Source: Hyaloraphidium curvatum SAG 235-1 (taxonomy: Eukaryota; Fungi; Monoblepharomycota). Taken from it: a stretch of DNA of 64,000 nucleotides. Below the pieces are notes generated by a model. The model had not been told where the DNA came from. It saw only the letters and a program-made list of their open reading frames with translations, and ran no database searches. Numbering within the stretch: the stretch's first letter is position 1; each line of letters begins with the position of its first letter. The DNA lies in contig JAIVFI010000042.1 of NCBI GenBank assembly GCA_025558095.1, positions 1 through 64,000 of the forward strand. Direction: 5' to 3'. Shown here piece by piece: positions 1 through 64,000 of this stretch. A program made the translations under genes and the position numbers.

Positions 1-533
1 GTGCGCCCGAGTACGGGCTCGGGCGCAGGCTCCTCGCCAACGGCTACTCGATCGTCCTTACAAAGGCCGCGTTCTTGCACGCGGACTATCTGTGGCTCGC
101 TTCGTGCGCGTTGCCGCACTCCGTGACCACGATCGTCGGGGAGGAGGGGGGTTGCGAGGACATTGCCGCTGCCTTCCTGGCCTCGGGCACGTCGGGCAAG
201 CCGCCGCTTCTGGTGCATCCGGGGTCCGGCACCGTCCAATGCGGGGAGAGAGTGCCCCACGAGCTGGGCAGTGGGGACTCTGCCGTGGCGCGCGGGGAGG
301 GATGGGCATGCTGGCGCGCGCACGCGATCGAGGACTACGGGTACCACAGCGGGCTGTCTGGGCGGGCCAAGCACGCGCCTGGGAGGTCCCGGTGCCTCGC
401 GGCGTTCGAGGGAATCTTTGGGGACGTGCTCAAGGTTTCGACAGAGGCGGTCACCGGGCACGGGGGGTGGCCGCCGTTTTTGGGGCGCCGTGACGCGGGC
501 GACCTCGCAAATAGTGCTCTCCTGCGGGGATGA
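1..533 (+). CDS. 3' end of a GT64 (EXTL2/exostosin C-terminal-like) glycosyltransferase; 5' part lies outside the window
   Basis: Frame 3 reads YSIVLTKAAFLH...CEDIAAAFLASGTSGKPPLLV...SGLSGRAKHAPGRSRCLAAFEGIFG. This matches the GT64 motifs YSxVLTxAAFxH, (N)CEDIxMNF and HxxxRSxCLNxFxxxFG. Stop at 531-533. Confidence 0.75.
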   Translation, partial: APEYGLGRRLLANGYSIVLTKAAFLHADYLWLASCALPHSVTTIVGEEGGCEDIAAAFLASGTSGKPPLLVHPGSGTVQCGERVPHELGSGDSAVARGEGWACWRAHAIEDYGYHSGLSGRAKHAPGRSRCLAAFEGIFGDVLKVSTEAVTGHGGWPPFLGRRDAGDLANSALLRG

Positions 534-540
534 GTATGTT

Positions 541-1660
541 CTACTGGGTGATCGTCGAATGGGCTGCCAATAGGAGTAATGGCGTGATTGGGCTAAGATC
601 GCGCCCCTCTGCGTCTCGTCGCCCCCGCGATCCACGCCGCACACGCTGGTTCAATAACAAGTCACGCCTCAGCCCACCCACCGCATGCAAACCCCTCTGC
701 AGGCTATCCACGCAGCACGCTGGCACTCCACCGCGCAGTAGCGGGCCGCCGGGCACCCCGCGCACAACCCGCATCGCAAAAGTCACTGCTGTTGGCCATC
801 TGGCCTCTTTGCAGACTTCACGCAGCGCAGTTCCGGGAAACCGACCGGCGGACAGTCCTTGATTCAAGTCGCTACACCGCCGTCCGCTCTCCCCCCGCGC
901 AATAGCTTGCTCCCTGCCATAAACCTCGCCGTCCCCGCCGCGCATGACGGGCGGCCACCCCCTGTACTCCGCCACGGCCTCGGTCGACACCCTGAGCACG
1001 TCCCCAAAGATCCCCTCGAACGCCGCCAGGCACCTCGACCTCCCCGGCAGGTGCTTGGCCCGCGACGAGAGCCCCCGGTCTTGCCCGTAGTCCAGGATGC
1101 CGAGCTCCCTCCTCGTGGCAAAGGAGCGCATCTTCCAAAGCCACCACGCCGAGAGATCGAGAGCTGCGCGCCACGGCATCGACCCCCGCGACCCGCGACG
1201 GTGGAAGTTCCACGGCTTCGTCTCGGAGGTGAAGTGCAGCACCACCGCTTGGGGAGCGAGCACGTTCCAGGCATGCCGCTCGTGCGCGGTGGTGGGCACG
1301 TTGTAGCGTTGCGGAAGCTTCAGCCACGTGCGTCCGGGTTCGGGCGGTTTCCCAAGTCCCTCAGGGTTGAAGAATGCGTTCAGCAGGCCCTGATCCCCGC
1401 GGTTGTAGGAGCGCGTGGCTGGCTGGGCGGCGAGCAGGGCACCGTGGGTGCCCGCGTCGGGGCGGAGCAGCATCACGCCGGCGTTGAACAGCTCCGAGTC
1501 CGCGACCTCCGGAGCCACCGCGATGGCGTGCCCGGGCGGCCAGTCCCGGCGGAGCGGAAGAATCAAGGAGAGGAGCTCGTCCAGCCGGGCGGGGTCGACC
1601 GCGAGCGTGTCCGCGTCGGGGAAGGGCGGACGAGGAGTGATTTCCGCCGAGGGGTGTTCT
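541..1660 (-). pseudogene. Truncated GT8 (glycogenin-like) glycosyltransferase fused to a GT64 C-terminal remnant
   Basis: GT8 motifs DADTL, FNAGVMLLRP, SYNRGDQGLLNAFF, LPQRYNV and VLHFTSETKPW. These are followed directly by DYGQDRGLSSRAKHLPGRSRCLAAFEGIFG. The GT8 N-terminus and the GT64 core are absent. Confidence 0.65.
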
Positions 1661-1877
1661 TGAGGTGATGCATCCCTAGTACGGCGCGTACCGCCCGGGT
1701 CCGCATGCAGTCGCGTCGACAATTAATTCTTTCTTTGATGGGTTGCCTGCTCGCCGATTCGAATCGACGGGAAGCATGTCGTTGCTTTGGGGGACAGTTC
1801 CGCGGAAAGATCCATCGTCGCCCCCGCCGTCCGACTATTTACCGTCCCGGCTCCATCTCGTTTGCTCGACACTCGCA

Positions 1878-2666
1878 ATGTCCCTCGCCAACACCGTCGC
1901 CGTCATTACCGGCTCCGCGAGCGGGATCGGTCTCGCCAGCGCCCGCGAGTTCGCCCGGCTCGGGGCCGACCTGGTGCTCGGGGACTTGGACGCCGCCGCG
2001 CTCTCGGCCGCCAAGGACTCTCTGCTGTCCTCGTTTCCGTACCGGAGGGTCCAGGCGGTCGTCTGCGACGTGTCTTCCGACGCGGGCAACGCGGCGCTGG
2101 CCGCCGCCGCCGTCGAGCTCGGCGGAAAGGTGTCAATATTGATGCTCAACGCCGGCGTGGGCGTCGCCGGCCGTCTGGAGCTCATCCCCGCCGCCGAATG
2201 GGAACGGACTTTTGCCGTCAACGTGCTCGGCACGGTGCGCGGGCTGGCGGCGTTCATGCCGCTCCTCTCCGAGGGCTCGCGTGTGGTTGTCACGGGCAGC
2301 TCGGCGTCGTTCACCGCGGGGCAAGACGGGTCGGACGCGCCGTACACGGCAAGCAAGCATGCGCTGCTGGGCCTGGTGAAGAGCTACGCCAACTACCTTG
2401 GGAGGAAGGGGGTTTCGGTGCAGCTGCTGGCGCCCAAGCTGACCGACACGGGGTTCCTGACCAAGGGGGCCGTTTGGACGTCGGACGGGCGCAAGAACAC
2501 CCGTGTCGCAGTTCCCGAGGGCACGGACACCGCGGAGCAGGTAGCCAGGATGATGGTTCGGAACTTGGGGAACGGGAAGCTCGTGATCAGCGCCGACCCG
2601 GGGCTGCCCGAGGCGGTGGCCCGGTTCGCGAGGGAGCAGATCGCGGCCGTGGACCCGAAGCTATAA
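1878..2666 (+). CDS. Short-chain dehydrogenase/reductase (classical SDR), PTS1-like C-terminus PKL
   Basis: ITGSASGIG (TGxxxGxG), LNAGV, YTASK (YxxxK); intronless ORF. Confidence 0.9.
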   Translation: MSLANTVAVITGSASGIGLASAREFARLGADLVLGDLDAAALSAAKDSLLSSFPYRRVQAVVCDVSSDAGNAALAAAAVELGGKVSILMLNAGVGVAGRLELIPAAEWERTFAVNVLGTVRGLAAFMPLLSEGSRVVVTGSSASFTAGQDGSDAPYTASKHALLGLVKSYANYLGRKGVSVQLLAPKLTDTGFLTKGAVWTSDGRKNTRVAVPEGTDTAEQVARMMVRNLGNGKLVISADPGLPEAVARFAREQIAAVDPKL

Positions 2667-3147
2667 CGGACGACAAAGATAGATGCTTTCTCGGAAGGGG
2701 GTGCGGTACGTCGAACGGCGCTGGTTGCGTTCCCGCGGAGAGCGGCATCGGTCGCGCACGCGGCCCGGCATCCCCTGGAGAGACCCGAGCCAGACGGAAG
2801 AAACGTATCCGTTTCCGAGAGTTTTTGGAGTTGTTCTCTGTAATGGACGTCGGAACTGTGCTGCAGTGGCATAAGGTATGCGTTGCCGCTTCTTCGTTCG
2901 AGAGAGAGAGACTCCCATCCCCCAGCCCAGAGCGAGCCAAGCGGCACAATCCAGTCATGGAGATTTCCCACTTGGTCGCCGTTGATCCACGAGCCATGAA
3001 TTTCGCCGCCAGGACGGGTGGTTGCGGTTGCTGACCGCTTTGCCTTTCCCGGGACCCTCGGGCTGGTGGCCGCTCGGGCGCCTTTCGTTTTGGCGCGCTA
3101 CGGCACCGGGCCCCTTCCGCGGCCAGCGACCGCAATCGAGCCGGTAA

Positions 3148-4899
3148 ATGCCTGCGATGCCTTTCGCCGCGCGGACACTTCTCGCCCTGGCGGCGGCCGC
3201 GGTGCTGGCGGGCTCTGCGGCGGGGCAGCCGCTGCCGCGGACGTTCCTCGCGGCGCCGGCGGACCTGCGGGCCAACGCCGCGCTGCTTGCCGCCGGCGAC
3301 CCCGCGATTGGGCTTGTCGTCGACCGGCTGGCCTCGTCGCGGGACCTCTCCGACGCCCTGGCGCTGTCGCCCGCCGAGCTGCCCTCCGTCTACAAGGGCC
3401 ACGGCACGGCGCGGCTGCCGCCCGGCGCCGCCAACGGCACGTACATCTCCTTCGCGCCGTACTGGTGGCCCGACCCGAAGCACGGCGGCGGGCTGCCGCA
3501 GACCCGCGTGGACGGCTGCGTCAACCCGCGCTCCACCCGCGAGCCCTCGACGCGCGAGCAGTGGCGGGACTTTGTGCGCTACACCGAGGCGCTCTCGCTC
3601 GCCGCGTACTACGCCCTCGCCGCCCCCGCAAGGTTCCCCCAGCCCGCCACGGCCTACGCCGCCCGCGCGGCCGAGATGGCCCGCGCCTTCCTCGTCGACC
3701 CCCGCACGCGCATGGACCCCGACCTCGCCTTTGCCCAGCTCTCCCTCTCGGGCGCCCCCCGCGCCGCATTCGACTGGGGCGTCGACGTCGTCTCGGCGCC
3801 CGAGCTGGCCGACGCGCTGGGCATCCTCGAGCTGTTCCCGGAGCAGTTCCCGGCCGCGCTCAGGGACGCCTGCACAAACTGGTTCGCCCGCCTCCGGTCG
3901 TGGCTCGAGGCCCGCGTCGCGGAGCTCGACCCGACGAGGCCGCCGCCCTCGACGAGGAACAACCTCCGCACCGTGTACGAGGTCTTCGTCTCCTCGGCCC
4001 GGCTGTATTCGGGCGACCCGTCCTACACTGCCGCGGCCGCGGCGGCGACCTGCGCCCGCCTCCACGCGGACCAGATCCGTCCCTCGGGCGAGCAGCACCT
4101 CGAGACCGCGCGCGCGGACTCGTTCCTCTACTCGGCCGCCAACCTGGACCAGCTCGTGCGCCTGGCGAGGCTGGCGGACCGCGTGCCGGGTTCCGCAGGG
4201 GAGTGCTGGTCGCCTTCTCTGACGACCGCGGCGGAGTACCTCCTCCCCTCGCTCCTCCTTGGCGACGGATGCTGGCCGCACGGCACCCGCGCCGCGCGCG
4301 ACGGCAAGTCCGCCGCGGAGCAGGCCATGTACCTGATGTGGGAGCGCACCGCCAACGCGAGCTACCTCCACGCCTTCGCCAACTCCGCGGGGACGACGCC
4401 GCCGCGGTGGAACGAGAGGGACAGGCTGTGGCTGCCCAATGCGGCGGCCGATTCGGACCGGGGCCGCGCAGAGGCCGAGGTGCGGCAGGGCGAATGGTGG
4501 CCCGCTTCTTCGCCGCGCCCGGCGTGCCCCGCCGCCCGCCGCCCGCAACGGCAGCGGAGGCAGACGACGGCTTCCTGCGCTGACACCCTGGCGGCGCTGT
4601 ACCGCGGCACCCCCTGGGAAGACGAGTTCCTCCGCGGGGGCGCGGCGCCCGCCGACGGCGGCTACGGCTCGGGCGTCCAGGCGATCGGGGGCACGGCGAC
4701 GGACGTGGTCGGGCCCGTGGGAGGGAGCGGGTCGGGGGGATCGAACGGGAGCGGGGCCGCGGGCGGGAACGGGACCTCGGGGTCGGGATCGGGATCGGAG
4801 TCGGGGACAGGGACGGGGAGCAAGGAGTCCGGGGCGGCGAGGACGGCGGCGGCGCTCTTGGGGGCCCTGGCGGCCGTGGCGGCGGCGCTGGCGGTGTGA
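3148..4899 (+). CDS. Secreted, probably GPI-anchored alginate-lyase-family (alpha/alpha toroid) polysaccharide lyase-like protein
   Basis: Signal peptide; YISFAPYWWPDP...GLP...RVDGCVNP; FLVDPRTRMDPDLAFAQ; RNN; QIRPSGEQHLETARADSFLYS; Gly/Ser linker; hydrophobic C-terminal tail. Confidence 0.75.
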   Translation: MPAMPFAARTLLALAAAAVLAGSAAGQPLPRTFLAAPADLRANAALLAAGDPAIGLVVDRLASSRDLSDALALSPAELPSVYKGHGTARLPPGAANGTYISFAPYWWPDPKHGGGLPQTRVDGCVNPRSTREPSTREQWRDFVRYTEALSLAAYYALAAPARFPQPATAYAARAAEMARAFLVDPRTRMDPDLAFAQLSLSGAPRAAFDWGVDVVSAPELADALGILELFPEQFPAALRDACTNWFARLRSWLEARVAELDPTRPPPSTRNNLRTVYEVFVSSARLYSGDPSYTAAAAAATCARLHADQIRPSGEQHLETARADSFLYSAANLDQLVRLARLADRVPGSAGECWSPSLTTAAEYLLPSLLLGDGCWPHGTRAARDGKSAAEQAMYLMWERTANASYLHAFANSAGTTPPRWNERDRLWLPNAAADSDRGRAEAEVRQGEWWPASSPRPACPAARRPQRQRRQTTASCADTLAALYRGTPWEDEFLRGGAAPADGGYGSGVQAIGGTATDVVGPVGGSGSGGSNGSGAAGGNGTSGSGSGSESGTGTGSKESGAARTAAALLGALAAVAAALAV

Positions 4900-5055
4900 T
4901 CGATATCATATTTTGCTATTTCGTCGGAGAGTGAATACCCATTGTATTCGGATGCGTGAGAAGGGACATATGATTGGTGCCAGAAGTCTCCGCGCACGAG
5001 TCCGAGACCGTCGCATCGTACCCGCCAGCGAGTGACCGGCCCGTGGCGCCGGGCC

Positions 5056-6090
5056 ATGGACGCGCCGAGACGCAAGCGGCGTCGTTTGGAGGGCGAGCAG
5101 GCACGGGATCCCGCGCCGGAGCCCGGGACGGACGCGCGATCCGAGGTCGCCGCCCCGACTTCTCCGGAGATGCCGCCCGCGCGCTTCTCGCCGTACCGCC
5201 TGGAGCTGTACTTCAAAACACCGGCGGACCTGAAAGCGCGCGTGGTGCCGTTCCTGAATGCGCATCGCGTCGCCGCAGACGCGTGGCCTGTCCCGTGCGA
5301 GGATGCGACCGGACAGGTTCCCCGATGGAGGCTCAACGTGCCCAACAAGCACCCCTCGGACGACCTGCTCGGCGCGCTGGAGCTGCTCCTGTCCTCGGTG
5401 GTGCCGCCGCCGGACGTGTGCGTGCACTACTCGATGAAGATGCACGGACGGGGCGACGGGGCGGTGCGCGAGCTCCGATCCTTCCTGGAACGCATCGCGG
5501 ACGTCGCGGATGGGAACAAGCACGCGCCCAAGCCCTCGGTGCTCCTCGTTTCCGGTGGCGGTGACCCCTCCAAGCGGCCCAAATCCTTGGTCGACGCCGC
5601 CCGCGCGCTGTCCTCCCTCGCTTCCCTGCGCCCCGACCCCGCCTCCCGCGCCCGCCTCCCCGCCATCTGGGTCGCCTACAATCCACACCTTCCCGACCGC
5701 ACGGGGGAGCTCGCCCGGCTGCGGACCAAGCTCGCGAGCGGGATGGTGGCGGGGATCGCGTTGCAGATCGGCGCGGACGCGGGGGTACTGAGGCAGGGAC
5801 TGGACGCGCTCGATCGGCTTGTGGATGAGCTGGGCGTGCCGACGCCCGGGGTGTGGGGATCGGTGCTCGTGCCGAGCAGGGCGATGCTGGCGCGGATGCG
5901 GTTCCGCCCCTGGTCGGGGGTGGCGCTGCCCGAAGAATACCTGGGGAGCGTGGAGGGGGCCGAGCTGCTGACGGGAAAGGTGCTGAGGGTGTACGCTGAA
6001 AGAGGGGTGATGCCGATCGTGGAGACGGCGGTGGAGGACGGGGAGGGGCTCCGGAGGGCGGAGGCGATTTTCCGAGGCGCGGCCCCCTGA
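5056..6090 (+). CDS. MTHFR-like FAD-linked oxidoreductase (TIM barrel), divergent
   Basis: VCVHYSMK, VLLVSGGG and VAYNPHLP...ELARLRTKLASG...IALQIG resemble the methylenetetrahydrofolate-reductase fold. Confidence 0.55.
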   Translation: MDAPRRKRRRLEGEQARDPAPEPGTDARSEVAAPTSPEMPPARFSPYRLELYFKTPADLKARVVPFLNAHRVAADAWPVPCEDATGQVPRWRLNVPNKHPSDDLLGALELLLSSVVPPPDVCVHYSMKMHGRGDGAVRELRSFLERIADVADGNKHAPKPSVLLVSGGGDPSKRPKSLVDAARALSSLASLRPDPASRARLPAIWVAYNPHLPDRTGELARLRTKLASGMVAGIALQIGADAGVLRQGLDALDRLVDELGVPTPGVWGSVLVPSRAMLARMRFRPWSGVALPEEYLGSVEGAELLTGKVLRVYAERGVMPIVETAVEDGEGLRRAEAIFRGAAP

Positions 6091-6454
6091 TGGCTTCGGT
6101 TTCGATGCCGACATCCGGGACGGTGCCGCGAGCCGGCGCTGTTGAGCAACCTCCTGGACTCCTGCTCGCGTATTTCAAAGCTTATGGCAGGGGGATTGGC
6201 CCACGCAGCATCCTTTTCGACACGAGGCCTCCGACCGACGGCAGCGGCGACGCGCAATCGCGCACCCATGCCGCCCGGCTTGAGTCCGCATGAAGTAGAC
6301 GCAGGGGTTCTGCGGGGTTCTTTCCGGAGGCCTGCGAATTACGGTATGGAGCGCCGACCGGCCAACAGTGCTCCCCCAAACACCACCGGTCACTCGCCCC
6401 GCCGCCGCCTCCGACGGTCATCCCCTTCCACCGCACGACCCACCGCACGCTGCC

Positions 6455-6800
6455 ATGCCCCGCCTCGCCCTCCTCCTCGCGGTGCTCCTCGCGCTCGCCG
6501 TGCAGGCCCTCGCCGCGTGCGTCCCACCCGCTCCGGCGTCGTCCCCCTCCTCACCTACCCTCCGTACCGGCACGCAGCCCCGGCGCCACCCGCGCCATTT
6601 TCAAGCGCGCCTGCGGCGAGTGCTCCGCCGCCGAGTTCTGTGCGTCCCGTTTGCCGCCCCGCCGGAAGATGACCCGCTGACAAACACCGCTCCCCCGCGC
6701 GGCAGGCGAGGCGACCTACCCCGGCACGCCCGAGGGACGTGTCGCGTGCGTCAGCTTCGTCGGAAGCGAGGCCAAGAAGGAGCTGCAGAAGAGGTACTGA
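6455..6800 (+). CDS. Small secreted 4-Cys peptide precursor, copy 1 (3 exons: 6455-6516, 6578-6639, 6706-6800; 72 aa)
   Basis: Two GTGCGT...CAG introns. Spliced product: MPRLALLLAVLLALAVQALAAPGATRAIFKR-ACGECSAAEFCEATYPGTPEGRVACVSFVGSEAKKELQKRY*. The three paralogues have the same exon structure. Confidence 0.85.
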
Positions 6801-7242
6801 TCGGGGTTGGAGACTGGCAGGGAGGCGAAGGTGGCGAACCGGCCGAGAGCCCGATGGATGAGCGGAACGGGCGATGTTTGGAGTACAATGGGAACTCCAG
6901 CACGAGGTTCACGGGTCACCATGTCCGGCGGGTGCGAAATGTCCAAGGTCGGATATTCCGCCCGCGAACGGGCTTCCTTTGCCCTTTGGGACCAAGAAGG
7001 GGAACCGCCCGGCCATCCGCAAAGGCGCACCGCCGTACCGACCATCGCCGTTTCCAGACTCTGCGCACTGTTGCCGCCCCGCTCGTGCGCCGGACAGCGG
7101 CCACCTCTTTTGTGGGGTCAGGCCTTGTCCCCCGATCCCGACGGCAGATCGCGTGACCCCTCGTCCCCCAAACACCGCCCGCGCCGCCCCTTCGTCCCCA
7201 TCCCCCTAGTCGCACGACCGTCCGCCCGCCGCAATCCGCACG

Positions 7243-7588
7243 ATGCTCCGCCTTGCCCTACTCCTCGTGCTGCTCCTCGCCCTCCTCGCCCAAGCCCTCG
7301 CCGCGTGCGTCCCCACCCGCGGCAGCCGCACCGTCCCCCGCTCACCCCCCGCCTCCCCCGCGCCGCAGGCCCGCGGCGACCAAGGCCGTGTTCAAGCGCG
7401 CGTGCGGCGACTGCGCCCCCCAGGAATTCTGTTCGTCCCGCGCACCGCCGTCTCTCGATGCGGCGCTGACGGCCCCGTCCCCTCTCCCCCGGCCCCGTGC
7501 AGGCGAGGCGGCGTACCCCGGCACCCCCGAGGGCAGCATCGCCTGCGTGGCTTTGTCCGAGGAGGTGGAGCTGGTCAAGCGGTACTGA
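7243..7588 (+). CDS. Small secreted 4-Cys peptide precursor, copy 2 (3 exons)
   Basis: Spliced product: MLRLALLLVLLLALLAQALAAPAATKAVFKR-ACGDCAPQEFCEAAYPGTPEGSIACVALSEEVELVKRY*. Confidence 0.85.
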
Positions 7589-8164
7589 TCCCGGAAGGAA
7601 GCCGCGAAAAGGGGTGGCGGTGTGAATTGTGGAGGACCGAGGAAGAGGGCGGAGCGGGGACGAACAGGCAAAGTGTGGACCGCGATTGAAGTAGCGTTTA
7701 GTAATGTAACAAGAATGGCCCGGTGCGATGCGATGCGGTGCCGGGACCCGGGACTCCACGTCGCGCTCCTTGGGTCCGCCCCCGAATCTGACCCCAGTGG
7801 GTCGAATCCGATCCGGAGCACCCATTGGCACAATCTGCCAGCGCGAACGGCCCTTTGACGCCCGATTTTGGACCGATCGAGCTTCGATGGGCCGTTCGGA
7901 TGCCTCGGCTCCCCGACCTTGAGCGGGATGACAGGCCACCCGCAAACACGCACCCCGTACTGGTTGAGGTCTGCATCACGCTTGCAACAATATTCGCGTG
8001 GCCCCTTTCGCGGGAGCGCGAGCCGCTTATGGGACTCGCGGGGCACGCCCAGACCCCCCCAATAAAAGCCGCACCTGTCCGCGGTCCCCAAACACCACCT
8101 TCGCCGCCCTTTACCCCCCTCATCCTCCGCCTCCGCCGCCCTCCGACCGGCCGCTCCCCACCGC

Positions 8165-8503
8165 ATGATGTCCCGCCTCGTGCTCCTTCTCGCCCTGCTC
8201 CTCGCGCTCCTCCTCGGGGCCTCGGCCGCGTGCGTCCCCACCGCCGCCCGCCACACGCCGCGCCGGCCGCTCACCCGCCCCTCCAGCCCTCCCGCCACCC
8301 GCGCGATCTTCAAGCGCTCCTGCGGCGAATGCGGCGCCGATGAGTACTGTGCGTCCCGCCCCGCCGTCCGCTCCCCGGCCGGCGCTGACCCGTCCCGCCC
8401 GCCAGGCGAGGCGACCTACCCCGGCACGCCCGAGGGCAGCATCGCCTGCGTGGCGTACGTGGGAAGCGGCGCCAACAGGGCCCTGCTCAGGAGGTACGAC
8501 TGA
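8165..8503 (+). CDS. Small secreted 4-Cys peptide precursor, copy 3 (3 exons)
   Basis: Spliced product: MMSRLVLLLALLLALLLGASAAPPATRAIFKR-SCGECGADEYCEATYPGTPEGSIACVAYVGSGANRALLRRYD*. Confidence 0.85.
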   Translation: MMSRLVLLLALLLALLLGASAACVPTAARHTPRRPLTRPSSPPATRAIFKRSCGECGADEYCASRPAVRSPAGADPSRPPGEATYPGTPEGSIACVAYVGSGANRALLRRYD

Positions 8504-8653
8504 AGACCGGCCGGCGGGGACGGGTGGACGGCCAGTCGGGGAGCCCTGGCCGACCACGTCGGGGATGCGCAGGGGACGAGCAGGTCGATCATGTGCATTG
8601 CACCGGCACGACAAACCATCCGCATCCCCCCGCGCACATGCTCCCGACGTCCA

Positions 8654-8960
8654 TCAGAGCGGGCAGTACGACGCCTGCGCCCTGAACACCCCCCACGCCG
8701 CAAACACCAGCGTCAGCAGCGTCACGACCATCGTCTTGGCGGTGCCGTAGGTGACGGCGAACCCGAAGAACCGCGCGGGCTGGGCGGCGCCGAGGAACGC
8801 ACCCAGACAATCCGGGCGAGGTCCCCTGAGTGGGCGCGGTCTCCTCGGCGAGCGCGACGGCTGCGAGCGTCTCCGCGTCCGGCTCGGCGGGGAGCCCGGG
8901 CAACGATGGCCGGAGCACGGAGTTGCGCGGGAGCACGGCGAGGAGCTCCTGCGGCGTCAT
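8654..8960 (-). pseudogene. Internally deleted remnant of the 7-TM (GRL-like) family: N-terminus joined out of frame to the C-terminus
   Basis: MTPQELLAVLP...PGLPAEPD resembles the start of the 59665-61230 protein. A second frame gives ARFFGFAVTYGTAKTMVVTLLTLVFAAWGVFRAQASYCPL*, the family's TM7 region. Confidence 0.7.
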
Positions 8961-9369
8961 TGTGGCCGCGGTGCTGTCGGTCCGTCGATGCTTTGGGCGA
9001 GAAGTCGCGTCGACGGATTCCCGCGGCCAGCCAACGCATGCACCGCACATGAGCAATCGGAACCGAGGATCAAGGGTCTTCGTTACTTGCCGTCATGTTC
9101 CACCTGAACTGCTAACTCCTGTCGGACCTTCCTGCCACGCCGTGCACCTCTGGTAGGACAAGAAGAAGCTGAAGAGGGACGAACAGAGAGGGCAAAATGC
9201 CGCTGCCCGAACCGGATCGACGCCATCCGCGAGATGCTTTGCGATGATTGGGACGCATCGAGCTAGATGGGGACCGCCTGGGACGCCAATGCCGATGCGG
9301 CGGCGGCGGGGATCTGTGGCGGCCCAAACATCGGCCCGCCGAACCGTCCCCCACTCCATATTCCCCGCC

Positions 9370-10584
9370 ATGGCTCCGCCCGTTCCCGACGCGGTCGCCA
9401 AGTCGCCGTGGCTTGCGCACGCCGTCGCCTCCCCGGAAGCGCGCGACCGGTTCGCGGTGCAGCACGAGTTCGTCCCCGCGGCACGATCGGCGCTCGACGA
9501 CCGCACGTGGAACTACCTCCGCGGCGGCTCCGAGACGGAGACGGCGCTGCGGCGGAACCGCGCCGCGCTGGACTCGCTCGCCTTCTCGGCGCGCGTGCTC
9601 GTCGACGTCTCGGAGACGGACGCGTCGGCCGACTTTTTCGGGCGGAGGATCAGGCTGCCCGTCGCGCTGGCGCCGGTGGGCGCGCTGCAGAGCTTCCACT
9701 CAAAAGGAGGGGCAGCCGCCGCAGAGGGTGCCGGCGCGTTCGGCGTGCCGATGATCCAGTCGAGCGTGTCGGCGCCGTCGCTGGAAAAGGTCGCCGCCGC
9801 CGGGCCCGGGCCCAAGGTGTTCCAGCTCTACGTCCGCGGCGGGGACGACTTCATCGATCAGCACGTGGAGCGGGCCATCACGGCCGGCTACGACGCCTTT
9901 GCCATCACCGTCGACACGGCCGTCATCTCCCGGCGCGAGCGGGACCTCGAGGCGCGCTGGGTCAAGGCCTGGGCCGACCCCAACACGGCGCCGATGAAGT
10001 TCCAGGCCGCGCTCACCTGGGCGCAGATCGAGCGCGTGCGCCGCAAGTACCCCGGCGTGAAGCTGATCCTCAAGGGCATCCAGCGCGCCGACGACGCCGT
10101 GCGCGCCGCCGAGATGGGGATCGACGTCGTCTACGTGTCCAACCACGGCGGCAGGCAGCTCGACCACGCGAGGGGGAGCATCGAGGTGCTGCCCGAGGTC
10201 GTGCGCGCGGTGCGGGGGAGGGCCAAGGTGTGGGTCGACGGCGGGTTCGCGAGGGGGTCGGACGTGGTCAAGGCGATCGCGCTGGGCGCCGACCTCGTCG
10301 TCGTCGGGTGCGTCCGGCCTTGTCCTGTGCTTGCTTGTTCTAACCCTGAAGTACTCCGTGACCACAGCCGGCTGTACCTCTACGCCCTCTCCGCCGACGG
10401 CCCCCGCGGCATCACCCGCATGCTCGAGCTCCTCGAGGACGAGGTCCACCAGATCCTCGCGCTGATCGGCGCACCGACGCTCGCGCACCTGGACCCGTCG
10501 ATGGTGGTCCGCACGGACGGGCCGGTCGTGCAGCCGGGGGTGCTGAGCGCGTTCCCGCTGCTGGAGGGCAAGGAGAAGCTCTAG
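9370..10584 (+). CDS. FMN-dependent alpha-hydroxy acid oxidase/dehydrogenase (glycolate/lactate oxidase family); intron 10308-10367
   Basis: ALAPVG, FQLY, ITVD, LILKGI, VSNHGGRQLD, VDGGFARGSDVVKAIALGA. Removing the intron restores VG|RLYLY. Confidence 0.92.
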   Translation: MAPPVPDAVAKSPWLAHAVASPEARDRFAVQHEFVPAARSALDDRTWNYLRGGSETETALRRNRAALDSLAFSARVLVDVSETDASADFFGRRIRLPVALAPVGALQSFHSKGGAAAAEGAGAFGVPMIQSSVSAPSLEKVAAAGPGPKVFQLYVRGGDDFIDQHVERAITAGYDAFAITVDTAVISRRERDLEARWVKAWADPNTAPMKFQAALTWAQIERVRRKYPGVKLILKGIQRADDAVRAAEMGIDVVYVSNHGGRQLDHARGSIEVLPEVVRAVRGRAKVWVDGGFARGSDVVKAIALGADLVVVGCVRPCPVLACSNPEVLRDHSRLYLYALSADGPRGITRMLELLEDEVHQILALIGAPTLAHLDPSMVVRTDGPVVQPGVLSAFPLLEGKEKL

Positions 10585-10871
10585 ACGTTGTGGGCTGGGG
10601 TAGGACCGGGAGAGCGATCCATCGGGACTCTAGGTGCATCAGGCACGAAACCAGCCCGCTCGCTAGTGTAAATGTGTGTGTAACGCGCGGACGAATGCCG
10701 ACCGGTGCAAGCCTCCGGCGAGATCCGAGGTCAGGGTCTCCGCCAAGCGAGATCCCGCGAACAGACCAAGCACACCCCGCTCCCGCGCCCGACACCCCCG
10801 CCGACGCGTCCCCTCCTTCCCCCTCCCTGCCCCCCGCTCGCCGCGCCCGGGGCGCCCCGCACCGCCCCGCG

Positions 10872-13800
10872 ATGGCGCACACCCGCACGGCGTCCGAGTC
10901 GTCGCGCGACGCGCCGCCGCCCGCGCCCGCCGCGCCCGGCCGCCGGCCGAAGCCGCGCACGGGCACCGAGATCCGCGCGGCGCTCGAGGACCACTACCGC
11001 GTGGTCAGCTCGGTGATTCTGGCAAAGATGAACCCGCTCACGGGGCTGCTGCCCGCGAGCACGGCGGTGACCATCCACGGCGGTGGGCGGGCCTGATCCC
11101 TCCCCGGCACACGGCAACTGATGTGGGAACGCGCGGCAGACTACACGGACGCGTGGGTCCGCGACAACAGTGGGCTGACGTGTCGCCTCGCCCCGCCGGA
11201 CGCCCCTCTGACCGGCACCGTCCCATCCGTCTGCCCGCAGTCAACTCGATCTTTGCCGTCTTTGCCCTCGCGCTCGCGTACCGCCGGATCGACGACAGCC
11301 AGGGGCGGTACTACGAGCTGCAGCACTGCGTGGTCAAGAACATGAGGGGGATGATGGGCTGCATGATGAAGCAGGCGCCGAAGGGTGGGTCTTGGCGGGT
11401 TGCGACACCCTTGTGGTTCTGGCTGACTCGCAGCCGGCAGTGGAGAAGTTCAAGCACACCCAGGTGACCCCCCCTTTCCGAGTCCCGCCCCCCTCCCCTC
11501 CCACAACTGATCTCCTCCCCGCCCGCCCAGGCACCCATGGACGCCCTCCACGCCAAGTACTCCACCACCACCGGCGACGTCGTCGTCGGCGACGCCGAAT
11601 GGGGCCACCTCCAGATCGACGCCACCTCGCTGTTCCTGATCGCGCTGGCCCAGATGACCCTCGCCGGGTTGGAGATCGTGTGGACCATGGATGAGGTGGA
11701 TTTCGTCCAAAACCTGACGTACTACATCGAGAGGGCGTACCGGACGCCGGATTTCGGGCACTGGGAGCGGGGCGACAAGGTGCGGCGCTCGAGCCCCCCT
11801 CAGCGGCCATCGTGGCTGATTCGCGTCCCGCAGATCAACCACGGCCGCCCCGAGCTCAACTCGTCGTCGATCGGCATGGCGCTCGCCGCGCTCGAGTCGA
11901 TCAACGGGGTCAACCTGTTCGGCGCGCGCGGCGGACCGGCGAGCGTGGTCAGGGTCCTCGAGGACGAGGTGGCGAGGAACAGGGTGACGATCGAGGCGGC
12001 GCTGCCGAGGGAGAGCGCGAGCAAGGTCGGGATGCTGGGCCGTCGTCTGCCGCACTGCTGTTGACGAGTGCGTTCTCCCGACAGGAAGTCGACGCGGCCG
12101 TGCTCGCCGCCATCTCCTTCCCCTCATTCGCCGTGCGCGACCCCGAGCTCGTCGAGCTGACCAAGCGCGAGATCATCACCAAGCTGCAGGGCAACTACGG
12201 CCTGAAGCGGTTCCTCCGCGACGGCCACCAGTGCGGTGGGCCTCCTCGCTCCCCGTCCCCTGCCCACGGCCGCTGACTTCCCGCCCCGTGGCAGCCCTCG
12301 AGGACATCAGCAGGATCTACTACGACCCGCACGAGCTGCAGATCTTCGAGAAGATCGAGAGCGAGTGGCCGCTGTTCTACACGTACCTGCTGCTGGACGG
12401 CATCTTCAACGGGGACGCGGCGCAGGTCGAGGAGTACAGGGAGAGGATCGAGAACATTCTCGGTTGGTCGACCGCGACGCTGATTTACTCACCTGTTCTG
12501 ATCGGATCCGGTTCGCGGCGGCCAACAGTCGACTCGACGACCGTCTCGGGCTTCGACCCGCACTCCTTCGTCGACCTCAACGTGCACTTCCCCGCCCTCC
12601 ACGGCACCGCCGGCGCCGACATGCCCCTCAAGTCCCCCCTCCCCCCCGACTCGATCGCCCTTCTCCCCGAGCTCTACTTCGTCCCCAAGCAGCTCATCGA
12701 GGCCGAGCGCGCCGAGCCCCGCAGCCAGAAGCGCCTGCCCGGCGAAAACGTCCCCCTGGTGTGGGCGCAGAGCCTGTGGATCACGGCGCAGCTGCTCATG
12801 GACGGGCTGATCGAGCCCGCGGACATGGACCCCCTGGGGCGGCGGTTCAACGCCCGCAGGCCGAAGAAGGACACGGTGGTGCAGGTGGTCCTGGTCGCCG
12901 AGAGCCCGGCGCTGCAGGCGCGGCTGCGGAACCTGGGGATGGAGACGCAGACCATGGACGAGCTCGGGACGGTCGCGGTGCGGGGGCCCAACGGGCTCAG
13001 GGACGCGCTCTCGGTGCTGGGGATGAACCAGAAGCTCGGGCTGACGGGGCGACCGCAGCGTGCCGTGGGCATCCTGTCGACGAGCAAGCTGTGGCGCGTC
13101 GAGGGGAGCTTGTACTCGTTCCTGCCCATCTTCCTGGACCGCGACGAGTTCTACGGGGCGTCGGACCCGGACTACATGGTGAGGGCGCGGCCGCGAGCTT
13201 GAGGGTCCTATCGCGCTGAAGCTCGCGTTCTGAAAAGGTCGACCTATTCGTCACGCACCTCAACTTCCTCAAGAACCACTGTGGGTGGCGGGTGGGAGCG
13301 GCCGTCAACATGCGCTGACGACCCTGCTCTTGCTTCTCATAACCCGCAGGGAACTCGCCTGGCCGCCCGACGATGACCATCCTCATCACCGAGCAGCTCA
13401 TGCGCCCCTTCCGCCACGTCTCGCGGGTCCAGCCCGGCCGCCGCACCTTCCTCCAGCTCGTCAACGAGGCCAAGGCCGGGCAGGTCGGCGACGTCCGCGT
13501 GCGCCTCGGGCGGATGCAGGAGATGGTCCCCACGTCGTGCATCGAGTCGCTCGACTTCCTCACCCGGAGGGTGGGGACGGCCGAGGACTGGAAGCGGATC
13601 CTGAGCGGCAAGGCATCGTTCGACGCCAGCGTGCCGATGGACAAGCTGACGCTCGACCGTACGATCCGGACTCGGAAGCAGAGCGGCGGGCTGTCGCGGA
13701 GGGATTCGGGTGGGTTCGACCGCGAACAGGCGGTACGGGACTTCCTGACGCCAGGGCCACCGCACTCCGAACCCACAGCGATGTTCAAGTCGTTCAAGCT

Positions 13801-16043
13801 CCCCATCGAGGAGATCGCCACCACCGACGCGGTCCTGGGCACGACCGCCTTCGAGTTCCCCTCGCCGACCAACCCCCCGTCTGCACTCCCCACCTCGTAC
13901 ATCAGCTCCAAGGCCGACAAGGCCGGCTCCTACTTCGCCGCCGAGCCCGAGCGCGAGGACCCCCCCGCCGACGGCTCCTGGCGGCTTAAGAAGCACGTCG
14001 GCGGCACCGTCGAGATCGAGCCCATCAACGAGTCCCTGGCGCTGGACGTGTCCGACCCGAGCAAGGTGCCCGACGCCGTGGCGGCGCTACGCGAGTCGAG
14101 CAGCCTGTTCGACCAGGCCGACATCCTCGAGTACCTCAAGGCGGTCAAGGGCGGGGACTTTGACGTGCAGGGCGCGGGCAAGGTGGACGACCTGCTCGAA
14201 GAGATCTACCAGAAGGCGTCCAATTTGGCGTGGGTTGCGCGCGCCCCTCATCGCGATCCAGCTGAGCCCCACCCTCCCCCAGCCTGTGGAACGTGGTCCG
14301 CCAGACCGCCGCCCTCCTCCGCAAGACCCCCAGCGGCCTCTCGCAGCACCTCCTGGACCTTCTCGTCCGCCGCATCCCCCTCTCGGTCGGCCACGGCCCC
14401 GGCGAGTTCCTCATCACCACCACCGGCCGCCCCATGGGGGACATGAACGCGCCCTCGGTCCTGAACCCCAAGGAGATCGCGTCGCTCATGTACGACCACG
14501 TCGGGGACTCGCGCGACGGCGCGATGCTGATCGAGGTGGTGATGGCGCTCTCGGACGCCTCCAAGGCCGACCCGCACCTCCTCGCCGGCGTCGCCCGGCT
14601 GCGCATCTCCAAGATCCTCGGGGCGCTGGTGGACGAGCTCAGCCGGACGTACAGCGAGGGGTACGAGGCCGCGCACGAGCGGCTGATGGCGCTCAGCCCG
14701 ACCGAGGTGCGGACGCTCGTGAGGAAGCTGCTCGAGGCGCACGACACGGCGGTGCAGAGGGGCCCGCAGAGGACGGCGACGCCCATCAGCGGCGGGGGGT
14801 TGCTCAAGGGGGATGTGGAGGCGGAAAAGGCGCCGGCCAGGGTGGCGAGGCTGCCGAAGGTGCTGGAGCTGCGGGCGCAGTCGGCGGGGGAGAGCGCGGG
14901 CAACTTCGCGACCGTGGACGTGCTCGTGGACGGCCAGCCCGTCGCGCTGCCCGACAGCCTCGCCCTCGGCCCCGCCTCGCGCGGCCTCGTGGTCGTGGTC
15001 GTCGACACCACCCTCGGCATCGTCACCTTTGCCGCCTCGTTCGACACCCACGCCGCGGACGAGGAGGCCGCGGACCTCGCTGGGTTCGTCGAGGAGCTCA
15101 AGGACGGCGAGGCGGTCGCGGTGGCGTGCAAGGACGACAGCTCGGAGCACCTCGCCGAGCCGGCGCTGGCGGCGATCGAGGCCAAGCTGGGGTCCAAGCT
15201 CGTCAGGAAGATCGGGTTCAGGGACTCGTGGGCGCTGGTCGCGGTCGCCGGGGACCCCTCCACGACGCGGGAATCGCTCGTCCCCGCGTCCGAGGCCCGC
15301 CCCTCGGACCGCGTGGAGCTGCGCGTAGACATGGCCGCCGCGCGGGAGCGGATCAACTTCATGCAGCTCGCAGAGAACGAGGCGTTCGCGACGTCGGCGT
15401 CCCTGGCGATGCTGGCGCCGAGCCTGGGGGAGTGGTACCGCCGCCGCGCCGTGGACGGGGCGCTGAACCGCGTGCCGGAGGGGTTCTACAAGAAGGTGGG
15501 TGGGGCGCGGGCCATCGGCGGACGCGGATTGCTGACGACGATTCTTGGCGGCGGTGACACCCACAGGTCTGGGACCTCCTCTCCCACTCCAAAGGTCTCT
15601 CCCTCTCCCCCGCCCCCAGCGACGGCTCCAAGACCCTGCACAGCCAACCGCTGGTCTCGGAAAAGACCGCCGAGGAGTTCAACTTCGCCATGGCCGTCGA
15701 GACGTGGCTGGACGCGGTGGAGGACGCGGCGAGCAGGGAGGTGGTGTGCGAGCTGGTGGACTGCATGGGGGTCAAGGAGCGGGACGGGGTGGTTAACCTC
15801 GTCGAGGTCGTGAGGTGGGTCCCCTGCGGCTCGGCGCTGCCCCCCGTGCGCCGTTGCCCTTGTTGACTTGGGACCCACAGGGACGCCATCTCGGCGCACT
15901 GGACCGCCTGGGCCTCGTCCTACGTCGCCGACGGCGGCTCGGCCGACATCGCGGAGCACACGCGGCTGGCGACGCGGATCTTCGAGGACCTGTCGGAGGA
16001 GGAGGCGCGGAGGTACCTCACCGCCGCGCTGGGGGACAGGTAG
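10872..16043 (+). CDS. Phosphorylase b kinase regulatory subunit alpha/beta (GH15-like), 13 introns by my reading, with an inserted ILEI domain
   Basis: Spliced motifs [123 protein letters not shown]. All introns are GT-AG. Confidence 0.9.
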
Positions 16044-16226
16044 ACGCGGGGCGGGTCGCGCAGTCGGGTCGCGGGACGGAAAAAAGAGCCGAGAAAGAGA
16101 GACGCACGGGAGAGGATCTAAATGTGTACCATCGATAAGCTTGGTATCCTACAATTCCAGCCGCCCCCCAAACGCCTCCGCCCCGAAGCTCCCCACCCTC
16201 GACCCGCTTCGCGCCACCCCCCGCAA

Positions 16227-17797
16227 TCACAGCCACTGCTTGTACATGCACTTTGGCACGATCCGCCCGCACCGCGCGTAGTACTTCCCCTTGTTCGGCC
16301 CCTCCTCCTTGCTCTGCCGGACCGGACCGCATCAGCCGGCCGCCCGCGGACGAGCAACCGCACCGCAGGGGAACCCACCATCCCGACGTACACCAGCAGC
16401 CCGCAGTCGCACTTTGGTTTGGTGTCCAGGAACTCCTCCGCCGTCATGGTCTTTGGCTTCTTGCTCCCTTTCTGCTCGCCCGGGGTGCCGGCCTCGCTCG
16501 GGGCGCGTTTGGCGCGGCGGGGCTCGCGGTCCTCGGAGGACGTCTCGGCCGAGCGCCACAGGCCGGGGAGCAGGCGGCGGACCTCGGCGACGAAGGGCTC
16601 GACGTCGGGGGCGAGGATGAGGTACGAGCCGGAGCGGTCGGGGTTGTTCCTGCGGCATCGGGGCGCGGGGTCGTCAGCCGGGCGCACGTCGGTGAAGCGG
16701 GCGGACGGAACGCACCTGCGGTTGAACTCCTGCGCGATACTGACGATGCGCCCGTGCAGCTCCGTGCCCCACTTTGTCCTGCTGAGCACGCGGGAGAGGG
16801 TGGCGGGGTCGTCCTTGAAGTGCTCCCTGAAGTTGGCGTTCAGCCGCTCGAAGGGCGAGTTGGGGTCGCGCTTCTTCTTGCTCGGGCCCTTGGGGCGCGG
16901 GAGCTGCCCGGGCAGGTCGTCCCCGGGGGCATCCGAGAACGGCGAAGGCGGGTCGTCGTCGAGCATCGAGAGGTCGATGGTCTGTGCCGCGGGTCGGGAG
17001 CGGGGTGCCGAGGCGGGGTCGAGCGAGATCGAGTCCGGGGAGTCGGCGGCGTCGGCACTTTCGGCCTTGACTTCCGAGACGGCGGGGGGCGCGGGGGCGG
17101 GCAGGCTGCGCACGGCGCGCTTGACCTCCCTTCCGATCTCGCCGGCGAGCTCCGCGCGGATCTCCGCCTTCAACTGTGAAGCCAGCTCGGCGGCCAGCTC
17201 GGCCTTGAGCTCGGCGCGCAGCTCGGCCTTGAGCTCCGCGCGCATCTGCGCGGTGGCTGCTGCGCGTGCCTCTGCGTGCAGCTCGCCGCGCACCTCCATC
17301 AGCAGCTTGGCGAGGTCGTGCTCGAGGGCCGCGCGCACGGCGCCCCGCAGGTCCTCGTCCGCGAAGGCGGGCATCGGGGGAGCGGGGGCCGGTGCCGCCA
17401 CCGCCTTGGGCGCCACGGCGGCCGCGGCATCCATCGCCACCAGCCGCACGTGCGGCTCGAGCAGATCGCGCACGGTGCTGTACAGGTGCGCCTCGAAGTA
17501 CTTTCTGGTGAATGCGCCGAGGAAGCCGACGATGTCGCCGCCGTCGCCGCCCGCCGGCCCCGCCGCCACCGCCGCCTTGAGCGCGCGCCGCAGCTCCGTG
17601 CGCGCCACGTGGCGCAGCCGCTCCTCCGTGCGCGACGCGCCCTTTGCCGGCGAGCCGCCCTCGCCCGCCGGCTTGCCCGCACCCTCGCCGCCGCCCTCCG
17701 CGCCCCCCGCCGCCGCGCCGCCCGCCGGCTCGTTGTGCAGCGTCTTGTCCGTCGGCGTGGCCTCGGGCGGCGCGGCCTCCATGGCGTCGGTCTGCAT
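16227..17797 (-). CDS. Hypothetical protein with a central (K/R)AEL-repeat coiled coil and a C-terminal GRF-type zinc finger; 2 introns
   Basis: MRAELKAELRAELKAELAAELASQLKAEIRAEL. The spliced C-terminus PKCDCGLLVYVGM|SKEEGPNKGKYYARCGRIVPKCMYKQWL* fits the zf-GRF pattern. Confidence 0.65.
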
Positions 17798-18227
17798 CGC
17801 GGCAGAGTCAGAAAGGAATGCGTGGCCTTGCGGCGCCGGCCAAGCCGCCGGGGCCCGGAATCGGGGTCCCTGGCCGGTCCAGAGGTAAACCGGCCCACGC
17901 GCCCACGGCGTTGCGTGAGCACCGGGGCAAAGGTCACGATCGATGGCAGGCCCAGCTGGTCGTCGGCAGCGCGGGGTCTCGAACAGTTGAGAGGCACGGG
18001 GACCCCGGCATCGCCATGCCGGCGCTCCGAGCCCCATCCCTACGCCCTCCGAAAATCCGCAAACATGTAGATCAATTCCCGCAAACCGTTCCGATCCGTT
18101 CTCGGGGACCTCGTTTCATCGTCGGGCGGTGGATTCGGGCTTAACTCGCGCGATTCTCGCCAGCGCACGCGGCCGATCCATCTTTGCCTCTTTTCCGCGC
18201 CTCGGAAGCCCTCCACAACCCTGGACA

Positions 18228-18643
18228 TGGTCGGAAAAATCCCCGATCCGACTCCAATCGCATTGTTTGCATTGGTGTCGTCGATGCCGGCCGTGATCAG
18301 GCCCGACGTTGGCCCTCCGCGGCGGCGATCCGCCCCAGCCGATTACCCAGTCGAGACACGAAGCCGGCCGCCCCTCGGACCGTGAAACTGCGCACTTTCG
18401 CCACCGGAACGGTAAGCTCGGCTCGACCAAGGCTTCCTGAGGCTCTACGATGCCGGTGCGCGCGAGCCGTCCCCCGCGGAGGCCGTGGCGCTGCTGCGCG
18501 ACCCGGGCGCGCGGCACATCGACGGCTGGGAGGGCGATCTGCACCGCTTCGCGGGGCGGTTCCTGGTGGGCAGGATCGCGGAGCCCGCACAGGGGTTCGG
18601 GGCCAGGATGACGATCGAGACCGTGTGCCCGGACGTGCAGTAG
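18228..18643 (+). pseudogene. Degenerate inverted paralogue of the 19011-19580 gene
   Basis: 18436-18596 is a near-identical reverse complement of ~19160-19321 (LRLYDAG.REPSPAEA.ALL.DPGARHIDGWEGDL.RFAGRFLVGRIAEPA). The upstream LFALV segment is shared, but the frame has a stop. Confidence 0.65.
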
Positions 18644-19010
18644 GGAGACGACTGTAGGGGCTGGCGCGTTTCCCGGTCTTCGGAGTATTTTGCGTCGCAC
18701 ACGCCGATCGGCGGGTTGATGAGCGCCGCCGCACCCCGCGGGTGCCTCACGTCCTCGTTCGCAAGCGGCAGAACATCTCGATCGCGTCCTTCTTCAGCCC
18801 TAGGCACGCCTCCAACTGGCCCAGCCCACCGGTTCGCCGTGTCCCTCGCAAAACCAGGCGACGAACGCGCCGGAGACCGGGAATCCAGCGGGCTGTCCAT
18901 GTAGGCTGGGCGCCAGTCGTACATGTAGGAAGAGCGCCGAGCCCGTGGAAGTATCGTCCCGACGCGTCACGAGGAACCGGCGAGCACCGTCTCGCGATTG
19001 CACTGGCCCA

Positions 19011-19580
19011 TCAGTCCCGCTTGTCGTGCACGCCCACCATCGACCTCACCCTTGCGGGGGCCTTGAACGCGCGCAACGCGGCGGCGCTCATCGGCCCGTC
19101 CCGCGTCCAGTCGGCCTCGGCGCGGAACGCCTCCTCCTGCCGTGCCATGTAATCCCGTATCCCCTCTGCGGGCTCCGCGATCCTGCCCACAAGGAATCGC
19201 CCCGCGAAGCGCTCCAGATCGCCCTCCCAACCGTCGATGTGCCGCGCGCCCGGGTCGCCCAGCAGCGCCGCGGCCTCCGCGGGGGACGGCTCCCGCGGGC
19301 CGGCGTCGTAGAGCCGCAGGCACGCGCGCTCCAGCGGGGACAGCCCGAACGCGGCCGCGGTGTCCCAGATGACGGCGTAGAGCTGCTGCGTGGGGCCGAA
19401 CCGGTCCAGCGCGACCGGCAGGAAGACGGGCGCGCGCGAGGGGATCCCGACAAGCGCGAAAAGCGTGGGCACCGTGGGCGGCCGGCGGCCCTCCGCGTCG
19501 TCGGCTTCGGCGTTCTCGCCTTCTGCGGCGCCGACGGCCGCTGCCTCCGCTGCCGCACTGTCGGGGAGCCGCGGGAGCAT
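19011..19580 (-). CDS. Hypothetical protein (189 aa), possible Crinkler-type ubiquitin-like N-terminal header
   Basis: GC3-rich ORF with a local paralogue. TLFALVG...FLPVALD...LYAVI...LRLY loosely follows the CRN header pattern. Confidence 0.5.
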   Translation of the reverse strand: MLPRLPDSAAAEAAAVGAAEGENAEADDAEGRRPPTVPTLFALVGIPSRAPVFLPVALDRFGPTQQLYAVIWDTAAAFGLSPLERACLRLYDAGPREPSPAEAAALLGDPGARHIDGWEGDLERFAGRFLVGRIAEPAEGIRDYMARQEEAFRAEADWTRDGPMSAAALRAFKAPARVRSMVGVHDKRD

Positions 19581-19701
19581 GGTGGTGTTGTCCTTTTCCG
19601 ACGCTACGAGGTCTACGGCGTGGCTCGTGACGAGCCACGACTGCCTTTCCCCGTCTTGTCACCACCACTGAATGGTGCTAGGTAGAGGACTGTGATGCCT
19701 T

Positions 19702-20344
19702 TCAAAGGGCGCTTTTGGAGGTCCACCGAAGAAGATGAAGATGCATTTGGAACTTTTGACTAAGCAAAGAAAAACTTGATCGCAGCGTCGAAGAGATGAA
19801 CGACAGCCCGACGGTCATGGCTGCGCCTCCCATCGCGAAGGCAACCTCGAGCACGCTGGCCGTCGCGAGCATGAAACGAAGCCCGGTGACGACCAAGCCG
19901 GCGCCGATGCCGAGCTCGAAAGCCACCTTGGGGGGCCTCTGGTTCGGACGCCGGATTGCGGGAACGTTTCCTGCGCATTGCAGGCGGCGGTTAGCTGTGA
20001 CCGCTGTAGAGCGTTTGCTTTCTCCTACCTCATTCGGCGGAGCCGAGGCTCAATACGAAAATGTAGAATCTGTCCCCCACGCAGGCCTGTTCGAGAGTGG
20101 TGTAGGGTTCCGGATGGTTGCCGAAAGCTTGACGTGCTTCTTCGTAAGTCGCCGGACGGTTTTGGGTCCAGAAAAGGGCACAGGCAGGCTCCGACGCCTG
20201 CGGGATCTGGAGCAGCGGGGCGGCGGCCCTGAAGACGTCGCGGCCGGTCGAGGACGCCCGGAGCCGTACGGGGACGTATGAAACGTCGCCGACGGAGGAA
20301 TGCACGCCGGGAAAGACCGCCACGTTGAGGTTGAGCTCGGCCAT
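19702..20344 (-). CDS. Hypothetical, probably spliced or degenerate small protein (possible beta-grasp N-terminus, hydrophobic C-terminus)
   Basis: MAELNLNVAVFPG... ORF, then a CTAAC...GCAG acceptor and a hydrophobic segment AFELGIGAGLVVTGLRF. I could not resolve the exon junction. Confidence 0.3.
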
Positions 20345-20944
20345 GGTAGGTGAGCGATGACGGTGCGTGCGGCTGAGCAGAGAACAACAAGCTTCGGTCA
20401 CAGCAAGCGCAGCAACGGGAGCGGAACGGAAGCGGACGTGACAGTCCAGGGCGTGGCGCGCCGAAGCACATCTTGCTTTCCAAGATTGGCACGGGATCTG
20501 ATGTATACATCGCAAAGCTGGTTGGAGTCGGACTGTCGAGTTCACGCGACCGTCTACACTCGGCGGCCGCCGGAAATCGGCACAATGCTGGTTGGTTCTA
20601 CTCTCCTCGGTCGATGCAATGCAGATCGCGCCGGTGATGAAGAACTCAGCGGTGAAGCAGACGACGAAGAGGCGGCGTGAGGCGCTGGCACAAGCCATGC
20701 GGGAACGCCGGACGCTGCAATCTCCCTCGACGGACCGGAGGAGAGTTCGATTGCAATCACCGGCGCCGTAGAGCATCCACGCTGTCTCCATCAACTATCG
20801 GATTGGTTTATGTTGGCCTCGAGAAGCAAGACGCCGGCCGATCGGGGAGTCGGGAAGGCGGTGCGGGGATTCCGCACGGTTGCAGGGCCCTGGCCGAACA
20901 ACAAAGGGGCTATTGTGGCGGGCACTGGGCGTCGGAGGCCCGCC

Positions 20945-23527
20945 ATGGAGCCGTCGCCGGTGCATTCGCTCTTCACGACGTGCGACGACGTGCCGCCGGT
21001 GCCGCTGCGGGTGGAACGCCCTGCGGGCGCTGCCAAGGAGAAGCGGCGCCGCGCGCTGCCGCCGCTGCACGGCACGCTCGCGTTCGCTGCGCCGGGCGGC
21101 TTCGAGGTCGGGCGACCGGGCGGGCGGCGGGTGCTCTTCAACCACTTTTTGGACGGCGCGGCGAAGGTGGCGCGGCTCGAGTTCCTCGGCGACACCGCGG
21201 TGTTCTCGCTGGAGAAGGGCGGTTCCGCGCTCGAAAGGGCGATCGCCGACGGCGCTTCGTGGCCGGCCGAGCAGCACTTCACTTTCGGCACGGTGGACGT
21301 GAGCGAGAGCGCGTCGCGGGCGAGCATCGCCGTCGACCGCCCGATGCCAACCGCGGACGGACCGGCCACCAGGGGACCGGCCACCAGGGGACCACCCGAG
21401 CGATCCTACACGGCGCCCCCATCCGCCCCTCCGCCGCGGACCGTGTCAGTCGGCGCCGCCGACCCGAGCCCGCCGCCCGCCGCCAACGGCAAGCTGGTGA
21501 TCCAGACGCGCCCGCTGGCCGGCCTGCCCCGCTCGACCTCGACGCCCACCCTGACGACCCCCGCCGCCTCGCGCTCGCTCGCCTCGTACTTCTGGGGCGC
21601 GCCCTCGGCACCGAGCTCCCCGCCGCCCGCGGCGCAGAAGCAGGAGCCCTCGCCCTCGGTCGCCGGGCGCCACCCCTCGGCCTTCCACTGCTCCCACGCG
21701 GCCTTGGCGGCCCCGCTGCAGCCCTTCCTCCGCTCGTCGCCCGTCAGCCTGCTGCTGTTCGGCACCGGCGGCTTCGCCCAGGCGTGGGACGCCGAGCGCG
21801 CCTTTGCCGCCATCCCGCTCGACCCCAACCCCCCCGACGCGCGGTACCACGCGCTGCCGTGCCCCGAACCGCAGCTCGACGCGCGCGCGCGGACGCTGTA
21901 CCACGTCACGTTGCTGCTCCCGTCGGGCACCTCGTGGACCCCCCTGGGTGCCCGCTCCCGCGCGCGGATCACGCGGCTGGACCTCGCCGACGACATGGCC
22001 CCGGCCGTCGTTGCGGAATTCGACCACCCGGCGAGCTACCCGTGGTGCTTTGCGCTCACCCCCAACTACATCGTGCTCTTCTCGGGCCCCTCGACGTGCC
22101 GCCTCGACACTCCTACGGCCCCGCGGCGCTCGTTCTCCTTCTCGCGCGCCTCGGCCCCGCCGCCCGAGGGCTTCAAACCCCCTCCCGTGCTGCAATTCGC
22201 CTTCTCCCCCGCTCCAAATACGTACACCGTCGTCTCCCGGCACACGGGCCAGCTCCTCGGCCGCTTCCCCTCCCCCCTCCCTTACGGCGGCCTGGTCCGC
22301 GAGGTCGTCCGCGCCGGCGAGCGCGCCGGCCTGCTCACCCTCGACCTCCTGGTGCACGACGACCTCTCTGCCCAGGAGTGCCTCTCCCTCTCCTCGCTCA
22401 GGGGCCAGGACGGGTACGCCCGGCCCTCGCCCACCCGCGTGCTCCGCACCACCATCCACCCCGCCCTCGGCACAGTGCTCGAGACCCCGCTGACCGCCGT
22501 CCCGCTGTCGCACTTCCTCTCCCGCGGCGGCGGGACCTACGCCGTGCTGCACCCGCCGTGGCTCTCCCCCGGCCCGCACGCGTGGGAGGCGTCCTCCCTT
22601 GTCGCCCTGGACCCGGAATACGAGCCCCGCGCGCGGCTCCGCCCGCGCAGGGAGAGCACGGGGGAGCGGTGCGTGCCCGCGGGCAGGCCCGTGTGGATCC
22701 CCCACGCCGCGCGGCCGTGCGTCGCGCAGCCGGTGCTGCTTGTCCCCCCCCGCGCCGAGGCGGAGGACGCGGCGCCGCCCCGCCCGCGCGCCGCGGCGGT
22801 GCTGCTCCTGGACCCCGACACGCTGGACGAGCTCGCGAGGGTGGTGCTCCCCGAGCTGCCGTCGTGGTGGTGGGCGGGGTGCTGGGTGCCCGGCGGGGAG
22901 GACGGGGAGAGGTCGCCCGCCGGGGAGAGCGGGGAGTGGGGGGGGTTGGTCAAGGCGCACAGCCCGAGGGAGGAGATGGCGAGGGCGTTCGAGGAGGAGG
23001 AGAGGAGGAGGGGGTCGAGGGGGTTCGATGGGGAGGAAGATGAGGGGGAGGATGGGAAAGGGGAGGGTGGTGGGGAGGGGGACGGGAAGGGCGTCGAGGG
23101 CGCGGGGACGGTGGGTGCGGCCCCGGCGCCCGCCGAGCCGCACCCCGCGCAGGACCCGCCCGCGGACGCCACGCCGGGGTCCGGGGATTCCAGCTCCGCC
23201 GCGGACCACGACGCCCCCGAGGCACCCGACGCCGGCACCCCCCCTCCCGCAAGCAACTGGACCTCGGAGCAGCCCTCGGGCGCCACCACGCCCCCTTCCC
23301 GGTCGAGCTCGCCGGACGGCAACTGGACGTCGGAGGGGAGCACCCCCGTGACGGCGATCAACGCGCAGCCGACCGCGCAGAGGGACGAGCTGAGCGAGGG
23401 GTTCAGGACGCCGGATTCGGAGGCGGCGGAGAACGCGGCGGGGACGGGGGACAACGGGGCGGAGACGGTGGAGGAGGAGAGCCCGGTTACGGGCGGTAGC
23501 GTGCCGCAGCCGCCCGGGGCGGTGTAG
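20945..23527 (+). CDS. Carotenoid-oxygenase/RPE65-like beta-propeller protein lacking iron-ligand histidines, with an acidic low-complexity tail
   Basis: LHGTLAFAAPGGFEVG...FNHFLDG (cf. GxLxRNGPG...HWFDG), FALTPNYIVL, QPVLLVPPRAEAED, LLLDPDTLDELARVVLP. Confidence 0.7.
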   Translation: MEPSPVHSLFTTCDDVPPVPLRVERPAGAAKEKRRRALPPLHGTLAFAAPGGFEVGRPGGRRVLFNHFLDGAAKVARLEFLGDTAVFSLEKGGSALERAIADGASWPAEQHFTFGTVDVSESASRASIAVDRPMPTADGPATRGPATRGPPERSYTAPPSAPPPRTVSVGAADPSPPPAANGKLVIQTRPLAGLPRSTSTPTLTTPAASRSLASYFWGAPSAPSSPPPAAQKQEPSPSVAGRHPSAFHCSHAALAAPLQPFLRSSPVSLLLFGTGGFAQAWDAERAFAAIPLDPNPPDARYHALPCPEPQLDARARTLYHVTLLLPSGTSWTPLGARSRARITRLDLADDMAPAVVAEFDHPASYPWCFALTPNYIVLFSGPSTCRLDTPTAPRRSFSFSRASAPPPEGFKPPPVLQFAFSPAPNTYTVVSRHTGQLLGRFPSPLPYGGLVREVVRAGERAGLLTLDLLVHDDLSAQECLSLSSLRGQDGYARPSPTRVLRTTIHPALGTVLETPLTAVPLSHFLSRGGGTYAVLHPPWLSPGPHAWEASSLVALDPEYEPRARLRPRRESTGERCVPAGRPVWIPHAARPCVAQPVLLVPPRAEAEDAAPPRPRAAAVLLLDPDTLDELARVVLPELPSWWWAGCWVPGGEDGERSPAGESGEWGGLVKAHSPREEMARAFEEEERRRGSRGFDGEEDEGEDGKGEGGGEGDGKGVEGAGTVGAAPAPAEPHPAQDPPADATPGSGDSSSAADHDAPEAPDAGTPPPASNWTSEQPSGATTPPSRSSSPDGNWTSEGSTPVTAINAQPTAQRDELSEGFRTPDSEAAENAAGTGDNGAETVEEESPVTGGSVPQPPGAV

Positions 23528-23616
23528 GCACGCCGCGCCTCGGACGAGTCCAGCACCGGTTTCGACTCCATGTCTTAAGCACGCCCGGAACACGACCCGG
23601 CGAACAAAGCCGCACA

Positions 23617-24122
23617 TCAGTACCCCACGCGCACCTCGCATCCCTCCGGCAGCACCACCCAGGGCATCTTGCTCCCCGTCCACACGTGTCTGTTGACCTC
23701 GAACCACTGCCCGTCGTCGAACGTCCCGCCCATTACAGCGATCCCCGGGTACCGTTGCGCGCGCATGGCGACGGGGGACCCGCATTCGGTGCAGAAGGTT
23801 GTTTCGAGCCAGCGGCCCGATGCGGCGGTGTGGCGGTGGGTTTTGGAGGGGCCGGTTAGAGTGACGGCGTCGGGGGGGAAGAAGACGGCGACGGAGAAGG
23901 CCGAGCCGGTTCTGGGCGGAGCACAAGCTGCTCAGTGGGAAAGTCGCATGGATCGGGAGCGGGAGTCGGGTACCGTTTCTGGCAGTCGGCGCAGTGGCAG
24001 ACGGACGTGCGGGTCGGGTCCCCTTCGGTCTCGTAGCGCACGGCGCCGCAGAGGCACCCGCCGCGATGGAACTCCTCGCCGTCGGATTCGGAGCCCGAGG
24101 CATCGCGTGCGGGTGAGGCCAT
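23617..24122 (-). CDS. GFA/CENP-V (Mss4-like) zinc-binding protein; 1 intron
   Basis: GGCLCGAVRY, VCHCADCQKR|TGSAF, FCTECGSP, HVWTGSKMPW. Confidence 0.9.
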
Positions 24123-24453
24123 GGGAGCGCCGGGAGAGGGTGGCGGGGGGCGGCCACTGTTGACGATTGTTGAGGAGGGACGACATCCAAGGATCCCGGG
24201 AACGAATGAATCTTGAGCAATGCGTTCATTTCGGGTAGATCGCAATACCCGCCGTGGCTGGGGATGACCGCGGAGGAGATGTTCGAGGAGTACGTGTGGA
24301 CGTGTGGAAGGTGGGCGTGCATCGGACCCGCACGAGAGGGCGACGCCGGTAGAGGGTGGAAGGTGCGCATCAATGAGATTTCTCCTGAACGGATCGCCCG
24401 CAACATTGGCTCCAAGAATCCAAGTAAACTGTTTTCCCTCCCGGGTCCCTCCC

Positions 24454-25442
24454 TCAGACGGTTGGGCACGCCGATTCGACCGTCAGGAACACGCCCGCAC
24501 CGCGCCGGATGCTCCAGATCCCGAACCCGACGGTGAACCCCGTGATGCACAGCGTCCTCACGGCCCCGAACGACACCGGGAACCCCAGGAACCGCACCCT
24601 CCTCTCGCCGATCCCCGCGAACGAGCCCAGCACGTCCGCGTGCCGCGCGAGGGCCGCCGACAGCGCCGCCATGCGCGCATCGCCGCGGGCCGCGCGCGCG
24701 GCGGCGGCGGCCGCGAGCTCCCGGGCCTCGCGCCGGGCCTGGAGGTAGAGGTCCGCGGCCGCCGTGACATGCGTGTTCCCGGTTGCGACGATGACGAGCT
24801 CCACGATGAGGTGGAACATCAGCATTAGCAGGCCAAGGAGGAAGCACAGAGGGATGCAGGACCCCGTCGCCTTGCGGGCGGGACGGTTAGAAGGGTAACA
24901 AACCAAAGCAAGGAGAACCGACAATGAAGACGGCGATGTACACAATCCAGCTTACTATGGTCGATGAGTACCACATTTGGGCCGAGCCGAGCTGCCTAAG
25001 AACGCGTTCATCAAAGGCCGCACCGATCCATGGGTGAAGTGCCTGGTAAGGTTCGGCATCCGGGAGTGAGTCCAAAGTCGCGCGCACGTCGTCCACGGAC
25101 GCCTCGAGGGCGTCCCGGTAACGTCGAATAAACGCTGCGAGGTGCAGCCTGAGGGCCCGGTGCGTCAGACGGGCATTCAAATTCAACGCAGAGCTACTGG
25201 GACTGAAGACACTCAAACCCCCCAAGATCTGATAGTCACATTGAAAGATAACTGCGGCAAGATCCAATCAGACGCAACGATGTCAACGTTAGACAACGGG
25301 GCGACATCCACTTACGGGCCAGCGAGGCCATGGCACAAGTCCACGGCGTTCCCCAAGTTGCATCTCCAAAGGTGAACAGCAGCGTCCAGAGTCCGGAGAA
25401 GTAGGTGATGAAGAGGTAAATGAATCGAGGTATAGTTTGCAA
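24454..25442 (-). pseudogene. 5'-truncated, intron-containing member of the 7-TM (GRL-like) family
   Basis: Two introns (GTAAGT...GCAG and GTCGGT...CTAAC...CAAG) join segments with the family motifs ARLTHRALRLHL, EPYQALH, GSCIP and RFLGFPVSFGAVRT...ESACP*. There is an in-frame stop just upstream and no N-terminal half. Confidence 0.7.
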
Positions 25443-25486
25443 TCCATTTCAGCCCCAGGGCGCATCGCGGTCGGGTTTGAGCCGCG

Positions 25487-26785
25487 ATGGGCTCGAGCGC
25501 GGCGTTCCCCACCCTCTTCTCGCCGGCCGCGCTGGGCGGCGACGGCGCTGCGCTGGAGCTCCGCCACCGCGTGGTGCTCGCGCCGCTGACCCGCTGCCGC
25601 GCGTCCGACGCCACGCAGACGCCCGACCCGCGGCTGTTCGCCGCGTACTACGCGCAGCGCGCGACGCCGGGCGGCCTGCTCATCTCCGAGGCGACCAACG
25701 TGTCGTGGCGCGCAAAGGGCGACTACGGCTCGCCAGGCATCTTCGAGCCCGCGCACGTGGCCGCGTGGCGCACAGTTACCGCCGCCGTCGCTGCCCGCGC
25801 CCCCGGATGCGTCTTTTTCTGCCAGCTTTGGCACACCGGGCGGCAGGCGCACTCGCGCCTCACGCGCGGCGCACGGCCCGTCGCACCATCGGCAATCGCC
25901 CGTCCGGGCTCACTCACGCTGCCCTCGGGAGAGACCGTGCCCTTCGAGGTGCCGCACGAGCTCCGCGACGATGAGATCCCGGGCATCGTCGCCGAGTACC
26001 TCCACGCCGCGCGCTGCGCCCTCGACGCGGGCTTCGACGGCGTCGAAATCCACGCTGCAAACTCGTACCTTCTCGACCAGTTCCTCCAGGACGGCTCTAA
26101 CCGCCGGCCGCCCCCATACGGTGGCCCCGCCGCGAACCGCAGCCGCCTGCTCGCCGACATCCTCGATGCCATGCTCGCCTCCGACATCCCCTCCGCCCGG
26201 ATTGCCGTCCGCCTTTCGCCCTACGGCACCTGGGCCGGCGTCTCCACCTCGGACCCGGAAACCATCTGGCCGCTCGCGGTGTACGAATGCGGCCGCCGCA
26301 ACCTCGCCTACGTGCACTGCACCGAGCCCCCAAACCGCCGTCACACCGCGCACCTGGACCTCTCGGGCCCGTCGCTCGCACCCTGCGTAGCCGCCCTGCG
26401 CCGTGCAAACTCCGAGACGGAGTCGCAGGGCAAGCAGGGCTTCCGGCCGACCCTGTTCATGGCCTGCGGTCGGTACCTCGCGGCATCCGCGGACCTCGCC
26501 CTGCGCCCCGAGGACGAGGGAGGCGCGGGGTACGACCTCGTCGCGTTCGGCCGCCTCTTCATTTCGAACCCGGACCTCGTCGATCGGTTCCGCCGGAACC
26601 TGGAGCTGACCCGGTACGACACAAAGACGTTCTACACGCAGGGCGCCGAGGGGTACCTGGACTATCCTGCCTACGGGGATCCCGACGGGCCGTTCGGGAG
26701 GTGGGGCAGGTTCCGCGGGTATTTGGCGAGCCACGAGTGGGAGCCCGAGGTGGCTGCGGAGGCGGGCGACGAGGAGGAGGGCTAG
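25487..26785 (+). CDS. Old Yellow Enzyme (NADH:flavin oxidoreductase / ene-reductase)
   Basis: RVVLAPLTRCRA, YYAQRATPGGLLISEAT, CQLWHTGR, AGFDGVEIHAANSYLLDQF, VRLSP, AFGRLFISNPDL, TFYT...GYLDYP. Confidence 0.95.
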   Translation: MGSSAAFPTLFSPAALGGDGAALELRHRVVLAPLTRCRASDATQTPDPRLFAAYYAQRATPGGLLISEATNVSWRAKGDYGSPGIFEPAHVAAWRTVTAAVAARAPGCVFFCQLWHTGRQAHSRLTRGARPVAPSAIARPGSLTLPSGETVPFEVPHELRDDEIPGIVAEYLHAARCALDAGFDGVEIHAANSYLLDQFLQDGSNRRPPPYGGPAANRSRLLADILDAMLASDIPSARIAVRLSPYGTWAGVSTSDPETIWPLAVYECGRRNLAYVHCTEPPNRRHTAHLDLSGPSLAPCVAALRRANSETESQGKQGFRPTLFMACGRYLAASADLALRPEDEGGAGYDLVAFGRLFISNPDLVDRFRRNLELTRYDTKTFYTQGAEGYLDYPAYGDPDGPFGRWGRFRGYLASHEWEPEVAAEAGDEEEG

Positions 26786-27504
26786 ACCGCCTTGGAGCTC
26801 CTTGGACGCCGAACCCCTAAGAAATAGAGATGAAGGACATTGCGCAGCGGTCCATCGCGCTCGAACTTTTGGAAGCGGGGCGCCTTCATGTGAGGACTCC
26901 GAGGCGTGACCGTGACGCCTGTCCCCGACTTCGTCGTCGCGTTTGGAATCCAGCATGAGCATGATGAACGAACGTCGCCCCGATAGAACGGACTTCGGAT
27001 TCTGCACCTGGTCGACGATGGCAGCCAGATCGTTGGAATTCGCCGCTTCCACCCCCGTGGTCGCCGAGGCCGGCCGAGAATGAGGCGGAGCGACAGGCAA
27101 AAGTCAAGGAGACCGTCGAAGCCTGCGGAATGGACGTATTCTACCTCCTGCCAGCTGAGATCGAGGCACGCGGAGAGGAGAGCCGGGCCAGGGCGGATCA
27201 CTTCCAGATCGAGGAGCATGCGCAAGACGTGCGGGTTCCTCCATTCCTCGAGAGCCTGGTCGCGGACCCAGCGCGCGATCTCCAGCTTCACAGCCGACTT
27301 GCGAAAAGTCGTTGAGCATCCGGAGAAAAAAGCGCGGCGACGCAAACGAGTCGTTCAGACAAGAGGCCTCGAAGAAGGGAAGCAAGTGGCCTCCGTCGGA
27401 TCATGTCCGTAGCGCTGCAGTTCCCCATACGACGTGATGCATTCCGCCCTCAAGAGGAGAGGCTCATCCCCACTGATAGGTACAACGAACGTGGTGGGCG
27501 CCGA

Positions 27505-29238
27505 CTAGTTGGTGAGCACTTTGCTGGCGGCCCCCTTCTCCCCGCGCTCCTTGTCCAACCTCTCCTGGATCCTCTTCCTCCACTCCTTCGGCCCCTCCTG
27601 GTGCACGCTCGTCCCCTGCGCGTCCACCGCCACGATCACCGGCATGTCCGTGACCCCGAACTCGTAGACCGCCTCCATCCCCAGGTCCTCGAACGCGACC
27701 ACCCTGGCCGACCTGATCGCCTTGGAGACGAGGTACGCGGCCCCGCCAACGGCGGCGAGGTACGCCCTGCCCCCCTCCTTGATCGCCGCGATCGCCTCGG
27801 GCCCGCGCTCGGCCTTGCCCACCATCGCCAGCAGCCCCTGCCCGAGCATCGTCCGTGTGAACTTGTCCATCCGCGTCGCCGTGGTCGGCCCGGCAGGCCC
27901 GACCACCTCGTCTCCCACGGGGTCCACCGGGCCGACGTAGTAGATGACCCTGTTGGCGAACGACACGGGGAGCTGCTCGCCGCGGGCGAGCATGTCCTGG
28001 ATCCGCTTGTGCGCCGCGTCGCGACCCGTGAGCATCCTCCCGTTGAGCAGCAGCGTCTGCCCCGGCTTCCACGACTGGACCTGCTCGGCAGTCAGCGTGT
28101 CCAGGTCCACCCGCATGGACTTGAGCGGGTCGGCGTGCCACGCCACGTCGGGCCAGAGGTCCAGGCTCGGGGGATCGAGGTAGGCCGGGCCCGAGCCGTC
28201 CAGGACGAGCTTGGCGTGCCGAGTGGCGGCGCAGTTGGGGATCATGGCCACGGGTTTGCTCGCCGCATGGGTGGGGTACAGGGAGAGCTTGACGTCGAGC
28301 ACGGTGGTGAGACCGCCGAGGCCCTGCGCGCCGATGCCGAGGCCGTTGATCCGGTCGAACAGCTCCAGGCGAAGCTCCTCGCCGCGGTTGCTCGGGCCGC
28401 GCTCGCGGAGCTCGTGGATGTCGATCGGGTCCATCAGCGATTCCTTGGCCATCATGGCCGCCTTTTCAGCGGTGCCGCCGACGCCGATGCCCAGCATCCC
28501 CGGTGGGCACCACCCGGCTCCCATCTTGGGGACCTGCTCCAGGACCCAGTCGACGAGCGAATCCGACGGGTTGAGCATGGCGAACTTGGTCTTGTTCTCG
28601 CTGCCGAAGCCCTTGGCCGCGATCTCGATGGTCAGCTTGTCGCCCGGGACGAGGTCGACGTGAACGACGGCGGGCGTGTTGTCCCGCGTGTTCTTGCGCT
28701 CGAACAGGAGCGGGCTGGCGACGACCGAGGCACGCAACCGGTTCGCGGGGTCCGAGTAGCCCAACCGCACGCCCTCGTTGACGGCGTCGTGGACCGTTCC
28801 CGTCGAGCCGAATCCTTCGAGGCGGCAGTTCATTCCGACCTTGACGAAGGCATTCACGATGCCCGTATCCTGACAGATGGGACGCTTGCCCATGGCACAC
28901 ATCCGCGAGTTGGTCAGAATCTGTGCCATGGCGTCCTTGGCGGCCGGGCTCTCTTCCCGGTGATAGGCCTCGGACATGGCCTTGACAAAGTCCTCCGGGT
29001 GGTAGTACGAGATCATCTGCAGCGCCGCTCGAACGGACTCGACGATGTCCGCGCGGCGGATCCGCGTCGGCTCCGTCGGCGGCTCGTCCGGTTGCGCCGA
29101 GGGCGGCGGCGCACGGATGGGCACAGCGAGCTCGCCGTCGGGGTCGGCCGCAGTTGCGAACGCCCGCCGCAGCGGCTCACGCTGGGACGGCAGGAGGGAG
29201 CGCAAGCCGCGCTGCAGGGAGGCAGAGCGGGGCAACAT
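27505..29238 (-). CDS. fumA: Class I (4Fe-4S) fumarate hydratase with a predicted mitochondrial presequence; intronless
   Basis: RPICQDTG, KGFGSENK, GAGWCPPG, GIGAQGLGG, THAASKPVA, NCAATRH, GRDAAHKR, GPTTATRMD, DLGMEAVYEF. Arg/Ser/Leu-rich N-terminus MLPRSASLQRGLRSLL...RRAFATAA. Confidence 0.93.
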   Translation of the reverse strand: MLPRSASLQRGLRSLLPSQREPLRRAFATAADPDGELAVPIRAPPPSAQPDEPPTEPTRIRRADIVESVRAALQMISYYHPEDFVKAMSEAYHREESPAAKDAMAQILTNSRMCAMGKRPICQDTGIVNAFVKVGMNCRLEGFGSTGTVHDAVNEGVRLGYSDPANRLRASVVASPLLFERKNTRDNTPAVVHVDLVPGDKLTIEIAAKGFGSENKTKFAMLNPSDSLVDWVLEQVPKMGAGWCPPGMLGIGVGGTAEKAAMMAKESLMDPIDIHELRERGPSNRGEELRLELFDRINGLGIGAQGLGGLTTVLDVKLSLYPTHAASKPVAMIPNCAATRHAKLVLDGSGPAYLDPPSLDLWPDVAWHADPLKSMRVDLDTLTAEQVQSWKPGQTLLLNGRMLTGRDAAHKRIQDMLARGEQLPVSFANRVIYYVGPVDPVGDEVVGPAGPTTATRMDKFTRTMLGQGLLAMVGKAERGPEAIAAIKEGGRAYLAAVGGAAYLVSKAIRSARVVAFEDLGMEAVYEFGVTDMPVIVAVDAQGTSVHQEGPKEWRKRIQERLDKERGEKGAASKVLTN

Positions 29239-29672
29239 GGCGGCCGAGGAACTGGGTCGTGTTTGGAGAAACGGCCGTTTGCCACCGCCGGCCGAACTCG
29301 ACGCCACCAGCGGTTCGCACACAGCGCTCCCACTGATTGACTGATTGACATGTCGAAGACGCCATGTCGGCAGCTTTCGATGCCGACCTCTTCGAAGCCC
29401 GGGATCGAGCGGGTAGCGGAGCAGCCAACGTAGTGAAGGCCGAGAGCCCCAAGACGGTTGCTTTGTCGACTTTGCATCGTTCGCTGGCATTGCGTTCTTC
29501 CAATAGCAGAATCAATGAGATGGTCGACGACTATTGGCAACGCCATGAGCGCCGGGTTCGTGGCAACGCTGGTCTCCCGGCGGCCGTCTCCCATCCGACT
29601 CTCCGGCCGCCAACCACCGCTGCCGGAACTTCGCCGCGCCTCTGAAGCAGCACCAGTACCACAACCACAACC

Positions 29673-30906
29673 ATGTCCGCCGTCTCCTCCTCCGCCCTGC
29701 ACAGCCGCGTGGACCGCGAGGCCCTTCCCGGGCTGCAGGCCATGCTCGCGATGGTCGGCCCCAAGGGCTTCAACGGCATCGCGGATCTCCAAGAGCGCCG
29801 CAAGGCGATCGGGCAGGTTTTCTCCGCGATTGGGGTGGACGAGAGCAAGGTCAAGGTGGACGTGCACCGCGCTCCGGGCTTCGAGAAGGGAGACCCCGAA
29901 GTCGAGGTGCGCGTGCTGAGGCCCACGCGGCTGCCCGCGGAGGGGAACGCGGGGATTCTGTTCTTCCACGGTGCGTTGCTACGTGGAGGGTCTGCGTTCT
30001 GCCTCCTGATGACAATCACCAGGGGGAGGCATGGTGCTCGGCACCGCCAAGGAAACCGACGGAGGCGCCGCCGCTCTTGCGGACTCTGTTGGGGCCGTCG
30101 TCTTCAACGTCGAATAGTGAGCTCCGAACAGCATTGATTCCGGACCTCACCTGACGCCGAACCCGCCCAGCCGCCTCGCGCCCGAGCACCCCGCCCCCGC
30201 GCTGGTCAACGACTGCTTCGCCGGCCTCAAGTGGGCCTCGGCCAACGCCTCCAAGTTCGGCGTTGACAACAAGCGCCTGGCCGTGTACGGCGGCTCGGCC
30301 GGCGGCGGTCTGGCGGCGGGCACAGCGCTCATGGCGCGCGACCAGAAGCTCGACCCCCCGCTGGCGTTCCAGTGCCTCGTCTACCCGATGATCGACGACC
30401 GCCACGTATCGCCGGCGTCGCAGCAGATCGTCGACATCGGGATCTGGGACAGGGAGGGCAACATCGAAGGTTTGCATGGCCTGATCAACCCGTTCCTGTC
30501 CCTCGTTGCTCACTCTTTGCCTCCCCCGGCATCCGACTCTTTCCCTCGTCACCTACCCGATCCCTAACCTTTTCGTCCAGCTTGGAACTGGTACCTCGGT
30601 CGCGACGCATCTGTCGACCCCCTCATCCAGAAGGTCTCGATCTACGCTGCCCCCGCCAGGGCCTCGGTCGAAGACCTCAAAGGCCTCCCCCCCGCGTACA
30701 TCGACGTCGGCGACCTTGACGCCTTCAGGGACGAGGACATCGAGTACGCCATGAAGTTGCACGCAGCAGAGATCCCGACGGAGCTGCACGTCTGGCCCGG
30801 GGCATACCACGCGTGGGAGGTGTTTGCGCCCAACAGCAAGTCGGGGTCGACGACCATCAGGCTGCGGGCGGATGCGCTGCAGAGGGCGCTCGGCATTTCG
30901 GCTTGA
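29673..30906 (+). CDS. Alpha/beta hydrolase, hormone-sensitive-lipase (Abhydrolase_3) family; 3 introns
   Basis: FFHG|GG, VEY|RLAPEHP, GGSAGGGL, YPMIDDR, LPPAYIDVGDLDAFRDE, GAYHAW. Confidence 0.9.
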
Positions 30907-31421
30907 GTGCCCGCTCCATGATTCGGTTTCGGTCGTAGTCTGCACCGGCATCAATAGCAGATGAATGTTCCCGTTCCCGATTAAGGACTTCTCTGTAACT
31001 GTACCAGGCCGGAGGGCGTGGCCGGACTGTTCGCCGAAGACGAGGAGCCCGTCTGCGGGTCCGACGTCTCCCATGCACGGTCGCCGGACTCATCCCCACT
31101 CTAGCCCATCCCGGATCGGATCTAAAGCATCGTTCACTCTTTTCTAGTCTCAAGTTGGCCCTCGCCAACGCTGCTCCCGGTGTTCGCCACGAACCCCGCC
31201 CGCACCGAGCCTCCGCAGGACGGGACCGGACCTCACCGGGCTTCATTTCCTCGCTTCGACCACCGTGTTCCCACCGCACCTCGCTATCATACACGTCCAC
31301 AATATAGGGGTCAATTCGCCCGGGGAATACTTGTGATATGGTACTCGTGAGGTGTCCTCGGCACCGGTCGTGCCGGCACGCCGTCCGCCGCCCGTTTCCG
31401 GGCCGCGGAAGGCACCGCCGC

Positions 31422-31753
31422 TCATCGCCCGATCCCCAGGTCGACGCAGGCGACCCTGCCGGGCGGGCTGCCGGGGTATCCGTACTCGCCTGGGGTTTTC
31501 GCGGGTCAGGCGGTGGCCCGAGCACCGGTGCGCCCGGAGCGACTCACAGTACTCCGATGCGGCGCACTCGTAGCACGTGCGCTTGAAAACGGCGTGCGGT
31601 TGGCGTTCCAATGGGACGGGACTGCCGGGGGGAGGCGAGTCAGGCGCCGCGGGGGACGGCGAGGAAGGGTGCTCACGAGGCGAGGGCCGGGGCCGCGGGC
31701 AGCAGGAGGAGCGCGAGGAGCGCGAGCAGGAGGAACAGAGCGCGCGGCGCCAT
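31422..31753 (-). CDS. Small secreted 4-Cys peptide precursor, dispersed copy 4 (3 exons)
   Basis: Spliced product: MAPRALFLLLALLALLLLPAAPALASPVPLERQPHAVFKR-TCYECAASEYCEYGYPGSPPGRVACVDLGIGR*. Intron positions and phases match copies 1-3. Confidence 0.8.
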
Positions 31754-32430
31754 CGTGGAGCGGGATCCCGTGCGGGCGCGGGCGGTGGTAGAGGTGGGGA
31801 CTTGAAAAGGAGAACTCCTCCCGAAAAGGTGGCGCGGGCTGGTTGCTTGAGGAGTGCCCTTCCGCAGCAAGCGGGCGGCAATCGGCGGCGGCCTCCCTCG
31901 CCCTCTCCGGCAATGGGGATTGTCGTGGGACCTTCGTCCAAAAAAAATGAAACGGAGATGGCTGGCGTGGAATCGCGGAATTTCAGCAGCGTGGAGGTCA
32001 GGCCGTAAGGCCAGAACGGCGCCTGGGTCGGGGCTTGGCTTTGCGCCACCCCCAGCATTGCGCACCGGTGAACTGCAAAAAGGCACTGGCACTTCATTCA
32101 CAAGCTCAGTATTCTGTCGCAAGATGTGCCCGGTTCATTTGCCTGGGATTTGGGTGGGCGGTCGACGCGTCCCCGTCGACACCCGAGCACCGCCTCCTGC
32201 GGCCGCTGACCAATATTCCCGAACTACCGAGGGCATCTGAAAGTCTTCTCTCGCACACGCTGTCAACCTCATCGTGATGGCTTAGCTGCATAGGTGTGGG
32301 CATCAGCTAGTTTCGGGAGCGCGATGCCCTGATGCTGTCCGCCAACGAACCGCCACGTCATCATCGCACGAGAGGACGGAAACCCCGCGTACCGCCGAAG
32401 ATCCGCTCCACGAGCACGTTCTCATACGAA

Positions 32431-32955
32431 ATGGCTGCCGATTCTTCCGTTCCCGTCTCCCCCACCTCTCTGACCACGCCCACCGGCGGCTCTCCCGGGC
32501 AGGCGTGCCCTCCCGTTCTCGCTACCCTCTCCGCCCTAGAAACCGAAGCCTGGCACCGCACCTCGCTCAACGACGAAACATGGCTCCGCACCGTCTACCT
32601 CTACCCCGATCCCGCCGGCCACGCCGGAGAGCCCGTCGGGGCAGCGGTTTTCCCCCGCCGCGGGATCTTGCCCTTCTCCGACGCCCTACAGGCGCTCGAG
32701 ACGCGTCCCCGGGGGCCGGACGACGCAGATAGGACGCGGCATCACGAATTTTTGGGGTGGAAGGTGGTGTGCTCGCCGGGGAAAGAGGGGGCGGTGCTCG
32801 CCTACTCGGTCGAGTGGGAATGGAAGGATGCGGGAGGAAATCCGGTGGGAGGGAAGGGGAAGGCCGACTGCTCGACCGTGTTTGTGGACAGGGGAGGGGC
32901 TGGGCCGCACCACGAGTGGAGATGCGTCCTGCACCAGAGGACGGACAGGGAGTGA
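32431..32955 (+). CDS. NTF2-like/DUF4440 protein
   Basis: LSALETEAW...AVLAYSV...ADCSTVFV...EWRCVLHQRT fits the DUF4440/SnoaL pattern. Confidence 0.6.
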   Translation: MAADSSVPVSPTSLTTPTGGSPGQACPPVLATLSALETEAWHRTSLNDETWLRTVYLYPDPAGHAGEPVGAAVFPRRGILPFSDALQALETRPRGPDDADRTRHHEFLGWKVVCSPGKEGAVLAYSVEWEWKDAGGNPVGGKGKADCSTVFVDRGGAGPHHEWRCVLHQRTDRE

Positions 32956-33154
32956 TCGTCGACTTTGCGGAACAGCGTCTCCTGGCAATCTTGTGCTAGC
33001 TAAGGCAATTTCACTTGGATTTGCGGTCGAAATAGAGATCGGTAGCAATGCTTTGATGGGCTGCGACGAATGGCTTGGGCCCGCAGCTGTGCGTGGCGGA
33101 GTGAGTCGGGCCTTAGCCATCGTCGGACATTCACGACATATAAGGCGCAGAGCA

Positions 33155-35323
33155 ATGGATCCCGGCTCCATTCCTTCCGAAGCCGACGTTCCAATTCATT
33201 CCTCTGCGTCCGTACCCGCGGCGCCCGCGATGCCTATCTCCCGGTCCAACCCCGTTACGGCGCCACCCAGCCCGCAGCGCGCGCCATCCTGCCCGGAATC
33301 CGGCCCCGATGGGCGCGATGCCGGCAGAGCACCATCTCTTGATGTCGATGCGCTCGTCACGGGGCTCGGAGCCGTGCAGGTCGCCGACGACGCTCCCGAG
33401 CCCGCGCACGACGACCGCGCCGCTCAGGAGCGCACTCCTCCGACGACCCCGCTCAAGAAATCGACATCAAGCTATAGTGTATTGACCAGATCCAAGAGCA
33501 AGCTGCTGTCCGGCACTCTGTCTTCGGTCAGCACTACTGCCTCGTCGGACATTGGCGTCATGGATTACGGCGAGAACTTGACCGAGGAGTCGTGGAAGGC
33601 CGCTGCGGCCGAAGCCACGAAGGCTGCTGCGACCGATGTCGCACGAAACGTCGACATCGAGATCAGGAGCTGGGCCAGGCGGGAGCTCGCGGTCCGCATA
33701 GGGACGCGCGCCCTTCGGATCAAGTTCGATTCAGACAGGCGCCTTGGAACGTCCGAGGGCCAGAAGGTGGAGCCGCTCGTCGAGACCGTGATCGAGAGCA
33801 ACGAGGACACGGATCATACCCTCGCTTATGCCTGGCTGGCCTGGGGTATTCTGAACGTGCTCACGGATCGCCGGCCAATCTCGCTCCTCGACAAGCTGCG
33901 CGAGCGGTGCACCTACAGGCGCCAAATCTTCGAGCTCGTCGGAGGGGAGATCGAGTCGCGAGTGGAGGTTTGGAGCTCCGAGGCGGTCCAGAGTGCCGCC
34001 GAGAAGCTGGAGCTCACGATCAAGGACCTTTGGGACACGCACAAGCCGTACGAGGAGCGCGTCCTCGGGGTTCTGACCTATTGCTACGCCCACCTGTACG
34101 AGCACTGTTTTATGTGCTGCCGTCACCTGCCGAAGCTCCACGAAGCCGACCTCGATCGCCCAGAGACAATTCTTCCGACGACGTGCGGGGCGACGCGCTG
34201 CGCCAAGAAGGCGAGCGAGGACCTGCGCAACGTCGACCTCGGCAGCTACCTGAAGCATGACCACGTGCTGAACCTGCTCTCCTTTGTGATCGAGTCGGTG
34301 CACCGGACGATGGAGCACCCTCTCGGCGACCGTCTCCTGCCATTCGTGCCCAAGCGGTTCGAGAAGTCCATCGAGGCGGATGCCGCAGCCGACAAGGCGG
34401 CCGCCAGCAGGGCTGCAGACGCAGTCGTGGGAAGCGATGCTGCGCCGCCAGCGGCCGCGACCAGCGGGTCTACTTCGGAAGGGCCATCGCCGACACCAAC
34501 GATCCCGCCCATAGGGCCCATGATCAACCCTTTGGCGGCGCTGATCAAAAGCCAGTTGGCGGGCGGTTATGGTCTCATGTCGCGGCTGCGCCCCGTTGCC
34601 AACCAAGACTCGGATTCGGAGGCTCGGTACGACCGCGATGCCCTTCGCAAGGACCTGGACCGCCTCCGCGCCCTGGATGCGGACGGGCTGCGAGCGCTCG
34701 GCAGCGATAGGGCGCCGGCAGCGGAGAAACGACCCCTGCACATGCTTGCATGGTGGATGTTGTGCATGACCGCCCCCCGCGTGCGGCCGGTGGACATTGC
34801 AAAGGTTCTGGAAGACGGACGCGCGCACAAGCTCGACTACTCGGAGCTCGAAAGGGAAGATATGGACCGGCTGGTCGTGGCGCTGGAGCTTCGCCACCCT
34901 GCCGACAAGGAGCGCGACTTTGCCGAGGCCGCGGCGAGGCACGGGAAAGTGCAGTGTGTTCACGGCTCGGACGTGGAGCGATTCTGGTCTATCCTGCTCA
35001 ACGGGTTCCGGGTCCTCTCGGACACCAAGATAATGGCAAACGCGGCGTTCTTCGGCTCGGGTCTGTACATGGGGACCAGCTTCGCGACGAGCAAGCCGTA
35101 CTCGACTCGGAAAACCAAGGCGCACCTGCCGACGGGCAAGCCTGGGCTGGGCAAGTTCTGGGCTATGGCGGTGCTCGACGTGGCGGACCACTCCACCAGC
35201 TCGATGGAAGATGCCGATGCGGCGCTGTACCGCCCGCCGGATGCCCCGGATGTGGTCGTCGCGCGGCGGACGGAGGGGGTCTTGCTGTTCCGGTACCTCC
35301 TCATCTTCAAGGGCGACGAGTAG
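33155..35323 (+). CDS. PARP6/PARP8-like mono-ADP-ribosyltransferase
   Basis: Catalytic-domain motifs HGSDVERFWSILLNG and ANAAFFGSGLYM...SKPYS; upstream Cys cluster CFMC...PTTCGATRC; no obvious catalytic Glu. Confidence 0.75.
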   Translation: MDPGSIPSEADVPIHSSASVPAAPAMPISRSNPVTAPPSPQRAPSCPESGPDGRDAGRAPSLDVDALVTGLGAVQVADDAPEPAHDDRAAQERTPPTTPLKKSTSSYSVLTRSKSKLLSGTLSSVSTTASSDIGVMDYGENLTEESWKAAAAEATKAAATDVARNVDIEIRSWARRELAVRIGTRALRIKFDSDRRLGTSEGQKVEPLVETVIESNEDTDHTLAYAWLAWGILNVLTDRRPISLLDKLRERCTYRRQIFELVGGEIESRVEVWSSEAVQSAAEKLELTIKDLWDTHKPYEERVLGVLTYCYAHLYEHCFMCCRHLPKLHEADLDRPETILPTTCGATRCAKKASEDLRNVDLGSYLKHDHVLNLLSFVIESVHRTMEHPLGDRLLPFVPKRFEKSIEADAAADKAAASRAADAVVGSDAAPPAAATSGSTSEGPSPTPTIPPIGPMINPLAALIKSQLAGGYGLMSRLRPVANQDSDSEARYDRDALRKDLDRLRALDADGLRALGSDRAPAAEKRPLHMLAWWMLCMTAPRVRPVDIAKVLEDGRAHKLDYSELEREDMDRLVVALELRHPADKERDFAEAAARHGKVQCVHGSDVERFWSILLNGFRVLSDTKIMANAAFFGSGLYMGTSFATSKPYSTRKTKAHLPTGKPGLGKFWAMAVLDVADHSTSSMEDADAALYRPPDAPDVVVARRTEGVLLFRYLLIFKGDE

Positions 35324-35531
35324 CTTCGGAAGCTTAGCGTTTCAAACGTACTACGAATCTCTGTGGTAGATCAATATCCGTCCAGAGCGCTTTGCCTAGA
35401 GTCCCTTTTCCGTGCTAGCCCCTCGACAGGTTCGACGGAGTTTCCTGGCGGCGGCCGCTCCCTCGCCACCATCCTCCACCCAACCTCCACCAACCCCACC
35501 TTCACCTGCGTCCCCCCCAAACGCGTCGAAA

Positions 35532-36651
35532 ATGACATACGACGTCCGCGACAAGATCGTCCTCGTCACCGGCTCCGTAGGTCTCCCTCCATTCCCCCTC
35601 CTCCGCGCTCTGACGCCGTGTCTCCCACCACCTCTTTCCCCGACAGGCCCAGGGCATCGGCAAAGCCACCGCCCTCCTCTTCGCCTCCCGCGGCTCCCGC
35701 GTGGTCATGGTAGACCGCAACGCCCCGCTGCTCGCTTCCGCGGCCGCCGACGTCGCGCGGGCGAACCCGGGCGCACGGGTCGCCTCCTACGCGTACGATT
35801 TGGCCGACCTCGCAAACGTCAAGGCGATGATCGACCGCACCATCTCCGAGCAAGGCGGGCTGGACGTCTTGCTGAACGTGGCTGCGATCACCATCGGCGA
35901 CGCCGAGTACGTCGTGGAGCTCGACAACGCCGGCGCCGCGTTCCAGAAGTGGAAGCTGATGCACGACGTCAACACCACCTCCCTTGCCTATGCCTGCCAG
36001 CTGGCGGTGGGCTACTGGAAGGCCAAGGGACGGAAGGGCGCCATCGTGAACGTGGGCAGCACGGCGGGGATATACCCCAACACGAGCATGCCCATCTACT
36101 CGGCCGACAAGGCGTTCGTGATCCATTTCTCGAGGTGCATGGCGAACTTGGCGCCGCAAATCAGGGTGAACGCGGGTGGGTTCCCGTCCGCGGTCCGGTT
36201 GGCTTCTGGGCGGGCGTTCGTCGCTGACCGACCTTCCCGCGGGCCAGTCTGCCCGGGACCCACGATGACGGAGGGTTTCGCGTTGCAGATGGACATGCCG
36301 GAGGCCGGGATCGGGAAGCAGCTCAGGGCGGACACACTAGACGGGAACCGTGGGTCTCATCTACGGTGCCCATCCGGCGCGCGGGGCTGACTGATCTCGG
36401 CCCTGTTTCGCCGGCGCAGGATCCCAGCCGCCGAGCCGGTTGGCCGAGGGGATCATGGTCGCCGTCGAGAACGAGAACATCTTCGGTCTGTCGCCCCCAT
36501 CGCCGTCTTGCAGTGGAAACTGATGCGGTCACCTCCCCCGGCGCCAGGACAGTGTCTCCGGGTGACCCCGCAGCGCGGCATCGACATCTACAACTACCGC
36601 GCGGGCAAGGCGATGGCCATCGACGCGCTGACGTCCAGCGCCAAGATCTAG
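35532..36651 (+). CDS. SDR (15-hydroxyprostaglandin-dehydrogenase-like); 4 introns; PTS1-like AKI end
   Basis: VTGS|AQGIG, IVNVGSTAG, YSADK, IRVNA|VCPG. Confidence 0.85.
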
Positions 36652-36680
36652 ACGTAGTCGGCATGTTGCGTCCCCTGGAG

Positions 36681-37385
36681 CTAGTACACGGAAGCGCCGC
36701 CGGACGGTTTGGAGCCCCTGGCGGCCCACAGGGCGGCGAGTTTGTCGCAACGGCCCTTGAAGCGAGCGCGCATGTCGTCCCAGGTCTTGCTGCCCCGGGG
36801 AGTGGCGTCAGGGTAGCGCGCGGCGACGCCGTCCAGGGTGGCCAGGGTTGCCGCCTCGCACTGCAACCGAACTCAAGTCAGCGTCCGATTCCACCCCGAG
36901 TCCAGGTCGACGCAACCTACTTCCTTGCACCGCTCGAGCGAGAACCCGCCCTCGGCCGCCTTGAGCAGCGGGCCCGGACCGCAGCTTCCCCCATCGGCGT
37001 CCTTGGCGCAGAGCATCGCTCGCGTGAGCTCGGCCCCCGCCGCCGCATCGGCCACCGTCACCCGAGGGGCCGTGTTGCTACGGGAGGGGAGTTCCTCGTC
37101 CCCGCAGGCCGCGACAACTTTGTCCCAGTACTTCTCGACCGCGGAGGCGCAGGAGTCTCGGCACGCACCCGCCCGCACGCCTTCGAGATATATGCGCTTC
37201 GAAAGGGCAGGGGCAGGCACTTTAGCCGGGGGTGCGCACGCGGCTGCGACCGCTTCGGTAGCGTCTGCAGCGGGCGCGCAGGAATCCGGGAGGCCCGGCG
37301 GCGGCGCGAGCGTGAACGGCACGCGGGCGGCGAGCGCGGCGGGCGCCAGAAGAAGGAGAACGAGCAGAATGGGTGGCCGCGCCAT
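36681..37385 (-). CDS. Secreted cysteine-rich protein; 1 intron
   Basis: Signal peptide MARPPILLVLLLLAPAALA and about ten Cys. A GTAGGT...GCAG intron joins ERCKE|CEAATL. Confidence 0.7.
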
Positions 37386-37486
37386 CGCTGCAGAGAGAGG
37401 AAGTGGGAGGCGAGTCAGAAGAGAGGACCCCGACTCGAAGGGCAATGGGCGACGCGTAAACAACAATCACTTGCTAGCCGCGCCCC

Positions 37487-38971
37487 ATGGCCCCGGCAGA
37501 GGACTCAGGAGCCGAAAAAGTGGCTAATTACATCGACCAGCTGCTGCGGGATGTGCTGGCTGCGCCGCTGGAGCGGTCGAACCTCGCCCGGCTCTCGGTT
37601 GCCCTCGGCCTCGCCGAGACCGCGCTCACCGGGAAGGACCCGAGCTGGCCCGCCGACGTCACCCAAAATGCCGGCCAACTCACCGATTCTTTCAATGCAT
37701 TCGTCGATGGCCTGGCCCCGGCCGTCACCGGCCTCGCCGGCGCCCGGGATCGCGTCCGCCACGTCGCCGACGCCCTGTGGTCGCGCCTGTCCCCCTCCCC
37801 CGGCGAAGCCCTCCACGCGCAGCACCTCTCCTCCCTCTGCACCACGCTCCTCACCGGCCCCAAGGCCAAGGCGCGCCTCGACTGCGCCGGCATCGGCACC
37901 GCCGCCTTCCTTGCCTGCCGCCGCCTCGCGGCCGAGCACGGCCTTCCGGAACTGGCCCAGGTCTCGCTCTGCGTGACGGAAGACCACTGCTTCCTCTCGC
38001 TGGACGGCACCGCCGCCCGCGAATCCTCGTGCGAGGTCGCCACGGACTCGAAACCCAAGCGCGGCCTGGCCGTCGCCGAGGACGCGTGGGCGGGATGGCT
38101 CTACCAGGGCGGCAGGGCACGCGTATGCACCCCCGCCGAGGCCGCCTGCGCGGCGGTGGTGAGCACCAACCCCTCCCTGGGCAAAAACAAGGGCGTCTCG
38201 TGGGAGCTCCGCCGCCTGCAGATCCGCCTGCTCCGCACCGTCCGCGAACACGCGCCCGACGCGCTGTACCCCGGTGCCGCCGCTGTGCTCGCCTCTCTGG
38301 AAGCCGACAACGCCAACTGGCGCCTTGGTCGTGCCCTCGACGAGGGCGACCCCGCCGCCATCTCCGCCGCCGCCGACCCCGGCCCGGACTCCCCCTTCGC
38401 CCGCCTCCTCACCCTCTCCGAATACCCCGCGCTGTGCTACCCGCTCGTCTTTGCCGCCAAGCAGTTCGCCTGGCGCGCCGAGCTCCTCCTCGACGCCCCC
38501 TCCCTTCCCCACCTTTCGACGGAAGCCCTAGACTCTTGCCTCGCCGCCGCACGGCACCTCGCAGTACGGCTGGCCTCTTACCCCATGCAGCCGTACATGG
38601 ACGCACTTCTGCTCCGCGCGGCCGCGTCGGCGTGCGAGGAGGTGGGCTGGGCGGCGGAGGAGCTGGCGCGAAGGGAGCCGACGCGGGACAGGGCGGCGGC
38701 TCTCCTGGAACTACTCGACGGGGCGTGCGGGTATGCCGGGTCGAGGGTGCCGCCGGTGGAGTGGACCGCACCGCTGCTGCGCGCGTTTCTGCTCTTTCCC
38801 GCGGAGATCAGGGAGGAGGCGGCAAAGGGGGACGAGTGGAAGACCTCGTCCGCCCGGACGGCGGCGGGGTTGCTTGCCAAGGGGGAGGGAAAGAGGGCGA
38901 GGGAGGTGCTGGAGGCGGGTGGGGAGGCCGGGGACGGGGAGGGGAGGGGGAAGAGGGCGAGGAGGGGGTGA
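37487..38971 (+). CDS. MEN1: Menin homologue
   Basis: Colinear matches to menin blocks as I recall them: NLARLSVALGLAETAL (DLVLLSLVLGFVEHFL), VRHVADALWSRLS (VKKVSDVIWNSLS), LDCAG (LDSSG), SLCVTEDHCF (HLALSEDHAW), WLYQGG (WLYLKG), VSTNPSL (CAINPSI), LYPGA (RYPMA), LLDGAC (FYDGIC). Basic NLS-like end. Confidence 0.85.
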   Translation: MAPAEDSGAEKVANYIDQLLRDVLAAPLERSNLARLSVALGLAETALTGKDPSWPADVTQNAGQLTDSFNAFVDGLAPAVTGLAGARDRVRHVADALWSRLSPSPGEALHAQHLSSLCTTLLTGPKAKARLDCAGIGTAAFLACRRLAAEHGLPELAQVSLCVTEDHCFLSLDGTAARESSCEVATDSKPKRGLAVAEDAWAGWLYQGGRARVCTPAEAACAAVVSTNPSLGKNKGVSWELRRLQIRLLRTVREHAPDALYPGAAAVLASLEADNANWRLGRALDEGDPAAISAAADPGPDSPFARLLTLSEYPALCYPLVFAAKQFAWRAELLLDAPSLPHLSTEALDSCLAAARHLAVRLASYPMQPYMDALLLRAAASACEEVGWAAEELARREPTRDRAAALLELLDGACGYAGSRVPPVEWTAPLLRAFLLFPAEIREEAAKGDEWKTSSARTAAGLLAKGEGKRAREVLEAGGEAGDGEGRGKRARRG

Positions 38972-39035
38972 TGGGGCGTTGACGGTGGGCAAGTGCAATA
39001 CGGTTCGGGAACGTGACCTCGACTTCGAGCGATCG

Positions 39036-40210
39036 CTACTCCGGGCCCAACCGCTCGAGCTCTGCCTCGGCCTCGGCCAGCTCCCGCGCCAACGCCACCG
39101 CTCTTGCTTGCGCCGCGGCCCTCTGCTCCGCCACCGATTGCCCTCCGCCCTGTGCACTCGCTCCCGGCGGCCCCGGTGCCGCGCCGCCCGCCCCGGCGGA
39201 GAAGACCTCGATCACGCGCGAGACGGAGTCCCAGTTGCTCACAACCGCGCGCCTCCTTTCCCCCTCCACCTCGACTTCGATCTCGCCGCGCACCTCCGCC
39301 GCCGGTTCGTACCCCGCCATCCCCGACGATTCGTGCATCATACCCCCGCGAAGCCGAAGCACGAGGTGCAGCACGCTCCCATCCGTGACGCCGTAATCGC
39401 AGACCCGGATGCCGTCCTCGAACTGCATCCCTGCGAAGACGAGCCTCTGCTGGTCCGGTGGGATGCCCTCGGCGTCCTGGATGCGGATCTGCACCGGGGC
39501 ATGGCCGGGTCAGCGGTCGGTTGTTCCGCAGCGGGCCGTTCCGGGCAGCGGACCTTGAGCGTGTACACGAGGTCGTCCTCCCGGATCGCGATCGGGATCG
39601 TCTTGCCCGTCAGTGTCTTGATTTCGACTCCGATCCGCTTGCCCGTGCCCTCCCTCACCTCCCCCGGGGGGATGTCGGGCGTGTGTATGGTCATCCGCAG
39701 CGGATGTTCGCCGCCGCGCTGCAGGGCTTTGGCGACCTGCAGGGTGCGCTTGTCGAGCTCGGCCGGGCGCCGAGCCTCGAACTGGTTGCAGTAGATGGCC
39801 ACGAGGTGCTTTGTCCCCCCCGGCGTGGAAACAACCTGCCCGGCTTCTCAGCCCGCGTCGCACGCGACAACGCCCGGGGGACCAACCTTGAAGTAATCGT
39901 TGTCGCAGAGACAGTTCACCACCATTCTTCCCAAATCTCCCCGGGGGTACTCGCAGTAGTCCCGGAGAGGCTTCTGCGGGTGGAGCACCATGAAATCGCA
40001 CTCGAGGAACGAGTTGCTACCGTCGATGTAGCCGTCAAAGTCGGGGTTTGCTTCCATCCAGGCCACGACTGCCCTGGTCCGGAGGTCGTCGAGCGAAACG
40101 GCCCTGTCGACCTCGATGTGCGTTTCCAAGCCTTTCTCGCGCTGCGGGCCCGAGTTGCGCGCTCCTGCGTGGCCGAGCACCTCCGCAGCGCGTACGAGGA
40201 TAGCGACCAT
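39036..40210 (-). CDS. Protein with an internal ubiquitin domain; 2 introns
   Basis: [11 protein letters not shown]...LK|[20 protein letters not shown]...[10 protein letters not shown], followed by MMHESSG and a helical tail. Confidence 0.8.
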
Positions 40211-40513
40211 GATCCTGGAGCCCCGAAGGCGCGTGCGGAAGGAGAGGCAACGAAGTTCGTCAGGCACGAAAGTCAGTCAGTCAGTCAAACGGGTCCCTGA
40301 CACCCAGCCACCACGGATCTCAATCGCCGTTCCCGCGAATCGGACGGGGTTCCGTTCTTCTGCGGGCTGACAGGGCCTTCCGCACTCCGTGGTCTTACTG
40401 CATCGGGCGCCGCTGTGGCCTTGCGAAGCGCGGCGACCACCTGCTTCGACACCCCTCGGACTCGAACTCTCTCGGAGACGCCACCGGCCCCATCTTCCCT
40501 TTCCGGAATTGCG

Positions 40514-41728
40514 ATGGTCTTCGAGAGCGCCCAGCGGTGCTTCGAAAAGGGCCGCATGCGCGAGACGGGCGTCGGGAAGGACTACGACCCCGCGAGGGCC
40601 TTCCGCTGGTACCAGAAGGCGGCGGCCAAGGGCAGCGCGGACGGGCTGAACGCGCTCGGTCGCTGCCTGCTGATTGGCTTCGGGTGCGCTCAGGACGAGG
40701 AGGGCGCGGTCAAGGCATTCTTGCAGGCGGCGCTGTCGGGGCTGCCGGAGGCACTGCACCACCTCGGGGTCTGCCTCATGCACGGCATTGGCCTCGAGCC
40801 GGACGCCGAGAACGCGTTCGAGTGCTTCAAGCTCGCTGGCAGGGGCACCCCGGGAAAGCCTGGCATCGTCGAGGCGGCGGTCGAGGCAGGCCGGTGCCTC
40901 CACGAGGGCATCGGCGTGTCGCGCGACGATGCAGCCGCGCGCACGTGGTTCGAGGCAGCCGCGGCCGAGGGCAACGAAGAAGCCCGCCGCGAGCTCGAGC
41001 GGATGGGGGACGTGGGACGCTTTGGCGGCCTCAACTCCAGGGTCCTCGACGGCGATGCGGTCGCCGTGCTCAACGAGCTGTTGCGGCGCCTGCGTGCCGG
41101 CGGGGATTCCTTGTCCGAAAACCCGGCCTCGCTGGGGGGGGCCAGCGGGCAGGCCTTGGGTCAACACACCCCGCCCGTTGTGGTGCACCCCGTGAGCGTC
41201 ATCGGCTGCAGCGCTGAGGTCGTCGACGACTGGACGGGCCAGGAAGACGAGGGCGAACTCTCTCTGGCGGCGGGCGAAATGATCGAGATCGTGAATGATT
41301 TCGGTGATCCACAGGGCACCGGGATGTGGTACGGCAAGGATCCAGATGGCGGCGAAGGCACGTTCCCGGCTTCGCACGTCAGGGTGGTACACGACACCCC
41401 GCCGGCCCCACAGCGCACCCCACCGCCGCCCCCGGGGCCCATCCACCGCGCCGAATCCCTGGGGGCGTATTCCCTCTCCCGCCCGGGCTCGGCTATGTCC
41501 GACAGCTCGGCTTCTTCGGCCGGGTCCCGCGGGCCGGCGCAAGAGAGGCCCAAGTGCGTCATCTGCCTGGCGGAGGACTCGGAGCCCAACCCCGTGGCGG
41601 TCGCCATGGTGCCTTGCGGCCACCAAATCCTGTGTGAGGAATGCCACAGGGACGGCGCACTTCGGGCTGGGATGACGTGCCCTACGTGCAGGCGCAATAT
41701 CGCGTCGATGATCAGGGTTTATGTGTGA
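40514..41728 (+). CDS. Sel1-repeat + SH3 + C-terminal C3HC4 RING protein (putative E3 ligase)
   Basis: SLR repeats (AFRWYQKAAAKG, ALHHLGVCLMHGIG, ARTWFEAAAAEG); SH3 (ELSLAAGEMI...WYG...EGTFPASHV); RING CVIC...PCGHQILCEEC...CPTCR. Confidence 0.85.
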   Translation: MVFESAQRCFEKGRMRETGVGKDYDPARAFRWYQKAAAKGSADGLNALGRCLLIGFGCAQDEEGAVKAFLQAALSGLPEALHHLGVCLMHGIGLEPDAENAFECFKLAGRGTPGKPGIVEAAVEAGRCLHEGIGVSRDDAAARTWFEAAAAEGNEEARRELERMGDVGRFGGLNSRVLDGDAVAVLNELLRRLRAGGDSLSENPASLGGASGQALGQHTPPVVVHPVSVIGCSAEVVDDWTGQEDEGELSLAAGEMIEIVNDFGDPQGTGMWYGKDPDGGEGTFPASHVRVVHDTPPAPQRTPPPPPGPIHRAESLGAYSLSRPGSAMSDSSASSAGSRGPAQERPKCVICLAEDSEPNPVAVAMVPCGHQILCEECHRDGALRAGMTCPTCRRNIASMIRVYV

Positions 41729-41786
41729 CAAAGTTGGGTATTGCCAGACATGACAAAGGGCAGCTATGCAGATTCCAGATGGATCC
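41717..41786 (+). repeat. 70-bp direct repeat, copy A (RING gene last codons plus 3' UTR)
   Basis: GTTTATGTGTGACAAAGTTGGGTATTGCCAGACATGAC...ATGGATCC; about 60/70 identical to 43800-43869 by manual alignment. Confidence 0.85.
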
Positions 41787-42177
41787 CAGCTGGTCCAACG
41801 GCGGGCTACGTTGTGGCCAGTGGAGCTGGAACGCGCAGCACGCCAGCTAGACTCCTCCCGTACCGCGAAGGCGTCGTGTCGATCCACCCTACACAAGGAA
41901 CGGCGGTCAGCCGGCCTCGCCGCCGCCGCTGGAGGCCATCAGAAGGCGGGGCGTCGTCCGTGCTCGTACCGTGCCGCAGTCGTCGGCGCCACCGCGCGCC
42001 AGCCTTGACACCGCGCCGCAGAACGAAGCTCAACTGAGAAGGCGGATTCCCCGCAGGAGGACCGAAGCCGTCAGTATGCCCGCCGAAAGGGCCGTTGCCG
42101 ACGGGATTCATGATGCAAGGAAGGCCCCAAATACCGCCGGCCCTCACAACAGACCAAGAACCGCGAGAACCCACAGC

Positions 42178-43618
42178 ATGGAGGCCCTGTTCGACACCTC
42201 CGAGGTCCTGGCTCTCTTTCCTGCGCCGGCGCTGCCGCCGCCGCGCCTGTTCCCCGTGCCGGGCGGGAATGCTCCCGCCGACGCGGCGGGTCCGCTGGGC
42301 AAGGACGCGCTACTTCGCGGTCTCGGCTCGCCCCTCCTCCACACGCTCGTCGCACTGCAGCTTCGTCTATCACCTGTTTTCGTCGGCTACATCTACCCGG
42401 CCAGCATGACATCCTTCGCCATCGCGTGGGCGGTCACCGCCGCGTACATTCCGCGCTCGGGAATCGCTCTCTTCGCCCAGACTCAGTTTGCCGTCGGCGT
42501 CACCTTTTACACCTTCTACCTCGCCTGGATCGTATGGGGATCGCTGTCTGGGCTCATGGCTCGCGGCCGTTACCCTCGCGAAGAGCGACTCGGACTTGAG
42601 CCGGCATCCCCACGCGGTGCTGGCTCGTTGGGCCGAGCTTGTGAAACAGGAAAAGGGGGCCGACGGCGGCCACTTGGGTTTGCTCCGACACCTCGATGGC
42701 GACGACGCCTGCCCCTGCGGCCGAAACAGCTGCGCGGGTCGCATCGCCGGTCGCTCCGGTCTGCTGCGGCTTGTGGATGTTGTCGTCCGCATGGCTCTGG
42801 TTGCCTCTGTCGCACTTTTCGGGGGCTACACGCAGATAATCACCCTGCGCTTGTTCACGTGGTTCACGGCGGTTCCGGCAACCTTTGCGTCCCTCTTTGT
42901 GCTCGCGTCGCTTGCCATGGTCCTGTTTTCCGGCGTGTCGTTGGTGTCTGCCTCGCTGCCTGCCCTGGAACTTTCGCGGCGCCTCCACGTGCGGGCCGTT
43001 TCGGATGCGGTGTCTGCGGTGCTCGCGCGCCATTATGCCGCCCTATGGGGCCCGGAGAGGGATGCCGCGGAAGCCACTCTCCGTGGGTCAGAGCCGTACC
43101 AGGAACTCTGCGACCGCCTATCGGCGTACCGCGCAAGCCGTTTTACGGTACTGGGCGTGTCCTGGTACAGTTTCGTTGGACTCGTCGTCAGCCCGGTGCT
43201 CGCCATGATCGCCAACATTGTCGCCGGATCGTGCATCCCGGCGGTACACCCCGCAACGCTCTGCTACTTTGGTTACTTTTTCGTCCGCGAGCTCCTGGCG
43301 GTGGCCGCCGCCAACGCCCAGGTCTCGGGCACCGCCACAGTGCTCCGCCGCGCGGCACGCGAAGCCAACGCCCTCCTCGCGCGTGCCGCCGCGGAGGGGC
43401 TCTCGGACACGCGTGCGGCAAGGAGCCTGGACTACCACATGGGCCTGCTGGAAAAGTACGCCTGCGACCAGTCGGGAGCAAAAGTGCTGTCGGTCGAGGC
43501 CGACTGGGGATCTGCCAGGGCCATACTCATTGCCGTTTTCACGGTGCTTGTGGGGCTATGGTCGGTGCTGCGGTCGTCTGGGGTCTACCTGACACCGGAG
43601 CTGGCGTGCCCGTTGTGA
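42178..43618 (+). CDS. 7-TM (GRL/7TMIC-like) membrane protein; frame change near 42532-42583 (52-nt intron or frameshift)
   Basis: The N-terminal part is in ORF 41971 and the rest in ORF 42488. It shares HAVLARW, GDDxCxCxxxxCAG, ELSRRL, SEPY, IANIVxGSCIPA and the C-terminal AKxL...ExxC with 59665-61230. Confidence 0.75.
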
Positions 43619-43799
43619 GTGGAACAAGGTGGGGTATCGGACTAGCAGGGCGCATCATTCGGCTTTGCCGAGCTTTGCCTCTGTATGCCCAACAAGTGAT
43701 TGCTTTGCCGCAGTGACCCGGTTCCGTTCTTTCCCTCCGCTGCGCTTCCAGTGGGGGGCCGTTGCGTTTGAGTTGGGGCGTTTCTGCGGACGCGCTGAC

Positions 43800-43869
43800 G
43801 TTTATGTGTGACAGCGTTGGGTATTGCCAGACATGACACAGGGCGGCTATGTGAACTGCACATGGATCC
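43800..43869 (+). repeat. 70-bp direct repeat, copy B
   Basis: GTTTATGTGTGACAGCGTTGGGTATTGCCAGACATGAC...ATGGATCC. Confidence 0.85.
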
Positions 43870-43877
43870 TATTGTAG

Positions 43878-46800
43878 CTAAAAGGGTGTCGTCGAACTTG
43901 AGGGCGTCCGAGTGGTCGTGGCCTTCCAGCCCGGACCAAAGACGTCCGGCACTGGCACCGTGTACCTTCCCGAGACGGGATCGAACCCCCAGACGACCAC
44001 GGTTCCGTTGGCCAGCTGCACCATGCCGTGCTTGGGGCTCCCTCCGATCGCTAGGAAGGGCGGCACCAGGCCCGGCGGCGGCCCGCTGGCCTTGCCGGGC
44101 ATGATGAAGCCGTCCATCTTGCCCCCGCCCGTGAGCGCCAGGCCGAGCCCGTAGGCAGTGGCGACCTGGGCGACGTTGGGATCCGAACCCACAGGCTGGT
44201 TCCAGACGTACCGGTTCCACGGCCCGTTGTAGTTGCAGTTGTAGCCGTAGCTCGGCGTGTTTCGAACGCCGTAGATGAGGCAGCCCCCGACTGCAGCGGC
44301 AATGACGGACTTGTCGTACCCGACGCCCACGTTGCAGTGGTACGGCGAGCAAAGCCGTCCGTCCTGGAGGAGGTAGTACGTGGTCGCACCATCGGTAGCC
44401 AACTGCGCGAGAGGGTAGAAGTAAGCTTCGAGAGGGGGGCCCTGGTCCGGCAGGGCGTTGAAGAAGCGGCCGTCGTCGAAAGCATAGACGGTGTTGTTGC
44501 CCCCCGCCCCGATCAGCGCCACCTCCTGGGCGTCGGATCCCACCCCTCCAAACACCCTGACCGACCGGTCGTCGAGCAGCACAACGGTGTGGTTGTCGCC
44601 CGCAGCGATGGCAGTCGCCGGGCGGGGCACCGAGATGTCGGAGCGCAGGTTGCCGGAGCGGTCCCAGGCCACCACGGATCCGTCCTCGACGAGGGCGACA
44701 AAGTGGTCCAGGCCGCCCGTCATGGTGAGGATCTTGCGGACGGTCGCGGGCGTTGTCGTCGTGGTGGGCGTGATCGTCGAGGACGAGGACGCAGAGACGG
44801 TCCAAGTGACGCCTGCGTCCGAGGGCTGCTGGGGCAGATCAGAGGGGCGTGCCAAAAGACGGCGAGGCCATCGTGTCACCCACCAAAGCCGCCCTGCTCG
44901 CGGTCCTCGTCCTCGTCCTCGAATTGACGGCGGAGGGGACCGGCACGAGGTGTCCAGTTGTCCTGTTCCAGACGACCAACGAGCCGTCGTCCAGCTGCGC
45001 GATGCCGTGATCCTTGCCAGCCCCGATCGCAACCACGAAGCCGTCCGACACGGCCGCGGGCACTACGACGTTCTCGAACCCATACACGGTGCCGTTCTCG
45101 GCCAGCGCGAGGCCAAAGTGGTCCCCCGCCGCCAAGTCCACGATGCCCTCGGCCGAGAGTGAGTCGTTGAAGAACCACACGATGTCTTGGTACCAGTAGA
45201 GCAGCCGGCCCGTGTTCAGGATCCCCATTCCCGACCGCCAGCCGATGGCCATCTCACGCACGCTGTACGGCACCAGGTCGGTGAGGTAGTTGACGAAGAG
45301 GGTGCCGTTGCGCATGAGGTAGTACGAGGCTCCCCACGCGGCGCCGAGCGCGGCCACGTCGGCGCCGCGCAAACCCGGCGGGGGATGCTGACTGTCATCC
45401 CGCCAAGCGAGCGACCCGTCTTTCCGCATGATGATGGTCTGGTACACGCCGGCCCCGATCTTGGAGACGTTGGCGGCGCCGTTGAACTCACCCAGGTAGC
45501 CGAACGCACGCACGGTGCCGTCGTCCTCCAGCAGCACGGTGTGCTCGAAGCCGGCCGCGATCTCGACGACCGGACGGTATCCGCCGATGGAGCCAAGGAG
45601 GTTGCCCGAGGTGTCCCAGGCAACGACGGTGCCGTCGACACGCAGAGCGACAAAATGCGATGCCCCGCCCGTCATCGTCTTGAAGCTGCGCGCGGCGTGG
45701 GTGGTGCGTGTCCGCGATGTCGTGCTTATCCGCGACGCCGTCGTGGTCGCCGACAGGCTGGCCGTCCGCTGCTGGGTCATCGAATCAGTGCTCGAGTGCG
45801 ATACGAACAACCAGGAACGCACCGTAAAGGTCGCGGAAGAAGTGCGGGATGTCGGCGTGACCGTCGACGACGTCCTCGCGATCCGCGCGGTGACCGCCTC
45901 CGGCACCACCCCCAGGCTCCCCGTCGACACGTCCCACACCACCACCCTCCCGTCCTCCAGCTGCGCCATCCCGTTCCCGATCGCCGCCCCCACGCTCACC
46001 ACCCCTTCCTGCAGCACGGCCGGCATCACCGCGTCGCCAAACCCGTACACGGAGCCGTTGGCGGCCAGCGCGAGCGCGAACCGGAACCCGGCGGCCAACT
46101 GCACGATCCCCTCCGCCGACGCGCCGTCGTCGGCGTGGACCTCCCAGTACCCCTGCGTGGTGATGTTGTAGATGTCCTCGTACCAGTGCAGCAGCCTTCC
46201 TGAGGCGAGCACCGCCAGACCCGACCGCAGGCCGACGGACATGGAGAGGAAGCTGCGACCGGGGCCGAGGGTCGGGTTGGCCTCGTATAGGAGGGTGCCG
46301 TTGGCCAGGCGCACGTAGGCGGTGCCCCAGGTGGCATCGAGCTGGGCGAGTTCGCCGGGGGGGAGGTACGAGACCGGGGTCGGTTGGCCGGCAAAGGACC
46401 AGGCGATGGTGCCGTTGGCGTAGCCGACGAGGGTCAGGAATGCCCCCGCGCCGATGTGCGTCACCCCCGTCGCGCCGTGGAACGACCGCGCCCCGAAATT
46501 GTCCGGCCCGGGCTCGTCGAAGGCCGCGACGGTGCCGTCGTCCTGGAGCAGCACCGCGTGCAGCATCCCCGCCGCGATCTGGACCACCGGCCGGTCGGCC
46601 CTGACGTGGCCCCGCACGGCGCCCAGGTGGTCCCAGGCGACCACGGTGCCGTCGTCCCGGAGCGCGAGGTAGTGCCCGTCGCCGCCCGCCATGGTGACGA
46701 TCGAGGCGCCCGCGGGGGTGCGTCGGGTGCGGGTGGAGGTCAGCGTCCGGGATTGGGACGAGGTGGTCCGGCTCGAGGTCGACGTCGAGGGGGTGCGGCT

Positions 46801-48829
46801 CGCCGAGGCCGTCGAGCTCGTCGCCGTGCAGCTGGTCGTGGAGGGCGTCTGCAGGGGGCCTCGTGAGCACCGGGGACGGATTCGAACTTGGCCGACGCAC
46901 CAAAGTCGTGGAGCTCTCCGAGGCGGAGGTGCTGGTCCGGCTCTCCGAGGTCGTCGTGCGCGTGTCGCTTCTCGAGGCCGTCGAGCTGGTCCCGGTCAGG
47001 GAGCTGGAGGTCGGCGTGAACGAGGCCGTCGCCGTCAGGGAGCTGGAGCTCGGGGTGAAGGAGGTCGTCGCCGTCGGCGATCTGCTGGTCCGGGTCCGCG
47101 ACGAGGTGGCGGTGTCGGAGGTCGTCGAGCTCGTCCTGCTCTCTTTTGTGGTTGAGGACGTCCGGCTCGCCGAAGTCGAGGACCTGGTCCGGCTGTCCGA
47201 AGTCGTTCCGCTCTTCGAGGTGTTCGACCTGGTGCGGCTCAGCGAGGCCGTCGAGCTCGTCAAGCTCTGCGAGTCCGTCGATGACGTTCTGGTCCCCGAG
47301 GTGGTTGAGGACGTCCGGCTGGGCGACCTGGTCGAGCTCGTACGGGTCTCCGAGGCCGTCGAGCTGGTCCTGCTTTCCGAGGCGGTCGACGAAGTCGCCG
47401 TCCGGCTCGCGGTCGAGGAGGTGGCGGTGAAGCTGGTGCTCGATAGCGTGGAGGTCGAGGGCGTGAATGTAAGGCTCGACGAGGTGGCAGTCCGACTCGC
47501 GGTCGAGGAGGTGGCTGACAAGCTCGTGCTCGACAGGGTGGAGGTCGAGGGCGTGAATGTGAGGCTAGACGAGGTGGCGGTCCGGCTCGCGGTCGAGGAG
47601 GTGGCACTCAAGCTGGTGCTCGAAAGAGTCGAGGTGGAAGGTGTGAAGGTGAGGGTCGATGAGGTCGCCGTTTGGGTAATGGTCGTGGTCGTCGTCGGCG
47701 GAGGAGGCGGCGGAGGTGGAGGCGGCGGGGGAGGTGGAGGCGGCGGTGGAGGTGGCGCAGGAGGAGAGGTCGTCATGGGCGGAGGCGGCACCGGCCTAGC
47801 CGTGGTCAAACGGGCCGTCGTCGCCCTCGCCGTCGTCGGCCGCCTCACCACCGCCTTGGTGGTGACCACCCTCGCACACACGACCCCCGTTCCCGCGAAC
47901 CCGAACCTGCAAACACAGCTCCTCGCGGTCCCGTCCCCGATGCACACCGCGTTGGCCGAACACCGCGCGCACGGGTCCCCCGGGAGGGCCTGCACGCGCC
48001 GGATGAAGCTCTCGCCCCACAGCCCAGGGCTGACGACGGTCCCCCCCGGGCGGGGCTCGAAGGACCAGATGCCGACGATGGAGGCGGCGAGCCCCGTCCC
48101 GCGGAAGGCGGGGGCTCCCGACTGCCCCGCCGATCCGTCGCAGGCCACGGCGACCGCGGCGAGACCCGTCCGGAAGGGGCAGGTGGCGAAGCTCGGCGCC
48201 GTCCCGCCCAATCTGGAAGCGGGGTACCCCGCCACGGTCACCGCCCCCGCGTAGGGCGCCGGCCAGCGTCCCATCGATCCCGCGGCGACGGGCGCCGCGA
48301 GCTTGACCACGCCCCAGTCGTAGGCCGCCGCCGCCGGGTAGCCTCCCACCACGGCATTGCGGAACTCGGGCGGCACGTGCAGCTCCCTCCCCGCCACGCG
48401 GCCGTACGGCAGCCTCGCGCCCGCGCGGCCGACGGTGACCGCGACGGACTCGACCCATCCCGCCGGCCGGCCCCGCGCGGGATCCGGCGGGCGGAAGAGG
48501 CACGACGCCGCGGTGAGCACGAAGCGCGGGGCGATCAGCGCGCCGGAGCAGCTGAACGACCCGTAGCGGTCGCGGATCTCGAGGCGCGCGAGCGTGCGGA
48601 AGGGGAACGCGGCCGCGTCGGCCACGGCGCGGCGGCCGTCGGCGCCGGTCACGCCGCGCCGCACAACCTCGGGGCGGCTGAGATTGCGTCCGATGGAGGA
48701 GTTCCGGCCCGACGCCACCGCTGATCCGGCGAGGGAGAGCACGGCGAGCAGCACGAGGCCGGCCACCCCCCGGAGAGCGCCCCCGCCCCGCTGCCGGCGA
48801 ATCCCGCCCGTCCGCCCGGTTCCCTTCAT
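43878..48829 (-). CDS. Large secreted mosaic protein: trypsin-like (V8-type) domain with His->Ser, EGF-like, poly-Pro, Ser/Thr mucin repeats, three RCC1/BLIP-II propeller modules; 3 introns
   Basis: Signal peptide; CSGALIAPRFVLTAASC, YDWGVVKL, GQSGAP; CSANAVC...CVCRFGFAGTGVVC; three repeats of GGxxH(Y/F)xALxxDG(T/S)VVAWD / IAAGxxHxVxLxDD. Confidence 0.8.
47395..47775 (-). repeat. Coding tandem repeat (three ~90-bp units TATSSxLTFTPSTSTLSSTSxxATSSTASR) plus a poly-proline tract
   Basis: Visible directly in the translation of ORF 45785..48874. Confidence 0.85.
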
Positions 48830-50883
48830 CTCGGCGCTCCTTTCTCTCGATTCCGTCGGCAGCGGACCTTGCACGCTGGCATCGCGTGGCCGGTCGAGAA
48901 ATGACCGAGCCCGCCTAAACCGAACTGAGGGCTATGTGGCGGAGCATCCCGGGACAAAGCAGACGGCCAAGTGCTGGCGGTCGACGGGATGCGACTTGTA
49001 ACCTCGGCAGCGATCCTTTTTTCTTCTCTTCCTCTCGATTAGCTTGGGGCAGGATTGGGCCGGAGGCAGGAGGCGAGTTATCCTCAGGATGCGGCACGGG
49101 TACGCCAGAGTCACCTCATCTTGCGAACGGCAACGGCAGGATGTCCCGACGGAGCTGGAGCGGGAGCTACACTACGGGACCAGGATGTGGGGACCATGGT
49201 CAGGGTGGGAGTGGGACTTCTATCGTACGCCGATCCGCCCCACGGCCAGTCCGTCCGACCGAAATACAATTGAACCGCGATCTAGGAAGAGATCCGCCCG
49301 CAACAGCCATTTGGGGTCGTCCGGCGGGAAATACGTGCGGACCCAGGTCACTGAACAAATGAAGCACGTCGCTACGCGAGCGCAACGTCGGGCGCGGCCA
49401 TCGCCGCACGTCGCGCTGAAATGCCAAGCTAGCGCCTGATCCTCGATGATGGCCACACCTTGGCCGTAGGCAACATGCCTGGTTTGGCTCGTGTTGACGG
49501 GTCGGCGGGAGAACATTCCCTGGTTCGCAGACCTCCTTTCCAGGACCGCCTGAGCCGTGTCCCGCTTGTACCGGGGCCCCATTTCGCGCTGCGACGCGGC
49601 CGAGAATTGAGCGGAGGCGCCCCCGCGGCCCCGAACGGCGCGGCGCCGGTCCCGTCGCACTGTGGTTCGATCGGCGGCCGCGGCGTTCGGGCTCACCGCG
49701 CTCTGTCGACAGGCTGGCGACGGCCATCACGCTGCTCGTCGCGGCGTTCACGGTGCTCCGCGGCTCGGGCGTGTTTGTCACGCCCGAGACGGCGCGTCCG
49801 TACAGCGGTGACCGCAGACCAGGCCATGCGCAATGCACCCTCGGGGTCCGAAGCACACCAAACCCTCACCGCGCCACGATCTGGCCCGTCCGCCCGTGAT
49901 GAAGCTTCTCCTTTAGGGGCGTTTCCCCGGCCTGCCGAGCAGTACGGCGCCGCCTGCGGGGAGCGGCGGGCGGAAGCGCGGGGTCGAAGGGGCCTGCTCA
50001 GCGCTCCCCCCGTTCGCGAGGCAGAAACGGTGGCGGGGACTCCGCTCGCGGGCGGGTGGTGGCGGGGCGCACGCAGTTGCATGAGAACGCGGCTGCCGCT
50101 GGGAGCCGGCGGGAGACGCCGGACCGGGGCGGTCCTCGACAGTGCAGCGCCGTGCATGCAGCGGACGATTCTCTTGCCCTCCTGAACGAGACGCTACGTC
50201 ATAGAACCACTCGCGCGGCGCCCGCAATCGCGGGCCCCATTCCCCATCCCGCCACCCAGCCCGCCCGGCGCGACGTCCCAACCCCGCCCGCCGCAACCCC
50301 GCTCCCTTGCCACACCCCATTCGTCACCGCCGCCGGAAGCCACCCCTCCGTAGGCTCGCCCTGCAGATCCCACTCCGATCCCGGGCCCGGGACCGCGGGC
50401 TGGTTCCCGGCCCGGGCGAACCCAATTGTCTGACCGCGTCGCCGACCGCCCTGCCGCGGCGCACGCCGACCCGCCCCGCCCGGCGCTTTCCTTCCTTCCC
50501 CTACCGACAAATGCAGACCCAGGTCGGCCCGGTGGCCGGCGTGCCGAGGCCAGTGAGTGCCGTTGCGTCGCCGAGCGCCCCCTCCCTCCCCAGCCAAGCT
50601 GTGGCAATTCGAGGGTCGCCGCCGCGGTGGGTCCGTGCCGCCCGGAGCAGCACGCGGGCAGCTGGTGCACCGCGCGAGGGCGCAAGAGTCGTGGAAGATG
50701 TATCGTGTGCCGGGGCGGGTGTGCCGCTGGCGGGGCGTGCGTTCGTGGGGGCGCGGGGCGGGGCCGAATGTTTGGAGCGGATAACGGGACGTTCGACGCG
50801 GGAGTGAGGGGGCGCTTCTCGAAACCGCCCCGACAATGGTGCCGCCGTTTCATTCTCCCCATTCCCACAGCAACGGCGGCGCG

Positions 50884-51990
50884 ATGAAGCAGAAGCAGCG
50901 CGGCCGGCCCCGCGAGTACGAGACGCTGGCGCACGTGCGGCCGGGGGTGCGCGTCGCGCGGCACACGCCGACCGGCGAGATCCGCTGCGTGCGGTCGTTC
51001 CCCAAGCCGCCGCCCGGCAGCTGCGCGGCCGCCGTCGACGCGGCGCGCAGGGAGGCCGAGGGCGCCGCGCGGCTGCTGCGCGACGACGCCGCAGGCCACC
51101 CCGGCGTGCCCGCCTTCAAGGACTTCAAGGAGACCGACCGCGGGTGGCACCTCGTCACAGAACACGTAAACGGGCCGGTGGGCACCGCGGGGGGTCGCCT
51201 GCATGAGCATGCTGACGCCTTCCTCTTCCCCCTTCCCTCCTTCCCCTCCCCGGCCCCCTCCCCTGTCCAGGACCTGCCGGCCCTGCTCGCCGCGCACCGC
51301 GGCCCCCCGCCCGAGCCCTTCGCCGCGGCGCTGGTCGCCGCCATCCTCCGCTCGCTCGCCTTCCTCCTCGCAAAGGGCCACGCACTGCCCCCGCTGCACC
51401 CGCACGCAATCGCCCTCCGCTCCCCGCACGACCCCTCCTCCGCCGTGCTCGTCGGCATCGCCTGCCCCGCCTCACCCGCGCCCTGCGCCCGCCGCGCCTC
51501 CACCGGCGGCCCCGACGCCCCGGCACACGACTCGGCATTCCTCCCTCCCGCCAACCTGCCCCCGGCCCGATCAGCGGTGCTCCTCGCCGCCCGCCTGGCG
51601 TACTATCTCCTCACCTCCCAGCCCCCGCTGCCGATCGCCCACCCGCCCTTCCCCAAGGGCCCCACCCCCGAGGCCCGCGCCTTTGTCCGCTTCCTCCTTC
51701 ACCCCGACCCGCCCTCCCTCGGCGAGGCCCTCGCGCACCCGTGGCTCGCGCCCTTCGGCGCCTCCGACGAGGGCACGGCGGTCGAGTTCGACGCGCGCCG
51801 CGGGCTCCGCCCCGCATCCGCCGAGCCGGCGCCGGGGTGGGACGACTCGGCGTGCGACCTGTCGGCGGACGCGATGCGGGAGATGCCGGCCGCGCCGTCG
51901 CCGACGGTGGGCGCGTGGAGGGGGGACGAGGCGCCGGAGCTGCCGGGGTTGATGGCGTTCCTGCGGGTCAGGCTGCATTCGGCGTCGTGA
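50884..51990 (+). CDS. CAMK-like pseudokinase; intron ~51178-51270
   Basis: Kinase scaffold (VARHTPTGEIRCVR, HPGVPAFKDFKET, HLVTEHVNG, EARAFVRFLL, EALAHPWL) but no VAIK Lys, HRD or DFG. Confidence 0.65.
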   Translation: MKQKQRGRPREYETLAHVRPGVRVARHTPTGEIRCVRSFPKPPPGSCAAAVDAARREAEGAARLLRDDAAGHPGVPAFKDFKETDRGWHLVTEHVNGPVGTAGGRLHEHADAFLFPLPSFPSPAPSPVQDLPALLAAHRGPPPEPFAAALVAAILRSLAFLLAKGHALPPLHPHAIALRSPHDPSSAVLVGIACPASPAPCARRASTGGPDAPAHDSAFLPPANLPPARSAVLLAARLAYYLLTSQPPLPIAHPPFPKGPTPEARAFVRFLLHPDPPSLGEALAHPWLAPFGASDEGTAVEFDARRGLRPASAEPAPGWDDSACDLSADAMREMPAAPSPTVGAWRGDEAPELPGLMAFLRVRLHSAS

Positions 51991-52766
51991 GGGTCGGGGG
52001 GGGGGGCGGGGCGGGGGACCGCGGGCACGGTCTGCGGGCTGCAAGGGGGAGAGCGAGGCGCCCTGGTGGCGCCCGCATGATGTAGAACATGGAAGTCGTG
52101 TATCGACGCCGTTCTCTTGTTGATTGACCTGGGTGTGCATGTCACTCGTCTTACCCGCGCACCGTTGCATTTTGCAGCGCGAGACATCGCCAAGCCCGCC
52201 CGCCTTCCCTGGCCACCGTCCAATCCCCGCAACAGTACAGGGAAACTGTCCAAGCAGAGAAAAAGAGGCTACCGCAGTACAGAACCCACCGTTGATTGGC
52301 TCCGGTGCGAAAGCCGCGACCGGCGTCCCATTCCCCGACGCCCCCGATCCATCGCCAGGCCATCGCCCGGGCCGCGCATCCGAGGCACCCAATCGCAGCC
52401 AACGAGGAGAAAATGGACACATCACGGTAGGGACCCCGTCCCCGACGCGGTCCAGCGGGTAGCGCACGACCGAGGGCGACGGGGAGGTTGCGGACGGGTG
52501 GGGATGGCGGGAGGAGCACGGGAGGGAGTAGTCCGCGTTCAGGAGGGGATCCATTGCAGCGGGAAGACGGGCGGTGGTGGTGACGGTGCGCGGTCGGCGG
52601 GAACCGCAGGGGATGCTGCCCGCTCGGGTCCCGTGAGCGCTTTCGAGGGCCAGCAGGTGCAGACAAGCGACCGTTGCGGGTCCGTGGGCCGAGGGAAGGA
52701 AGGTGCGGAGGGCAGCTACGGCGTCGCGGACGTCCCGCCCGTAATCTGCTGTCGCCGGTAGCCCTT

Positions 52767-52777
52767 ACAATATAGGT
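52767..52777 (+). promoter_or_regulatory. TATA-like element about 30 nt upstream of the U6 start
   Basis: ACAATATAGGT at about -34 to -24 from the U6 5' G, in otherwise GC-rich DNA; mirrored at ~54609-54619. Confidence 0.5.
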
Positions 52778-52800
52778 GGCAACCTTTGCTACATTTCCTT

Positions 52801-52922
52801 GACATCTCCTTCGGGAGCTCTGTCTATACAAAATTGGAAACGATACAGAGAAGATTAGCATGGCTCCCTGTGCAAGGATGACACGCAGCGACGAGTGGAT
52901 AGCCCCTCGGGGCAACGATTAT
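52801..52922 (+). ncRNA. U6: U6 spliceosomal snRNA, atypical copy 1
   Basis: 5' stem-loop GACATCTCC-TTCG-GGAGCTCTGTC; core AAAATTGGAAACGATACAGAGAAGATTAGCATGGCTCCCTGTGCAAGGATGACACGCA with the ACAGAGA box and AGC triad. The 3' end is estimated. Confidence 0.9.
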
Positions 52923-53674
52923 GCTGCGCGTGGATACGAATAGACCGCCTCGCTCGAAATGCGATCCTCCGGAACGTCCCTCGCCTCTCGCGTCCCGATG
53001 ACGGAGAAACGTCAACGCCCACCTCGTAAGCGCCGCCTCTGACTGCGGCACGCCACTCGATGGTAGATGCCTCTCGCTACTCGAACCCGTGGCTGCGCGT
53101 CGCTGCTATGGTTGCTGCGCAGATGTGCCGACGCGGTGCCGCCGCACGCAGTAAACCCAGCCGTCCGCCGCTGCACTCGCCGGTTCCGGCACAGAACGTC
53201 CGAAACAGAACGTCCGGCCCTGCCGTCGGCTGCAATCGCCCAGGCGCATGCCCTCGATCGCGTCGCGCTCCTGGACCCATGGCCGCCTCCGACGCCTCTC
53301 CACCCAAAATCCTCCTGGCCCCGCACTGTGCCTCGCCCACCGGCGCAGGCAGTCTACAATTGCTTGCGCCGCGAGCGCGTCCACGGCGGAGCCCACGAGA
53401 GCCAACAGGCGGGAAATCTCCTCCGGAACCGTGGACGCGCCATCTCGTTGTCCTGACGGGAGCAAGACAGCCATTGCGAAGTTGAGGGTGTTTCCAGTCA
53501 CGTTACTCGAGAGCGCCTCGTTGCCAACAACGATCAATGAGGTCAGCGCTGGCGTACCCAGTCTGATTTGCAACGGCGCGCTTTCGACAACAGAGAATCT
53601 ACTCAGAAGCATCCTGGCAAACGAGCTTGTGCGACGCCCAGTCCGCAACTACATCATCCAACGCCCTCCGTCAC

Positions 53675-54319
53675 CTACGGCTCCCATGTGCCCTCCACGA
53701 TCGCCTTCAGCTTCTCGACCTGTTCCAAATTCCACGAGTTGAGTCGCCATCCCAGCGATTCCAGCATGGCGATCAGAGCAAGCATGTCCGAGGCCTCCTC
53801 CGCGGTCGGCGGTTCACCCACAACCCATTTGTCCACCCCGGGCAGGAGCATGGCCACTTGCTCCACCCGTACGGTCAGCAGAGGAGTTCCGCCACAGATC
53901 CGCCGCACCGTGTCGGCTTCGCGATGGGGGAGAGGCCACAGGCGGAGCTGCCGGATGGTCAGCTGCCGCAAAGTGTCGCCAGGGGTGCGGGCGGCCAGGA
54001 CATCCGCGTCGAGGCCCCCAACCTCGAGGCTCACGAGCGAGGGGAGCTCCGCAAGGGCCGACCAGGTGTCTCCGTCCGTGTGGTCCGGATCCGTCGGAGG
54101 CGGCCATGGGTCCAGGAGCGCGACGCGATCGAGGGCATGCGCCTGGGCGATTGCAGCCGACGGCAGGGCCGGACGTTCTGTTTCGGACGTTCTGTGCCGG
54201 AACCGGCGAGTGCAGCGGCGGACGGCTGGGTTTACTGCGTGCGGCGGCACCGCGTCGGCACATCTGCGCAGCAACCATAGCAGCGACGCGCAGCCACGGG
54301 TTCGAGTAGCGAGAGGCAT
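53675..54319 (-). pseudogene. LRR/F-box-like gene 3' fragment; its first ~75 codons are duplicated on + at 53067-53294
   Basis: WSALAELPSLVSLEVGG...TLRQLTI looks LRR-like; no evident N-terminus. Confidence 0.4.
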
Positions 54320-54947
54320 CTACCATCGAGTGGCGTGCCGCAGTCAGAGGCGGCGCTTACGAGGTGGGCGTTGACGTTTCTCCGTCATCGGGACGCGAGA
54401 GGCGAGGGACGTTCCGGAGGATCGCATTTCGAGCGAGGCGGTCTATTCGTATCCACGCGCAGCATAATCGTTGCCCCGAGGGGCTATCCACTCGTCGCTG
54501 CGTGTCATCCTTGCACAGGGAGCCATGCTAATCTTCTCTGTATCGTTTCCAATTTTGTATAGACAGAGCTCCCGAAGGAGATGTCAAGGAAATGTAGCAA
54601 AGGTTGCCACCTATATTGTAAGGGCTACCGGCGACAGCAGATTACGGGCGGGACGTCCGCGACGCCGTAGCTGCCCTCCGCACCTTCCTTCCCTCGGCCC
54701 ACGGACCCGCAACGGTCGCTTGTCTGCACCTGCTGGCCCTCGAAAGCGCTCACGGGACCCGAGCGGGCAGCATCCCCTGCGGTTCCCGCCGACCGCGCAC
54801 CGTCACCACCACCGCCCGTCTTCCCGCTGCAATGGATCCCCTCCTGAACGCGGACTACTCCCTCCCGTGCTCCTCCCGCCATCCCCACCCGTCCGCAACC
54901 TCCCCGTCGCCCTCGGTCGTCCGCTACCCGCTGGACCGCGTCGGGGA
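54092..54947. repeat. Right arm of the 856-bp inverted repeat
   Basis: See 52439-53294. Includes the U6 gene and the first 38 codons of the cupin gene. Confidence 0.95.
54464..54585 (-). ncRNA. U6: U6 spliceosomal snRNA, atypical copy 2 (identical to copy 1, convergent)
   Basis: Reverse complement of 52801-52922. Confidence 0.9.
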
Positions 54948-55680
54948 TGAGGTGGCGCGGGCGACCTCGCTGGTGCGCTACCTCCCCGGCGGCTCCTTCC
55001 CGCCCCACACCCACGGCGGCGGCGAGGAGTTCCTCGTCCTCGAGGGCGAGTTCGGCGACGAGCACGGGCTCTACCCGTCGGGAAGCTATGTTCGGAACCC
55101 CGTGGGCTCGCGGCACAACCCCCGCGTCGGCCCCTCGGGCTGCCTCATCCTCGTCAAGCTGCGGTGGATGCGCGGGGACGAGCCTTACGTTTCGTGGTCC
55201 GCGGACACCCGGGAGCTGAGGACCGAGTCGCCGTACCCGGCGGTGGGGGGCAGCTGGCCGCCCGTGGACCTGCCGCCCGGGACTCCCGAGGAGAAGGGGG
55301 CGACGACGGTGTACTACTCCCCGAAGTCGAAGAGCGGGACGGAGAGGGTGAGGATCGTGGAGCTGGGCACGGGGCCGGGGCAGGTGCGGGCGTTCGACGT
55401 GCCCAGGAAGGAGATCGACAGCGGTGGGCATTCCTTTCCGTTACCTGCTATCCGCAGCTTGCTGACACGACCTGCTGCTCGGCCCCCATGCCTGATAGGG
55501 GGCATCGAGATCCTCGTGCTCGACGGCTCGGTGTCGTTCGACGGCGAGGCGTGGGGACGGTGGGACTGGGTCCGGCGGCCCGCGACGAGCAAGGCGGGGC
55601 GGATCGCGCTGGCGTGGGAGGAGGACGCGAAGGTGTTTGTCAAGACGGGGTACCAGGAGGGTTGGACGGCCGAGGTGTGA
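54832..55680 (+). CDS. ChrR-like cupin (Cupin_7) protein; intron ~55423-55498
   Basis: LDRVGDEVARATSLVRY...FPPHTHGGGEEFLVLEG.F.DEHG.YP.GSYVRNP.GSRH.P...GCLILVKL; second cupin repeat GGIEILVLDGS...WVRRP...FVKTG. Confidence 0.85.
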   Translation: MDPLLNADYSLPCSSRHPHPSATSPSPSVVRYPLDRVGDEVARATSLVRYLPGGSFPPHTHGGGEEFLVLEGEFGDEHGLYPSGSYVRNPVGSRHNPRVGPSGCLILVKLRWMRGDEPYVSWSADTRELRTESPYPAVGGSWPPVDLPPGTPEEKGATTVYYSPKSKSGTERVRIVELGTGPGQVRAFDVPRKEIDSGGHSFPLPAIRSLLTRPAARPPCLIGGIEILVLDGSVSFDGEAWGRWDWVRRPATSKAGRIALAWEEDAKVFVKTGYQEGWTAEV

Positions 55681-56041
55681 TTGCCGGATGGTTCCTTGAG
55701 ACAGGCAGGGTCGGTAGTCGGTGCGAGCGGGTTCTTGGACACGGCATGGGTATCTTGATTGTTTGCTCCTCTTGCGCAATTCAGACGCCGTCGATCGCGG
55801 TCCAGGGCGGTGCTGGACGGTCGTGCGCAGGCCGCACGCCGAGTGGCCGGTCTTGCGTGTCCCGGCATCCAACCCAGCATCAGGGACCGCGCAAAGGCTC
55901 TGCATTCTCTACGATCCTTCCTGCCGAATATCCATCTCCAACTTCTGCTGGCGCTCGTCTCGAAAGGTTATTGAGCCTGATTTGTCTCCACCTCCGGTCG
56001 GCCTCAGCCACAGACCGAGCTCCCGCCGTCAGCAAAGCGCG

Positions 56042-57995
56042 ATGGCTCTCCGCGCGGCGGCCGCCGCCGCCTCGGCGCTCCTGGCCTTTGCGGCCCTCGC
56101 GCCCGCCGCCTCCGCCGCGGTGCCGCCGTCGTCCGCGCCCTTTGCGCCGCCCTTCCCCGTGTCCGATTTCTCGGCGACCGAATCGCTCTCGCCGACGATG
56201 CAGCTCTTCTGGAAGGTCGACGCCGCCGCGGGCACGATCACCGTCGGCGTCGCGTCGCTGCAGGCGCCCGGCTGGGCCGGCGTCGGCTTCTCGGACAACG
56301 GCGGCATGACCGGCGCGGACATCGTGACCGGCAGGCTGGCCGCGGCCTCGGGCGCGGCGATCTCGGCCGGGTCGACGCCGGGCTTCGTGGTCGAGGACCG
56401 CTACGCGACGACGTTCGCGGAGCCCAAGGTCGACAGCTCGCCGTCGGCCACCGCCCTGTTCGGCTTCCAGAACGCCACCATGACCGCCTTTGTCTTCCGC
56501 CGCCCGCTGACGGCCCGCTGCAACGGCGAAAGCACCTCCGTCTCGGCGACCCGCGCGCAATGGGTCATCTTCGCCCACGGGGAGTCGAATGAGTTGGCGT
56601 ACCACGGCGACAACCGCGGGCAGAAGCACATCTTCCTCCAGCAGCCCGTGCTCACCTTCCCGGACCTGCCCGCGGACGTGCTCAACGTGACCATCGCGAC
56701 GCCGCCGGTCGTGGTGCCCCGCAACAAGACCACCATGTGGGTTGCCGACGGCGTCGGACTGATGGCGAACACGATCCTGACTTCTTTGCCTGAAGGTACT
56801 GCTACTCGCTCCACCAGCTCCCCTCGGACCGCCCCTACCACGTCATCCGCGAGGAGCCCGTCATAACCTCCAAGCGCGCGCACCACATGATCCTCTACTC
56901 GTGCACCGCCGCCCAGGTCGAGACCGCCCGCTCGCGGCTCAACGGCTCCGACGTGGCGTGCAACTCGTACGGAGCGCAGAGGGAGCGCAAGTTTGCCAAC
57001 CCGTGCACGGCTTTCTTCACCGGTTGGGCTCTGGGGGGCAAGGAGGTGGTGCTGCCGGAGGGGGTCGGGAGGCCGATGGGGGGCGACAAGGGGCCGTCAT
57101 TCGTTCTTCTGGAGATGCATTTGGACAACGTCGCCGGGGAGCCTGGTGGGTGTCGATGCCGGCAACCAATCCGCGTTCCCGGCTCATTCCTCCCCGCTCC
57201 CGTTGCCAGACACCACCGACTCCTCCGGCATGCGCCTCAGCTACACCCCCAACCTCCGCGCGCAAGACATGGGCGTCCTCACCCTCGGCGTCTTCACCCA
57301 GCAGATCGTCATCCCTCCCCAGACCTCCAACTACACCATCCGCTCCATCTGCCCCTCGGACTGCACCTCCCAGCTCTCCCAGAAGAGCACCATCTTCGGC
57401 GCCGTCCTGCACATGCACACCGCCGGGCGCAGTATGCGCACCAGGATCATCCGCAACGGCACGGAGCTCGAGCCGCTGGCCCAAGCGCACTACGACAATG
57501 CGTACCAGGGTTACATCCTCTCGGACGGGAGGGAGGAGCTGAGACCAGGGGATACGGTGGTGACCGAGTGCACGTGGAACACCGTTGGGAGGAGCGAGAA
57601 CGTGACGGGCGGGGAGGAGACGAGCCAGGAGGTGGGTTGCCTCTCGCGCGCGGGATTCCCGCACTTCAGCTGACCCGCCCCCCCCCCCCCCCCCCGCGCT
57701 GCAGATGTGCTTCTCCTTCCTCAACGTGTTCCCGGCCCCTTCGATCGACGTGTGCATGACCACCGCGACCGACCCCAAGGTCGCCTTCTGCCCGCCCGCC
57801 GACGCGCAGGTGGACCAGGTCAACTTCCGCAACTTCCTGCGGCTGCAGACCATGCCGCAGGGCGTGCAGGAGTGGCCCGTGACGGGGAACCAGTGCGGGC
57901 CGGTGATAGTGTCGAGGCCGTCGGCGGCGGCGAGGTGGGGCGCCGGGTTGGTTGGAGCGGTGGGGGCCGCGGTGCTGGCCCTGGCGGTCTTGTGA
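56042..57995 (+). CDS. DBH-like copper type II monooxygenase (DOMON + Cu2_monooxygenase N/C), MOXD1-like; 3 introns
   Basis: Signal peptide; DOMON GWAGVGFSDNGGMTGADIV; HHMILY, LEMH, DSSGMR, LHMHTAG, GEETSQE|MC; hydrophobic C-terminal anchor. Confidence 0.88.
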
Positions 57996-58166
57996 GCGCG
58001 GGAAGGGTGTAAATTGTTGTTTATCGTAGCGATATCAGTGCAATCAGGAACATCTGCGGGCCGCCGAGCACAGGATCTCAACGACGCCCCCGGCCCGCTC
58101 ACCTCTCAACCGGTGCAGACCCTTCTTCCGGACTGCTTTCGAACTCTTGCGCTCCCCTCCGAAGCG

Positions 58167-59330
58167 ATGAAGCACCTCCCCGATCAGAATTCCATGCCCG
58201 CTCCTGCCTCGGAGAGGCCTGCCGAGGACGGGCGGCGCCTGCCCCCGGAGCTCCTCGGTCGCGTCGCGAAGCTCGGCTACTGCGAACCGGGCTTGGTCTC
58301 GATGGGCGCTGCCAAAGACAAAGACTCTTGGACCTGCCAGGACCTCGTGACGTTCATGCTCGCCTGCCGGGATTGCTACTACCTCGGCCTGCCGCTCCTG
58401 ATGAGGCACCTCGACCTCGGGTCGGCCGACGAGAACGACGATGTCGTCGTCTCGCAAGATCAGTGGCGCGCTTGCCTCGGCGACTGCGTCGGAGCGGACA
58501 AGTTTGCGCTGGTTCGATCCGTGCATTTCGTTTCCTTCGAGGACGACGGATCCGACTGCGCAGCACAGCTCTCGGTGCTGCGGCGGTGCATTCCGAACGT
58601 GGTCGACCTGAAATTTTCTGCTTACTTTACGCCCGAAGTTGCGGAGAGCTTTTGGTCGCTCTTCCAGGATGCGCGAAGTTTGGAGGAGGTCGAGATCACT
58701 GCCTTCGGCCCCTTCCACCGGCCGCTCGAGGCGGGTTTCAGGCTTCCGCGACACCTCCGCAGCTTCCGCATTTACTTTGACGAAACGTTACTGGACGACG
58801 TTGTTCCCTTTCTTGACGATCTCGGACGGCAGGCCCATTTGCTGGATGATTTCAAGCTCGGTGGACCTTTGTTGCCTGATATGGGGCTTGGGACTGCTTT
58901 GATTGCCAAAATGACGTCGGCATCGGTCTATTGCGACGATTTGGACTGGCTTTCATCGTTCCCGGGTTTGGCCATACGCGACCTGCGGATCGAGGAGGCG
59001 GAGGAGGTGACCGAGGACGCTTGGTCCGGGCCACCGCTGCACTCCGTCCGGAAGGTCACGATGCGACTTGCCAGGGCGTACGCGATCCAACCTGTGTTGG
59101 CTCATTTCCCTTCGCTCACGGAGATCACGATCTACGACGCCGTTCCTTGGTCCGAGGGAAACGCGGAGGATTTCGAGGTCATCGCGGCCAAGATTCGCCA
59201 ATCGAAGCTCGTGCAACTCCGAGCCCTGAACTGCGACAGAAAGAAATGGGAGGACTCGGATCGGGAGAGCGAAATGTGGCTTTCCCTTCCAAAGATCGAG
59301 TGGAAGTGGCGGGGCGAGCGGTGGCGCTAG
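58167..59330 (+). CDS. F-box-like/LRR-like protein
   Basis: RRLPPELLGRV...FMLACRDCYYLGLPLL N-terminus; LxxLxI repeats (SLEEVEI, HLRSFRI, SLTEITI). Confidence 0.6.
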   Translation: MKHLPDQNSMPAPASERPAEDGRRLPPELLGRVAKLGYCEPGLVSMGAAKDKDSWTCQDLVTFMLACRDCYYLGLPLLMRHLDLGSADENDDVVVSQDQWRACLGDCVGADKFALVRSVHFVSFEDDGSDCAAQLSVLRRCIPNVVDLKFSAYFTPEVAESFWSLFQDARSLEEVEITAFGPFHRPLEAGFRLPRHLRSFRIYFDETLLDDVVPFLDDLGRQAHLLDDFKLGGPLLPDMGLGTALIAKMTSASVYCDDLDWLSSFPGLAIRDLRIEEAEEVTEDAWSGPPLHSVRKVTMRLARAYAIQPVLAHFPSLTEITIYDAVPWSEGNAEDFEVIAAKIRQSKLVQLRALNCDRKKWEDSDRESEMWLSLPKIEWKWRGERWR

Positions 59331-59664
59331 CCGGGGAGAGCAGATAGAGATTCGTTGGTCGTGCTACGTTGTGTCTGTCGGCGCTCCTCGGTTAGCGTTT
59401 GGTCCCCGGGAGGCAGGCTTTTCAAATGGCCAGCTGTCCGACGCTTGGCCTCTCCTCCCTGCTCCTCCTCCGCAGCTTTCTTGCTCACGAGAAAAGAGCA
59501 GGCATTAAAAGTTGAAGCTGGCAATGGGACGTTGAAGTCGGATCGGAAGGACGCCGATGCTGAAGGTGAGATTTGGCTCTCTTTTCGGACAGCGTGGCAC
59601 TAGGTCAACAAAGACAGATAGTAGAGATTCATCAACTTCTGCAACAGGCCTGAAAGCGACCGCC

Positions 59665-61230
59665 TCACGCCCCGCAGTAGCTCTCCAGCACCACCCTGAC
59701 CCCCAGCCCCCTCAGCAGCCCGTACACCGTGAACCCGACTGTCAGCGAGGTCACCAGGAACGCCCTCGCGGTGCCGAAGCTCGCCTCGAACCCGAGGAAC
59801 TTGGCGGGATCGCCTGCCGTGGAAAACGTGCGTATGCGGTCCGCGTGGCACGCAAGCGCCGCGCGGATCGCCATCCGCTGCGGTGAGGGAGAGTGCAGGG
59901 CGTCGGATTCGGCGGCTGCGACGAGCAGCGCCTCGGCCCGAATGCGGGCCTGCAGTAGCAGCCCGCGCACGCTCGCGATGCGGGCGTTGGCGGCGGCGAG
60001 CGAGGTGATGTACACCATGTGGTAAACGATCCACCAGGCGATGTAGGCGATTTGCCACGCCGGGATGCAGGACCCGACGACGATGTTGGCGATCCCGCCA
60101 GCGATGCATCCGGCGAGGGAGAGCGTGATGATGCTGGATATAATGCGCCAGGCGCGGGTCTGTCGGTGCTGCGACCAGTCCGCGGCGAGATGCAAGTACA
60201 GCCGCGCGTAGGGTTCGGAGTCAAGCAGGTCTGAGGTCGACTTGCCGGGGTCGCCGTCGCCCTCGGCGGAGAACGTAGGTCCTTCTGCTGCGCCGCCCTT
60301 AGCCGCGTCCGCGTCCGCGTCCGTCACCGTTCCGCAAGCAACCAGCAGCCCCCTGTAGCGATCGAGAAGGGCCGTCAACGCCCTGCCCATGGCTCGGCGC
60401 TGAAGCCTTCGCGACAGCTCGACCACGGGGGGGTTTGGGTTGCGGAATAGCGCGCCGCATGTCGCGACCCACGCCGTGGCGCTGCCCGCGATCGCCAGGG
60501 CCCCCACGAGGGCCGACCACCAGGTGGAGAACCAGACTGCACCGTAGGTCACTATCGGGGTCCAGCACGAGAAGAGTGGGCATATGAGGACGAGAAGAGC
60601 GACTCGGATGCCGCTTTCGGCTAGGAAATATGCGGCGGCGCGCCCGGGCAGGGACCCAGCGCACGTTTGCGCGGGGCACGTGCAGTCGTCGTCGCCGGTG
60701 ACGTGGACGACGAGCGACGGCGGGTGCCGCGGGCCGCATCCGTCCGTTTCCAGCCGGCAGAGGTCAATCCAGCGGGAAACAGCGTGCAGCATGTGGTTCG
60801 ATGGGTCCGTCACGGCAGCCCAGCCGCGGAAGGTCAAGGCGGCGACTCCTAGAGTGACCAGGCCAAGCGAGGCGGCGAGGGCGGCGGTGCCCACGGCTAT
60901 TTGGGCCGCCGAGAAGGGCACATCGACGACGGCGGGTAGGGCGGCCATCGACGCGAGCGCGGCCACCGTCGAGACAATCGCCGGAAGCGGATAGAGCGGG
61001 CGGCTCCTCGGCCCGAGCGCCGCGAGAGCCACACGGGCGCAGAAACCCAGCAGCGGCGATGCCCGGGCGGCTGCGGCGGCCAGTGACGCGTTGGTCGGTC
61101 GCGTTGCCGCACGAAGCGCGCAAGCGCTTTCGGCCGCATCGTCGGGCGGCGCAGGCTCGCCCGGCCACGGTGGCGCGGGAGCAGAAACGGCCGGCAGCAC
61201 CGCAAGCAGCTCGGCGGCAGTCAGCGCCAT
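59665..61230 (-). CDS. 7-TM (GRL/7TMIC-like) membrane protein, intact and intronless, 521 aa
   Basis: Seven hydrophobic segments, no signal peptide, long loops after TM2, TM4 and TM6, and AKFLGFEASFGTARAFLVTSLTV before/in TM7. Three paralogues in this window. Confidence 0.8.
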   Translation of the reverse strand: MALTAAELLAVLPAVSAPAPPWPGEPAPPDDAAESACALRAATRPTNASLAAAAARASPLLGFCARVALAALGPRSRPLYPLPAIVSTVAALASMAALPAVVDVPFSAAQIAVGTAALAASLGLVTLGVAALTFRGWAAVTDPSNHMLHAVSRWIDLCRLETDGCGPRHPPSLVVHVTGDDDCTCPAQTCAGSLPGRAAAYFLAESGIRVALLVLICPLFSCWTPIVTYGAVWFSTWWSALVGALAIAGSATAWVATCGALFRNPNPPVVELSRRLQRRAMGRALTALLDRYRGLLVACGTVTDADADAAKGGAAEGPTFSAEGDGDPGKSTSDLLDSEPYARLYLHLAADWSQHRQTRAWRIISSIITLSLAGCIAGGIANIVVGSCIPAWQIAYIAWWIVYHMVYITSLAAANARIASVRGLLLQARIRAEALLVAAAESDALHSPSPQRMAIRAALACHADRIRTFSTAGDPAKFLGFEASFGTARAFLVTSLTVGFTVYGLLRGLGVRVVLESYCGA

Positions 61231-61322
61231 TCTGTCCACGGATCCGGGGTGAGCAAGCGGGGACGTTGAGCGATCTTTGCTCCTTCCAAACAGAAGGACG
61301 CGGTGCTCCTCACACGTCAAAT

Positions 61323-62092
61323 GGAGGCAGGCCCATTTGCTGGAGGAGTTCAAGATCGGAGCATCTTTGTCGCCCGATCTCGAAATCGGACCGGGCTTGG
61401 TGTCCAAAATGGCGTCTGCGTCAGTTTCGTGCGAACATGTGGACTGGATTTCTACAATTCCCGGGTTCGCCGCGCGCGAGCTTCGAATTGAAGACGGCGA
61501 GCAGGTGTCCGACGGCACTTGGTCTGAGCTGCCTCTACACTCGGTCCGGAGGATCACAATGTGGCGTGCGCACTCATTCGTGATCCACCCTCTTCTGGTC
61601 AAGTTCCCGTCGCTCACGAACATCGTGATAATCTCGCCTATTCCTTGGAGCGCGGGGGCCGCCGGGTATTTCGAGAAGATCGCGACCAAGATCCGCCAGT
61701 CGGGGCCTTCCCAAGATCGAGTGGAAGTGGAGCGATGAGCGGTGGCGTTAGCAAGGAGCGCAGATAGAGATTCTTTTCATCGTACTGTGTTGTCTCTCCG
61801 TGGTCTTGGCGTGGGTGCAAATGAAACTTTAGCTAGGTCTCTCTCCCGGGGCGGCAGGCTTTTCAGATGGCCATCTGTGCCCGCACCTCGCACCGCCTCC
61901 CTGCGTGGCCCCTTCCTCCTCCTATTTCCCACCAAGATCCTACAATCCAGGCTCACGCACGTCAGAGCCTTGTTCTGCGACAGAACTGCATGGGAGGGAT
62001 CGGATTCTGAACGCATTTTGTGGCTCTCTCTCCCCAAGATTGAGTGGTCGTGGTCTTGAGAACCGCCGTAGCAAGGAGCGCAGATAGAGATC
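61323..62092 (+). pseudogene. Diverged direct duplicate of the 3' part and downstream region of the F-box/LRR gene (58824-59630)
   Basis: RQAHLLEEFKIG...KMASASV vs RQAHLLDDFKLG...KMTSASV. Shared CAGATAGAGAT and GGCAGGCTTTTCARATGGCCA. Each copy ends with a further C-terminal remnant (IWLSF / LWLSLPKIEW). Confidence 0.8.
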
Positions 62093-62183
62093 TATCAAAT
62101 TCAGCAGGCTGCCTTTCTCGCAGTGCATAATACAAAATGCGGTTTCGGTTCGAGAGTCCAGTAACCCCGTGTCCAGGAGCCGC

Positions 62184-64000
62184 CTACGCCCCGACGAGGA
62201 ACGAAGCAACGACGGCCAGCACCGCCGCCAGCCATCCCGCCGCAAGCACGCCCGCCGACGACGGCCTCGACGTGGGCGCGACCACCGTGAGCGTCGCCGA
62301 TGCCGTCGGCGATACCACCCCGCCCGTGACGGTGGGCGTGGCCCTGTACCTCGGCGGGCACGCCGCGCCCAGGTCGCCGGTCCCGTTGGGCAGCCTGTTG
62401 GGCCCCGTGTTGAACATGTCGAGCCACCACGTGCGGTCGCACCACGTCGACTCCCCTCCCCCAAACGCCATCCGGTTGGTCGGGATCTCGTCGAGCCAGG
62501 CGTCCATGATCCCACTCTCGTTCTTCCCCTGCCCGATCACCAGGCGGAAGTCGCGGTCGTCGCCCCACTCCTCCTTGCGGATCTCGAACCACACGATGGC
62601 CCGGGTGAGGTTGTACCTGTCGAACGTGGACTCGTTGTAGAGCTGCCGCCACCAGGACTGCTTGATCTCGATGGCGGTGGGGCCGGTCTTGCCGACGTGC
62701 CACGCCGCGGCGGTCTCGGAGAAGAAGAAGGGCTTGTCCCGGCCGACGGCGAGGCGGCGGTAGTGGTTGCAGATGGGGAAGTTGCCGTACTTGTTGACGC
62801 CGTCGAGCCAGTTCCAGAGCGTGTTGTCGGGGACGATCTCGTTGATCGTCTGCCGAAAACGTCAGCCGCAACAAAACACCGCCCATCCGCCGCAACCCAC
62901 GTGGTCCTCGGTGCCGTAGAAGTAGATGCTCATGCCGACGATGTCCACGTAGTCGTCCCCGGGCCAGAAGGGCAGGTACGGGTCGTAGTCTGCGGGCCGC
63001 CACTCGCAGTCGGGGACGGCGTTGGGCGCCCACTCCATCTTGACGGCGGCACGTGTGGCGGGCCGCATGGCGTCGACGAACTCGCGCCAGATGCGGACGA
63101 AGAGGTCCTGCTGGTCGCCCCACGGGTACCTGGGGAAGCGGAGTTGGGTGAGAACCAGGGTCGGGGCGGCAGGCCTTCGAGGTAGAAACCGACCAGTTGC
63201 CGTTCATCTCGTGGCCCCAGCGGATGATAATCGGGAGGCCAAGGTCGACAAGCTCGTCGATAAGCTTGAGGAATCTGAGGATACGGAGAAAGAGTCAGAG
63301 CGACGTCGGAAAGGCGACCCGCTAGGCCCGATGCTATCCCGCTCAAGTGGATCGGGCTCAGGCGACCGGTGTCAGTCGCCTGAATGGCAGCCGAGGGCCG
63401 CGCATAGTGCCAGGCCTCGGGATCACAGGGCCCCGTTCTCCCGGATCAGGATCCGACACCCACGGCTCCGTGTAGCCACCCGGGTACATCGGGTCGCCCA
63501 TGGTGCAGTTGAGCACAATGTCGTTGCAGTCGCCTGCCTGGCCCTGCTTGGTGCAGTTCTTGTAGATGTAGGTGCCCGACGAGCAGTTGGACGTGCCCCA
63601 GTACTGCAGGCCCTCCCACGGCATGACGGCGATCGAGTAGGCTGCGCCGTAGCCGAGGTTGAGGACCTGCTTTGCGTGCCGCATCATGCGCTCCTCGCAG
63701 AAGGAGAAGTTGTACTTCTGGTCGCGGAGCGGCGAGGAGCCGACGTCGAAGAAGTCGCCGAAGATTGTGGCGTTGCGGCCCAGCAGCGCGTTGTACTCGG
63801 CGGCGCCGATGCCGTCGTCCCACGCGAGGTGCGCGCCGTGCGCGACGGGCGCGCGCGTCGACTGCGCGGACGGCGCGGCGGGGAGGCGGGTGGCCGTCGG
63901 CGCCTGCCGGGCGAGCAGCTCCACGGGGCCGGCCGCCGCGGGGGCGCACGCCGCGAGCAGCGCCGCAGCGCCGAACACCGCGAGGGCTCTGCGCAGCGCG
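62184..64000 (-). CDS. Secreted GH26 glycoside hydrolase (beta-mannanase-like), probable GPI anchor; 3 introns; start codon just beyond the window
   Basis: IIRWGHEMNGNW|YPWG, MEWAPN, PFWPGDDYVDIVGMSIY, KPFFFSETAA, AIVWFEIRKEE; Thr-rich linker and hydrophobic tail. Confidence 0.88.

Follow-up and report, generated by a model that had tools for sequence, protein, structure and literature searches.

A large, divergent family of seven-transmembrane proteins in the fungus Hyaloraphidium curvatum, a candidate 7TMIC repertoire of ligand-gated channels

Introduction

Does a fungus possess its own large repertoire of proteins built like the odorant and gustatory receptors (ORs and GRs) of insects, and of what use would such a repertoire be to a cell that does not swim? 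The question is raised by a 64,000-nucleotide stretch of Hyaloraphidium curvatum DNA (hereafter, the window), in which a preliminary description pointed out four copies of a seven-transmembrane (7-TM) protein and assigned them to the 7TMIC superfamily. H. curvatum has no flagellum, and its lifestyle is unclear (PMC6899921). The function of 7TMICs is known almost solely from animals, and only animal members have been demonstrated to be channels. The loci were also presented as a candidate for an undescribed system. The superfamily itself has already been described, including single members in chytrids; the branch and its expansion are new. Our literature searches found no description of this H. 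curvatum family, and Hyaloraphidium is absent from the text of the tree-of-life 7TMIC screen.

Results

Family loci in the window

The four named loci are mutual homologues. With copy 4 as the tblastn query, the other three are matched at E-values of 1e-31, 3e-18 and 2e-6, and the family HMM finds all four at E 1e-120 to 1e-12, with zero matches in the reversed window. Both methods thus recover every one of the paralogous loci first pointed out, while the count of four has to be raised, as a fifth locus had been missed (Table 1). No partner gene is common to all five loci. Both long copies contain H-x2-GDD-x-C-x-C-x4-CAG, GSCIP and the terminal ExxC, as originally read. The (K/R)F(L/F)GF segment, which had been ascribed to both, is replaced by KVLSVE in copy 3, and the AlphaFold model places the FxGF-like segment between S7a and S7b, as a beta-hairpin, instead of before the split TM7. 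A tblastn match at 55991-56284 was discarded, as it falls in the signal region of a DOMON/copper monooxygenase-like gene (56042-57900, plus strand), which we identified by eye from its translation.

Table 1. Positions of the family loci and their features in the window
Feature	Position	Strand	Evidence
Copy 4, intact member, 521 aa, single exon	59665..61230	-	tblastn, AlphaFold model, Foldseek
Copy 4 His176-Cys183-Cys185-Cys190 cluster, cytosolic TM2-TM3 loop; candidate Zn/redox site	60655..60705	-	Invariant, 105/105
Copy 4 GSCIP turn, TM5-TM6, extracellular, Cys388	60061..60075	-	Cys 99% conserved
Copy 4 S7a (450-471), beta-hairpin (478-482), pore-type helix S7b (485-508)	59707..59883	-	DSSP
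Copy 4 terminal Cys519, candidate disulfide partner of Cys388	59674..59676	-	105/105; pairing inferred
Copy 3, family member, 479 aa once one assembly base is dropped	42178..43618	+	RNA contig, HMM, dN/dS
Copy 3 His/Cys3 motif	42689..42739	+	Sequence
Copy 2, 5'-truncated, TM4 to C-terminus, two putative introns	24454..25442	-	HMM, P0072 match, junction reading
Copy 1, internally deleted relic	8654..8960	-	HMM; comparison with paralogue L012
Fifth locus, TM7-only scrap	49714..49794	+	HMM, E 5e-8
70-bp direct repeats around copy 3 (41717-41786 and 43800-43869, 86%)	41717..43869	+	Sequence comparison
Degenerate copies (~70%) of the 3' end of the left neighbour, flanking copy 4	58828..62091	+	Sequence comparison

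What is the state of each copy? For copy 4, 71% of the sampled words are present in the RNA-like run X1. Copy 3, previously taken as one long copy, is not a single ORF in the assembly: the frame shifts within the CCC run at 42573-42575. A contig from run X1 spans all of copy 3 without base 42573, and this contig is RNA-derived, because it is spliced at two introns of the genes adjoining copy 3. Read without the extra base, the 479-residue product matches the whole family profile (E 4e-108), and its dN/dS relative to the nearest paralogue, P0053, is 0.28. Because of the RNA contig, the full-profile match and this dN/dS, copy 3 is most likely an intact, transcribed gene, the extra base being due to misassembly or to an allelic indel. 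A pseudogene was rejected on the basis of the RNA contig, and a near-identical paralogue was rejected as the origin of this contig, since the closest is only 72% identical.

The surroundings of copy 3 include a Sel1-SH3-RING protein gene adjoining it (40415-41728, plus strand) and a nearby RCC1-repeat gene region, with two minus-strand GT..AG introns (44826-44883, 58 nt; 45769-45822, 54 nt) that are spliced in the RNA contig. Immediately upstream of copy 3 lies a dispersed repeat of about 255-285 bp (41841-42125), with at least 13 copies genome-wide at 78-94% identity. Within it, the RNA contig differs by nine substitutions and two insertions and may derive from another repeat copy; next to the closest other copy (L073), there is no family gene.

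Copy 2, which we searched exon by exon rather than as a joined model, begins at TM4, matches residues 242-533 of P0072 at 64-82% and adjoins an Old Yellow Enzyme gene (start 25487) across a gap of 45 bp. Its apparent frameshifts were dismissed in favour of two putative GT..AG introns (25315-25252, 64 nt; 24922-24871, 52 nt), each with a CTAAC branch-like word; with the junctions read by eye, their removal would preserve the frame. In copy 1, the first ~53 and the last ~50 codons are fused, and ~1.2 kb has been lost relative to paralogue L012. The two short copies had been called remnants, which holds for the internal deletion of copy 1 and the 5' truncation of copy 2.

On both sides of each long copy, the 3' end of its left neighbour is repeated, an arrangement that would fit segmental duplication or ectopic recombination. 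As a general route of spread, flanking direct repeats were rejected, being present within 1.5 kb at 1 of 17 other loci and in 5 of 306 control pairs.

Topology and conservation

How are these proteins built? We analysed the anatomy, conservation and loop statistics in an alignment of 105 members. Seven TM segments (mean KD 1.3-2.0) run through the alignment and are helices in both structural models. The N-terminal side bears 13.7 Lys and Arg residues, as compared to 2.3 on the opposite side, with the same bias in all 105 members. This positive-inside distribution predicts the 7-TM, N-in topology that had been expected, which is not GPCR-like. An N-terminal hydrophobic stretch is absent in the 105 members, in agreement with the reported lack of a signal peptide. 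The predicted intracellular loops are long (76, 72 and 57+ residues), as compared to the extracellular ones (6, 16 and 6 residues). In the copy 4 model, TM4 (237-261 and 267-300), TM5 (340-386) and TM6 (391-445) are long helices that reach the cytosol, and TM7 is split into helix 450-471, strands 478-479 and 481-482, and helix 485-508; the second model is alike. Helices within residues 47-71, candidates for the N-terminal re-entrant TM0 of 7TMICs, lie ahead of TM1, and the alignments with ORs begin at model residue 43-62.

TM1-6 are variable (2.9-3.3 bits), while the hairpin, S7b and the C-tail are conserved (1.7-1.9 bits), and the S7 region has the lowest entropy among all TM segments. S7b is uncharged (0.02 Lys/Arg and 0 Asp/Glu per helix) and contains Thr497 in 104 of the 105 members. 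Should this threonine align with the T of the TYhhhhhQF motif, the Q and F positions would correspond to Ser/Gly/Thr504 and Val/Ile/Leu505. In the first cytosolic loop, His176, Cys183, Cys185 and Cys190 are invariant (105/105), and this His/Cys3 site probably binds Zn, in a structural role or for redox tuning. The GSCIP turn is a short strand in both models. One cysteine in the TM5-6 turn (99%) and one in the C-tail (105/105) are both predicted to be extracellular, and a Cys388-Cys519 disulfide probably tethers the pore helix by its end to this turn.

Evidence for the 7TMIC fold

In Foldseek searches with the structural models, insect OR and GR chains are the top structural matches of two divergent members, as anticipated from the layout. 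These members are only 28-31% identical and yield the same ranking. The Foldseek TM-scores, which derive from Foldseek alignments and not from TM-align, are 0.24-0.44 against ORs and GRs, as compared to 0.47-0.74 for accepted 7TMIC members and the superfamily criterion of ~0.5. A GPCR or opsin, which would be an N-out bundle, was rejected on the basis of the N-in bias and the Foldseek probability of 0.08 for the A2A receptor.

Scanning the window copies and 40 paralogues against Pfam returned nothing relevant, a PDB sequence/HMM search gave chance matches only, and the TYhhhhhQF motif is present in 0 of the 105 members. PF08395 (7tm_7) matched neither the genome nor the proteins, the genome-search controls being uninformative, and PF12056 (DUF3537) likewise matched neither, a weak result as its genome control set also gave no matches. 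Judged by these motif and Pfam criteria, the family is neither an insect GR proper nor a strict DUF3537 member. It has the predicted seven TM segments, N-in topology, loop asymmetry, long TM4-6 and split TM7 by which the superfamily is recognized, and we regard the 7TMIC fold as highly probable.

Two other resemblances were observed. An unnamed 932-aa ESM Atlas cluster (106 members, commonest in Chlorophyta) aligns with residues 4-512 at TM 0.54, above any OR or GR, and may be the nearest relative, carrying an extra domain. TMEM39 (PF10271) ranks first among the named language-model neighbours of two divergent members (0.94), and is possibly a cryptic 7TMIC or a chance neighbour; our literature search found no paper connecting TMEM39 to odorant receptors or the OR/GR fold.

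Family size, selection and relatives

How large is the family? The first ten matches sampled are all NCBI "hypothetical proteins" of H. curvatum. A 40-member profile yields 880 candidates in the genome, and all 86 that were scored match strongly, nearly all at full length. The DNA pattern C-[PAST]-C-x4-C-x-G occurs 333 times, as compared to 85 in the control; the excess of 248, divided by the pattern sensitivity (72/108), gives ~370 genes. HMMER on 1.84 billion representative proteins returned 463, 410 and 296 matches at E 1e-3, 1e-10 and 1e-30, and 26 of 30 checked matches, drawn from the best 150 of the 463, belong to H. curvatum. From the pattern, profile and HMMER counts, we estimate roughly 250-400 highly diverse genes without annotation, which puts a genome-wide number on the expansion that the preliminary description had noticed.

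The median pairwise identity among the 105 members is 27%, and terminal branches account for 82% of the family tree length. Whole-gene comparisons of 14 close pairs gave dN/dS values of 0.20-0.58, showing that the family is under purifying selection. The hundreds of paralogues, these ratios and the relics in the window support the birth-and-death repertoire previously suggested. Small tandem clusters are common (L011, L016, L017, L021, L027, L002 and L060 have a second family gene within ~2 kb), and the annotated members of 605-788 aa (P0004, P0013, P0059, P0086, P0109 and P0126) may represent fusions, tandem duplicates or merged gene models.

Outside H. curvatum, run SRR26194948 contains three full-length members and an ENA metagenome one partial member; therefore, the family is not a quirk of one assembly. 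Their contigs have 54-55% GC, as compared to 61-75% in the window, and their neighbours are fungus-like (a YVC1-type channel, hamartin and a DIL-domain gene 65-73% identical to that of H. curvatum). The proteins retain the hallmark residues at ~30% identity, and we infer from these sequences that they come from unsequenced relatives. Metagenome pattern scans for further members confirmed none, and word searches of 5.8 billion proteins, which were visibly insensitive, found H. curvatum proteins alone.

Discussion

What do these proteins do? We propose, with a probability of about 0.6, that they are a branch of the 7TMIC superfamily (insect ORs/GRs, GRLs, DUF3537 and PHTF) that is lineage-specific, divergent and hugely expanded, and that they serve as a repertoire of ligand-gated channels that senses chemicals. 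By analogy with the animal members, ion channel activity is likely, and for the sensing of external chemicals the odds are about even. As in ORs and GRs, four subunits would assemble via the TM4-6/S7a anchor, and the S7b helices would line a central cation pore. Val/Ile/Leu505 would close this pore, with Ser/Gly/Thr504 in place of the GR glutamine; MhOR5 likewise gates with a valine. The pore would open on binding of a small molecule within TM2-6, in their variable extracellular half. Each channel would be tuned by its own variable extracellular pocket, and the repertoire could detect many environmental chemicals, such as nutrients and the products of neighbours or parasites. In this non-flagellated host, the response would be physiological, in growth, spore release, dormancy or defence, rather than chemotactic. 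More tentatively, and at slightly less than an even chance, the family would be an independent, insect-scale ligand-gated chemosensory channel repertoire with a metal/redox module in the cytosol and a pore helix tethered by a disulfide, and the first non-animal example of OR/GR-style combinatorial sensing.

Could the channels recognize non-self or parasites, their opening triggering defence or cell death instead of "taste"? Fungal recognition families often expand by divergence, relics and dispersal, and the hundreds of deeply diverged paralogues (terminal branches, 82% of the tree length), the many relics, the loci scattered across most contigs and the non-motile host match this pattern. However, the five loci share no partner gene, the dN/dS values of whole genes are below 1, and no 7TMIC is known to us to act in this way; we consider this unlikely.

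Somewhat more doubtful is a family of 7TMIC-fold proteins that do not conduct, either residing in internal membranes or acting as scaffolds, as PHTF and DUF3537 may do, or transporting small solutes or metals by means of the His/Cys3 site. The gate motif is not conserved, the invariant metal-like site and the N-terminal extension are missing from ORs and GRs, TMEM39 ranks first by language-model features, and channel function has been demonstrated only for animal members. In contrast, the anchor hairpin and S7b are the most conserved parts, as they are in the members that form pores, S7b is an uncharged helix with a near-invariant threonine (104/105), and hundreds of variants would be superfluous for a scaffold. 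An unrelated seven-helix fold, resembling ORs and GRs through its long helical bundle by convergence or as a model artefact, is very improbable: the low TM-scores, the missing sequence link and the Foldseek warning on helical bundles are outweighed by the identical ranking of two members with 28-31% identity, the alignments covering the whole OR/GR chain, the lack of any GPCR or opsin near the top scores, and the split TM7 with its hairpin, the loop asymmetry and the conservation pattern, which concur independently of the score.

Returning to the ligand-gated channel repertoire, the presence in a culturable fungus of hundreds of paralogues, under selection and for the most part compact, suggests an independent use of the 7TMIC fold for a large sensory or recognition repertoire. 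The family provides both a deep natural alignment and many clonable genes with which to ask whether 7TMICs outside the animals form ligand-gated channels, a question that bears on how insect smell and taste arose.

Comparison with known systems

We compared the family with the insect receptors AaegOR10 (8v02), AgamOR28 (8v3d), MhOR5 (7lic), Gr43a (8jm9), BmGr9 (8vc1) and Orco (8z9a). Shared with them are the seven TM segments, the N-in orientation, the long TM4-6 anchor, the S7a-hairpin-S7b arrangement, the OR/GR pattern of divergent TM1-6 and conserved TM7, and the large birth-and-death repertoire. In contrast, the family proteins are only 6-14% identical to insect ORs and GRs, are ~500 aa long and lack TYhhhhhQF. 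They have a 75-residue IL1 carrying His/Cys3, an N-terminal extension, an extracellular cysteine pair and a C-terminal strand after S7b, and an Orco-like partner is not evident.

The Class-B/PHTF-like 7TMICs (Himmel 2023, 10.1101/2023.08.30.555482) also have an elongated TM2-TM3 loop, although we found no sequence link between them and the family. Plant DUF3537 (PF12056) is a language-model neighbour (0.90-0.93) of the same topology class, but has no HMM match to the family and only 4-12 genes per plant genome. The chytrid SpunGRL1 and SpalGRL1 (Benton 2020, PMC7746228) are also fungal 7TMICs, and by eye have a similar hairpin (GFxV[DE]) and an S7b ending in W-x3-R. SpunGRL1 has ~430 aa with the His/Cys3 motif not seen, as compared to ~500 aa with the motif in the family. 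Known 7TMICs number one gene per genome in chytrids, at most six in protists and between 4 and 12 in plants (PMC7746228). Whereas each Spizellomyces genome has one such gene, H. curvatum has hundreds, far more than the literature we found reports for any non-animal.
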